Shown: one piece after another, positions 1 to 64,000 of the stretch
How positions within the stretch are numbered: the stretch's first letter is position 1
Layout of the letters: the number at the start of each line of letters is the position of its first letter
Assembly: GCA_009914755.4 (NCBI GenBank)
Contig: CP068257.2
Coordinates: 1,152,001-1,216,000, forward strand
Reading direction: 5' to 3'
DNA from: the human T2T-CHM13v2.0 reference genome, Homo sapiens
DNA length: 64,000 nt
The notes under the pieces: model-generated
Told to the model about the DNA's origin: nothing
Seen by the model: only the letters and a program-made list of their open reading frames with translations
The model's database searches: none
Translations under genes and position numbers: made by a program

Positions 1-3000
1 GAATGAAATGGGAATGAAATGGATTGGATCGGAATATAATCCAATGGAATAAACTGGAATGGAATGGAATGGAATGAAATAAAATGGATTGGATTGGAAT
101 GGAATCCAATAGAATCAACTGGAACGGAATGGAATGGAATATTTCCGGGTGGAGTGGAATGGAATATAATGGAGTGGAATGGAATGGAAATTAGTGGAAT
201 GGAACGGAATGGAATGGAAAGGAATGTAATGTAATGTAATGTAATGTAATGGAATAGAATGGAATGGAAACAACCCGAATGGGATGGCATGGAATAGAAT
301 TGAATGCAATGGAATGGAATGGAATGGAATGGAATGGAATGCAATGGAATCCAGCCGATTGGAATGGAATGGAATGGAATGGAATGGAATGGAATGGAGT
401 GGAATGGAATAAACAGCAGAGGAATGAAATGGATTGGAATGAAATGGAATGGAATGGAATGGAATGAAATCAACCCGAGGGGAATGGAACGGAATGGAAT
501 GGAATGGAAAGGAATGAATGGAAGGGAATGGTGTGGAATCAACACGAGAGGAATGGAATGGAATGGAATGGAACGGAACGGAATGGAAAGGAATGGAATG
601 GAATGAACCCGAATGGAATGGAATGGATTGGAATGGAATGGAATAGAATCAACCTGAGAGGAAAGGAATGGAATGGAATGGAGAGGAATGGAATGTAATG
701 GAATGGAATGCAATGGAATGGAATCAACACGAATGGAATGGAACGGAATGGAATGGGATGGGATGGAATGGAATGGAATGGAAGTTAATCAACACGAATG
801 GAATGGAACGGAATGGAATGGAACGGAATGGAATGGAATGGAATGGAATGGAAAGGAACAGAATGGAATCAACAGGAGTGGAATGGAATGGAACGGAATG
901 GAATCAATCCGAGTGGAATGAAATGGAATGTAATGCAATGAGATGGAGTGGAATCAACCTGAGTGGAATGGAATCGAATGGATTGGAATGGAATGGAATG
1001 GAATGAAATGGAATGGAATAAATCCGGGTGGAGAGGAATGGAATGTAATGGAGTGCAATGTTACGGAATTTAGTGGAATGGAATGGAATGGAATGGAATG
1101 GAATGGAATGGAATGGAATGGAATCGAATGGAATGAAATGGATTGGATCGGAATGGAATCCAATGGAATCAACTGGAATGGAATGGAATGGAATAAATCC
1201 GGGTGGAGTGGAATGGAATGTAATGGAGTGGAATGGAATGGAATTTAGTGGAATGGAATGGAATGGAATGGAATGGAATGGAATGGAATGGAATGAAATG
1301 GAATGGAATCAACCCGAATGGAATGGAATGGAATGGAATGGAAAGGGATGGAATGGAATGGAATGGAATGGAATAGAATGGAATGGAATGGAATGGAATG
1401 GAATGGAATCAACCCAAGTGCAATGGAATGCAATGGAATGCAATGGAATCCACCCGAGTGGAATGGAATGGAATGGAATGGAATATAATGCAATGGAATG
1501 GAATGGAATGGAATGGAATGGAATGGAGTGGAATGGAACTGAATGGAGTGGAATGGAATAAACACCAGGAGAATGAAATGGATTGGAATGAAATGGAATG
1601 GAATGGAATGGAATGGAATGGAATGGAATGAAATCAACCCGAGTGGAATGGAACGGAATGGAATGGAATGGAAAGGAATGAATGGAAGGGAATGGTGTGG
1701 AAACAACACGAGAGGAATGGAATGGAATGGAATGGAAAGAAACGGAATGGAAAGGAATGGAATGGAATGAACCCGAATGGAATGGAATGGATTGGATTGG
1801 AATGGAATGGAATCAACCCGAGCATAAAGGAATGGAACGGAATGGAGTGGAATGGAATGGAATGGAATGGAATGGAATGGAATGGAATGGAATCAACACG
1901 AATGGAATGGAGCGGAATGAAATGGGATGGGATGGAATGGAATGGAATGGAATCAACATGAATGGAATGGAACGTAATGGAAAGGAATGGAATGGAAAAT
2001 AATGGAATGGAATGAACCCGAATGGAATGGAATGCATTGGAATGGAATGGAATGGAATCAACCCGAGCGGAAAGGAATGGAATGGCATGGTGTGGAATGG
2101 AATGTAATGGAATGGAATGGAATGGAATCAACACGAATGGAATGGAACGGAATGGAATGGGATGGGATGGAATGGAATGGAAGGGAAGTTAATCAACACG
2201 AATGGAATGCAACGGAATGGAATGGAATGGAATGGAGTGGAATGAACCCGAATGGAATGGAATGGATTGGAATGGAATGGAATTGAATCAACCCTAGTGG
2301 AAAGGAATGGAATGGAATGGAGTGGAATGTAATGTAATGTAATGGAATGGAATGGAATGGAATCAACACGAATGGAATAGAACGGAATGGAATGGGATGG
2401 GATGGAATGGAATGGAATGGAAGTTAATCAACATGAATGGAATGGAATGTAATGGAATGGAACGGAACGGAATGGAATGGAATGCAATGGAATGGAATGA
2501 AATGGAAAGGAACGGAATGGAATCAACACGAGTGGAATGGAATGGATAGGAATGGAATCAACCCGAGTGAAATGAAATGGAATGTAATGCAATGGGATGG
2601 AGTGGAATCAACCCGAGTGGAATGGAATGGAATGGAATGGAATGGAACGAAATGGAATGGATCGGAATGTAATCCAATGGAATCAACTGGAATGGAATGG
2701 AATGGAATGGAATGGAATAAACCCGGGTGGAGTGGAATGGAATGTAACGGAGTGGAATGTAATGGAATTTAGTGGAATGGAATGGAATGGAATGGAATGA
2801 AATGGATTGGATCGGAATGGAATCCAAAGGAATCAACTGGAATGGAATGGAATGGAATGGAATAAATCCGGGTGGAGTGGAATGGAAAGTAATGGAGTGG
2901 AATGGAATGGATTTTACTGGATGGAATGGAATGGAATGGAATGCAACGGAATGGAATGGAATGGAATGGAATGGAATGGAAAGGAATGGAATCAACCCGA

Positions 3001-4300
3001 ATGGAATGGAACGGAAAGGAATGGAATGGAATGGAATGGAATGGAATGGAATGGAATGGAAAGGAATGGAATGGAATGGAATGGAATCAACCCGAATGGG
3101 ATGGTATGGAATGGAACTGAATGGAATAGAATGGAATGGAATGGAATGGAATGGAATCAACCCAAGTGCAATGGAATGGTTTGGAATGCAATGGAATCCA
3201 CCTGAGTGGAATGGAATGGAATGGAATGGAATGGAATGGAATGGAATGGAGTGGAATGGAACGGAATGGAGTGGAATGCAAGAAACACCAGGGGAATAAA
3301 ATGAATTGGAATGAAATGGAATGGAATGGAATGGAATGGAATGGAATGGAATGAAATCAACCCAAGTGGAATGGAACGGAAAGGAATGGAATGGAAAGGA
3401 ATGAATGGTAAGGAATTGTGTGGAATCAACCCGAGAGGAATGGAATGGAATGGAATGGAATGGAACGGAACGGAATGGAAAGGAATGGAATGGAATGAAC
3501 CCGAATGGAATGGAATGGATTAGAATGGAATGGAATGGAATCAACCCGAGCGGAAAGGAATGGAATGGAATGGAGTGGAATGTAATGTAATGGAATGGAA
3601 TGGAATGGAATGGAATGGAATCAACACAAATGGAATGGAACGGAATGGAATGGGATGGGATGGAATGGTATGGAATGGAAGTTAATCAACACGAATGGAA
3701 TGGAACGGAATGGAATGGAATGGAATGGAAAGGAATGGAATGGAATGGAATGGAATGGAATGGAATGGAATGGAATGGAATGAAATGGAATGGATTGGAA
3801 TGGAATACAATGGAATCAACTGGAATGGAATGGAATGGAATGGAATGGAATGGAATGGAATGAAATGGAATGGATCAGAATGGAATCCAATGGAATCAAC
3901 TGGAATGGAATGGAATGGAATGGACTGCAATTGAATGGAATAAATCTGGGTGCATTGGAATGGAATGTAACGGAGTGGAATGTAATGGAATTTAGTGGAA
4001 TGGAATGGAATGGAATGGAATGGAATGGAATGGAATGGAATGGATTGGATCGGATTGGAATCCAATGGAAGCAACTGGAATGGAATGGAATGGAATGGAA
4101 TTGTATAAATCCGGGTGGAGATGACTGTAATGTAATGCAGGGGAATGGAATGGAATTCAGTGGAATGGAATGGATTGGAATGGATTGGAATGGAATGGAA
4201 TGGAATGGAATGGAATGGAATGGAATGGAATGAAAGGGATAGGATCGGAATGGAATCCAATGGAATCAACTGGAATGGAATGGAATGGAATAAATCCGGG
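1..4300 (+). repeat. Block A of a multi-kb block family (three collinear copies, A, B and C, starting at 1, 7011 and 23531)
   Basis: Positions 1-60 are identical to 7011-7070. The collinear match continues with a drifting offset of 7010, then 7060, 7140 and 7180. ORF pairs are 539..730 versus 7599..7790, 668..1006 versus 7683..8066, 1058.. versus 8198.. and 2437.. versus 9617... The rare marker gagcataaagg sits at 1816, 8956 and 25656. Confidence 0.75.
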
Positions 4301-7010
4301 TGGAGTGGAATGGAATGTAATGGAGTGGAATGGAATGCAATTTAGTGGAATGGAATGGAAAGGAATAGAATGGAATGGAATGGAAAGGAATGGAATGGAA
4401 TCAACCCGAATGGGATGGCATGGAATGGAATTCAATGGAATGGAATGGAATGGACGGTAATGGAATGGAACGGAATGGAATCAACCAAAGTGCAATGGAA
4501 TGGAATGGAATGCAATGGAATCCACCCAAGTGGAATGGAATGGAATGGAATGGAACGGAATGGAATGGAATGGAGTGGAATGGGACGGAATGGAGTGGAA
4601 TTGAATAAACACCAGGGGTATGAAATGGATTGGAAAGAAATGGAATGGAATGGAATGGAATGAAATCAACCCGAGTGGAATGCAACGGAATGGAATGGAA
4701 TGGAAAGGAATGAATGGAATGGAATGGTGTGGAATCAACACGAGAGGAATGGAATGGAATGGAATGGAATGGAATGGAATGGAACGGAACGGAATGGAAA
4801 GGAATGGAATGGAATGAACCCGAATGGAATGGAATGCATTGGAATGGAATGGAATGGAATCAACCCGAGCGGAAAGGAATGGAATGGAATGGAGTGGAAT
4901 GTAATGTAATGGAATGGAATGGAATGGAATGGAATGGAATCAACACAAATGGAATGGAACGGAATGGAATGGGTTAGGATGGAATGGTATGGAATGGAAG
5001 TTAATCAACACGAAGGGAATGGAACGTAATGGAATGGAATGGAATGGAAAGGAATGGAATGGAATTGAATGGAATGAAATGGAAAGGAACGGAATGGAAT
5101 CAACACGAGTGGAATGGAATGGAACGGAATGGAATCAACCCCACTGGAATGAACTGGAATGTAATGCAATGGGATGGAGTGGAATCAACCCGAGTGGAAT
5201 GGAATGGAATGGAAAGGAATGGAATGGAATGAAATGGAATGGATCGGAATGGAATCCAATGGAATCAACTGGAATGGAATGGAATGGAATGGAATGGAAT
5301 GGAATGCAATGGAATGGAATAAATCTGGGTGGAGTGGAATGGAATGAAACGGAGTGGAATGTAATGGAATTTAGTGGAATGGAATGGAATGGAATGGAAT
5401 GGAATGAAATGGATTGGATCGGAATGGAATCCAATGGAATCAACTGGAAAGAAATGGAATGGAATGGAATGGAATAAATCTGGGTGGAGTGGAATGGAAT
5501 GTAATGGAGTGGAATGGAATGGAATTTAGTGGAATGGAATGGAATAGAATGGAATGGAATGGAATGAAATGGATTGGATCGGAATGGAATCCAATGGAAT
5601 CAACTGGAATGGAATGGAATGGAATAAATCCGGGTGGAGTGGAATGGAACGGAATTTAGTGGAATGGAATGGAAAGGAATGGAATGAAATGGAATGGAAT
5701 GGAATGGAATGGAATCAACCCGAGTGGGATGGCATGCAATGGAATTGAATGGAAGGGAATGGAATGGACTGTAATGGAATGGAATGGAAGGGAATCAAAC
5801 CAAGTGCAATGGAATGGAATGGAATGCAATAGAATCCACCCGAGTGGAATGGAATGGAATGGAATGGAATGGAATGAATGTAATGGAATGGGGTGGAATC
5901 AACACGAGAGGAATGGAATGGAATGGAATGGAAAGGAACGGAATGGAAAGGAATGGAATGGAATGATCCCGAATGGAATGGAATGGATTGGAATGGCATG
6001 GAATGGAATCATCCCGAGCGGAAAGGAACGGAATGGAATGGAGTGGAATGGAATGGAATGGAATGGAATGGAATGGAATGGAATCAACACGAATGGAATG
6101 GAACGGAATGGAATGGAATGGGATGGGATGGAATGGAATGGAAGTTAATCAACACGAATGGAATGGAAAGGAATGGAATGGAATGGAATGGAATGGAATG
6201 GAATGGAATGAACCCGAATGCAATGGAATGGATTGGAATTAAACGGAATGGAATCAACCCGAGCGGAAAGGAATGGAATGGAATGGAATGGAATGGAATG
6301 AAAAGGTTTGGATCGGAATGGAATCCAATGGAATGTAATGGAATGGAATGGAATAAATCCGGGTGGAGTGGAATGGAATGCAATGGAGTGGAATGTAACG
6401 GAATTTAGTGGAATGGAATGGAATGGAATGAAATGGATTCGATCGGAATGGAATCCAATGGAATCAACTGGAATGGAATGGAATGGAATGGAATGGAATA
6501 AATCCGGGTGGAGTGGAATGGAATGTAATGGAGTGGAATGGAATGGAATTTAATGGAATGGAATGGAATGGAATGGAATGGAATGGAATGGAATGAAATG
6601 GATTGGATCAGAATATAATCCAATGGGTTAAACTGGAATGGAATGGAATGGAATGGAATGGAATGGAATGGAATGGAATGCAGTGGATCGGAATGGAATC
6701 AAATGGAATCAACTGGAATGGAATGGAATGGAATGGAATGGAATGGAATAAATCCGGGTGGAGTGGAATGGAATGTAATGGAGTGGAATGTAACGGAATT
6801 TAGTGGAATGGAATGGAATAGAATGCAATGGAATGGAATGAAATGGATTGGATCGGAATGGAATCCAATGGAATCAACTGGAATGCAATGGAATGGAATG
6901 GAATGGAATGGAATGGAATGGAATGGAATAAATCCGGGTGGAGTGGAATGTAATATAATGCAGTGGAATGTAATGGAATTTAGTGGAATGGAATGGAATG
7001 GAATGGAATG

Positions 7011-10000
7011 GAATGAAATGGGAATGAAATGGATTGGATCGGAATATAATCCAATGGAATAAACTGGAATGGAATGGAATGGAATGAAATAAAATGGATT
7101 GGATTGGAATGGAATCCAATGGAATCAACTGGAATGGAATGGAATGGAATGGAATGGAATACTTCCGGGTGGAGTGGAATGGAATGTAATGGAGTGGAAT
7201 GGAATGGAATTTAGTGGAATGGAATGGAATGGAATGGAATTAAACCGAGTGGAATGGAACGGAATGGAATGGAAAGGAATGGAATGGAATGGAATGGAAT
7301 GGAATGGAATGGAATGGAATCAACCCAAATGGGATGGCATGGAATGGAATTGAATGCAATGCAATGGAATGGAATGGAATGGAATGCAATGGAATCCACC
7401 CGATTGGAATGGAATGGAATGGAATGGAATGGAATGGAATGGAATGGAGTGGAATGGAATAAACAGCAGAGGAATGAAATGGATTGGAATGAAATGGAAT
7501 GGAATGGAATGGAATGGAATGGAATGAAATCAACCCGAGTGGAATGGAACGGAATGGAATGGAATGGAAAAGAATGAATGGAAGGGAATGGTGTGGAATC
7601 AACACGAGAGGAATGGAATGGAATGGAATGGAACGGAACGGAATGGAAAGGAATGGAATGGAATGAACCCGAATAGAATGGAATGGATTGGAATGGAATG
7701 GAATTGAATCAACCTGAGAGGAAAGGAATGGAATGGAATGGAGAGGAATGGAATGTAATGGATTGGAATGCAATGGAATGGAATCAACACGAATGGAATG
7801 GAACGGAATGGAATGGGATGGGATGGAATGGAATGGAGTGGAAGTTAATCAACACGAATGGAATGGAACGGAATGGAATGGAATGGAATGGAATGGAATG
7901 GAATGAAAGGGAAAGGAACAGAATGGAATCAACAGGAGTGGAATGGAATGGAACAGAATGGAATCAACCCGAGTGGAATGAAATGGAATGTAATGCAATG
8001 AGATGGAGTGGAATCAACCCGAGTGGAATGGAATCGAATGGATTGGAATGGAATGGAATGGAATGAAATGGAATGGATCGGAATGGAATCCAATGGAATC
8101 ACCTGGAATGGAATGGAATGGAATGGAATGGAATGGAATGGAATGGAATGGAATGGAATAAATCCGGGTGGAGTGGAATGGAATGTAATGGAGTGCAATG
8201 TTACGGAATTTAGTGGAATGGAATGGAATGGAATGGAATGGAATGGAATGGAATGGAATGGAATCTAATGGAATGAAATGGATTGGATCGGAATGGAATC
8301 CAATGGAATCAACTGGAATGGAATGGAATGGAATAAATCCGGTTGGAGTGGAATGGAATGTAATGGAGTGGAATGGAATGGAATTTAGTGTAATGGAATG
8401 GAATGGAATGGAATGGAATGGAATGGAATGGAATGGAATGGAATGAAATGGAATGGAATCAACCCGAATGGAATGGAACGGAATGGAATGGAAAGGAATG
8501 GAATGGAATGGAATGGAATGGAATAGAATGGAATGGAATGGAATGGAATGGAATCAACCCAAGTGCAATGGAATGCAATAGAATGCAATGGAATCCACCC
8601 GAGTGGAATGGAATGGAATGGAATGGAATATAATGCAATGGAATAGAATGGAATGGAATGGAATGGAATGGAATGGAGTGGAATGGAACTGAATGGAGTG
8701 GAATGGAATAAACACCAGGAGAATGAAATGGATTGGAATGAAATGGAATGGAATGGAATGGAATGGAATGAAATCAACCCGAGTGGAATGGAACGGAATG
8801 GAATGGAATGGAAAGGAATGAATGGAAGGGAATGGTTTGGAAACAACACGAGAGGAATGGAATGGAATGGAATGGAAAGGAACAGAATGGAAAGGAATGG
8901 AATGGAATGAACCCGAATGGAATGGAATGGATTGGAATGGAATGGAATGGAATCGACCCGAGCATAAAGGAATGGAACGGAATGGAGTGGAATGGAATGG
9001 AATGGAATGGAATGGAATGGAATGGAATGGAATGGAATCAACACGAATGGAATGGAGCGGAATGAAATGGGATGGGATGGAATGGAATGGAATGGAATGG
9101 AATGGAATGGAATGGAATCAACATGAATGGAATGGAACGTAATGGAATGGAATGGAATGGAAAATAATGGAATGGAATGAACCCGAATGGAATGGAATGG
9201 ATTGGAATGGAATGGAATGGAATGGAATCAACCCGAGCGGAAAGGAATGGAATGGCATGGAGTGGAATGGAATGTAATGTAATGGAATGGAATGGAATGG
9301 AATCAACACGAATGGAATGGAACGGAATGGAATGGGATGGGATGTAATGGAATGGAATGGAAGTTAATCAACACGAATGGAATGCAACGGAATGGAATGG
9401 AATGGAATGGAGTGGAATGAACCCGAATGGAATGGAATGGATTGGAATGGAATGGAATTGAATCAACCCTAATGGAAAGGAATGGAATGGAATGGAGTGG
9501 AATGTAATGTAATGTAATGTAATGGAATGGAATGGAATGGAATCAACACGAATGGAATGGAACGGAATGGAATGGGATGGGATGGAATGGAATGGAATGG
9601 AAGTTAATCAACATGAATGGAATGGAATGTAATGGAATGGAACGGAACGGAATGGAATGGAATGGAATGGAATGGAATGAAATGGAAAGGAACGGAATGG
9701 AATCAACATGAGTGGAATGGAATGGATAGGAATGGAATCAACCCGAGTGGAATGAAATGGAATGTAATGCAATGGGATGGAGTGGAATCAACCCGAGTGG
9801 AATGGAATGGAATGGAATGGAACGAAATGGAATGGATCGGAATGTAATCCAATGGAATCAACTGGAATGGAATGGAATGGAATGGAATGGAATAAACCCG
9901 GGTGGAGTGGAATGGAATGTAACGGAGTGGAATGTAATGGAATTTAGTGGAATGGAATGGAATGGAATGGAATGAAATGGATTGGATCGGAATGGAATCC

Positions 10001-10100
10001 AATGGAATCAACTGGAATGGAATGGAATGGAATGGAATAAATCCGGGTGGAGTGGAATGGAATGTAATGGAGTGGAATGGAATGGATTTTACTGGAATGG
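7011..10100 (+). repeat. Block B, collinear with A at about 93-98% identity with 10-80 bp indels; beyond about 10.1 kb the order of A-like segments is permuted
   Basis: Evidence as for block A. After 9947..10120 (matching A near 2772) the sequence jumps to match A near 4120, an apparent deletion of about 1 kb. Then 11.7-13.1 kb matches A 2.8-4.25 kb at an offset of about 8.9 kb. Confidence 0.7.
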
Positions 10101-13100
10101 AATGGAATGGAATGGAATGCAATGGAATGGAATGGAATGGAATGGAATGGAATGGAATGGAATGGAATCAACCCGAATGGAATGGAACGGAAAGGAATGG
10201 AAAGGAATGGAATGGAATGGAATGGAATGGAATGGAATGGAATGGTATAAATCCAGGTGGAGTTGACTGTAATGTAATGCCGTGGAATGGAATGGAATTC
10301 AGTGGAATGGAATGGATTGGAATGGATTGGAATGTAATGTAATGGAATGGAATGGAATGGAATGGAATGGAATGGAATGAAAGGGATAGGATCGGAATGG
10401 AATCCAATGGAATCAACTGGAATGGAATGGAATTGAATAAATCCGGGTGGAGTGGAATGGAATGTAGTGGAGTGGAATGGAATGGAATTTAGTGGAATGG
10501 AATGGAAAGGAATGGAATGGAATGGAATGGAATGGAATGGAATGGAATGGAATGGAATCAGCCCGAATGGGATGGCATGGAATGGAATTCAATGGAATGG
10601 AATGGAATGGAATCAACCCAAGTGCAATGGAATGGAATGGAATGCAATGGAATCCACCCAAGTGGAATGGAATGGAATGGAATGGAACGGAATGGAATGG
10701 AATGGAGTGGAATGGGACGGAATGGAGTGGAATTGAATAAACACAAGGGGAATGAAATGGATTGGAAAGAAATGGAATGGAATGGAATGGAATGAAATCA
10801 ACCCGAGTGGAATGTAACGGAATGGAATGGAATGGAAAGGAATGAATGTAATGGAATGGGGTGGAATCAACACGAGAGGAATGGAATGGAATGGAACGGA
10901 ATGGAATGGAATAAATCCGGGTGGAGTGCAATGGAATGTAATGGAGTGGAATGGAAAGGAATTTAGTGGAATGGAATGGAATGGAATGGAATGGAATGGA
11001 ACGGAATCAACCTGAATGGGTTGGCATGGAATGGAATGGAATGGAGTGGAATGTAATGTAATGTAATGGAATGGAATGGAATGGAATCAACACGAATGGA
11101 ATGGAACGGAATGGAATGGGATGGGATGGAATGGAATGTAATGGAAGTTAATCAAGACGAATGGAATGCAACGGAATGGAATGGAACGGAATGGAATGGA
11201 ATGGAATGAACCCGAATGGAATGGAATGGATTGGAATGGAATGGAATGGAATCAACCCGAGCGGAAAGGAATGGAATGGAATGGAGTGGAATGTAATGTA
11301 ATGGAATAGAATTGAATGGAATGGAATCAACAGGAATGGTATGGAACGGAATGGAATGGGATGAGATGGAATGGATGTTAATCAACACGAATGGAATGGA
11401 ACGGAATGGAATGGAATGGAATGGAATGGAATGGAATGGAATGGAATGAAATGGAATGGATCGGAATGGAATACAATGGAATCAACTGGAATGTAATGTA
11501 ATGGAATGGAATGGAAAGGAATAAATCCGGGTGGAGTGGAATGGAATGTAACGGAGTGGAATGTAAAGGAATTTAGAGGAATGGAATGGAATGGAATGGA
11601 ATGGAATGAAATGGGTTGGATAGGAATGGAATTCAATGGAATCAACTGGAATAGAATGGAATGGAATAGAATGGAATAAATCCGGGTGGAGTGGAATGGA
11701 ATGTAATGGAGTGGAATGGAATGGAATTTAGTGGAATGGAAAGTAATGTACTGGAATATAATGGAATGGAATGGAATCAACCCGAGTGGAAAGGAACGGA
11801 ATGGAATGGAAAGGAATGGAATGGAATGGAATGGAATGGAATGGAATGGAATGGAATCAACCCGAATGGAATGGAACGGAAAGGAATGGAAAGGAATGGA
11901 ATGGAATGGAATGGAATGGAATGGAATGGAATGGAAAGGAATGGAATGGAATGGAATGCAATCAACCCGAATGGGATGGCATGGAATGGAACTGAATGGA
12001 ATAGAATGGAATGGAATGGAATGGAATGGAATGGAATCAACCCAAGTGCAATGGAATGGAATGGAATGCAATGGAATCCACCTGAGTGGAATGGAATGGA
12101 ATGGAATGGAATGGAATGGAATGGAGTGGAATGGAACGGAATGGAGTGGAATGCAAGAAACACCAGGGGAATAAAATGGATTGGAATGAAATGGAATGGA
12201 ATGGAATGGAATGGAATAAAATCAACCCAAGTGGAATGGAACGGAATGGAATGGAATGGAAAGGAATGAATGGTATGGAATGGTGTGGAATCAACACGAG
12301 AGGAATGGAATGGAATGGAATGGAACGGAACGGAATGGAAAGGAATGGAATGGAATGAACCCTAATGGATTGGAATGGATTGGAATGGAATGGAATGGAA
12401 TCAACCCGAGCGGAAAGGAATGGAATGGAATGGAGTGGAATGTAATGGAATGGAATGGAATGGAATGGAATGGAATCAACACAAATGGAATGGTACGGAA
12501 TGGAATGGGATGGGATGGAATGGTATGGAATGGAAGTTAATCAACAAGAATGGAATGGAACGGAATGGAATGGAATGGAATGGAAACGAATGCAATGCAA
12601 TGGAATGCAATGGAATGGAATGGAATGGAATGGAATGAAATGGAATGGAATGGAATGGAATCAAAACGAATGGAATGGACTGCAATTGAATGGAATAAAT
12701 CTGGGTGCATTGGAATGGAATGTAACGGAGTGGAATGTAATGGAATTCAGTGGAATGGCATGGAATGGAATGGAATGGAATGGAATGGAATGGATTGGAT
12801 CGGATTGGAATCCAATGGAAGCAACTGGAATGGAATGGAATGGAATGGAATGGTATAAATCCGGGTGGAGTAGACTGTAATGTAATGGAGTGGAATGGAG
12901 TGGAATTCAGTGGAATGGAATAGATTGGAATGGATTGGAATATAATGGAATGGAATGGAATGGAATGGAATGCAATGAAAGGGATTGGATCGGAATGGAA
13001 TCCAATGGAATCAACTGGAATGGAATGGAATGGAATACATCCGGGTGGAGTGGAATGGAATGTAATGGAGTGGAATGGAATGGAATTTAGTGGAATGGAA

Positions 13101-16100
13101 TGGAATGGAATGGAATGGAATGGAACGGAATGGAATGGAATGGAATCAACCCGAGTGGAATGGAATGGATTGGAATGGAAAGGAATGGAATTGAATGGAA
13201 TGCAATGGAATGGAATCAACCCGAATGGGATGGCATGGAATGGAAAGGAATGGAATGGAATGGAATGGAATGGAATGGAATCAAAACGAATGGAATGGAA
13301 CGGAATGGAATGGGATGGGATGGAATGGAATGGAATGGAAGTAAATCAACACTAATGGAATGGAACGGAATGGAATGGAATGGAATGGAATGAACCCGAA
13401 TAGAATGGAATGGATTCGAATGGAATGGAATTGAATCAACCCGAGCGGAAAGGAATGGAATGGAATGTAGTGGAATGGAATGTAATGGAATGGAATGGAA
13501 CGGAATGGAATCAACACGAGTGGAATGGAATGGAACGGAATGGAATCAACCCGAGTGGAATGAAATGGAACGTAATGCAATGGGATGGAGTGGAATCAAC
13601 CTGAGTGGAATGGAATGGAATGGCATGGAATGGAACGGAATGAAAGGGAATGAAATGGAATGGATCGGAATAGAATCCAATGGAATCACCTGGAATGGAA
13701 TGGAATGGAATGGAATGGAATGGACTCGAATGCAATGGAATGGAATAAATCCGGGTGGAGTGGAAAGGAATATAATGGAGTGGAATGTAATGGAATTTAG
13801 AGGAATGGAATGGAATGGAATGGAATGGAATGGAAAGTAATGGAATGAAATTGATTGGATAGGAATGGAATCCAATGGAATCAACTGGAATGGAATCAAT
13901 GGAATGGAATGGAATAAATCCGGGTGGAGTGGAATGGAATGTAATGGAGTGGAATGGAATGGAATTTAGTGGAATGGAATGGAATGGAATGGAATGGAAT
14001 GAAATGGAATGGAATCATCCCGAGTGGAATGGAATGGAATGGAATGGAAAGGAATGGAATGGAATGGAATGGAATGGAATGGAATGGAATCAACCCCAGT
14101 GGAATGGAACAGAATGGAATGGAAATGAATAGAATGGAATTGAATTGAATGGAATGGAATGGAATCAACCCGAATGGGATGGCATGGAATGGAATGGAAT
14201 GGAATGGAATGGATTGGAAAGGAATGGAATGTAGTCAACCCAAGTGCAATGGAATGGAATGGAATGCAATGGAATCCACACGAGTGGAATGGAATGGAAT
14301 AGAATGGAATGGAATGGAATGGAATGGAATGGAATGGAATAAATCCGGGTGGAGTGGAATGAAATGTAATGGAGTGGAATGGAATGGAATTTAGGGGAAT
14401 GGAACAGAATGGAATGGAATGGAATGGAATGGAATGGAATGGAATGGATTGGAATGAAATGGATTGGATCGGAATGGAATCCAATGGAATCAACTGGAAT
14501 GGAATGGAATGGAATGGAATGCAATAAATCCGGGTGGAGTGGAATGGAATGTAATGGAGTGGAATGGAATGGAATTTAGTGGAATAGAATGGAATGGAAT
14601 GGAAAGAAATGGATTGGATCGGAATGGAAGCCAATGGAATCAACTGGAATGGAATGGAATGGAATGGAATGGAATGGAATGGAATGGAATGGAATAAATC
14701 CGGGTGGAGTGGAATGGAAAGTAATGGAGTGGAATGTAATGGAATTTAGTGGAATGGAATTGAATGGAATGGAATGGAATGGAATGGAATCAAACCGAAT
14801 GGATTGGAACGGAATGGAATGGAATGGAATGGAATGGAATCAACACGAATGGGATGGCATGGAATGGAATTGAGTGAAATGGAATGGAATGGAATGGAAT
14901 GGAATGGAATGGAATGGAATGGAATGGAATCAACCCGAATGGGATGGAATGTAATGGAATGGAATGGAATGGTATGGAATGGAATGGAATCATCCCAAGT
15001 GCAATGGAATGGAATGGAATGCAATGGAGCCACCCGAGTGGAATGGAATGGAATGGAGTAGAATGGAACGGAATGGAGTGGAATGGAATAAACACCAGGG
15101 GAATGAAATGGATTGGAATGAAATGGAATGGAATGGAATGAAATCAACCTGAGTGGAATGGAACGGAATGGAATGGAATGGAAAGGAATGAATGGAAGGG
15201 AATGGTGTGGAATCAACACGAGAGGAATGGAATGGAATGGAATGGAACGGAACGGAATGGAAAGGAATGGAATGGAATGAACCCGAATGGAATGGAATGG
15301 ATTGGAATGGAATGGAATTGAATCACCCCGAGCGGAAAGGAATGGAATGGAATGGAGTGGAATGGAATGAAATGGAAAGGAACAGAATGGAATCAACACG
15401 AGTGGAATGGAATGGAACGGAATGGAAACAACCCGAGTGGAATGAAATGGAATATAATTCAAAGGGATGGACTGGAATCAACCCGAGTGGAATGGAATGG
15501 AATGGAATGGAATGAAATGGAATGGATCGGAATGGAATCCAATGGAATCAACTGGAATGGAATGGAATGGAATGGAATGGAATGGAATAAATCCGGGTGG
15601 AGTGGAATGGAATGCAATGGAGTGGAATGTAATGGAAATTAGTGGAATGGAATGGAATGGAATGGAATGGAATGGAAAGAAATGGATTGGATAGGAATGG
15701 AACCCAATGGAATCAACTGGAATTGAATGGAATGGAGTAAATCCGGGTGGAGTGGAATGGAATGTAATGCAATGGAATGGAATGGAATTTAGTGGAATGG
15801 AATGGAATGGAATGGAAAGGAATGGAATGGAATGGATTGGAATCAACCCGAGTGGAGTGGAACGGAATGCAATGGAAAGGAAAGGAATGGAATGGAATGG
15901 AATGGAATGGAATGGAATGGAATGGAATCAACCCGAATGGGATGGAATGTAATGGAATGGAATGGAATGGAATGGAATGGAATGGAATGGTATGCAATGG
16001 AATGGAATCATCCCAAGTGCAATGGAATGGAATGGAATGCAATGGAGCCACCCGAGTGGAATGGAATGGAATGGAATGGAATGGAATGGAATGGAATGGA

Positions 16101-18148
16101 CTGGAATGGAACGGAATGGAGTGGAATGGAATAAACACCAGGGGAATGAAATGGATTGGAATGAAATGGAATGGAATGGAATGGAATGGAATGAAATCAA
16201 CCCGAGTGGAATGGAAGGGAATGGAATAGAATGGAAAGGAATGAATGGAAGGGAATGGTGTGGAATCAACACGAGAGGAATGGAATGGAATGGAATGGAA
16301 CAGAAAGGAATGGAAAGGAATGGAATGCAATGAACCCGAATGGAATGGAATGGATTGGAATGGAATGGAATTGAATCACCCCGAGCGGAAAGGAATGGAA
16401 TGGCATGGAGTGGAATGGAATGGAATGGAATGTAATGGAATGGAATGGAATGGAATGGAATCAACACGAATGGAATGGACCGGAATGGAATGCGATGGGA
16501 TGGAATGGAATGGAATGGAAGTTAATCAACACGAATGGAATGGAACGGAATGGAATGGAATGGAATGGAATGGAATGAACCCGAATGGAATGGAATGGAT
16601 TGGAATGGAATGGAATGGAATCAACCCGAGCGGAAAGGAATGGAATGGAATGGAGTGGAATGGAATGAAATGGAATGGAATGGAATGGAATGTAAACAAC
16701 ACGAATGGAATGGAATGGAATGGAATGGAATGGAATGGAATGGAATGGGATGGAATGGAATGGAATGCAAGTTAATCAACATGAATGGAATGGAACGGAA
16801 TGGAATGGAATGGAATGGAATGGAAAGGAATGAATGGATGGGAATGGTGTGGAATCAACACGAGAGTAATGGAATCGAATGGAATGGAACGGAACGGAAT
16901 GGAAAGGAATGGAAAGGAATGAACCCGAATGGAATGGAATGGATTGGAATGGAATGGAATTGAATCAACCCGAGCGGAAAGGAATGGAATGGAATGGAGT
17001 GGAATGGAATGGAATGGAATGGAATGGAATGGAATCAACACGAATGGAAAGGAACGGAATGGAATGGGATGGGATAGAATGGAATGGAATGGAAGTTAAT
17101 CAACACGAATGGAATGGAACGGAATGGAATGAAATGGAATGGAATGAAATGGAAAGGAACAGAATGGAATCAACACGAGTGGAATGGAATGGAACGGAAT
17201 GGAATCAACCCGAGTGGAATGAAATGGAATGTAATTCAAAGGGATGGAGTGGAATCAACCCGAGTGGAATGGAATGGAATGGAATGGAATGAAATGGAAT
17301 GGATCGGAATGGAATCCAATGGAATCAACTGGAATGGAATGGAATGGAATGGAATGGAATGGGATAAATCCGGGTGGAGTGGAATGGAATGCAATGGAGT
17401 GGAATGTAATGGAATTTAGTGGAATGGAATGGAATGGAATGGAATGGAATGGAATGGAATGGAATGGAATGAAATGGATTGGATAGGAATGGAACCCAAT
17501 GGAATCAACTGGAATTGAATGGAATGGAATAAATCCGGGTGGAGTGGAATGGAATGTAATGGAGTGGAGTGGAATGGAATTTAGTGGAATGGAATGGAAT
17601 GGAATGGAATGGAATGGAATCAACCCGAGTGGAATGGAACGGAATGCAATGGAAAGGAATGGAATGGGATGGAATGGAATGTAATCAACCCGAATGGGAT
17701 GGCATGTAACGGAATGGAATGGAATGGAATGGAATGGTATGGAATGGAATGGAATCATCCCAAGTGCAATGGAATGGAAAGGAATGCAATGGAGCCACCC
17801 GAGTGGAATGGAATGGAATGGAGTGGAATGGAATGGAGTGGAATGTAACGGAATGGATTGGAATGGAATAAACACCAGGGGAATGAAATGGATTGGAATG
17901 AAATGGAATGGAATGGAATGGAATGGAATGAAATCAACCCGAGTGGAATGGAACGGAATGGAATGGAATGGAAAGGAATGAATGGAAGGGAATGGTGTGG
18001 AATCAACACGAGAGTAATGGAATGGAATGGAATGGAACGGAACGGAATGGAAAGGAATGGAAAGGAATGAACCCGAATGGAATGCAATGGATTGGAATGG
18101 AATGGAATTGAATCAACCGGAGCGGAAAGGAATGGAATGGAATGGAGT

Positions 18149-18188
18149 GTAATGTAATGTAATGTAATGTAATGTAATGTAATGTAAT
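18149..18188 (+). repeat. (GTAAT)8 nested microsatellite, a single-base variant of the GGAAT pentamer expanded by slippage
   Basis: gtgtaatgtaatgtaatgtaatgtaatgtaatgtaatgg read directly. Shorter tracts sit at 226-250 (5 copies), 19274-19303 (6 copies) and 9497-9520 (4 copies), with many 2-3-copy tracts elsewhere. Confidence 0.85.
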
Positions 18189-21100
18189 GGAATCAACACG
18201 AATGGAATGGAACGGAATGGAATGGGATGGGATGGAATGGAATGGAATGGAAGTTAATCAACACGAATGGAATGGAACGGAATGGAATGGAACGGAATGG
18301 AATGGAATGAACCCGAATGGAATGGAATGGATTGGAATGGAATGGAATGGAATCAACCCGAGCGGAAAGGAATGGAATGAAATGGAGTGGAATGGAATGG
18401 AATGGAATGGAATGGAATGGAAACAACACGAATGGAATGGAACGGAATGGAATGGGATGGGATGGAATGGAATGGAATGCAAGTAAATCAACACGAATGG
18501 AATGGAACAGAATGGAATGGAATGGAATGAAATGCAAAGGAAAGGAATGGAATCCACACGAGTGGAATGGAATGGAACGGAATGGAAACAAACCAGAGTG
18601 GAATGAAATGGAATGTAATGCAATGGGATGGAGTGGAATCAACCCGAGTGGAATAGAATGGAGTGGAACGGAATGAAATGAAATGGATCGGATTGGAATC
18701 CAGTGGAGTCAACTGGAATGGAATGGAATGGAATGTAATCGAATGGAATGGAATGGAGTGGAATGGAATGGAATAAATCCGGGTTGAGTGGAATGGAATG
18801 AAATGGAGTGGAATGTAATGGAATTTAGTGGAATGGAATGGAATGGAATGGAATGGAATGGAATGGAATGGAATCAACCCGAGTGGAATGCAACGGAATG
18901 CAACGGAAAGGAATGGAATGGAATGGAATGGAATGGAATGGAATGGAATGGAATGGATTGGAATGGAACGGAATGCAGTGGAATGGAATAAACACCAGGG
19001 GAATGAAATGGATTGGAATGAAATGGAATGGAATGGAATGGAATGGAATGAAATCAACCCGAGTGGAATGGAACGGAATGGAATGGAATGGAAAGGAATG
19101 AATGGAAGGGAATGGTGTGGAATCAACACGAGAGTAATGGAATGGAAAGGAATGGAACTGAACGGAATGGAAAGGAATGGAAAGGAATGAACCCGAATGG
19201 AATGCAATGGATTGGAATGGAATGGAATTGAATCAACCCGAGCGGAAAGGAATGGAATGGAATGGAGTGGAATGTAATGTAATGTAATGTAATGTAATGT
19301 AATGGAATGGAATGGAATGGAATGGAATCAACACGAATGGAATGGAACGGAATGGAATGGGATGGGATGGAATGGAATGGAATGGAATGGAAGTTAATCA
19401 ACACGAATGGAATGGAACGGAATGGAATGAAATGGAATGGAATGGAATGAACCCGAATGGAATGGAATGGATTGGAATGGAATGGAATGGAATCAACCCG
19501 AGCGGAAAGGAATGGAATGGAATGGAGTGGAACGGAATGGAATGGAATGGAATGCAAGTTAATCAACACGAATGGAATGGAACGGAATGGAATAGAATGG
19601 AATGTAATGGAATGAAATGGAAAGGAACGGAATGGAATCAACACGAGTGGAATGGAATGGAACGGAATGGAATCAACAAGAGTGGAATGAAATGGAATGT
19701 AATGCAATGGGATGGAGTGGAATCAACACGAGTGGAATAGAATGGAATGGAACGGAATGAAATGGAATGGATCGGATTGGAATCCAGTGGAGTCAACTGG
19801 AATGGAATGGAATGGAATGGAATGGAATGGAATGGAAAGGAATGGAATGGAATAAATCCGGGTGGAGTGGAATGGAAAGTAATGGAGTGGAATGGAATGG
19901 AATTTAGTGGAATGGAATGGAATGGAATGGAATGGAGTCAACACGAGTGGATTGGAACAGAATGGAATGGAAAGGAATGGAATGGAATGGAATGGAATCA
20001 ACCTGAATGGGATGGCATGGAATGGAATTGAATGGAATTGAATGGAATGGAATGGAATGGAATGGAATCAACCCAAGTGCAATGGAATGGAATAGAATGC
20101 AATGGAATCCACTCGAGTGGAATGGAATGGAATGGAATGGAGTCGAATGGAACGGAATGTAGTGGAATGGAGTAAACACCAGGGGAATGAAATGGATTGG
20201 AATGAAATGATATGGAATGGAATGGAATGGAATGAAATCAACCCGAATGGAATGGAACGGAATGGAATGGAATGGAATGGAAAGGAATGAATGGAACGGA
20301 ATGGTGTGGAATCAACACGAGAGGAATGGAATTGAATGGAATGGAATGGAACGGAATGGAAAGGAATGGAAAGGAATGAACCCGAATGGAATGGAATGGA
20401 ATGGAATGGAATGGAATGGAATGGAATGGAATGGAATGGAATGGAATCAACCCGAGCGGAAAGGAATGGATTGGAATGGAGTGGAATGGAATCTAATGTA
20501 ATGTAATGGAATGGAATGGAATCAACACAAATGGAATGGAACGGAATGGAATGGGATGGGATGGAATGGAATGGAATGGAATTTAATCAACACGAATGGA
20601 ATGGAACGGAATGAAATGGAACGGAATGGAATGGAAAGGAATGGCATGGAATGGAATGGAATGAAATGGAAACAAGCGGCATGGAATCAACACGACTGGA
20701 ATGGAATGGAATGTAATGCAATGGGATTGAGTGGAATCAACCAGTGTGGAATGGAATGGAATGGAATGGAATGGAATGGAATGAAATGGAATGGATCGGA
20801 ATGTAATCCAATGGAATCAACTGGAATGTAATCTAATGGAATGGAATCGAATGGAATGAAATGGAATGTATCGGAATGTAATCCAATGGAATCAACTGTA
20901 ATGTAATGTAATGTAATGGAATGGAATGGAATAAACCCGGGTGGAGTGGAATGGAATGTAATGGAGTGGAATGTAATGGAAGTTATTGGAATGGAATGGA
21001 ATGGAATGGAATAGACTGGATCAGAATGGAATCCAATGGAATCAACTGGAATGGAATGGAACGGAATGGAATGGAATAAATCCGGGTGGAGTAGAATGGA

Positions 21101-23530
21101 ATGTAATGGAGTGGAATGGAATGGAATTTAGTGGAATGGAATGGAATGGAATGGAATGGAATGGAATGGAATAAATCCGGGTGGAGTGGAATGGAATGTA
21201 ATGGAATGGAAAGGAATGGAATTTAGTGGAATGGAATGGAATGGAATTTAATGGAATGGAATGGAATCAATCCGAGGGCATGGAACGGAATGGAATGGAA
21301 AGGAATGTAACGTAATGGAATGGAATGGAATGGAATGGAATGGAATGGAATCAACCCGAATGGGATGGCATGGAATGGAATTGAATGGAATAGAATGGAA
21401 TGGAATGGAACGGAATGGAGTCAACCCAAGTGCAATGGAATGGAATGGAGTGCAATGGAAAAGAATGGAATGCAATGGAATCCACCCGAGTGGAATGGAA
21501 TGGAATGGAATGGAATGGAATGGAATGGAATGGAATGGAATGGAAAGGAATGGAGTGGAATGGAACGGAATGGAATATAATGGAATCAACACGAATGGAA
21601 TGGAACGGAATGGAATGGAATGGAATGGAATGGAATGGAATGGAATGAACCCGAATGGAATGTAATGGAATGGAATGGAATAGAATGGAATCAACGTGAG
21701 CGGAAAGGAATGGAATGGAATTGAGTGGAATGGAATGGAATGGAATGGAATGGAATGGAATCAACACGAATGGAATGGAACGGAATGGAATGGGATGGGA
21801 TGGAATGGAATGGAATGGAAGTTAATCAACACGAATGGAATGGAACGGAATGGAATGGAATGGAATGGAATGGAATGAAATGGAAAGGAAAAGAATGGAA
21901 TCAACACGAGTGGAATGGAATGGAACGGAATGTAATCAACCCGAGTGGAATGAAATGGAATGTAATTCAAAGGGATGGAGTGGAATCAACCCGAGTGGAA
22001 TGGAATGGAATGGAATGGAATGGAATGGAATGGAATCAAACCAAGTGCAATGGAATGGAATGGAATGCAATGGAATCCACCCGAGTGGAATGGAATGGAA
22101 TGGAACGGAATGGAATGGATTGGAATGGAATGGAATGGAATGGAATGGAATGGAATGAAATAAACCCGAGTGGAATGCAACGGAATGGAATGGAATGGAA
22201 AGTAATGAATGTAATGGAATGAGGTGGAATCAACATCAGAGGAATGGAATGGAACGGAATGGAACAGAATGGAATGGAAAGGAATGGAATGGAATGAACC
22301 CGAATGGAATGGAATGGAATGGAATGGAATAGAATGGAATCAACCCGAGCGGAAAGGAATGTAATGGAATGGAGTGGAATGTAATGTAATGTAAAGGAAT
22401 GGAATGAAATAGAATCAACACGAATGGAATGGAACGCAATGGAATGGGATGGGATGGAATGGAATGGAATGGAAGTTAATCAACACGAACGGAATGGAAC
22501 GGAATGGAATGGAATGGAGTGGAAAGGAACGGAATGGAGTGGAATGCAATAAACACCAGGGGAATGAAATGGATTAGAATGAAATGGAATGGAATGGAAT
22601 GGAATCAACCCGAATGGGATGGCATGGAACGGAATTGAATGGAACGGAATGGAATGGACTGTAATGGAAAGGAATGGAATGGAATCAAACCAAGTGCAAT
22701 GGAATGGAATGGAATGCAATGGAATCCACCCGAGTGGAATGGAATGGAATGGAATGGAATGGAATGGAATGGAATGGAATGGAATGGAAGGGAGTGGAAT
22801 GGAACGGAATGGAGTGGAATGCAATAAACACCAGGGGAATGAAATGGATAGGAAAGAAATGGAATTGGAATGGAATGGAATGGAATGAAATCAACCCGAG
22901 TGAAATGCAAAGGAATGGAATGGAATGGAAAGGAATGAATGTAATGGAATGAGGTGGAATCAACACGAGAGGAATGGAATGGAATGGAATGGAAAGGAAC
23001 GGAATGGAAAGGAATGGAATGGAATGATCCCGAATGGAATGGAATGGATTGGAATGGAATGGAATGGAATCAACCCGAGCGGAAAGGAATGGAAAGGAAT
23101 GGAATGGAATGGAATGGAATGGAATGGAATGGATTGGAATTGAATGGAATGGAATCAACCCGAGCGGAAAGGAATGGAATGGAATGGAACGGAATGAAAA
23201 GGATTGGAGCGGAATGGAATCCAATGGAATAAACTGGAATGGAATGGAATAGAATGGAATGAAACAAATCCGGGTGGAGTGGAATGGAATGTAATGGAGT
23301 GGAATGTAACGGAATTTAGTGGAATGGAATGGAATGGAATGGAATGGAATGGAATGAAATGGATTTGATCGGAATGCAATCCAATGGAATCAACTGGAAA
23401 GGAATGGAATGGAATGGAATGGAATAAATACGGGTGGAGTGGAATGGAATGTAATGGAGTGGAATGGAATGGAATTTAGTGGAATGGAATGGAATGGAAT
23501 GGAATGGAATGGAATGGAACGAAATGGATT

Positions 23531-26500
23531 GGATCGGAATATAATCCAATGGAATAAACTGGAATGGAATGGAATGGAATGGAATGGAATGAAATGCAGT
23601 GGATTGGAATGGAATCAAATGGAATCAACTGGAATGGAATGGAATGGAATGGAATGGAATAAATCCGGGTGGAGTGGAATGGAATGTAATGCAGTGGAAT
23701 GTAACGGAATTTAGTGGAATGGAATGGAAAGGAATGGAATGGAATGGAATGGAATGGAATGGAATGAAATGGATTCGATCGGAATGGAATCCAATGGAAT
23801 CAACTGGAATGGAATGGAATGCAATGGAATGGAATGGAATAAATCCGGGTGGAGTGGAATGGAATGTAACGGAGTGGAATGGAATGGAATTTAGTGGAAT
23901 GGAATGGAATGGAATGGATTGGAATGGAATTAACCCGAGTGGAATGGAACGGAATGGAATGGAAAGGAATGGAATGGAATGGAATGGAATGGAATGGAAT
24001 GGAATGGAATCAACCTGAATGGGATGGCATGGAATGGTATTGAATGCAATGGAATGGAATGGAATGGAATGGAATGGAATCAAACCAATTGCAATGGAAT
24101 GGAATGGAATGCAATGGAATCCACTCGATTGGAATGGAATGGAATGGAATGGAATGGAATGGAATGGAATGGAATGGAGTGGAATGGAATAAACACCAGA
24201 GGAATGAAATGGATTGGAATGAAATGGAATGGAATGGAATGGAATGAAATCAACCCGAGTGGAATGGAACGGAATGGAATGGAATGGAAAGGAATGAATG
24301 GAATGGAATTGTGGGGAATCAACACGAGAGTAATGGAATGGAATGGAACAGAATGGAAAGAATGGAATGGAATGAACCCGAATGGAATGGAATGGATTGG
24401 AATGGAATGGAATGGAATCAACCTGAGAGGAAAGGAATGGAATGGAATGGAGAGGAATGGAATGTAATGGAATGAAATGGAAAGGAATGGAATCAACACG
24501 AATGGAATGGAACGGAATGGAATGGGATGGGATGGAATGGAATGGAATGGAAGTTAATCAACACGAATGGAATGGAATGGAATGGAATGGAATGGAATGG
24601 AATGAAATGGAAAGGAACAGAATGGAATCAACACGAGTGGAATGGAATGGAACGGAATGGAATCAACCCGAGTGGAATGAAATGGAATGTAATGCAATGG
24701 GATGGAGTGGAATCAACCCGAGTGGAATGGAATCGAATGGAATGGAATGGAACGGAATGGAAAGAAATGGAATGTATCGGAATGGAATCCAATGGAATCA
24801 ACTGGAATGGAATGGAATGGAATGGAATGGAATGGAATGGAATGGAATAAATCCGGGTGGAGTGGAATGGAATGTAATGGAGTGCAATATTACGGAATTT
24901 AGTGGAATGGAATGGAATGGAATGGAATGGAATGGAATCGAATGGAATGAAATGGAATGGATCGGAATGGAATCCAAAGGAAACAACTGGAGTGGAATGG
25001 AATGGAATGGAATGGAATGGAATGGAATAAAACCGGGTGGAGTGGAATGGAATGTAATGGAGTGGAATGGAATGGAATTTAGTTTAATGGAATGGAATGG
25101 AATGGAATGGAATGGAATGGAATGGAATGAAATGGAATGGAATCAACCCGAATGGAATGGAACGGAATGGAATGGAAAGGAATGGAATGGAATGGAATGG
25201 AATGGAATAGAATGGAATGGAATGGAATTGAATGGAATGGAATGGAATCAACCAAATTGCAATGGAATGCAATGGAATGCAACGGAATCCACCCGAGTTG
25301 AATGGAATGGAATGGAATGGAATATAATGGAATGGAATGGAAAGGAATGGAATGGAACGGAATGGAATGGAATGGAGTGGAATGGAACTGAATGGAGTGG
25401 AATGGAATAAACACCAAGAGAATGAAATGGATTGGAATGAAATGGAATGGAATGGAATGGAATGGAATGAATTCAACCCGAGTGGAATGGAACGGAATGG
25501 AATGGAATGGAAACGAATGAATGGAAGGGAATGGTGTGGAATCAACACGAGAGGAATGGAATGGAATGGAATGGAAAGGAACGGAATGGAAAGGAATGGA
25601 ATGGAATGAACCCGAATGGAATGGAATGGATTGGAATGGAATGGAATGGAATCAACCCGAGCATAAAGGAATGGAACGGAAAGGAGTGGAATGGAATGGA
25701 TTGGAATGGAATGGAATCAACACGAATGGAATGGAGCGGAATGGACTGGGATGGGATGGAATCGAATGGAAAGGAATGGAATCAACACGAATGGAATGGA
25801 GCGGAATGGAATGGGATGGGATGGAATCGAATGGAATGGAATGGAATGGAATGGAATGGAATCAACATGAATGGAATGGAACGTAATGGAATGGAATGGA
25901 ATGGAAAGGAATGGAATGGAATGAACCCGAAGAGAATGGAATGGATTGGAATGGAATGGAATGGAATCAACCCGAGCGGAAAGGAATAGAATGGAATGGA
26001 GTGGAATGTAATGTAATGTAATGGAATGGAATGGAATGGAATGGAATCAACACGAATGGAATGGAACGGCATGGAATGGGATGGGATAGAATGGAATGGA
26101 ATGGAAGTTAATCAACACGAATGGAATGCAACAGAATGGAATGGAATGGAATGGAATGGAATGAACACGAATGGAATGGAATGGATTGGAATGGAATGGA
26201 ATGGAATCAACCCTAGTGGAAAGGAATGGAATGGAATGGAGTGGAATGTAATGTAATGTAATGGAATGGAATGGAATGGAATCAACACGAATGGAATGGA
26301 GCGGAATGGAATGGGATGGGATGGAATGGAATGGAATGGAATGGAATGGAATGGAATGGAATGGAATGGAATCAACATGAACGGAATGGAACGTAATGGA
26401 TTGGAACGGAACGGAATGGAATGGAATGGAATGGAATGGAATGGAATGAAATGGAAAGGAACGGAATGGAATCAACACGAGTGGAAAGGAATGGATAGGA

Positions 26501-28200
26501 ATGGAATCAACCCGAGTGGAATGAAATGGAATGTAATGCAATGGGATGGAGTGGAATCAACCCGAGTGGAATGTAATGGAATGGAATGGAATGGAACGAA
26601 ATGGAATGGATCGGAATGTAATCCAATGGAATCAACTGGAATGGAATGGAATGGAATGGAATGGAATGGAATGGAATAAATCCCGGTGGAGTGGAATGGG
26701 ATGTAAAGGAGTGGAATGTAATGGAATTTAGTGGAATGGAATGGAATGGAATGGAATGGAATGAAATGGATTGGATCGGATTGGAATCCAATGGAATCAA
26801 CTAGAATGGAATGGAATGGAATGGAATAAATCCGGGTGGAGTGGAATGGAATGGATTTTACTGGAATGGAATGGAATGGAATGGAATGGAATGGAATCAA
26901 CCCGAAAGGAATGGAACGGAAAGGAATGGAAAGGAATGGAATGGAATGGAATGGAATGGAAAGGAATGGAATGGAATGGAATGGAATCAACCCGAATGGG
27001 ATGGCATGGAATGGAACTGAATGGAATAGAATGGAATGGAATGGAATGGAATGGAATCAACCCAAGTGCAATGGAATGGAATGGAATGCAATGGAATCCA
27101 CCCGAGTGGAATGGAATGGAATGGAATGGAATGGAATGGAGTGGAATGGAACGGAATAGAATGGAATGCAAGAAACACCAGGGGAATAAAATGGATTGGA
27201 ATGAAATGGAATGGAATGGAATGGAATAGAATGAAATCCACCCAAGTGGAATGGAACGGAATGGAATGGAATTGAAAGGAATGAATGGTATGGAATGGTG
27301 TGGAATCAACACGAGAGGAATGGAATGGAATGGAATGCAACGGAACGGAATGGAAAGGAATGGAATGGAATGAACCCGAATGGAATGGAATGGATTGGAA
27401 TGGAATGGAATGGAATCAACCCGAGCGGAAAGGAATGGAATGGAATGGAGTGGAATGTAATGTAATTGAATGGAATGGAATGGAATGGAATGGAATCAAC
27501 ACAAATGGAATGGAACGGGATGGAATGGGATGGGATGGAATGATATGGAATGGAAGTTAATCAACACGAATGGAATGGAACGGAATGGAATGGAATGGAA
27601 AGGAATGGAATGGAATGGAATGGAATGGAACGGAATGGAATGGAATGAAATGGAATGGATCGGAATGGAATCCAATGGAATCAACTGGAATGGAATGGAA
27701 TGGAATGGAATGCAATTGAATGGAATAAATCTGGGTGCAGTGGAATGGAATGGAACGGAGTGGAATGTAATGGAATTTAGTGGAATGGAATGGAATGGAA
27801 TGGAATGGAATGGAATGGAATGAAATGGATTGGATCGGAAAGGAATCCAATGGAATCAACTGGAATGGAATGGCATGGAATGGAATGGAATGGAATGGAA
27901 TGGAATAAATCCGGGTGGAGTGGAATGGAATGTAATGGAGTGGAATGGAATGGAATTTAGTGGAATGGAATGGAATGGAAAGGAATGGAATGGAATGGAA
28001 TGGAATGGAATGGAATCAACCCGAATGGGATGGCATGGAATGGAATTGAATGGAATGGAATGGAATGGAATGGAATGGAATGGACTCAACCCAAGTGCAA
28101 TGGAATGGAATGGAATGCAATGGAATCCACCCGAGTGGAATGGAATGGAATGGAATGGAATGGAATGGAATGGAATGGAATGGAATCGAATGGAATAGAA
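23531..28200 (+). repeat. Block C, a third collinear copy of the A block (offset about 23.5-24.0 kb from A)
   Basis: ggaatataatccaatgg marks the block heads at 33, 7043 and 23545. The NKQQRNEMDWNEMEW-type segment lies at about 410, 7440 and 24190. The long ORF 24442..25410 parallels 668..1006 and 7683..8066. ORFs 26771..27229, 27285..27560 and 27470..27823 parallel 2772..3299, 3405..3590 and 3595..3783. Confidence 0.7.
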
Positions 28201-30099
28201 TGGAGTGGAATGGAACGGAATGGAGTGGAATGCAATAAACAACAGGGGAATGAAATGGATTGGAATGAAATGGAATGGAATGGAATGGAATGGAATGGAA
28301 TGGAATGGAATGAAATCAACTCGAGTTGAATGGAACGGAATGGAAGGGAATGGAAAGGAATGAATGGAATGGAATGGTGTGGCATCAACACGAGAGGCAT
28401 GGAATGGAATGGAATGGAACAGAACGGAATGGAAAGGAATGGAATGGAATGAACCCGAAGGGAATGCAATGGATTGGAATGGAATGGAATGCAATCAACC
28501 TGAGTGGAAAGGAATGGAATGGAATGGAGTGGAATGGAATGTAACGGAATGGAACGGAATGGAATGCAATGGAATCAACTGGAATGGAATGGAATGGAAT
28601 GGAATGGAATGGAATAAATCCGGGTGGAGTGGAATGGAATGTAATGGAGTGGAATGGAATGGAATTTAGTGGAGTGGAATGGAATGGAATGCAATCAACC
28701 CGAATGGAATGGAATGGAATGGAATGGAATGGAATGGAATGGAATCAACCCGAAAGGAATGGAATGGAATGGAATGGAATGGAATGGAATGGAATGGAAT
28801 CAACCCGAATTTGATGGCATGTAATGGAATTGAATGGAATGGAATGGAATGGAATGGAATGGAATGGAATGGAATGGAATCAACCCAAGTGCAATGGAAT
28901 GGAAGGGAATGCAATGGAATCCACACGAGTGGAATGGAATGGAATGGAATAGAATGGAATGGAATGGAATGGAATGGAATCGAATGGAATGGAATGGAGT
29001 GGAATGGAACGGAATGGAGTGGAATGCAATAAACGTCAGGAGAATGAAATGGATTGGAATGAAATGGAATGGAATGGAATGGAATGAAATCAACCCGAGT
29101 TGAATGGAACGGAATGGAATGGAATGAAAAGGAATGAATGGAATGGAATGGTGTGGAATCAACACGAGAGGAATTAAATGGAATGGAATGGAACGGAACG
29201 GAATTCAAACGAATGGAATGGAATGAACCCGAGTGGAATGGAATGGATTGGAATGGAATGGAATGGAATCAACACAAGCGGAAACTAATGGAATGGAATG
29301 GAGTGGAATGGAATGGAATGGAATTGAATGGAATCAACACGAATGGAATGGAACGGAATGGAATGGGTTGGGATGGAATGGAATGGAATGGAAGTTAATC
29401 AACACGAATGGAATGGAACGGAATGGAATGGAATGGAATGGAATGGAATGAAATGGAAAGGAACGGAATGGAATCAACACGAGTGGAATGGAGTGGAACG
29501 GAATGGAATCAACCCGAGTGGAATGAAATGAAATGTAATGTAATGGGATTGAGTGGAATCAACCCGAGTGGAACGGAATGGAACGGAATGGAATGGAATG
29601 GAATGAAATGGAACGGATCGGAATGGAATCCAATGGAATCAATTGGAATGGAATGGAATGGAATGGAAAGGAATGGAATAAATCCGGGTGGAGTGGAATG
29701 GAATGCAATGGAGTGGAACGTAATGGAATTTAGTGGAATGGAATGGAATGGAATGGAATGGAATGGAATGGAATAAGTCCGGGTAGAGAGGAATGGAATG
29801 TAACGGAGTGGAATGGAATGGAATTTAGGGGAATGGAATGGAATGGAATATAATGGAATGGAATGGAATGGAATGGAATGAAATCAAACCGAATGGAATG
29901 GAATGGAATGGAATGGAATGGAATGGAATCAACCTGAATGGGATGGCATGGAATGGAATTGAATGGAATGGAATTAACCCAAGTGCAATGGAATGGAATG
30001 AAATGCAATGGAATCCACCCGAGTGGAATGCAATGGAATGGAATGGAATGGAATGGAATGGAATGGAATGGAATGGAATGGAGTGGAATGGAACGGAAT

Positions 30100-33000
30100 G
30101 GAGTGGAATGGAATAAACACCAGGGGAATGAAATGGATTGGAATGAAATGTAATGGAATTTAATGGAATGCAATGAAATCAACCCGAGTGGAATGGAACG
30201 GAATGGTATGGAATGGAAAGGATTGAATGGAATGGAAGGGTGTGGAATCAACACGAGAGGAATGGAATGGAATGGAACGGAACGGAATGGAAAGGAATGG
30301 AATGGAATGAACCCGAATGGAATGGAATGGATTGGAATGGAATGGAATGGAAATAACCCGATCGGAAAGGAATGGAATGCAATGGAGTGGAATGGAATGT
30401 AGTGGAATGGAATGGAATGGAATGGAATCAACACGAATGGAATGGAACGGAATGGAATGGGATGGGATGGAATGGAATGGAATGAAATGGATTGGATGGG
30501 AATGGAATCCAATGGAATCAACTGGAATGGAATGGAATGGAATGGAATGGAATGGAATGCAATAATTCCGGGTGGAGTGGAATGGAATGTAATGGAGTGG
30601 AATGGAATGGAATTTAGTGGAATGGAATGGAATGGAATGGAATGGAATGGAATGGAATGGAATCAACCCGAATGGAATGGAACGGAATGGAATGGAATGG
30701 AATGGAATGGAATGGAATGGAATCAACACGAATGACATGGCATAGAATGCAATGGAACGGAATGGAATGGAATCAACCCGAATGGAATGGAAGGAAAGGG
30801 AATGGAAATGAATGGAATGGAATGGAATGGAATGGAATGGAATGGAATGGAATGGAATGGAATCAACCCAAATGGGATGGCATGGAATGGAATTGAATGG
30901 AATGGAATGGAATGGAATGGAATGGAATCAACCCAGTGCAATGGAATGGAATGGAATGCAATGGAATCCACCCGAGTGGAATGGAATGGAATGGAATGGA
31001 ATAGAATGGAATGGAATGGAATGGAATGGAATGGAATGGAATGGAATGGAGTGGAATGGAACGGAATGGAGTGGAATGGAATAAACACCAGGGGAATGAA
31101 ATGGATTGGAATGAAATGGAATGGAATGGAGTGGAATGGAATGAAATAAACCCGAGTGGAATGGAACGGAATGGAATGGAATGGAAAGGAATGAATGGAA
31201 TGGAATGGTGTGGAATCAACACGAGAGGAATGGAATGCAATGGAATGGAACGGAACGGAATGGAAAGGAATGGAATGGAATGAACCCGAAAGGAGTGAAA
31301 CGGATTGTAATGGAATGGAATAGAATCAACCCGAGCGGAAAGGAATGGAATGGAATGTAGTGGAATGTAATGTAATGTAATGGAATGGAATGGAATGGAA
31401 TCAACACGAATGGAATGGAACGGAATGGAATGGGATGGGATGGAATGGAATGGAATGCAAGTTAATCAACACGAATGGAATGGAACGGAATGGAATGGAA
31501 TGAAAAAGAAAGGAACAGAATGGAATCAATAAGAGTGGAATGGAATGGATCGGAGTGGAATAAACTCGATTGGAATGAAATGGAATGTAATGCAATGGGA
31601 TGGAGCAGAATCAACCCGAGTGAAATGGAATGGAATGGAATGGAAGGAATTGAATGGAATGGAATGGAATGAAATGGAATGGAATGGATCGGAGTGGAAT
31701 CTAATGGAATCAACCGGAATGGAATGGAATGCAATGGAATGAAATGGAATGGAATGCAATGGAATGGAATGGAAAGGAATAAATCCGGGTGGAGTGGAAT
31801 GGAAAGTAATGGAGTGGAATGTAATGGAATTTAGTGGAATGGAATGGAATGGAATGGAATGGAATGAAATCTATTGGATCGGAATGGAATCCAATGGAAT
31901 AAACTGGAATGGAATGGAATGGCATGGAATGGAATGGAATGGAATGGAATGGAATAAATCCGGGTGGAGTGGAATGGAATGTAATAGAGTGGAATGGAAT
32001 GGAATTTAGTGCAATGGAATGGAATGCAATGGAATGGAATGGAATGGAATGGAATCAACCCGAATGGAATGGAACGGAATGGAATGGAATGGAATGGAAT
32101 GGAATGGAATCAACACGAATGGCATGGCATAGAATGGAATGGAATGGAATGGAATGGACCCGAATGGAATGGAATGGATTGGAATGGAATGGAATGGAAT
32201 CAACCCGAGCGGAAAGGAATTGAATGGAATGGAGTGGAATGGAATATAATGGAATGGAATGGAAAGGAATGGAATCAACACGAATGGAATGGAACGGAAT
32301 GGAATGAGATGGGATGGAATGGAATGGAATGGAAGTTAATCAACAGGAATGGAATGCAACGGAATGGAATGGAATGGAATGGAATGAACCCGAATGGAAT
32401 TGAATGGATTGGAATGCAATGGAATGGAATCAACCAGAGCGGAAAGGATTCGAATGGAATGGAGTGGAATGTAATGTAATGTAATGGAATGGAATGGAAT
32501 GGAATCAACACGAATGGAATGGAACGGAATGGAATGGTATGGGATGGAATGGAATGGAATGGAAGTTAATCAACACGAATGGAGTGGAATGGAATGGAAT
32601 GGAATGGAATGGAATGGAATGGAATGGAATTAAATTGTAAAGGAACGGAATGGAATCAACACGACTGGAATGGAATGGAACGGAATGGAATCAACCCGAG
32701 TGGAATGAAATGGAATGTAGTGCAATGGGATGGAGTGGAATCAACCCGAGTGGAATGGAATGGAATGGAATGGAATGGAATGGAAAGGAATGGAATGAAA
32801 TGGATTGGATCGGAATGGAATCCAATCGAATTAACTGGAATGGAATGGAATGGAATGGAATGGAATAAATCCGGGTGGAGTGGAATGGAATGTAATGGAG
32901 TGGAATGGAATGGAATTTTGTGGGATGGAATGGAATGGAATGGAATCAACCGGAATGGGATGGCATGGAATGGAAGTGAGTGGAATGGAATGGAATGGAA

Positions 33001-36000
33001 TGGAATGGAATGGAATCAAACCAAGTGCAATGGAATGGAATGGAATGCAGTGGAATCCACCTGAGTGGAATGGAATGGAATGGAATGGAATGGAATGGAA
33101 TAGAATGGAGTGGAATGGAACGGAATGGAATGGAATGGAACGGAATAGAATGGAACGAACCCGAATGGAATGGAATGGAATTAACCCGAATGGAATGGAA
33201 TGGATTGGAATGGAATGCAATGGAATCAACCTGAGCGGAAAGGAATGGAATGGAATGGAGTGGAATGTAATGTAATGGAATGGAATGGAATGGAATCAAC
33301 CCGAATGGAATGGAACGGAATGGAATGGAAAGGAATGGAATGGAATGGAATGAAATGGAATGGAATGGAGTGGAATCTAACGGAATGGAGTGGAATGCAA
33401 TAAACACCAGGGGAATGAAATGGATTGGAATGAAATGGAATGGAATGGAATGGAATGAAATCAACCCGAGTGGAATTGAACGGAATGGAATGGAATGGAA
33501 AGAAATGAATGGAATGGAATGGGGTGGAATCAACATGAGAGGAATGGAATGCAGTGGAATGGAATGTGATGTAATGGAAAGGAATGGAATGGAATCAACA
33601 CGAATGGAATGGAACGGAATGGAATGGGATGGGATGGAATTTAATAGAATGGAAGTTAATCAACACGAATGGAATGGAACGGAATGGAATGGAATGGAAT
33701 GGAATGGAATGGAATGGAATGGAAAGGAATGAATGGAAAGGAACGGAATGGAATCAACACGAGTGGAATGTAATGGAACGGAATGGAATCAACCCGAGTG
33801 GGATGAAATGGAATGTAATGCAATGAGATGGAGGGGAATCAACCCGAGTGGAATGGAATGGAATGGAATGGAATGGAATGGAATGGAATGGAATGAAATA
33901 GAATGGATCCGAAAGGAATCCATTGGAATCAACTGGAATGGAATGGAATGGAATGGAATGGAATGGAATAAATCCGGGTGGAGTGGATTGGAATGTAATG
34001 GAGAGCAATGTAATCGAATTTTTTGGAATGGAATGGAATGGAATGGAATGGAATGGAATGAAATGGATTGGATCGGGATGGAATCCAATGGAATCAACTG
34101 GAATGGAATGGAATGGAAGGGAATGGAATGGAATAAATCCGGGTGGAGTGGAATGGAAAGTAATGGAGTGGAATGTAATGGAATTTAGTGGAATGGAATG
34201 GAATGGAATGGAATGGAATGAAATGGATTGGATCGGAATGGAATCCAATGGAATCAACTGGAATGGAATGGAATGGAATGGAATGGAATAAATACGGGTG
34301 GAGTGGAATGGAATGGAATGGAGTGGAATGGAATGGAATTTAGTGGGATGGAATGGAATGGAATGGAATGGAATGGAATGGAATGGAATCAACCGGAATG
34401 GGATGGCATGGAATGGAATTGAGTGGAATGGAATGGAATGGAATGGAAAGGAATCAAACCAAGTGCAATGAAATGGAATGGAATGCAATGGAATCCACCC
34501 GAGTGGAATGGAATGGAATGGAATGGAATGGAATGGAATGGAATGGAATGGAATAGAAAGGAATGGAGTGGAATGGAATAAACACCAGGGGAATGAAATG
34601 GATTGGAATGAAATGGAATGGAATGGAATGGAATGGAATGAAATCAACCCGAGTGGAATGGAACGGAATGGAATGGAAAGGAATGGAATAGAATGAAATG
34701 GCAAGGAATGGAATGGAATGGAATGGAATCAACCCAAATGGGATGGCATGGAATGGAATTGAATGGAATGGAATGGAATGGAATGGAATCAACCCAAGTG
34801 CAATGGAATGGAATGGAATGCAATGGAATCTACCCGAGTGGAATGGAATGGAATGGAATGGAATGGAATGGAATGGAATGGACTGGAATGGAATGGAATG
34901 GAGTCGAATGGAACGGAACGGAGTGGAATGGAATAAACACCAGGGGAATGAAATGGATTGGAATGAAATGGAATGGAATGGAATGGAATGGAATGGAATG
35001 AAATCAACCCGAGTGGAATGGAACGGAATGGAATGGAATGGATAGGAATTAATGGAATGGAATGGTGTGGAATCAACACGAGAGGAATGGAATGGAATGG
35101 AATGGAACGGAATGGAATGGAAAGGAATGGAATGGAATGAACCCGAATGGAATGGAATGGATTGGAATGGAATGGAATGGAATCAACCCGAGCAGAAAGG
35201 AATGGAATGTAATGGAGTGGAATGGAATGGAATGGAATGGAATGGAATGGAATGGAATCAACACGAATGGAATGGAACGGAATGGAATGGGATGGGTTGG
35301 AATGGAATGGAATGGAACTTAATCAAGACGAATGGAAAGGAATGAAATGGAATGAACCCGAATGGAATGGAATGAACCCGAATGGAATGGAATGGATTGG
35401 AATGCAATGGAATGGAATCAACCTGAGAAGAAAGGAATGGAATGGAATGGAGTGGAATGGAATGTAATGGAATGGAATGGAATGGAATGGAATCAACACG
35501 AATGGAATGGAATGGAATGGAATGGGATGGGATGGAATGGAATGGAATGGATGTTAATCAACACGAATGGAATGGAACGGAATGGAATGGAATGGAATGG
35601 AATGGAATGAACCCGAATGGAATGGAATGGATTGGAATGGAATGGAATGGAATCAACACGAGCGGAAAGGAATGGAATGGAATGGAGTGGAATGGAAAGT
35701 AATGGAATGGAATGGAATGGAATGGAATCAACACGAATGGAATGGAACGGAATGGAATGGGATGGGATGGAATGGAATGGAATGGAAGTTAATCAACACG
35801 AATGGAATGGAACGGAATGGAAAGGAATGGTATGGAATGAAACCCAATGGAATGGAATGGATTGGAATGGAATGGAATGGAATCAACCCGAGCGGAAAGG
35901 AATGGAATCAAATGGAGTGGAATGGAAAGTAATGTAACGGAATGAAATGGAATGGAATCAACATGAATGGAATGGAACGGAATGGAATTTGATGGGATGG

Positions 36001-36753
36001 AATGGAATGGAATGAACCCGAATGGAATGGAATGGATTGGAATGGAATGGAATGGAATCAACCCGAGCGGAAAGGAATTGAATGGAACGGAGTGGAATGG
36101 AATATAATGGAATGGAATGGAAAGGAATGGAATCAACAAGAATGGAATGGAACGTAATGGAATGGGATGGGATGGAATGGAATGGAATGGAAGTTAATCA
36201 ACACGAATGGAATGGAACGGAATGGAATGGAATGGAATGGAATGAACCCGAATGGGATGGAATGGATTGGAATGGAATGGAATGGAATCAACCCGAGAGG
36301 AAAGGATTGGAATGGAATGGAGTGGAATGGAATGTAATGGAATGGAATGGAATAGAATGGTATCAAAACGAATGGAATGGAACAGAATGGAATGGTATGG
36401 GATGGAATGGAATGGAATGGAAGTTAATCAACACGAATGGAATGGAACAGAATGGAATGGAATGGAATGGAATGGAATGGAATGAAATGGAAAGGAACGG
36501 AATGGAATCAACACGAGTGGAATGGAGTGGAATGGAATGGAATCAACCCGAGTGGAATGAAATGGAATGTAGTGCAATGGGATGGAGTGGAATCAACCCG
36601 AGTGGAATGGAATGTAATGGAAGTTAATCAACACGAATTGAATGGAACGGAATAGAATGGAATGGAATGGAATGGAAGGGAATGGAATGGAATGGAATGG
36701 AATGGAATGGAATGGAGTGGAATGGAACGGAATGGAGTGGAATGGAACGGAAT
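30100..36753 (+). repeat. Copy 1 of a 6,654-bp near-identical tandem duplication within the satellite array
   Basis: Dozens of ORF translations recur with an exact +6654 coordinate shift: 30160..30738 = 36814..37392, 31216..31407 = 37870..38061, 32579..33064 = 39233..39718, 33754..34704 = 40408..41358 and 36082..36627 = 42736..43281. Direct alignment of 30131.. against 36785.. shows only two single-base differences. Confidence 0.9.
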
Positions 36754-39700
36754 GGAGTGGAATGGAATAAACACCAGGGAAATGAAATGGATTGGAATGA
36801 AATGTAATGGAATTTAATGGAATGCAATGAAATCAACCCGAGTGGAATGGAACGGAATGGTATGGAATGGAAAGGATTGAATGGAATGGAAGGGTGTGGA
36901 ATCAACACGAGAGGAATGGAATGGAATGGAACGGAACGGAATGGAAAGGAATGGAATGGAATGAACCCGAATGGAATGGAATGGATTGGAATGGAATGGA
37001 ATGGAAATAACCCGATCGGAAAGGAATGGAATGCAATGGAGTGGAATGGAATGTAGTGGAATGGAATGGAATGGAATGGAATCAACACGAATGGAATGGA
37101 ACGGAATGGAATGGGATGGGATGGAATGGAATGGAATGAAATGGATTGGATGGGAATGGAATCCAATGGAATCAACTGGAATGGAATGGAATGGAATGGA
37201 ATGGAATGGAATGCAATAATTCCGGGTGGAGTGGAATGGAATGTAATGGAGTGGAATGGAATGGAATTTAGTGGAATGGAATGGAATGGAATGGAATGGA
37301 ATGGAATGGAATGGAATCAACCCGAATGGAATGGAACGGAATGGAATGGAATGGAATGGAATGGAATGGAATGGAATCAACACGAATGACATGGCATAGA
37401 ATGCAATGGAACGGAATGGAATGGAATCAACCCGAATGGAATGGAAGGAAAGGGAATGGAAATGAATGGAATGGAATGGAATGGAATGGAATGGAATGGA
37501 ATGGAATGGAATGGAATCAACCCAAATGGGATGGCATGGAATGGAATTGAATGGAATGGAATGGAATGGAATGGAATGGAATCAACCCAGTGCAATGGAA
37601 TGGAATGGAATGCAATGGAATCCACCCGAGTGGAATGGAATGGAATGGAATGGAATAGAATGGAATGGAATGGAATGGAATGGAATGGAATGGAATGGAA
37701 TGGAGTGGAATGGAACGGAATGGAGTGGAATGGAATAAACACCAGGGGAATGAAATGGATTGGAATGAAATGGAATGGAATGGAGTGGAATGGAATGAAA
37801 TAAACCCGAGTGGAATGGAACGGAATGGAATGGAATGGAAAGGAATGAATGGAATGGAATGGTGTGGAATCAACACGAGAGGAATGGAATGCAATGGAAT
37901 GGAACGGAACGGAATGGAAAGGAATGGAATGGAATGAACCCGAAAGGAGTGAAACGGATTGTAATGGAATGGAATAGAATCAACCCGAGCGGAAAGGAAT
38001 GGAATGGAATGTAGTGGAATGTAATGTAATGTAATGGAATGGAATGGAATGGAATCAACACGAATGGAATGGAACGGAATGGAATGGGATGGGATGGAAT
38101 GGAATGGAATGCAAGTTAATCAACACGAATGGAATGGAACGGAATGGAATGGAATGAAAAAGAAAGGAACAGAATGGAATCAATAAGAGTGGAATGGAAT
38201 GGATCGGAGTGGAATAAACTCGATTGGAATGAAATGGAATGTAATGCAATGGGATGGAGCAGAATCAACCCGAGTGAAATGGAATGGAATGGAATGGAAG
38301 GAATTGAATGGAATGGAATGGAATGAAATGGAATGGAATGGATCGGAGTGGAATCTAATGGAATCAACCGGAATGGAATGGAATGCAATGGAATGAAATG
38401 GAATGGAATGCAATGGAATGGAATGGAAAGGAATAAATCCGGGTGGAGTGGAATGGAAAGTAATGGAGTGGAATGTAATGGAATTTAGTGGAATGGAATG
38501 GAATGGAATGGAATGGAATGAAATCTATTGGATCGGAATGGAATCCAATGGAATAAACTGGAATGGAATGGAATGGCATGGAATGGAATGGAATGGAATG
38601 GAATGGAATAAATCCGGGTGGAGTGGAATGGAATGTAATAGAGTGGAATGGAATGGAATTTAGTGCAATGGAATGGAATGCAATGGAATGGAATGGAATG
38701 GAATGGAATCAACCCGAATGGAATGGAACGGAATGGAATGGAATGGAATGGAATGGAATGGAATCAACACGAATGGCATGGCATAGAATGGAATGGAATG
38801 GAATGGAATGGACCCGAATGGAATGGAATGGATTGGAATGGAATGGAATGGAATCAACCCGAGCGGAAAGGAATTGAATGGAATGGAGTGGAATGGAATA
38901 TAATGGAATGGAATGGAAAGGAATGGAATCAACACGAATGGAATGGAACGGAATGGAATGAGATGGGATGGAATGGAATGGAATGGAAGTTAATCAACAG
39001 GAATGGAATGCAACGGAATGGAATGGAATGGAATGGAATGAACCCGAATGGAATTGAATGGATTGGAATGCAATGGAATGGAATCAACCAGAGCGGAAAG
39101 GATTCGAATGGAATGGAGTGGAATGTAATGTAATGTAATGGAATGGAATGGAATGGAATCAACACGAATGGAATGGAACGGAATGGAATGGTATGGGATG
39201 GAATGGAATGGAATGGAAGTTAATCAACACGAATGGAGTGGAATGGAATGGAATGGAATGGAATGGAATGGAATGGAATGGAATTAAATTGTAAAGGAAC
39301 GGAATGGAATCAACACGACTGGAATGGAATGGAACGGAATGGAATCAACCCGAGTGGAATGAAATGGAATGTAGTGCAATGGGATGGAGTGGAATCAACC
39401 CGAGTGGAATGGAATGGAATGGAATGGAATGGAATGGAAAGGAATGGAATGAAATGGATTGGATCGGAATGGAATCCAATCGAATTAACTGGAATGGAAT
39501 GGAATGGAATGGAATGGAATAAATCCGGGTGGAGTGGAATGGAATGTAATGGAGTGGAATGGAATGGAATTTTGTGGGATGGAATGGAATGGAATGGAAT
39601 CAACCGGAATGGGATGGCATGGAATGGAAGTGAGTGGAATGGAATGGAATGGAATGGAATGGAATGGAATCAAACCAAGTGCAATGGAATGGAATGGAAT

Positions 39701-42700
39701 GCAGTGGAATCCACCTGAGTGGAATGGAATGGAATGGAATGGAATGGAATGGAATAGAATGGAGTGGAATGGAACGGAATGGAATGGAATGGAACGGAAT
39801 AGAATGGAACGAACCCGAATGGAATGGAATGGAATTAACCCGAATGGAATGGAATGGATTGGAATGGAATGCAATGGAATCAACCTGAGCGGAAAGGAAT
39901 GGAATGGAATGGAGTGGAATGTAATGTAATGGAATGGAATGGAATGGAATCAACCCGAATGGAATGGAACGGAATGGAATGGAAAGGAATGGAATGGAAT
40001 GGAATGAAATGGAATGGAATGGAGTGGAATCTAACGGAATGGAGTGGAATGCAATAAACACCAGGGGAATGAAATGGATTGGAATGAAATGGAATGGAAT
40101 GGAATGGAATGAAATCAACCCGAGTGGAATTGAACGGAATGGAATGGAATGGAAAGAAATGAATGGAATGGAATGGGGTGGAATCAACATGAGAGGAATG
40201 GAATGCAGTGGAATGGAATGTGATGTAATGGAAAGGAATGGAATGGAATCAACACGAATGGAATGGAACGGAATGGAATGGGATGGGATGGAATTTAATA
40301 GAATGGAAGTTAATCAACACGAATGGAATGGAACGGAATGGAATGGAATGGAATGGAATGGAATGGAATGGAATGGAAAGGAATGAATGGAAAGGAACGG
40401 AATGGAATCAACACGAGTGGAATGTAATGGAACGGAATGGAATCAACCCGAGTGGGATGAAATGGAATGTAATGCAATGAGATGGAGGGGAATCAACCCG
40501 AGTGGAATGGAATGGAATGGAATGGAATGGAATGGAATGGAATGGAATGAAATAGAATGGATCCGAAAGGAATCCATTGGAATCAACTGGAATGGAATGG
40601 AATGGAATGGAATGGAATGGAATAAATCCGGGTGGAGTGGATTGGAATGTAATGGAGAGCAATGTAATCGAATTTTTTGGAATGGAATGGAATGGAATGG
40701 AATGGAATGGAATGAAATGGATTGGATCGGGATGGAATCCAATGGAATCAACTGGAATGGAATGGAATGGAAGGGAATGGAATGGAATAAATCCGGGTGG
40801 AGTGGAATGGAAAGTAATGGAGTGGAATGTAATGGAATTTAGTGGAATGGAATGGAATGGAATGGAATGGAATGAAATGGATTGGATCGGAATGGAATCC
40901 AATGGAATCAACTGGAATGGAATGGAATGGAATGGAATGGAATAAATACGGGTGGAGTGGAATGGAATGGAATGGAGTGGAATGGAATGGAATTTAGTGG
41001 GATGGAATGGAATGGAATGGAATGGAATGGAATGGAATGGAATCAACCGGAATGGGATGGCATGGAATGGAATTGAGTGGAATGGAATGGAATGGAATGG
41101 AAAGGAATCAAACCAAGTGCAATGAAATGGAATGGAATGCAATGGAATCCACCCGAGTGGAATGGAATGGAATGGAATGGAATGGAATGGAATGGAATGG
41201 AATGGAATAGAAAGGAATGGAGTGGAATGGAATAAACACCAGGGGAATGAAATGGATTGGAATGAAATGGAATGGAATGGAATGGAATGGAATGAAATCA
41301 ACCCGAGTGGAATGGAACGGAATGGAATGGAAAGGAATGGAATAGAATGAAATGGCAAGGAATGGAATGGAATGGAATGGAATCAACCCAAATGGGATGG
41401 CATGGAATGGAATTGAATGGAATGGAATGGAATGAAATGGAATCAACCCAAGTGCAATGGAATGGAATGGAATGCAATGGAATCTACCCGAGTGGAATGG
41501 AATGGAATGGAATGGAATGGAATGGAATGGAATGGACTGGAATGGAATGGAATGGAGTCGAATGGAACGGAACGGAGTGGAATGGAATAAACACCAGGGG
41601 AATGAAATGGATTGGAATGAAATGGAATGGAATGGAATGGAATGGAATGGAATGAAATCAACCCGAGTGGAATGGAACGGAATGGAATGGAATGGATAGG
41701 AATTAATGGAATGGAATGGTGTGGAATCAACACGAGAGGAATGGAATGGAATGGAATGGAACGGAATGGAATGGAAAGGAATGGAATGGAATGAACCCGA
41801 ATGGAATGGAATGGATTGGAATGGAATGGAATGGAATCAACCCGAGCAGAAAGGAATGGAATGTAATGGAGTGGAATGGAATGGAATGGAATGGAATGGA
41901 ATGGAATGGAATCAACACGAATGGAATGGAACGGAATGGAATGGGATGGGTTGGAATGGAATGGAATGGAACTTAATCAAGACGAATGGAAAGGAATGAA
42001 ATGGAATGAACCCGAATGGAATGGAATGAACCCGAATGGAATGGAATGGATTGGAATGCAATGGAATGGAATCAACCTGAGAAGAAAGGAATGGAATGGA
42101 ATGGAGTGGAATGGAATGTAATGGAATGGAATGGAATGGAATGGAATCAACACGAATGGAATGGAATGGAATGGAATGGGATGGGATGGAATGGAATGGA
42201 ATGGATGTTAATCAACACGAATGGAATGGAACGGAATGGAATGGAATGGAATGGAATGGAATGAACCCGAATGGAATGGAATGGATTGGAATGGAATGGA
42301 ATGGAATCAACACGAGCGGAAAGGAATGGAATGGAATGGAGTGGAATGGAAAGTAATGGAATGGAATGGAATGGAATGGAATCAACACGAATGGAATGGA
42401 ACGGAATGGAATGGGATGGGATGGAATGGAATGGAATGGAAGTTAATCAACACGAATGGAATGGAACGGAATGGAAAGGAATGGTATGGAATGAAACCCA
42501 ATGGAATGGAATGGATTGGAATGGAATGGAATGGAATCAACCCGAGCGGAAAGGAATGGAATCAAATGGAGTGGAATGGAAAGTAATGTAACGGAATGAA
42601 ATGGAATGGAATCAACATGAATGGAATGGAACGGAATGGAATTTGATGGGATGGAATGGAATGGAATGAACCCGAATGGAATGGAATGGATTGGAATGGA

Positions 42701-43407
42701 ATGGAATGGAATCAACCCGAGCGGAAAGGAATTGAATGGAACGGAGTGGAATGGAATATAATGGAATGGAATGGAAAGGAATGGAATCAACAAGAATGGA
42801 ATGGAACGTAATGGAATGGGATGGGATGGAATGGAATGGAATGGAAGTTAATCAACACGAATGGAATGGAACGGAATGGAATGGAATGGAATGGAATGAA
42901 CCCGAATGGGATGGAATGGATTGGAATGGAATGGAATGGAATCAACCCGAGAGGAAAGGATTGGAATGGAATGGAGTGGAATGGAATGTAATGGAATGGA
43001 ATGGAATAGAATGGTATCAAAACGAATGGAATGGAACAGAATGGAATGGTATGGGATGGAATGGAATGGAATGGAAGTTAATCAACACGAATGGAATGGA
43101 ACAGAATGGAATGGAATGGAATGGAATGGAATGGAATGAAATGGAAAGGAACGGAATGGAATCAACACGAGTGGAATGGAGTGGAATGGAATGGAATCAA
43201 CCCGAGTGGAATGAAATGGAATGTAGTGCAATGGGATGGAGTGGAATCAACCCGAGTGGAATGGAATGTAATGGAAGTTAATCAACACGAATTGAATGGA
43301 ACGGAATAGAATGGAATGGAATGGAATGGAAGGGAATGGAATGGAATGGAATGGAATGGAATGGAATGGAGTGGAATGGAACGGAATGGAGTGGAATGGA
43401 ACGGAAT
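36754..43407 (+). repeat. Copy 2 of the 6,654-bp tandem duplication
   Basis: Same evidence as copy 1. Differences seen: G at 30125 versus A at 36779, and G at 34781 versus A at 41435. Both are GGAATG to GAAATG transitions. Everything else compared through the ORF track is identical. Confidence 0.9.
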
Positions 43408-43455
43408 GGAGTGGAATGGAATAAACACCAGGGAAATGAAATGGATTGGAATGAA
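43408..43455 (+). repeat. Start of a truncated third copy of the 6.65-kb unit (about 50-100 bp) before the sequence diverges
   Basis: 43351-43455 (..ggagtggaatggaataaacaccagggaaatgaaatggattggaatgaaatg) matches 36697-36804. From 43456 the sequences diverge: gaatggaatggaataaatccgg here versus taatggaatttaatgg at the start of copy 2. Confidence 0.7.
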
Positions 43456-45092
43456 ATGGAATGGAATGGAATAAATCCGGGTGGAGTGGAATGGAATGAA
43501 ATGAAGTGGAATGCAATGGAATTTATTGGAATGGAATGGAACGGAACGGAATGGGATGGGATGGAAAGGAATGGAATGGAACTTAATCAACACGAATGGA
43601 AAGTAATGAAATGGACTGAACCCGAATGGAATGGAATGGATTGGAATGCAATGGAATGGAATCAACCGGAATGGGATGGCATGGAATGGAATTGAGTGGA
43701 ATGGAATGGAATGGAATGGAATGGAATCAAACCAAGTGCAAAGGAATGGAATGGAATGCAATGGAATCCACCCGAGTGGAATGGAATGGAATGGAATAAA
43801 ATGGAATGGAATGGAATGGAATGGAATGGAATGGAATGGAATGGAGTGTAATGGAACGGAATGGAATGGAATGGAACGGAAAGGAATGGAATGAACCCAA
43901 ATGGAATGGAATGGAATTAACCCGAATGGAATGGAATGGATTGGAATGGAATGGAATGGAATCAACCTGAGCGGAAAGGAATGGAATGGAATGGAGTGGA
44001 ATGTAATGTAATGGAATGGAATGGAAGGAATGGAATCAACACGAATGGAATGGAACGGAATGGAATGGGATGAGATGGAATGGAATGGAATGGAAGTTAA
44101 TCAACACGAATGGAATGGAACGGAATGGGATGGAATGGAATGGAATGGAATGGAATGGAAAGGAATGGAATGGAATGGAATGAAATGGAAAGGAACGGAA
44201 TGGAATCAACACGAGTGGAATGGAATGGAACGGAATGGAATCAACCCGAGTGGAATTAAATGGAATGTAATGCAATGGGATGGAGGGGAATCAACCCGAG
44301 TGGAATGGAATGGAATGGAATGGAATGGAATGGAATGGAATGGAATGGAATGAAATGAAATGGAATGGATCAGAATGGAATCCAAGGGAATCAACTGGAA
44401 TGGAATGGAATGGAATGGAATGGAATAAATCCGGTGGGAGTGGAATGGAATGTAATGAAGTGGAATGTAATGGAATTTTGTGGAATGGAATGGAATGGAA
44501 TGCAATGGAATGGAATGAAATGGATTGGATCGGAATGGAATCCATTGGAATCAATTGGAATGGAATGGAAAGGAATGGAATGGAATGGAGTGGAATGGAA
44601 TGGAACGGAATGGAATGGAATGGAATGGAATGGAATGGAATAAATCCGGGTGGAGTGGAATGGAATGAAATGGAGTGGAATGGAATGGAATTTGGTGGAA
44701 TGGAATGGAATGGAATAGAATGGAATGGAATGGAATTGAATCAACCCGAATGGAATGGAACGGAATGGAATGGAAAGGAATGTTATGGAATGGAATGGAA
44801 TCAACACGAATAGGATGGCATTGAATTGAATGGAAAGGAATTTAATCGAATGGAATGGAATGGAATGGAATGGAATGGAATGGAATCAACCCAAGTGCAA
44901 TGGAATGGAATGGAATGCAATGGAATCCAACCGAGTGGAAATGAATGGAATGGAATGGAATGGAATGGAATGGAATAGAGTGGAATCGAACGGAATGGAG
45001 TGGAATGCAATAAACACCAGGGGAATGAAATGGATTGGAATGAAATGTAATGTAATGTAATGGAATGGAATGGAATGGAATGGAATTGAATG

Positions 45093-47150
45093 GAATGAAA
45101 TCAACCCGAGTGGAATGGAACGGAATGGAATGGAATGGAAAGGAATGAATGGAATGGAATGGGGTGGAAACAACACGAGAGGAATGGAATGTAATGGAAT
45201 GGAAAGGAACGGAATGGAAAGGAATGGAATGGAATGAACCCGAATGGAATGGAATGGATTGGAATGGAATGGAATGGAATCAACCCTAGCGGAAAGGAAT
45301 GGAATGGAATGGAGTGGAATGGAATGTAATGGAATGGAATGGAATGGAATGGAGTGGAATGTAATGTAACGGAATGCAATGGAATGGAATGGAATCAACA
45401 CGAATGGAATGGAACGGCATGGAATGGGATGGGATGGAATGGAATGGAATGGAATTTAATCAACACGAATGGAATGGAAAGGAATGGAATGGAATGGCAT
45501 GGAATGGAATGGAATGGAATGGAATGGAGTAGAATGAAATAGAAAGGAAAGGAATGGAATCAACACGAGTGGAATGGAATGGAACGGAATGGAATCAACC
45601 CGAGTGGAATGAAATGGAATGTAATGCAATGGGATGGAGTGGAATCAACCCGAGTGGAATGGAATGGAATGGAATGGAATGGAATGGAATGGAATAAATC
45701 TGGGTGGAGTGGAATGGAATGTAATGGAGTGGAACGTAATGGAATTTAGTGGAATGGGATGGAATGGAATCAACACGAATGGAATGGAACGGAATGGAAT
45801 GAGATGGGATGGAGTGGAATGGAATGGAATTTAATCAACACGAATTGAATGGAACGGAATGTAATGTAATGGAATGGAATGGAATGGAATGAAATGGAAT
45901 GGAATGGAATGGAATGGAATGGAATGAAATCAACCCGAGTGGAATGGAACGGAATGGAATGGAATGGAAAGGAATGAATGGAATGGAATGGTGTGGAATC
46001 AACATGAGAGGAATGGAATGGAATGGAATGGAACGGAACGGAATGGAAAGGAATGGAATGGAATGAACCCGAATGGAATGGAATGGATTGGAATGGAATG
46101 GAATGGAATCAACCCTAGCGGAAAGGAATGGAATGGAATGGAGTGGAATGGAATGTAATGGAATGGAATGGAATGGAATGGAGTGGAATGGAATGTAACG
46201 GAATGCAATGGAATGGAATGGAATCAACACGAATGGAATGAAACGGCATGGAATGGGATGGGATGGAATGGAATGGAATGGAATTTAATCAACACGAATG
46301 GAATGGAAAGGAATGGAATGGAATGGCATGGAATGGAATGGAATGGAATGGAATGGAGTAGAATGAAATAGAAAGGAAAGGAATGGAATCAACACGAGTG
46401 GAATGGAATGGAACGGAATGGAATCAACCCGAGTGGAATGAAATGGAATGTAATGCAATGGGATGGAGTGGAATCAACCCGAGTGGAATGGAATGGAATG
46501 GAATGGAATGGAATGGAATGAAATGGAATAAATCTGGGTGGAGTGGAATGGAATGTAATGGAGTGGAACGTAATGGAATTTAGTGGAATGGGATGGAATG
46601 GAATCAACACGAATGGAATGGAACGGAATGGAATGAGATGGGATGGAGTGGAATGGAATGGAATTTAATCAACACGAATTGAATGGAACGGAATGTAATG
46701 GAATGGAATGGAATGGAATGGAATGAAATGGAATGGAATGGAATGGAATGGAATGGAATGAAATCAACCCGAGTGGAATGGAACGGAATGGAATGGAATG
46801 GAAAGGAATGAATGGAATGGAATGGTGTGGAATCAACATGAGAGGAATGGAATGGAATGGAATGGAACGGAACGGAATGGAAAGGAATGGAATGGAATGA
46901 ACGTGAATGGAATGGAATGGATTGGAATGGAATGGAATGGAATCAACCCGAGCGGAAAGGAATGGAATGGAATGGAGTGGAATGGAATGGAATGGAATGG
47001 AATGGAGTGGAATGGAATGGAATGGAATGGAATGGAATGGAATGCAATGGAATCAACACGAATGGAATGGAACGGAACGGAATGGGATGGGATGGAATGG
47101 AATGGAATGGAACTTAATCAACACGAATGGAAAGTAATGGAATGGAATGC
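45093..47150 (+). repeat. About 830-bp unit in tandem, roughly 2.5 copies (45093-45922, 45923-46755, 46756-about 47150); copies 2 and 3 are nearly identical and copy 1 is more diverged
   Basis: gaatgaaatcaacccgagtggaatggaacgg recurs at 45093, 45923 and 46756. ORF 45339..45542 matches 46168..46371 with 2 aa differences at a shift of 829. The 45421.. and 46250.. stretches read identically over several hundred bp. Confidence 0.7.
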
Positions 47151-49150
47151 ACCCGAATGGAATGGAATGAACCCGAATGGAATGGAATGGATTGGAATGC
47201 AATGGAATGGAATCAACCTGAGAGGAAAGGAATGGAATGGAATGGAGTGGAATGGAATGGAATGAACCCGAATTGAATGGAATGGATTGGAATGGAATGG
47301 AATGGAAACAACCCGAGCTTAAAGGAATGGAATGGAATGGAGTGGAATGGAAAGTAATGGAATGGAATGGAATGGAATGGAATCAACACTAATGGAATGG
47401 AACGGAATGGAATGGGATGGGATGGAATGGAATGGAATGGAAGTTAATCAACACGAATGGAATGGAACAGAATGGAATGGAATGGAATGGAATGGAATGA
47501 AATGGAATGGAATGGAATGAAATGAAAGGGAAAGGAACGGAATGGAATCAACACGAGTGGAATGCAATGGAACGGAATGGAATCAACCCGAGTGGAATGA
47601 AATGGAATGTAATGCAAAGGGATGGAGGGGAATCAACACGAGTGGAATGGAATGGAATGGAATGCAATGGAATGGAATGGAATGGAATGGAATGAAATGG
47701 ATTGGATTGGAATGGAATACAATGGAATCAACTGGAATGGAATGAAATGCAATGCAATGGAAGGGAATGGAATGGAATGGAATAAATCCGGTTGGAGTGG
47801 AATGCAATGTAATGGAGTGGAATGGAATGGAATTTAGTGGAATGGAATGGAATGGAATGGAATGGAATGGAATGGACCCGAATGGAATGGAATGGATTGG
47901 AATGGAATGGAATGGAATCAACCCGCGCGGAAAGGAATTGAATGGAATGGAGTGGAATGGAATATAATGGAATGGAATGGAAAGGAATGGAATCAACACG
48001 AATGGAATGGAACGGAATGGAATGAGTTGGGATGGAATGGAATGGAATGGAAGTTAATCAACAGGAATGGAATGCAACGGAATGGAATGGAATGGAATGG
48101 AATGAACCCGAATGGAATTGAATGGATTGGAATGCAATGGAATGGAATCAACCCGAGCGGAAAGGATTCGAATGGAATGGAGTGGAATGTAATGTAATGT
48201 AATGGAATGGAATGGAATCAACACGAATGGAATGGAACGGAATGGAATGGTATGGGATGGAATGGAATGGAATGGAAGTTAATCAACACGAATGGAGTGG
48301 AATGGAATGGAATGGAATGGAATGGAATGGAATGGAATGGAATGAAATGGAAAGGAACGGAATGGAATCAACACGAGTGGAATGGAATGGAACGGAATGG
48401 AATCAACCCGAGTGGAATGAAATGGAATGTAGTGCAATGGGATGGAGTGGAATCAACCCGAGTGGAATGGAATGGAATGGAATGGAATGGAATGGAATGG
48501 AATGGAATGGAATGGAATGAAATGGATTGGATCGGAATGGAATCCAATCGAATTAACTGGAATGGAATGGAATGGAATGGAATGGAATAAATCCGGGTGG
48601 AGTGGAATGGAATGTAATGGAGTGGAATGGAATGGAATTTTGTGGGATGGAATGGAATGGAATGGAATGCAATGGAATGGAATCAACCGGAATGGGATGG
48701 CATGGAATGGAATTGAGTGGAATGGAATGGAATGGAATGGAATGGAATGGAATCAAACCAAGTGCGATGGAATGGAATGGAATGCAGTGGAATCCACCTG
48801 AGTGGAATGGAATGGAATGGAATGGAATGGAATGGAGTGGAATGGAACGGAATGGAATGGAATGGAACGGAATAGAATGGAACAAACCCAAATGGAATGG
48901 AATGGAATTAACCCGAATGGAATGGAATGGATTGGAATGGAATGGAATGGAATCAACCTGAGCGGAAAGGAATGGAATGGAATGGAGTGGAATGTAATGG
49001 AATGGAATGGAATGGAATGGAATCAACCCGAATGGAATGGAACGGAATGGAATGGAAAGGAATGGAATGGAATGGAATGAAATGGAATGGAATGGAGTGG
49101 AATCTAACGGAATGGAGTGGAATGCAATAAACACCAGGGGAATGAAATGG
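46520..49150 (+). repeat. First member of a roughly 3.92-kb-period paired block
   Basis: Matches 50440-53060 at a shift of 3898-3928: 47507..47695 versus 51430..51618, 47847..48197 versus 51745..52125, 48207..48590 versus 52130.., and 49007..49195 versus 52915... The same block family also lies inside the 6.65-kb unit at 31.9-34.3 kb. Confidence 0.7.
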
Positions 49151-50439
49151 ATTGGAATGAAATGGAATGGAATGGAATGGAATGGAATGGAATGAAAGCA
49201 ACCCGAGTGGAATTGAACGGAATGGAATGGAATGGAAAGAAAAGAATGGAAAGGAATGGGGTGGAATCAACATGAGAGGAATGGAATGCAGTGGAATGGA
49301 ATGTGATGTAATGGAAAGGAATGGAATGGAATCAACACGAATGGAATGGAACGGAATGGAATGGGATGGGATGGAATTTAATAGAATGGAAGTTAATCAA
49401 CACGAATGGAATGGAACGGAATGGAATGGAATGGAATGGAATGGAATGGAATGGAATGGAAAGGAATGAAATGGAAAGGAACGGAATGGAATCAACACAG
49501 GTGGAATGTAATGGAACGGAATGGAATCAACCCGAGTGGGATGAAATGGAATGTAATGCAATGGGATGGAGGGGAATCAACCCGAGTGGAATGGAATGGA
49601 ATGGAATGGAATGGAATGGAATGGAATGAAATAGAATGGATCCGAAAGGAATACATTGGAATCAACTGGAATGGAATGGAATGGAATGGAATGGAATGGA
49701 ATGGAATGGAATGGAATGGAATGGAATAAATCCGGGTGGAGTGGATTGGAATGTAATGGAGAGCAATGTAATGGAATTTTGTGGAATGGAATGGAATGGA
49801 ATGGAATGGAATGGAATGAAATGGATTGGATCGGGATGGAATCCAATGGAAAAAACTGGAATGGAATGGAATGGAAGGGAATGGAATGGAATGGAATAAA
49901 TCCGGGTGGAGTGGAATGGAATGGAATGGAGTGGAATATAATGGAATTTTGTGGAATGGAATGGAATGGAATGGAATGGAATGGAATGGAATGAAATGGA
50001 TTGGATCGGAATGGAATCCAATGGAATCAACAGGAATGGAATAGAATGGAATGGAATTCAATGGAATGGAATGGAATAAATCCGGGTGGAGTGGAATGGA
50101 ATGAAATGGAGTGGAATGGAATGGAATTTAGTGGAATGGAATGGAATGGAATGGAATGGAATGGAATGGAATGGAATCAACCCGAATGGAATGGAACGCA
50201 ATGGAATGGAAAGGAATGGAATGGAATGGAATGGAATGGAATGGAATGGAATGGAATGGAATCAACACAAATGGGTTGGCATGGAATTGAATGGAATGGA
50301 ATGGAATGGAATGGAATGGAATGGAATGGAATGGAATGGAATGGAGTGGAATGGAATGAAATGGAGTGGAATGCAATAAACACCAGGGGAATGAAATGCA
50401 TTGGAATGAAATGGAATGGAATGGAATGGAATGGAATGG

Positions 50440-53060
50440 AATGGAATGGAATGGAATAAATCCGGGTGGAGTGGAATGGAATGTAATGGAGTGGAATGTA
50501 ATGGAATTTAGTGGAATGGGATGGAATGGAATCAACACGAATGGAATGGAACGGAATGGAATGAGATGGGATGGAATGGAATGGAATGGAAGTTAATCAA
50601 CACGAATTGAATGGAACGGAATGCAATGGAATGGAATGGAATGGAATGGAATGGAATGGAATGGAATGGAATGGAATGAAATCAACCCGAGTGGAATGGA
50701 ACGGAATGGAATGGAATGGAAAGGAATGAATGGAATGGAATGGTGTGGAATCAACATGAGAGGAATGGAATGGAATGGAATGGAATGGAACGGAACGGAA
50801 TGGAAAGGAATGGAATGGAATGAACGTGAATGGAATGGAATGGATTGGAATGGAAAGGAATGGAATCAACCCGAGTGGAAAGGAATGGAATGGAATGGAG
50901 TGGAATGGAATGGAATGGAATGGAATGGAGTGGAATGGAATGGAATGGAATGGAATGGAATGGAATGGAATGGAATCAACACGAATGGAATGGAACGGAA
51001 CGGAATGGGATGGGATGGAATGGAATGGAATGGAACTTAATCAACACGAATGGAAAGTAATGGAATGCAATGCACCCGAATGGAATGGAATGAACCCGAA
51101 TGGAATGGAATGGATTGGAATGCAATGGAATGGAATCAACCTGAGAGGAAAGGAATGGAATGGAATGGAGTGGAATGGAATGGAATGAACCCGAATTGAA
51201 TGGAATGGATTGGAATGGAATGGAATGGAATCAACCCGAGCTTAAAGGAATGGAACGGAATGGAGTGGAATGGAATGTAACGGAATGGAATGGAATGGAA
51301 TGGAATCAACACTAATGGAATGGAACGGAATGGAATGGGATGGGATGGAATGGAATGGAATGGAAGTTAATCAACACGAATGGAATGGAACAGAATGGAA
51401 TGGAATGGAATGGAATGGAATGAAATGGAATGGAATGGAATGAAATGAAAGGGAAAGGAACGGAATGGAATCAACACGAGTGGAATGCAATGGAAGGGAA
51501 TGGAATCAACCAGAGTGGAATGAAATGGAATGTAATGCAAAGGGATGTAGGGGAATCAACACGAGTGGAATGGAATGGAATGGAATGCAATGGAATGGAA
51601 TGGAATGGAATGGAATGAAATGGATTGGATTGGAATGGAATACAATGGAATCAACTGGAATGGAATGAAATGCAATGCAATGGAAGGGAATGGAATGGAA
51701 TGGAATAAATCCGGTTGGAGTGGAATGCAATGTAATGGAGTGGAATGGAATGGAATTTAGTGGAATGGAATGGAATGGAATGGAATGGATTGGAATGGAA
51801 TGGACCCGAATGGAATGGAATGGATTGGAATGGAATGGAATGGAATCAACCCGAGCGGAAAGGAATTGAATGGAATGGAGTGGAAAGGAATATAATGGAA
51901 TGGAATGGAAAGGAATGGAATCAACACGAATGGAATGGAACGGAATGGAATGAGATGGGATGGAATGGAATGGAATGGAAGTTAATCAACAGGAATGGAA
52001 TGCAACGGAATGGAATGGAATGGAATGGAATGAACCCGAATGGAATTGAATGGATTGGAATGCAATGGAATGCAATCAACCCGAGCGGAAAGGATTCGAA
52101 TGGAATGGAGTGGAATGTAATGTAATGTAATGGAATGGAATGGAATGGAATCAACACGAATGGAATGGAACGGAATGGAATGGTATGGGATGGAATGGAA
52201 TGGAATGGAAGTTAATCAACACGAATGGAGTGGAATGGAATGGAATGGAATGGAATGGAATGGAATGAAATGGAAAGGAACGGAATGGAATCAACACGAG
52301 TGGAATGGAATGGAACGGAATGGAATCAACCCGAGTGGAATAAAATGGAATGTAGTGCAATGGGATGGAGTGGAATCAACCCGAGTGGAATGGAATGGAA
52401 TGGAATGGAATGGAATGGAAAGGAATGGAATGAAATGGATTGGATCAGAATGGAATCCAATCGAATTAACTGGAATGGAATGGAATGGAATGGAATGGAA
52501 TAAATCCGGGTGGAGTGGAATGGAATGTAATGGAGTGGAATGGAATGGAATTTTGTGGGATGGAATGGAATGGAATGGAATGCAATGGAATGGAATCAAC
52601 CGGAATGGGATGGCATGGAATGGAATTGAGTGGAATGGAATGGAATGGAATGGAATGGAATCAAACCAAGTGCAATGGAATGGAATGGAATGGAATGGAA
52701 TCCACCTGAGTGTAATGGAATGGAATGGAATGGAATGGAATGGAGTGGAATGGAACGGAATGGAATGGAATGGAACGGAATAGAATGGAACGAACCCGAA
52801 TGGAATGGAATGGAATTAACCCGAATGTAATGGAATGGATTGGAATGGAATGCAATGGAATCAACCTGAGCGGAAAGGAATGGAATGGAATGGAGTGGAA
52901 TGTAATGTAATGGAATGGAATGGAATGGAATCAACCCGAATGGAATGCAACGGAATGGAATGGAAAGGAATGGAATGGAATGGAATGAAATGGAATGGAA
53001 TGGAGTGGAATCTAACGGAATGGAGTGGAATGCAATAAACAACAGGGGAATGAAATGGAT
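50440..53060 (+). repeat. Second member of the roughly 3.92-kb paired block (about 95% identity to 46.5-49.15 kb)
   Basis: See the first member. The two diverge after the KWIGM-encoding segment near 49150 and 53060. Confidence 0.7.
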
Positions 53061-54649
53061 TGGAATGGAATGGAATGGAATGGAATGGAATGAACCCGAA
53101 TGGAATGGAATGGATTGGAATGGAATGGAATGGAATCAACCTGAGCGGAGAGGATTGGAATGGAATGGAGTGGAATGGAATGTAGTGGAATGGAATGTAA
53201 CGGAATGGAATCAACACGAATGGAATGGAACGGAATGGAATGGAATGGAATGGAATGGAATGGAATGGAATGGAAGTTAATCAACACGATTAGAATGGAA
53301 TGGAATGGAATGGAATGGAATGGAATGGAATGGAATGGAGTGGAATAGAACGGAATGGAGTGGAATGCAATAAACACCAGGGGAATGAAATGCATTGGAA
53401 TGAAATGGAATGGAATGGAATGGAATGGAATGGAATGGAATGGAATGAAATCAACCCGAGTGGAATGAAATGGAATGTAGTGCAATGGGATGGAGGGGAA
53501 TCAACCCGAGTGGAGTTGAATGGAATGGAATGGAATGGAATGGAATGAAATGGAATGGATCGGAATGGAACCCAATGGAATCAACTGGAATGGAATGGAA
53601 TGGAATGGAATGGAATGGAATGGAATGGAATGGAAAGGAATGGAATGGAATCAACCAGAATGGGATGGCATGGAATGGAATTGAGTTGAATGGAATGGAA
53701 TGGAATGGAATGGAATCAAAACAAGTGCAATGGAATGGATTGGAATGCAATGGAATCCACCCGAGTGGAATGGAATGGAATGGAATGGAATGGAATGGAA
53801 TGGAATGGAGTGGAATGGAACGGAATGGAGTGGAATGGAACGGAATGGAGTGGAATGGAATAAACACCAGGGGAATGAAATGGATTGGAATGGAATGGAA
53901 TGGAATGGAATGGAATGGAATGAAATCAACCCGAGTGGAATGGAACGGAATGGAATGGAAGGGAAAGGAATGAATGGAATGGTATGGTGTGGAATCAACA
54001 CGAGAGGAATGGAATGGAATGGAATGGAACGGAACGGAATGGAAAGGAATGGAATGGAATGAAAGCAAATGGAATGGAATGGATTGGAATGGAATGGAAT
54101 GGAATCAACCCGAGCGGAAAGGAATGGAATGGAATGGAGTGGAATGGAATGGAATGGAATGGAATGGAATGGAATGGAATGGAATGGAATCAACAAGAAT
54201 GGAATGGAACGGAACGGAATGGGATGGGATGGAATGGAATGGAATGGAACTTAATCAACACGAATGGAAAGTAATGAAATGGAATGAACCCGAATTGAAT
54301 GGAATGGATTGGAATGCAATGGAATGGAATCAACCTCAGAGGAAAGGAATGGAATGGAATGGAGTGGAATGGAATGGAATGGAATGGAATGGAATGGAAT
54401 CAACACGAATGGAATGGAATGGAATGGAATGGAATGGGATGGAATAGAATGGAATGGAAGTTAATCAAAACGAATGGAATGGAACGGAATGGAATGGAAT
54501 GGAATGGAATGAACCCGAATTGAATAGAATGGATTGGAATGGAATGGAATGGAATCAACCCGAGAGGAAAGGAATGGAATGGAATGGAGTGGAATGGAAT
54601 GTAATGGAATGGAATGGAATCAACATGAATGGAATGGAACGGAATGGAA

Positions 54650-56790
54650 TGGGATGGGATGGAATGGAATGGAATGGAAGTTAATCAACACGAATGGAAT
54701 GGAACAGAATGGAATGGAATGGAATAGAATGAAATGAAAGGGAAAGGAACGGAATGGAATCAACACGAGTGGAATGGAATGGAAAAGAATGGAATCAACC
54801 CGAGTGGAATGAAATGGAATGTAATGCAATGGGATGGAGGGGAATCAACACGAGTGGAATGGAATGGAACGGAATGGAATGGATTGGAATGGAATGGAAT
54901 GAAATGGAATGGATCGGAATGGAATCCAATGGAATCAACTGGAATGGAATGGAATGGAATGGAATGGAATGGAATGGAATGGAATGGAATAAATCCGGGT
55001 GTAGTGGAATGGAATGGAATGGAGTGGAATGTAATGGAATTTTGTGGAATGGAATGGAATGGAATGGAATGGAATGGAATGGAATGGAATGGAATGGAAT
55101 CCAGTGGAATCAACTGGAATGGAATGGAATGGAAGGGAATGGAATGGAATGGAATAAATCCGGGTGGAGTGGAATGGAAAGTAATGGAGTGGAATGTAAT
55201 GGAGTTTAGTGGAATGGAATGGAATGGAATGGAATGGAATGGAATGGAATGAAATGGATTGGAAAGGAAAGGAATCCAATGGAATCAACTGGAATGGAAT
55301 GGAATGGAATGGAATGGAATGGAATAAATACGGGTGGAGTGGAATGGAATGGAATGGAGTGGAGTGGAATGGAATGGAATGGAGTGGAATGGAATGGAAT
55401 TTAGTTTGATGGAATGGAATGGAATGGAATGCAATGGAATGGAATGGAATGGAATGGAATCAACCGGAATGGGATGGCATGGAATGGAATTGAGTGGAAT
55501 GGAATGGAATGGAATGGAAAGGAATCAAACCCAGTGCAATGAAATGGAATGGAATGGAATGGAATGAAATGGAATGGAATGGAATGGAATGGAATGGAAT
55601 GGAATGGAATGGAATGGAATGAAATGGAATGGAATGGAATGGAATGGAATGAAATGGAATGGAATGGAATGGAATGGAATGGAATGGAATGGAATCAACC
55701 CGAATGGAATGGAACGGAAAGGAATGGAAAGGAATGGAATGGAATGGAATGGAATGGAATGGAATGGAATGGAATCAACATGAATGGAATGGAACGGAAC
55801 GGAATGGGATGGGATGGAATGGAATGGAATGGAAGTTAATCAACACGAATGGAATGGAACAGAATGGAATGGAATGGGATGGGGTGGAATGGAATGGAAT
55901 GGAAGTTAATCAACACGAATGGAATGGAACAGAATGGAATGGAATGGAATAGAATGAAATGAAAGGGAAAGGAACGGAATGGAATCAACACGAGTGGAAT
56001 GGAATGGAAAAGAATGGAATCAACCCGAGTGGAATGAAATGGAATGTAATGCAATGGGATGGAGGGGAATCAACACGAGTGGAATGGAATGGAATGGAAT
56101 GGAATGGATTGGAATGGAATGGAATGAAATGGAATGGATCGGAATGGAATCCAATGGAATCAACTGGAATGGAATGGAATGGAATGGAATGGAATGGAAT
56201 GGAATGGAATGGAATGGAATGGAATGGAATAAATCCGGGTGGAGTGGAATGGAATGGAATGGAGTGGAATGTAATGGAATTTTGTGGAATGGAATGGAAT
56301 GGAATGGAATGGAATGGAATGAAATGGATTGGATCGGGATGGAATCCAGTGGAATCAACTGGAATGGAATGGAATGGAAGGGAATGGAATGGAATGGAAT
56401 AAATCCGGGTGGAGTGGAATGGAAAGTAATGGAGTGGAATGTAATGGAGTTTAGTGGAATGGAATGGAATGGAATGGAATGGAATGGAATGGAATGGAAT
56501 GGAATGGAATGAAATGGATTGGATAGGAAAGGAATCCAATGGAATCAACTGGAATGGAATGGAATGGAATGGAATGGAATGGAATAAATACGGGTGGAGT
56601 GGAATGGAATGGAATGGAGTGGAATGGAATGGAATTTAGTTTGATGGAATGGAATGGAATGGAATGCAATGGAATGGAATGGAATGGAATGGAATCAACC
56701 GGAATGGGATGGCATGGAATGGAATTGAGTGGAATGGAATGGAATGGAATGGAAAGGAATCAAACCAAGTGCAATGAAATGGAATGGAAT
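54650..56790 (+). repeat. Imperfect tandem duplication of about 1.2 kb (54650-55560 matches 55875-56790)
   Basis: On the - strand, 54620..54829 matches 55836..56054 at a shift of 1225. On the + strand, 54734..55252 matches 55959..56402 and 55334..55567 matches 56539... The copies diverge after the NQTQCNEMEW / NQTKCNEMEW segment. Confidence 0.6.
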
Positions 56791-58319
56791 GCAATGGAAT
56801 CCACCCGAGTGGAATGGAATGGAATGGAATGGAATGGAATGGAATGGAGTGGAATAGAAAGGAATGGAGTGGAATGGAATAAACACCAGGGGAATGAAAT
56901 GGATTGGAATGAAATGGAATGGAATGGAATGGAATGGAATGAAATCAACCCAAGTGGAATGGAACGGAATGGAATGGAAAGGAATGTAATAGAATGAAAT
57001 GGCAAGGAATGGAATGGAATCAACCCAAATGGGATGGCATGGAATGGAATTGAATGGAATGGAATGGAATGGAATGGAATCAACCCAAGTGCAATGGAAT
57101 GGAAAGGAATGCAATGGAATCTACCCGAGTGGAATGGAATGGAATGGAATGGAATGGAATGGAATGGAATGGAATGGAGTGGAATAGAAAGGAATGGAGT
57201 GGAATGGAATAAACACCAGGGGAATGAAATGGATTGGAATGAAATGGAATGGAATGGAATGGAATGGAATGAAATCAACCCGAGTGGAATGGAACGGAAT
57301 GGAATGGAATGGATAGGAATTAATGGAATGGAATGGGGTGAAATCAACACGAGAGGAATGGAATGGAATGGAATGGAATGGAATGGAATGGAATGGAATG
57401 AACCCGAATGGAATGGAATGGATTGGAATGGAATGGAATGGAATCAACCCGAGCAGAAAGGAATGGAATGGAATGGAGTGGAATGGAATGGAATGGAATG
57501 GAAGTTAATCAACACGAATTGAATGGAACGGAATGCAATGGGATGGGTTGGAATGGAATGGAAAGAAATTTAATCAACACGAATGGAATGGAAAGGAATG
57601 GAATGGAATGGCATGGAATGGAATGGAATGGAATGGAATGGAATAGAATGAAATAGAAAGCAAAGGAATGGAATCAACACGAGTGGAATAGAATGGAACG
57701 GAATGGAATTAACCCGAGTGGAATGAAATGGAATGTAAAGCAATGGGATGGAGTGGAATCAACCCGAGTGGAATGGAATGGAATGGAATAAATCCGGGTG
57801 GAGTGCAATGGAATGTAATGGAGTGGAATGTAAAGGAATTTAGTGGAATGGAATGGAATGGAATCAACACGAATGGAATGGAACGGAAAGGAATGAGATG
57901 GGATGGAATGGAATGGAATGGAAGTTAATCAACACGAATTGAATGGAACGGAATGGAATGGAATGGAATGGAATGGAATGAAATGGAATGGAATGGAATG
58001 GAATGGAATGGAATGGAATGAAATGGAATGGAATGGAATGGAATGGAATGGAATGAAATCAACCCGAGTGGAATGGAACGGAATGGAATGGAAAGGAAAG
58101 GAATGAATGGAATGGAATGGTGTGGAATCAACACGAGAGGAACGGAATGGAACGGAAAGGAACGGAACGGAATGGAAAGGAATGGAATGGAATGAACGCG
58201 AATGGAATGGAATGGATTGGAATGGAAAGGAATGGAATCAACCCGAGCGGAAAGGAATGGAATGGAATGGACTGGAATGGAATGGAATGGAATGGAATGG
58301 AATGGAATGGAATGGAATC

Positions 58320-59160
58320 AACAAGAATGGAATGGAACGGAACGGAATGGGATGGGATGGAATGGAATGGAATGGAACTTAATCAACACGAATGGAAAGT
58401 AATGGAATGGAATGAACCCGAATGGAATGGAATGAACCCGAATGGAATGGAATGGACTGGAATGCAATGGAATAGAATCAACCTGAGAGGAAAGGAATGG
58501 AATGGAATGGAGTGGAATGGAATGGAATGGAATGGAATGGAATGGAATGGAATGGAATCAAAACGAATGGAATAGAACGGAATGGAATGGGACGGGATGG
58601 AATGGAATGGAATGGAAGTTAATCAACACGAATGGAATGGAACGGAATGGAATGGAATGGAATGGAATGGAATGGAATGAACCCGAATTGAATGGAATGG
58701 ATTGGAATGGAATGGAATGGAATCAACCCGAGCGGAAAGGAATGGAATGGAATGGATTGGAATGGAATGGAATGGAATGGAATGGAATGGAATGGAATCA
58801 AAACGAATGGAATAGAACGGAATGGAATGGGATGGGATGGAATGGAATGGAATGGAAGTTAATCAACACGAATGGAATGGAACGGAATGCAATGGAATGG
58901 AATGGAATGGAATGAACCCCAATTGAATGGAATGGATAGGAATGGAATGGAATGGAATCAACCCGAGCGGAAAGGAATGGAATGGAATGGAGTGGAATGG
59001 AATGTAATGGAATGGAATGGAATGGAATGGAATCAACACGAATGGAATGGAAAGGAATGGAATGGGATGGGATGGAATGGAATGGAATGGAAGTTAATCA
59101 ACACGAATGGAATGGAACGGAATGGAAAGGAATGGAATGGATCGGAATGGAACCCAATGG
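58320..59160 (+). repeat. Three to 3.5 tandem copies of the basic subunit of about 240 bp (CAACACGAATGG..GGAAGTTAATCAACACGAATGG..GAACCCGAATTGAATGG..CAACCCGAGCGGAAAGG)
   Basis: aaacgaatggaatagaacgg lies at 58561 and 58801, an exact 240-bp shift. The acccgaattgaatggaatggat segment recurs at 58683 and about 58923. ORF 58502..58915 shows an internal repeat of 80 aa. The same subunit type of about 220-250 bp also builds 35.05-36.5 kb, 1.8-2.5 kb, 9.0-9.6 kb and 25.6-26.4 kb. Confidence 0.6.
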
Positions 59161-62100
59161 AATCAACTGGAATGGAATGGAATGGAATGAAATGGAATGG
59201 AATGGAATGGAATAAACCCGGGTGGAGTGGAGTGGAATGGAATTTTGTGGAATGGAATGGAATGGAATGGAATGGAATGGAATGAACCCGAATTGAATGG
59301 AATGGATTGGAATGGAATGGAATGGAATCAACACGAGCGGAAAGGAATGGAATGGAATGGATTGGAATGGAATGTAATGGAATGGAATGGAATGGAATGG
59401 AATCAACACGAATGGAATGGAACGGAATGGAATGGGATGGGATGGAATGGAATGGAACGGAAGTTAATCAACACGAATGGAATGGAACAGAATGGAATGG
59501 AATGGAATGGAATGGAATGAAATGGAATGGAATGGAATGAAATGAAAGGGAAAGGAACGGAATGGAATCAACACGAGTGGAATGGAATGGTACGGAATGG
59601 AATCAACCAGAGTGGAATGAAATGGAATGTAATGCAATGGGATGGAGCGGAATCAACACGAGTGGAATGGAATGGAATGGAATGGAATGGATTGGAATGG
59701 AATGGAATGAAATGGAATGGATCGGAATGGAATCCAATGGAATCAACTGGAATGGAATGGAATGGAATGGAATGGAATGGAATGGAATGGAATGGAATAA
59801 ATCCGGGTGGAGTGGAATGGAATGTAATGGAGTGGAATGTAATGGAATTTTCTGGAATGGAATGGAATGGAATGGAATGGAATGGATTGGATCGGAATGG
59901 AATCCAATGGAATCAACTGGAATGGAATGGAATGGAATGGAATAAATCCGGGTGGAGTGGAATGGAATGAAATGGAGTGGAATGGAATGTAATTTAATGG
60001 AATGGAATGGAATGGAATGGAATCAAACCGAATGGAATGGAACGGAATGGAATGGAAAGGAATGGAATGGAATGGAATGGAATGGAATGGAATCAACCCG
60101 AATGGGATGGCATGGAATTGAATTGAATGGAATGGAATGGAATGGAATGGAATGAAACCGAATGGAAAGGAATAGATTGGAATGGAATGGAATGGAATCA
60201 ACCCGAGCGGAACGGAATTGAATGGAATGGAGTGGAATGGAATATAATGGAATTGAATGGAAAGGAATGGAATCAACACGAATGGAATGGAACGGAATGG
60301 AATGGGATGGGATGGAATGGAATGGAATGGAAGTTAATCAACACGAATGGAATGGAACGGAATGGAATGGAATGGAATGGAATGGAATTGAATGGAATGA
60401 ACCCGAATGGAATGGAATGGATTGGAATGGAATGGAATGGAATCAACCTGAGCGGAAAGGATTGGAATGGAATGGAGTGGAATGGAATGGAATGGAATGG
60501 AATGTAATGGAATGGAATCAGCACGAATGGAATGGAACGGAATGGAATGGAATGGAATGGAATGGAATGGAATGGAAAGGAATGGAATGGATTCAACACG
60601 AGTGGAATGGAATGGAACAGAATGGAATCAACCCGAGTGGAATGAAATGGAATGTAGTGCAATGGGATGGAGGGGAATCAACCCGAGTGGAATGGAATGG
60701 AATGGAATGGAATGGAATGGAATGGAATGGAATGAAATGGAATGGATCGGAATGGAACACAATGGAATAAACTGGAATGGAATGGAATGGAATGGAATGG
60801 AATGGAATGGAATGGAATGGAATGGAATGGAATAAACCCGGGTGGAGTGGAATGGAATGAAATGGAGTGGAATGGAATGGAATTTAGTGGAATGGAATGG
60901 AATGGAATCAAACCGAATGGAATGGAACGGAATGGAATGGAAAGGAATGGAATGGAATGGAATGGAATGGAATGGAATGGAATGGAATGGAATCAACACA
61001 AATGGGATGGCATAGAATTGAATTGAATGGAATGGAATGGAATGGAATGGAATGGAATCAACCCAAGTGCAATGGAATGGAATGGAATGCAATGGAATAC
61101 ACCCGAGTGGAATGGAATGGAATGGAATGGCATGGAATGGAATGGAATGGAATGGAATGGAATGGAATGGAGTGGAATAGAACGGAATGGAGTGGAATGC
61201 AATAAACACCAGGGGAAAGAAATGCATTGGAATGAAATGGAATGGAATGGAATGGAATGGAATGGAATGGAATGGAATGAAATCAACCCGAGTGGAATGG
61301 AATGGAATGGAAAGGAATGAATGGAATGGAATCTGGTGGAATCAACATGAGAGGAATGGAATGGAATGGAATGGAACGGAAGGGAATGGAAAGGAATGGA
61401 ATGGAATGAACCCGAATGGAATGGAATGGATTTGAATGGAATGGAACGGAATTAACCCGAGCGGAAAGGAATGGAATGGAATGGAGTGGAATGGAAAGTA
61501 ATGGAATGGAATGGAATGGAATGGAATCAACACGAATGGATTGGAATGGAATGGAATGGGATGGGATGGAATGGAATGGAATGGAAGTTAATCAACACGA
61601 ATGGAATGCAACGGAATGGAATGGAATGGAATGGAATGAACCCGAATGGAATTGAATGGATTGGAATGCAATGGAATGGAATCAACCCGAGCAGAAAGGA
61701 TTGGAATGGAATGGAGTGGAATGGAATGTAATGTAATGGAATGGAATGGAATGGAATCAACACGAATGGAATGGAACGGAATGGAATGGTATGGGATGGA
61801 ATGGAATGGAATGGAAGTTAATCAACACGAAGGGAGTGGAACGGAATGGAATGGAATGGAATGGAATGCAATGGAATGGAATGGAATGGAATGGAATGAA
61901 ATGGAAAGGAACGGAAAGGAATCAACAGGAGTGGAATGGAATGGAACGGAATGGAATCAACCCGAGTGGAATGAAATGGAATGTAGTGCAATGGGATGGA
62001 GTGGAATCAACCCGAGTGGAATGGAATGGAATGGAATGGAATGGAATGGAATGGAAAGGAATGAAATGAAATGGATTGGATCGGAATGGAATCAGATCGA

Positions 62101-64000
62101 ATTAACTGGAATGGAATGGAATGGAATGGAATGGAATGGAATAAATCCGGGTGGAGTGGAATGGAATGGAATGGAGTGGAATGGAATGGAATTTTGTGGG
62201 ATGGAATGGAATGGAATGGAATGCAATGGAATGGAATCAACCGGAATGGGATGGCATGGAATGGAATTGAGTGGAATGGAATGGAATGGAATGGAATGGA
62301 ATCAAATCAAGTTCAATGGAATGGAATGGAATGCAATGGAATCCACCGGAGTGGAATGGAATGGAATGGAATGGAATGGAATGGAGTGTAATGGAACGGA
62401 ATGGAATGGAATGGAACGGAATGGAATGGAATGAACCCGAATGGAATGGAATGGAATTAACCCGAATGGAATGGAATGGATTGGAATGGAATGGAATGGA
62501 ATCAACCTGAGCGGAAAGGAATGGAATGGAATGGAGTGGAATGTAATGGAATGGAATGGAATGGAATGGAATGGAATCAACACGAATGGAATGGAACGGA
62601 ATGGAATGGGATGGGATGGAATGGAATGGAATGGAAGTTAATCAACACGAATGGAATGGAACGGAATGGAATGGAATGGAATGGAATGGAATGGAATGGA
62701 ATGAAATGGAAAGGAACGGAATGGAATCAACACGAGTGGAATGGAATGGAACGGAATGGAATCAACCCGAGTGGAATTAAATGGAATGTAAGGCAATTGG
62801 ATGGAGGGGAATCAACCCGAGTGGAATGGAATGGAATGGAATGGAATGGAATGGAATGGAATGGAATGAAATGAAATGGAATGGATCAGAATGGAATCCA
62901 ATGAAATCAACTGGAATGGAATGGAATGGAATGAAATGGAATGGAATAAATCCGGTTGGAGTGGAATGGAATGTAATGGAGTGGAAGGTAATGGAATTTT
63001 GTGGAATGGAATGGAATGGAATGCAGTGGAATGGAATGAAATGGATTAGATCGGAATGGAATCCATTGGAATCAACTGGAATGGAATGGAATGGAAAGGA
63101 ATGGAATGGAATGGAATGGAGTGGAATGGAATGGAATGGAATGGAATGGAATGGAATGGAATGGAATGGAATGGAATAAATCCGGGTGGAGTGGAATGGA
63201 ATGAAATGGAGTGGAATGTAATGGAATTTAGTGGAATGGAATGGAATGGAATGGAATGGAATGGAATGGAATGGAATCAACCCGAATGGAATGGAACGGA
63301 ATGGAATGGAAAAGAATGTTATGGAATGGAATGGAATCAACACGAATAGGATGGCATTGAATTGAATGGAAAGGAATGGAATGGAATGGAATGGAATGGA
63401 ATGGAATGGAATGGAGTCAACCCAAGTGCAATGGAATGGAATGGAATGCAATGGAATCCACCCGAGTGGAATTGAATGGAATGGAATGGAATGGAATGGA
63501 ATGGAATGGAATGGAATGGAGTGGAATCGAACGGAATGGAGTGGAATGCAATAAACACCAGGGGAATGAAATGGATTGGAATGAAATGGAATGGAATGGA
63601 ATGGAATGGAACGGAATTGAATGGAATGAAATCAACCCGAGTGGAATGGAATGGAATGGAATGGAATGGAAAGGAATGAATGGAATGGAATGGGGTGGAA
63701 TCAACACGAGAGGAATGGAATGGAATGGAATGGAACTGAACGGAATGGAAAGGAATGGAATGGAATGAACCCGAATGGAAAGGAATGGATTGGAATGGAA
63801 TGGAATGGAATCAACTCTAGCGGAAAGGAATGGAATGGAATGGAGTGGAATGGAATGGAATGGAATGGAATGGAATGGAATGGAGTGGAATGTAATGTAA
63901 CGGAATGGAATGGAATGGAATGGAATCAACACGAATGGAATGGAACGGAATGGAATGGGATGGAATGGAATGGAATGGAATTTAATCAACACGAATGGAA

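What the first reader, a model, noticed from the sequence alone, without database searches (positions are those of the whole stretch)
1556..1600. Conserved non-pentameric landmark recurring 39 times
The motif (A)ATAAACACCAGGGGAATGAAATGGATTGGAATGAAATGG is much better conserved than the surrounding pentamers. I located it at about 1561, 3292, 4615, 8711, 10740, 12164, 15091, 16134, 17871, 18991, 20175, 22552, 22826, 24192, 25411, 27175, 28245, 29031, 30116, 31084, 33404, 34582, 34936, 36770, 37738, 40058, 41236, 41590, 43424, 45014, 49130, 50388, 53038, 53384, 53874, 56881, 57211, 61203 and 63554. Spacings cluster near 1.05-1.12, 1.3-1.4, 1.73 and about 4 kb. Each copy is followed after about 100 bp by AATGAAATCAACCCGAGTGG..GGAAAGGAATGAATGG..GGTGTGGAATCAACACGAGAGG. 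It behaves like the punctuation of the higher-order unit. It could be a subfamily-diagnostic signature, or a constrained site such as a protein-binding or nucleosome-positioning site.
Basis: seen in the sequence. Interest (0 to 1): 0.5.

Follow-up and report, generated by a model that had tools for sequence, protein, structure and literature searches.

The report
Subfamily marker block in human satellite 3
The recurring 39-base motif is real, but it is an ordinary mutated stretch of human satellite 3 DNA (subfamily HSat3B4) copied along with an irregular kilobase-sized repeat unit, and nothing indicates a specially protected or functional site.

Summary
ATAAACACCAGGGGAATGAAATGGATTGGAATGAAATGG occurs 41 times, all on the + strand, with 3 or fewer mismatches. 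No copy has 4-5 mismatches, and none is expected by chance.

The window is a (GGAAT)n array of human satellite 3. It holds 51 exact copies of the published HSat3B4-specific 24-mer and none of the markers of the other 13 subfamilies.

The motif keeps the 5-bp register. It is a three-substitution derivative of the HSat3 decamer (CAACACGAGA type) followed by variant pentamers. It sits about once per irregular nested repeat unit, in the order N-m-L-c-K-e-g. Local periods are 0.83, 1.1-1.7 and 6.65 kb.

"Much better conserved" is not supported. The motif differs from consensus at 2.75% of sites, against 3.2% for canonical pentamer columns and 3.9% for non-CpG flanks. It ranks 45th of 257 windows, and its non-pentameric core differs at 3.7%. 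Other landmarks recur exactly more often. About a quarter of unit junctions lack it, and one such unit has been amplified.

Outside the window it co-occurs with the HSat3B4 marker and is absent from contigs of other subfamilies. It is a subfamily signature propagated neutrally. A constrained-site reading has no support.

The parts
409..447 (+).
1558..1596 (+). L copy at the finding's coordinates, 1 mismatch
3281..3319 (+). L copy, 3 mismatches
4605..4643 (+). L copy, 2 mismatches
7459..7497 (+).
8708..8746 (+). L copy, 1 mismatch, same variant as 1558
10737..10775 (+). L copy, 2 mismatches
12156..12194 (+). L copy, 2 mismatches
15088..15126 (+). L copy, exact
16131..16169 (+). L copy, exact; head of the representative unit 16131-17867
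17868..17906 (+). L copy, exact
18988..19026 (+). L copy, exact
20172..20210 (+). L copy, 2 mismatches
22549..22587 (+). L copy, 1 mismatch; truncated 275-bp unit, no K
22824..22862 (+). L copy, 2 mismatches
24189..24227 (+). L copy, 1 mismatch
25407..25445 (+). L copy, 2 mismatches
27171..27209 (+). L copy, 2 mismatches
28235..28273 (+). L copy, 1 mismatch
29029..29067 (+). L copy, 3 mismatches
30113..30151 (+). L copy, 1 mismatch
31081..31119 (+). L copy, exact
33400..33438 (+). L copy, exact
34578..34616 (+). L copy, exact; truncated 355-bp unit, no K
34933..34971 (+). L copy, exact
36767..36805 (+). L copy, 2 mismatches; 6654-bp duplicate of 30113
37735..37773 (+). L copy, exact; duplicate of 31081
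40054..40092 (+). L copy, exact; duplicate of 33400
41232..41270 (+). L copy, exact; duplicate of 34578, no K
41587..41625 (+). L copy, exact; duplicate of 34933
43421..43459 (+). L copy, 1 mismatch; third partial copy of the 6654-bp repeat, no K
45010..45048 (+). L copy, 1 mismatch
49127..49165 (+). L copy, exact
50376..50414 (+). L copy, 1 mismatch, no K
53035..53073 (+). L copy, 2 mismatches, no K
53370..53408 (+). L copy, 1 mismatch, no K
53860..53898 (+). L copy, 1 mismatch
56879..56917 (+). L copy, exact; truncated 330-bp unit, no K
57209..57247 (+). L copy, exact
61202..61240 (+). L copy, 2 mismatches
63551..63589 (+). L copy, exact
16007..16059 (+). Upstream once-per-unit landmarks N (CpG-decayed decamer ..CCCAAGTGCAATGG) and m (CCACCCGAGT) of the representative unit
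16233..16271 (+). K landmark of the representative unit (GGAAAGGAATGAATGG..GGTGTGGAATCAACA). It holds a 4-bp GAAT that shifts the pentamer register. 42 copies in the window.
16131..17867 (+). One representative nested repeat unit (1737 bp): L c k e g a a j e g a a j k .. i j c c (f d b)n .. h o n m
30021..43477 (+). Recent tandem duplication, period 6654 bp, 2.02 copies, 99.8% identity; 5 L copies per copy
45064..47600 (+). Sub-array of 829/834-bp units that contain K but no L (right end approximate)

Best explanation
The window is a one-strand array of human satellite 3, subfamily HSat3B4. It is built from GGAAT pentamers interspersed with the family's 10-bp element (CAACCCGAGT and variants).

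The 39-mer (L) is one diverged block of that architecture. AAACACCAGG lies three substitutions from the CAACACGAGA-type decamer. It is followed, in the same 5-bp register, by the pentamer variants GGAAT GAAAT GGATT GGAAT GAAAT.

Inferred origin: these mutations arose once in an ancestral kilobase-sized nested tandem repeat unit with the order N-m-L-c-K-e-g...(f-d-b)n...h-N-m. They have since been copied passively by unequal crossing-over, segmental duplication and conversion.

Inferred reason for the apparent conservation: the amplifications are recent (concerted evolution), the motif contains no CpG, and being strongly non-pentameric it is easy to recognise by eye. Site-specific selection is not needed to explain it.

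Shown here: the recurrence, the register, the unit order, the subfamily marker, the flank-level divergence, and tolerated loss. Inferred: the neutral mode of spread and the single origin.
For: - Identity of the array. GGAAT occurs 7178 times against 2 for ATTCC. CAACCCGAGT-type decamers are abundant. A published review describes satellite III as pentamers interspersed with a specific 10-bp sequence (PMC8125562).
- Subfamily. There are 51 exact copies of the top HSat3B4-specific 24-mer from Table 1 of PMC4022460, and 0 for the 13 other subfamilies.
- L is a discrete family of 41 copies.
- The decamer-type string map shows L once per unit, in a fixed order after N-o-m and before c-j-k-j-e-g.
- The L decamer is 3 mismatches from the k and i type decamers. 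The L tail shares GGATT, at the same offset, with the abundant e block.
- Divergence of L is at flank level: 2.75% against 3.2-3.9%, ranks 45 and 35 of 257. CpG columns reach 11.9% and L has no CpG. The L core is more variable than its tail.
- Variants in L are shared by copies related through large duplications: 409 with 7459, 1558 with 8708, and 3281 with 12156 and 27171. Mutations are inherited, not purged.
- Loss is tolerated and amplified. 9 of 42 K copies have no L. Nine N-m junctions lack L. An 830-bp sub-array has no L.
- Period changes locally. The T2T centromere preprint describes the same behaviour for HSat2,3 nested tandem repeats (10.1101/2021.07.12.452052).
- Outside the window the same N..L..K context recurs. 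K follows in 45 of 51 evaluable copies and N precedes in 40 of 49. The only markers seen in those contigs are 3B4 (28 contigs) and 3A4 (1 contig).
Against: - L is still somewhat less diverged than the average flank, about 0.7 times the non-CpG rate. The region from mid-L to about +45 is the least diverged stretch of the junction, at 1.4-1.8%.
- No intermediate, decayed L copies exist. Copies have 3 or fewer mismatches or are structurally absent. Weak purifying selection would also produce this pattern.
- Ascertainment by the motif itself biases its divergence downwards, so the comparison cannot be made fully clean within one window.
- No complete human or ape assembly could be searched. Subfamily specificity rests on 65 contaminant contigs.
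Confidence: 0.87

Rival explanations
1. L is a sequence-specific protein-binding site, for example for a zinc-finger protein, kept by selection in each repeat unit. Its CACCAGGGG overlaps the 5' part of the CTCF core consensus CCASYAGRKGGC (consensus recalled from my own knowledge, not tested with a matrix).
For: - L is a discrete motif with 41 copies and no intermediates.
- Its divergence is slightly lower than the mean flank.
- It shares nine contiguous bases with the CTCF core (sequence; consensus from memory).
Against: - The putative core is the most variable part of L, at 3.7% against 2.0% for the tail. Substitutions fall on positions that would be critical, G13A four times and changes at G14 twice.
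- The GGC half of the CTCF core is missing; L has AAT there.
- Divergence lies within the flank range, rank 45 of 257.
- Units without L persist and amplify.
- The ENCODE-to-T2T re-analysis reports CTCF enrichment at TAR and DXZ4, and describes HSat3 as H3K9me3 heterochromatin (10.1101/2021.05.26.443420).
- No paper in the library holds the motif string.
Confidence: 0.04
2. L is a nucleosome-positioning or chromatin-phasing element that sets the register of chromatin along the array.
For: It breaks the monotonous pentamer run and recurs on one strand only. Methylation that is periodic with the repeat unit has been reported for another HSat3 array, the 1.8-kb unit on chr15.
Against: - Spacings range from 275 to 4117 bp with no common multiple near a nucleosome repeat length.
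- Stretches of 4 kb have no L.
- About 15 other decamer-type interruptions occur roughly every 60 bp, so L is not a unique break.
- Neither strand shows single-strand structure beyond shuffled controls.
Confidence: 0.02
3. L marks a preferred breakpoint for unequal exchange, and that is why it sits at unit boundaries.
For: - 8 of 41 L copies have a non-canonical downstream partner.
- The right end of the 6654-bp duplication lies about 56 bp after L at 43421 and its left end about 92 bp before L at 30113.
- Mini-units of 275-355 bp consist of L-c joined to N-m.
- Five junctions join N-m to an e-g block. This fits exchange between the similar L and e blocks.
Against: K shows the same proportion of non-canonical neighbours, 9 of 42, so the effect is not specific to L. 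Calling L the unit boundary is a labelling choice for a tandem repeat. The breaks lie in the adjoining pure pentamer runs, which occur throughout the unit.
Confidence: 0.05
4. The recurrence is an assembly or sequencing artefact, such as collapsed or mis-polished satellite.
For: Satellite arrays are error-prone. A 99.8% identical 6.65-kb tandem duplication is present.
Against: The same motif, in the same N..L..K context, appears in 48 independently assembled short-read contigs from many unrelated metagenome projects. Copies in the window carry distinct, inherited variants.
Confidence: 0.01

Closest known systems
Human satellite 3, subfamily HSat3B4 (Altemose et al. 2014, PMC4022460)
   Same: The array is a GGAAT pentamer array with the 10-bp CAACCCGAGT-type element. 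It holds 51 exact copies of the subfamily's most common specific 24-mer. External contigs that carry the motif carry the same marker.
   Different: Nothing contradicts membership. Only the single published top 24-mer was available, not the full marker set. The chromosome (13, 14, 21 or 22 in that paper) could not be determined.
Nested tandem repeats (NTRs) of HSat2,3 (Altemose et al., T2T centromere maps, 10.1101/2021.07.12.452052); e.g. the 1.8-kb HSat3 unit on chr15, 3.6-kb DYZ1, 1.77-kb HSat2 on chr1
   Same: Kilobase-scale units are made of diverged short repeats and recognised through rare k-mers that recur once per unit. Periodicity changes locally along the array.
   Different: The unit here is much less regular. 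Spacing runs from 275 to 4117 bp and local periods are 0.83, 1.1-1.7 and 6.65 kb. This fits the 2014 paper: five subfamilies showed its ring-like repeat-unit signature and HSat3B4 is not among them, with inconsistent repeat units offered as a possible reason.
CENP-B box in alpha satellite (a short protein-binding motif recurring in a satellite)
   Same: Both are short motifs that recur at a fixed place in a satellite repeat unit.
   Different: The CENP-B box has a known binding protein (CENP-B), and there is published work on its selective conservation (known to me and from the preprint listed, which I did not read). L shows flank-level divergence, a variable core, tolerated loss and no known binder. 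The resemblance is one of form only.

Membership tests
Human satellite 3 (HSat3) | Array based on the pentamer GGAAT/ATTCC | tested here: met
   7178 GGAAT on the + strand, about 56% of bases. TRF reports period 5 across the tested 9 kb.
Human satellite 3 (HSat3) | Pentamers interspersed with a specific 10-bp element (CAACCCGA[A/G]T) | tested here: met
   CAACCCGAGT, CAACCCGAAT and close variants occur hundreds of times, with roughly one C-rich island per 60 bp. The definition is quoted from PMC8125562; the exact decamer sequence is from my own knowledge (Prosser et al. 1986).
HSat3B4 subfamily (Altemose 2014) | Presence of subfamily-specific 24-mers and absence of those of other subfamilies | tested here: met
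   The top 3B4 24-mer occurs 51 times exactly. The top 24-mers of the 13 other HSat2,3 subfamilies occur 0 times exactly. Only one 24-mer per subfamily was available.
HSat3B4 subfamily (Altemose 2014) | Location on acrocentric chromosomes 13, 14, 21, 22 | not testable with these tools
   No human assembly is among the searchable collections.
Nested tandem repeat (NTR) of HSat2,3 | Kilobase-scale repeat unit superimposed on the short repeat, detectable as a k-mer interval periodicity | tested here: met
   Nearest-neighbour 20-mer intervals peak at 830/835, 970-1320, 1735-1765, 3910-3930 and 6655 bp, depending on position. The block order is fixed in the string map.
Constrained protein-binding box within a satellite (CENP-B-box-like) | Motif conserved clearly above its flanking repeat sequence | tested here: not met
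   2.75% against 3.2-3.9%, rank 45 of 257. The core is more variable than the tail.
Constrained protein-binding box within a satellite (CENP-B-box-like) | Occupancy by a specific protein | not testable with these tools
   No chromatin data are available. No literature hit for the motif string.
CTCF site | Match to the full core consensus, including the GGC half | tested here: not met
   Only CACCAGGGG matches, and it is followed by AAT instead of GC. This was compared by eye against a consensus recalled from memory; no matrix scan was possible.

The most novel reading that the evidence does not exclude
The CpG-free stretch of about 60-100 bp that runs from the second half of the motif into the pentamers after it is the least diverged part of the unit junction. 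It could be under weak constraint as a binding or phasing site for a heterochromatin or zinc-finger protein specific to the HSat3B4 arrays of the acrocentric chromosomes.
Probability: 0.04. Interest if true: 0.55.

Novelty: already known. Interest (0 to 1): 0.1.

Why it matters
It matters little biologically. The motif is an ordinary diverged block of a known satellite subfamily, and it behaves as expected for a nested tandem repeat evolving by unequal exchange.

It has some practical use. The 39-mer is strongly non-pentameric and CpG-free, and in the small sample tested it is linked to HSat3B4. It could therefore serve, together with the K landmark, as an anchor k-mer. Possible uses are decomposing HSat3B4 arrays into units, probe or guide design, and flagging human satellite contamination in microbial assemblies.

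The analysis also shows why exact recurrence seen by eye is a poor proxy for constraint in satellites.

Tried and rejected
- regex BESTMATCH fuzzy search gave misleading output. I replaced it with a full Hamming scan.
- A first MAFFT alignment of ±250 bp around all 41 copies inflated flank divergence, because pentamer registers and truncated units were misaligned. I redid it on 29 non-redundant L+K junctions and used only well-aligned columns.
- A regex anchor for N..m found nothing and was replaced by a simpler core.
- TRF cannot see periods above 500 bp. I used k-mer interval histograms instead.
- The motif gave no hit in viral contigs or bacterial and archaeal genome contigs.
- There were no Rfam matches in the window.
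- Neither strand at L shows single-strand DNA structure beyond shuffled controls.
- The motif string is absent from the paper library and from the held supplements of Altemose 2014.
- No literature supports CTCF at HSat3.
- Protein, structure and homology tools were not used. The ORFs here are stop-free pentamer frames, not genes.
Full report
**What is there**

The whole 64-kb window is a one-strand pentamer satellite. GGAAT occurs 7178 times and its complement ATTCC twice. Composition is uniform, with GC 0.41-0.43 and GC skew about 0.7 throughout, and there are no inserted elements. TRF reports a 5-bp period over the 9 kb tested.

The pentamers are interrupted about every 60 bp by C-containing islands. 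Most of these are the classical satellite III 10-bp element and its variants: CAACCCGAGT, CAACACGAAT, GAACCCGAAT, CCACCCGAGT and others. This matches the published description of satellite III as well-conserved pentamers interspersed with a specific 10-bp sequence (PMC8125562).

[quoted passage not shown] 2014 (PMC4022460). The HSat3B4 marker (AAATCCGGGTGGAGTGGAATGGAA on this strand) occurs 51 times exactly. The markers of all other subfamilies occur zero times. The array is therefore HSat3B4, which that paper places mainly on chromosomes 13, 14, 21 and 22. I could not test the chromosome.

**Checking the observation**

The 39-mer ATAAACACCAGGGGAATGAAATGGATTGGAATGAAATGG (L) has 41 matches at 3 or fewer mismatches, all on the + strand, against 0 in shuffles. 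A full Hamming scan shows a clean gap: 16, 11, 12 and 2 sites at 0, 1, 2 and 3 mismatches, none at 4-5, then the pentamer background from 6 upward. No reverse-strand copy exists.

It missed 409 and 7459, which share the variant ATAAACAGCAGAGG.

Spacings run from 275 to 4117 bp.

K has 42 copies at 4 or fewer mismatches, and none at 5-7. It follows L at +92 to +127 in 33 of 41 cases.

**Anatomy**

L keeps the 5-bp register of the array: GGAAT|AAACA|CCAGG|GGAAT|GAAAT|GGATT|GGAAT|GAAAT|GGAAT. Its first part differs by three substitutions from the CAACACGAG[A/T] decamers of the same array. Its tail shares the GGATT variant, at the same offset, with the abundant e block (ATGAACCCGAATGGAATGGAATGGATTGG). 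So L is a diverged decamer-plus-pentamers block, not foreign sequence. The real break of the pentamer register is the 4-bp GAAT inside K.

I coded each decamer type as a letter and wrote the array as a string. A recurring order appears: L c j k j e g a j a ... i j c c (f d b)n ... h j h n o m j, then L again. L occurs about once per unit. The landmarks N (CpG-decayed decamer CAACCCAAGTGCAATGG), m and K do the same. The e-g-a-j-a and f-d-b sub-blocks are repeated a variable number of times inside units.

The period is not constant. Nearest-neighbour k-mer intervals peak at 1.1-1.3 kb in some 8-kb segments and at 830/835 bp at 40-48 kb. They peak at 3.9 kb at 48-56 kb, and at 6655 bp where a 6654-bp segment is tandemly duplicated (30021-43477, 99.8% identity).

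This is the behaviour described for nested tandem repeats of HSat2,3, whose periodicity varies along an array (10.1101/2021.07.12.452052). It also fits the 2014 paper. Five subfamilies showed a ring-like repeat-unit signature there and HSat3B4 is not among them. The paper suggests that short or inconsistent repeat units may explain the subfamilies lacking that signature.

**Is L better conserved than its surroundings?**

Selecting copies by the motif biases the answer, so I used junctions that have both L and K. I removed the four copies that belong to the recent 6654-bp duplicate and realigned 29 junctions.

| Column class | Mismatch to consensus |
|---|---|
| L | 2.75% |
| All flank columns | 4.3% |
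| CpG flank columns | 11.9% |
| Non-CpG flank columns | 3.9% |
| Canonical GGAAT columns | 3.2% |
| Non-canonical, non-CpG columns | 5.2% |

- L has no CpG.
- L ranks 45th of 257 sliding 39-column windows. The least diverged window lies 18 bp further on, where it covers the second half of L plus plain pentamers.
- Counting alternative alleles per column depends less on inherited copies. On that measure L has 0.49 against 0.67 in non-CpG flanks, rank 35 of 257.
- Within L the non-pentameric part (positions 1-14) is more variable than the tail, 3.7% against 2.0%.
- Across the 33 L+K junctions L has 35 mismatches and K has 58, out of 1287 positions each.
- Other non-pentameric 39-mers recur exactly more often than L: 40-42 copies against 16.

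L is thus at the well-conserved end of the normal range, by a factor of about 0.7. It is not "much better conserved".

**Loss is tolerated**

- Nine of 42 K copies have no L upstream.
- Nine junctions anchored on the upstream N-m pair lack L, and each absence is structural. At 5800, m is joined directly to K. At 22041, the decamer is missing while GGATT remains, which looks like a 30-bp in-frame deletion. At 14240 and 21426, other blocks follow. At 33021, 39675, 43732, 48758 and 52666, N-m is followed by an e-g block in place of L-c-K.
- The stretch 45,010-49,127 has no L after the copy at its left end. It contains three units of about 830 bp, each with K.
- Variants inside L are shared by copies related through larger duplications: 409 with 7459, 1558 with 8708, and 3281 with 12156 and 27171. 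Mutations in L are passed on when segments are duplicated.

**Outside the window**

The motif gave no hit in viral contigs or in bacterial and archaeal genome contigs. It did hit 48 metagenome contigs. These are human host contamination: one record is named as a human gut metagenome, and L043 ends in an Alu.

- They hold 57 L copies: 35 exact, 20 with one mismatch and 2 with two.
- K follows at +87 to +117 in 45 of 51 evaluable copies, and the N core lies upstream in 40 of 49.
- 28 contigs carry the HSat3B4 marker, one carries the 3A4 marker, and none carries any other.

As a control I fetched 17 generic HSat3 contaminant contigs from bacterial assemblies (14.5 kb; markers 3B5 in 10 contigs, 3A6 and 3B3 in one each). 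They contain no L and no K. At the density seen in the window, about 9 L copies would be expected. The sample is small, but it points to a subfamily-linked motif, not one ubiquitous in HSat3.

In a few contigs (L006, L011, L012, L015, L039) the L-c-K-e block abuts GGAGT-rich HSat3, which in L006 and L015 also carries Alu fragments. In L043 it abuts unique AT-rich DNA. Short-read assemblies of repeats can be chimeric, so I only note this.

**Mechanism**

The best-supported account is passive. L arose as a few substitutions in one decamer block of the ancestral HSat3B4 unit. It has been carried along by unequal exchange, segmental duplication and conversion. Its recurrence as an exact string reflects recent amplification, absence of CpG, and absence of length variation inside the block.

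The rival readings find no support.
- Protein-binding site. The CACCAGGGG overlap with the 5' half of the CTCF core (from my own knowledge) lacks the GGC half. It also falls in the most variable part of L.
- Nucleosome phasing. The spacing is too irregular.
- Breakpoint hotspot. K has the same share of non-canonical neighbours as L.
- Other checks. No single-strand structure, no RNA family and no literature mention of the motif were found.

**Verdict**

The "subfamily signature / unit marker" reading is supported, in a weaker form. The feature belongs to a known satellite subfamily and a known kind of repeat organisation. Interest is low.

Noticed in passing
window 30021-43477: Very recent tandem duplication with a 6654-bp period, 2.02 copies, 99.8% identity. 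It accounts for 11 of the 41 motif copies and for the strongest k-mer offset in the window.
   Followed up: partly
window ~45064-47600 (K at 45137, 45966, 46800); also 46836-47884 vs +3923: A sub-array of 829/834-bp units has the K landmark but no L. A ~3.92-kb repeat copies part of it to ~50.7-51.8 kb. Repeat period changes over a few kb.
   Followed up: partly
window 5800, 14240, 21426, 22041, 33021, 39675, 43732, 48758, 52666: These unit junctions carry the upstream N-m landmarks but no L. The states are m joined directly to K, an apparent 30-bp in-frame deletion that keeps GGATT, two junctions where other blocks follow, and five junctions where an e-g block replaces L-c-K. The last fits unequal exchange between the similar L and e blocks.
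   Followed up: partly
window, 42 K copies, e.g. 16233-16271: The K landmark contains a 4-bp GAAT unit (GGAAAGGAATGAATGG) that shifts the pentamer register by one base. K, not L, is the true out-of-register punctuation of the unit.
   Followed up: partly
29 aligned junctions (window-wide): Columns in consensus CpG dinucleotides are about 3 times more diverged than other columns (11.9% against 3.9%). This is as expected for methylated heterochromatin. The N landmark CAACCCAAGT looks like a CpG-to-CpA derivative of CAACCCGAGT.
   Followed up: partly
L006, L011, L012, L015, L039, L043 (metagenome contigs): The L-c-K-e block abuts GGAGT-rich HSat3; L006 and L015 also carry Alu 3' fragments, and L015 holds the HSat3A4 marker. 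In L043 it abuts AT-rich unique DNA that ends in an Alu. These may be array edges or composite units on acrocentric arms, or short-read chimeras.
   Followed up: no
L049-L065 (GTDB representative bacterial assemblies): 17 contigs in bacterial and archaeal species-representative genome assemblies are human HSat3, mostly the 3B5 type. Examples are Paenibacillus tyrfis MSt1, Thermomonas alba SYSU G04536 (3 contigs), Actinomadura cremea JCM 3308 and Micromonospora sp. NPDC050200. This is human contamination in public records.
   Followed up: no
window 2558-3544 (-), 24442-25410 (+), 33754-34704 (-), 40408-41358 (-) and others: Stop-free pentamer reading frames give ORFs of 262-328 aa on both strands. 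These would be called as spurious proteins by gene finders.
   Followed up: no

What the first reader, a model, noticed from the sequence alone, without database searches (positions are those of the whole stretch)
30050..43460. Near-perfect 6,654-bp tandem duplication (2 copies plus a truncated third) inside the array
The two copies differ at only two positions that I could find. The flanking block families elsewhere in the window differ from each other by 2-7%. Either this is a very recent unequal-crossover or replication-slippage expansion of a 6.65-kb unit, or it is an assembly artefact (over-expansion of a collapsed repeat). Both are worth knowing about. Both differences are G/A transitions that convert GGAATG to GAAATG.
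Basis: seen in the sequence. Interest (0 to 1): 0.6.

Follow-up and report, generated by a model that had tools for sequence, protein, structure and literature searches.

The report
Young 6.65-kb duplication in HSat3
A 6,654-base stretch of human-type satellite 3 DNA (the GGAAT repeat near centromeres) sits twice in a row and almost letter-perfect; this is the ordinary way such repeat arrays grow, and only the original sequencing reads can rule out an assembly error.

Summary
At a lag of 6,654 nt the window is identical from 30127 to 36804 except at one site (34781 G / 41435 A). No other lag gives more than about 1.1 kb of ungapped sequence at 97% identity or better. The whole 64-kb window is uninterrupted, single-orientation (GGAAT)n satellite. 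It carries the diagnostic HSat3B4 24-mer 51 times and none of the 13 other subfamilies' top markers.

The junction patch (36686-36804) equals the downstream patch h2 (43340-43458) on its left and the upstream patch h1 (30032-30150) on its right. There is a single switch inside 24 identical nt (30127-30150). So the "truncated third copy" is the pre-existing h2 patch. The difference at 30126 is an older h1/h2 paralog variant. Only 41435 A (derived; 96 of 100 paralogs have G) separates the copies.

Outside the 119-nt patch the flanks are about 75% identical, which is the satellite baseline. That argues for duplication, not conversion.

The best reading is a recent head-to-tail duplication by misaligned short-homology exchange or template switch. 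An assembly artefact cannot be excluded without reads. This is an ordinary, known kind of event, of low interest.

The parts
1..64000 (+). Host array. Uninterrupted (GGAAT)n-derived satellite of HSat3 type, subfamily HSat3B4 by its marker 24-mer. GGAAT-rich strand is + throughout. No regular higher-order period.
   Evidence: TRF reports one period-5 array over 1-63981. Base composition is A 39%, G 35%, T 19%, C 6.5% with constant skew. Exact GGAAT covers 56% of the window and there are 303 CAAC[AC]CGA[AG]T decamers. The HSat3B4 24-mer occurs 51 times and the top 24-mers of the 13 other subfamilies 0 times (24-mers from PMC4022460). No low-satellite stretch and no strand switch was found.
30032..30150 (+). 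h1: the upstream homology patch (119 nt). It is 116/119 identical to h2.
   Evidence: Three-way comparison at lag 6654 and position checks.
30127..30150 (+). Exchange interval: 24 nt (AATGAAATGGATTGGAATGAAATG) identical in h1, hybrid and h2. The switch from h2-type to h1-type sequence lies here.
   Evidence: The last h1-versus-hybrid mismatch is at 30126. The first hybrid-versus-h2 mismatch is at 36805, equivalent to 30151.
30127..36780 (+). Copy 1 of the 6,654-nt unit, phased at the exchange interval. It carries the ancestral G at 34781.
36686..36804 (+). Hybrid junction patch. It is identical to h2 on its left (G36717, C36728, A36780) and to h1 on its right (T36805 onward).
   Evidence: In this window the combination CACCAGGGAAATG...GAAATGTAATGGAATTTAAT occurs only here.
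36781..43434 (+). Copy 2 of the unit. It carries the derived A at 41435, the only difference between the copies.
   Evidence: At the aligned column 96 of 100 paralogous alignments have G, 3 have C, and only this copy has A.
Sequence to its right is unrelated to the start of the unit beyond the satellite baseline.

Best explanation
This is a real, evolutionarily very young head-to-tail duplication of a 6,654-nt segment inside an HSat3B4-type satellite array, of the kind found on human acrocentric short arms. Two short, similar patches lay 6,654 nt apart in the ancestral array: h1 and h2, each 119 nt and 97.5% identical, both copies of a motif that recurs through the array. A broken or nascent DNA end from h2 paired out of register with h1 on the sister chromatid or the same template. 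This could have been an unequal sister-chromatid or other homology-directed exchange, or a replication or break-induced template switch. Resolution fell inside 24 identical nucleotides. The product is h1 - X - hybrid(h2 left / h1 right) - X - h2. One G-to-A substitution has since arisen in copy 2. What is shown: the anatomy, the single switch point, the pre-existing homology, and which allele is derived. What is inferred: the type of DNA transaction, the sister chromatid as partner, and the age. One difference in 6,678 nt gives about 150,000 years at 0.5e-9 per bp per year, with a Poisson 95% range of about 4,000-830,000 years. By my own arithmetic, not a tool run, the elevated satellite rates reported in pedigrees would give about 5,000-45,000 years. 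The segment has no function of its own. It is a growth step of the array.
For: Identity is 99.985% over 6,678 compared positions at lag 6654, and this lag is unique among all lags. The hybrid junction has one switch and no inserted or deleted bases. The A at 36780 and 43434 is private to the hybrid and h2, whereas 19 other motif copies have G, so h2 carried it before the event. Flanks outside the patch are 74-78% identical over 200-1000 nt, close to the background medians of 75.5% (left) and 81% (right) for motif-anchored pairs. So these are not older paralogous blocks that were later homogenised. The derived state of 41435 A is supported by 96 of 100 paralogs with G. The array shows a graded series of older local duplications at 98% down to about 85%, so the same process has acted repeatedly. 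The literature reports that HSat2,3 repeat units evolve and expand hyper-locally (10.1101/2021.07.12.452052). De novo satellite insertions and deletions of 0.68-12.2 kb have been seen in a human pedigree, and none of the 27 euchromatic de novo tandem-repeat structural variants in that study coincided with a meiotic crossover (PMC12240836).
Against: No reads were available, so the two-copy state is not independently verified. Public contig scans did not recover the h1, hybrid or h2 forms, and an exact-protein look-up of a junction-spanning ORF found nothing. The homology at the exchange point is short: perfect runs of 24 and 51 nt in a 119-nt patch. From my own knowledge, this is below the roughly 200 nt usually considered efficient for mammalian homologous recombination. 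It weakens classical crossover and favours a template-switch or short-homology variant. Sequence alone cannot tell these apart. The species is inferred from human-defined markers, not proven.
Confidence: 0.78

Rival explanations
1. Assembly artefact. The genome has only one copy of the unit (or a different number), and the assembler traversed a repeat loop once too often or placed two haplotypes of one locus in tandem.
For: Near-perfect identity is what an artificial double traversal would give. Satellite arrays are the hardest regions to assemble, and polishing and validation pipelines treat some HSat3 specially (10.1101/2021.07.02.450803). No independent public sequence with the junction was found.
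Against: There are no Ns or contig-end signatures, and the composition is seamless. The junction lies exactly in a pre-existing homology patch with a clean single switch, which random concatenation of haplotigs would not produce. A graph loop needs reads containing the hybrid junction, and h1 and h2 share at most 51 nt of perfect match. By inference, long accurate reads would not create the join falsely, and a real junction implies at least two copies. The copies differ by one substitution, so the assembler saw two distinguishable versions. By inference, the whole structure (13.4 kb) is within the span of single HiFi or ONT reads.
Confidence: 0.14
2. Gene conversion. Two older, diverged tandem paralogous blocks were homogenised by a long conversion tract rather than newly duplicated.
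For: Interlocus gene conversion is proposed to be frequent in HSat3-type arrays such as Yq12 (PMC12240836).
Against: The identical region is exactly one period long and abuts itself without a spacer. Beyond it the lag-6654 similarity falls at once to the ~75% baseline on both sides, not to an intermediate older-paralog level. From general knowledge, a 6.65-kb tract would be unusually long for mammalian conversion.
Confidence: 0.03
3. Circle-mediated duplication. Recombination between h1 and h2 excised a 6,654-nt extrachromosomal circle, which re-integrated by homology into an intact copy or was amplified by rolling-circle synthesis.
For: The excised circle's junction would be h2-left/h1-right, the same as the hybrid seen here (inference). 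From my own knowledge, satellite-derived extrachromosomal circles are known in human cells.
Against: It needs two events where one suffices. Rolling-circle copying would tend to give more than two copies, and only two are present.
Confidence: 0.05

Closest known systems
Human satellite 3, subfamily HSat3B4 (Altemose et al. 2014, PMC4022460), reported on acrocentric chromosomes 13, 14, 21 and 22
   Same: It is a (GGAAT)n-derived pentameric satellite with interspersed CAACCCGAGT-type decamers. The most common HSat3B4-specific 24-mer occurs 51 times in 64 kb, and the corresponding 24-mers of the other 13 HSat2/3 subfamilies are absent.
   Different: Nothing differs in kind. Only one marker 24-mer per subfamily was available rather than the full library, and the chromosome and species could not be checked.
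Local ('hyper-local') expansion of nested tandem repeats in HSat2,3 arrays, and recent duplications in centromeric arrays (Altemose et al., 10.1101/2021.07.12.452052)
   Same: A kilobase-scale unit made of many diverged pentamers is duplicated in tandem within a small part of a large array. A series of older duplications of other sizes surrounds it.
   Different: There are only two copies and the 6,654-nt period occurs nowhere else in the window. So it is a single duplication event, not an established nested tandem repeat.
Unequal crossover model of satellite evolution (Smith 1976; Kurnit 1979, unequal mitotic crossing over; cited in PMC4022460)
   Same: Out-of-register pairing of similar repeats gives a duplication whose junction is a hybrid of the two paired repeats, as seen here.
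   Different: The paired homology is short, 119 nt with perfect runs of 24 and 51 nt. A replication or repair template switch fits at least as well as a true crossover. Pedigree data also argue against meiotic inter-homolog crossover as the main source of tandem-repeat changes.
De novo structural changes in human centromeric and pericentromeric satellites seen in a four-generation pedigree (PMC12240836)
   Same: The size class matches (0.68-12.2 kb gains and losses), and some events lie in pericentromeric flanking satellites.
   Different: Most of those events are integer changes of alpha-satellite higher-order repeat units. This event is in HSat3 with no regular unit, and it is fixed in this assembly rather than observed arising.

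Membership tests
Human satellite 3 (HSat3) | Derived from a tandem pentamer (GGAAT)n / (ATTCC)n | tested here: met
   TRF reports a single period-5 array over 1-63981 with consensus GAATG. Exact GGAAT covers 56% of the bases.
Human satellite 3 (HSat3) | Pentamer runs interspersed with a CAACCCGA(A/G)T-type decamer (the classical satellite 3 description, from my own knowledge) | tested here: met
   There are 303 matches to CAAC[AC]CGA[AG]T, with a median spacing of the CAAC[AC]CG core of 94 nt.
Human satellite 2 (HSat2), considered as an alternative | HSat2 subfamily-specific 24-mers | tested here: not met
   The top HSat2A1, A2 and B 24-mers occur 0 times on either strand.
HSat3B4 subfamily | Presence of HSat3B4-specific 24-mers and absence of those of other subfamilies (Altemose 2014) | tested here: met
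   TTCCATTCCACTCCACCCGGATTT occurs 51 times as its reverse complement, and the top 24-mers of all 13 other subfamilies occur 0 times. Only the single most common 24-mer per subfamily was available, not the full library.
HSat3B4 subfamily | Location on the short arms or pericentromeres of chromosomes 13, 14, 21 and 22 | not testable with these tools
   No human reference genome is searchable here. The 30 metagenome contigs with related sequence are short host-contamination fragments, 73-96% identical to the window.
Nested tandem repeat / higher-order repeat with a 6.65-kb period | Three or more tandem copies with a consistent period across a stretch of the array | tested here: not met
   There are two copies only. 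Lag-6654 identity is at background level everywhere else. The k-mer interval spectrum without copy 2 shows only loose periodicity of about 1.0-1.25 kb.
Homology-mediated tandem duplication (unequal exchange or template switch) | Head-to-tail copies without a spacer, a junction that is a hybrid of two pre-existing similar sequences at the ends of the unit, and no untemplated bases | tested here: met
   The three-way comparison of h1, hybrid and h2 shows one switch inside 24 identical nt.
Assembly false duplication | Halved read depth, no reads spanning the junction, and junction k-mers absent from the reads | not testable with these tools
   No reads were available. The indirect arguments are given under the rival explanations.

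The most novel reading that the evidence does not exclude
The duplication is the first step in the birth of a new 6.65-kb nested repeat unit in an acrocentric HSat3B4 array. On this reading it still varies in copy number (1, 2 or more) among people. It would then be a datable, locus-specific marker for following array growth and exchange between acrocentric short arms across pangenome assemblies.
Probability: 0.25. Interest if true: 0.3.

Novelty: already known. Interest (0 to 1): 0.15.

Why it matters
It matters little on its own. It is a clean example of how HSat3 arrays grow by local duplication. The breakpoint is resolved to 24 nt, and there is one dated substitution. It gives a concrete checkpoint for assembly validation: three diagnostic 47-mers for h1, hybrid and h2, plus the 34781/41435 variant. 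If the copy number varies between people, it could serve as a marker in a region that has few.

Tried and rejected
A whole-window self-megablast returned almost nothing because of HSP handling. I replaced it with an all-lag identity scan and BLAST of 1-kb chunks.

Megablast of the unit against the window with the duplicated region masked printed nothing. Older paralogs were taken instead.

Public scans for independent copies of the junction did not help. Metagenome contigs gave 30 hits, all of the common motif form (G / G / GG) and at most 96% identical to the window over short stretches. Bacterial and archaeal genomes and viral contigs gave 0 hits for the h1 and hybrid forms. An exact-protein look-up of a 183-aa mechanical ORF spanning the junction found no record.

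I tested whether the exchange patch is a special hotspot and rejected the idea. The reconstructed pre-duplication sequence has about 1,000 non-simple exact matches of 51 nt or more within 10 kb, many of them longer, up to 279 nt.

Rfam gave no match. No inverted repeats were found in 29.0-44.5 kb. No transposon-like or low-satellite interruption was found.

Gene conversion of older paralogs is rejected on flank identity. Prokaryotic gene-based readings are irrelevant because the window is a eukaryotic satellite.
Full report
**What the window is.** The 64-kb window is one uninterrupted simple-sequence satellite.
- Base composition is A 39%, G 35%, T 19%, C 6.5%, with constant GC and AT skew from end to end.
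- Tandem Repeats Finder reports a single period-5 array over 1-63981 with consensus GAATG.
- Exact GGAAT pentamers cover 56% of the bases, and 303 CAAC[AC]CGA[AG]T decamers are interspersed.
- No 100-nt stretch has low satellite content, there is no strand switch (maximum pyrimidine fraction 0.335 in 200 nt), and there are no inverted repeats around the finding.
- No Rfam family matches.

This is the classical description of human satellite 3. Table 1 of Altemose et al. [quoted passage not shown] The HSat3B4 marker occurs 51 times and the other 13 markers not at all. That paper places HSat3B4 on chromosomes 13, 14, 21 and 22. I could not verify the chromosome or species. Thirty public metagenome contigs, some from human gut samples, carry related but non-identical sequence (73-96% identity over the aligned parts). 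This is consistent with human host DNA in those assemblies. All prokaryote-oriented readings are irrelevant, and the long mechanical ORFs are by-products of the pentamer repeat.

**Checking the observation.**
- At lag 6654 the sequence is identical from 30127 to 36804 except at 34781.
- A scan of every possible lag shows 6654 is the only one with kilobases of ungapped identity at 97% or better. The runner-up is about 1.1 kb at lag 3923.
- One-kb chunks outside the duplication have a best non-self identity of 81.4-98.4%, median 88.5%.

The duplication is therefore real in the sequence and far outside the background.

**Anatomy of the junction.** I compared three patches at lag 6654: h1 (30032-30150), the junction patch (36686-36804) and h2 (43340-43458).
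- The junction patch is identical to h2 on its left. It shares G36717/G43371, C36728/C43382 and A36780/A43434, where h1 has A, T and G.
- It is identical to h1 on its right. T36805 equals T30151, where h2 has G, and h2 diverges completely from there.
- There is one switch. It lies inside the 24 nt AATGAAATGGATTGGAATGAAATG (30127-30150), which are identical in all three patches.
- h1 and h2 are 116/119 identical.

- The 'truncated third copy' is simply h2. It is the pre-existing downstream partner of the exchange, and its presence is what a homology-mediated duplication predicts.
- The 30126 difference is not a mutation since the duplication. The A is shared by the hybrid and h2 and is private to them, while 19 other copies of the motif in the window have G. 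So it is an older difference between h1 and h2 that marks the left limit of the exchange interval.

The only true difference between the copies is 34781 G versus 41435 A. At the aligned column 96 of 100 paralogous alignments have G, 3 have C, and only copy 2 has A. So A is derived and arose in copy 2.

**Duplication rather than conversion.** Outside the 119-nt patch, the sequences flanking h1 and h2 are 74-78% identical over 200-1000 nt. The background medians for other motif-anchored pairs are 75.5% (left) and 81% (right). If two old paralogous blocks had been homogenised, the flanks should keep an intermediate identity. Instead the similarity collapses to baseline at both ends, and the identical region is exactly one period long. 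I therefore reject conversion of older paralogs.

**Is the exchange site special?** The patch belongs to a landmark motif (AATAAACACCAGGG...) that occurs 27 times at irregular spacing. I reconstructed the pre-duplication sequence and counted exact matches. It contains about 1,000 non-simple exact matches of 51 nt or more within 10 kb, many of them longer, up to 279 nt. Substrates for out-of-register pairing are abundant, and this one is unremarkable. I make no hotspot claim.

**Context in the array.** The window has no regular higher-order repeat. After removing copy 2, the k-mer interval spectrum shows only a loose periodicity of about 1.0-1.25 kb. What it does show is a graded series of older local duplications:
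- about 2 kb at lag 3918-3933, about 97-98% identical;
- about 1.1 kb at lag 829/834, about 97% identical;
- 2-3 kb at lag 7010-7175, 91-97% identical, with a third relative at 86-91%;
- older paralogs of parts of the young unit, at 91-95%.

The 6,654-nt event is the youngest member of this series by about two orders of magnitude in divergence. This matches published descriptions of HSat2,3 arrays, in which kilobase 'nested tandem repeats' evolve and expand hyper-locally (10.1101/2021.07.12.452052). It also fits the long-standing unequal-exchange model of satellite evolution (references cited in PMC4022460).

**Mechanism.** The sequence shows a single, clean, homology-guided switch between two patches 6,654 nt apart. 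I infer that a DNA end in h2 paired out of register with h1, most likely on the sister chromatid. Repair or replication then continued from there.
- The homology is short, with perfect runs of 24 and 51 nt. From my own knowledge, this is below the usual efficient length for mammalian homologous recombination.
- In a pedigree study, none of the 27 euchromatic de novo tandem-repeat structural variants coincided with a meiotic crossover (PMC12240836).
- Both points favour mitotic or sister-chromatid repair, or a template switch, over a classical meiotic unequal crossover.
- Sequence alone cannot separate these, nor exclude excision and re-integration of a circle.
- De novo satellite gains and losses of 0.68-12.2 kb are directly observed in that pedigree, so the size is ordinary.

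**Age.** One difference in 6,678 compared positions gives about 150,000 years at 0.5e-9 per bp per year, with a Poisson 95% range of about 4,000-830,000 years. The pedigree study reports elevated satellite rates of 4.9e-8 and 3.9e-7 per bp per generation. By my own arithmetic, those give roughly 1,500 or 200 generations. All of this assumes a human-like lineage and no later conversion between the copies.

**Assembly artefact.** I cannot test this directly, because no reads are available. The public scans and an exact-protein look-up of a junction-spanning ORF found no independent copy of the h1, hybrid or h2 forms. Four indirect points argue against an artefact.
- The join lies exactly in a pre-existing homology patch, which a random concatenation of haplotypes would not produce.
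- The longest perfect match between h1 and h2 is 51 nt, too short to mislead an overlap of long accurate reads. So the hybrid junction probably exists in reads, and a real junction implies at least two copies.
- The copies are distinguishable by one substitution.
- The whole structure is 13.4 kb, within the span of single long reads.

These are inferences. I leave about 14% for an artefact or a wrong copy number.

**Verdict.** The feature is an ordinary, known kind of event in a known satellite family, so its interest is low. Its practical value is as a precise assembly checkpoint and possibly as a copy-number marker.

Noticed in passing
window 46481-48521 vs 50404-52449: This is the second-youngest local duplication: about 2 kb at lags 3918-3933, about 97-98% identical with small 5-nt register shifts. 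It is roughly 100 times more diverged than the 6,654-nt duplication.
   Followed up: partly
window 45039-46300 vs 45868-47129: This is a short-period tandem duplication at lag 829/834, 97.2% identical over 1.27 kb. It lies directly upstream of, and overlaps, the lag-3923 duplication.
   Followed up: partly
window 1-3000 vs 7011-10176 vs 23752-26961: This is a three-member older block family. The first two members are 91-97% identical (lags 7010-7165) and the third is 86-91% identical to both. It shows layered duplications of different ages.
   Followed up: no
window 32010-36000 vs 47738-49758, 51661-52650, 56262-57275, 58056-59075: Parts of the young 6,654-nt unit have older paralogs downstream at 91-95% identity. 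So the unit itself descends from earlier duplications that were later split by other insertions or duplications.
   Followed up: no
window, 27 sites (e.g. 4604, 15087, 30112, 31080, 36766, 43420, 63550): The landmark motif AATAAACACCAGGG recurs at irregular spacing. It extends to CACCAGGGGAATGAAATGGATTGGAATGAAATG at 19 sites. The exchange patch of the duplication is one pair of these.
   Followed up: partly
whole window: CpG is not depleted relative to base composition: 1,292 CpGs, observed/expected 0.88. That may be unexpected for presumably methylated heterochromatin, and I did not pursue it.
   Followed up: no
L001-L030 (public metagenome contigs): Thirty contigs of 1-7 kb from public metagenome assemblies, at least one labelled human gut, consist of HSat3-like sequence sharing the 47-nt motif. 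This is most likely human host DNA in metagenome assemblies. None matches the window closely: identity is 73-89% over the aligned length of the contigs, and only two short partial alignments reach 93.5% and 96%.
   Followed up: partly
window 36624-37175 (-) and 36814-37392 (-): Mechanical ORFs of 183 and 192 aa made of IPFHS-like repeats run through the satellite on the minus strand. They are by-products of the pentamer repeat and could be mis-annotated as proteins. An exact look-up of the 183-aa one found no record.
   Followed up: yes
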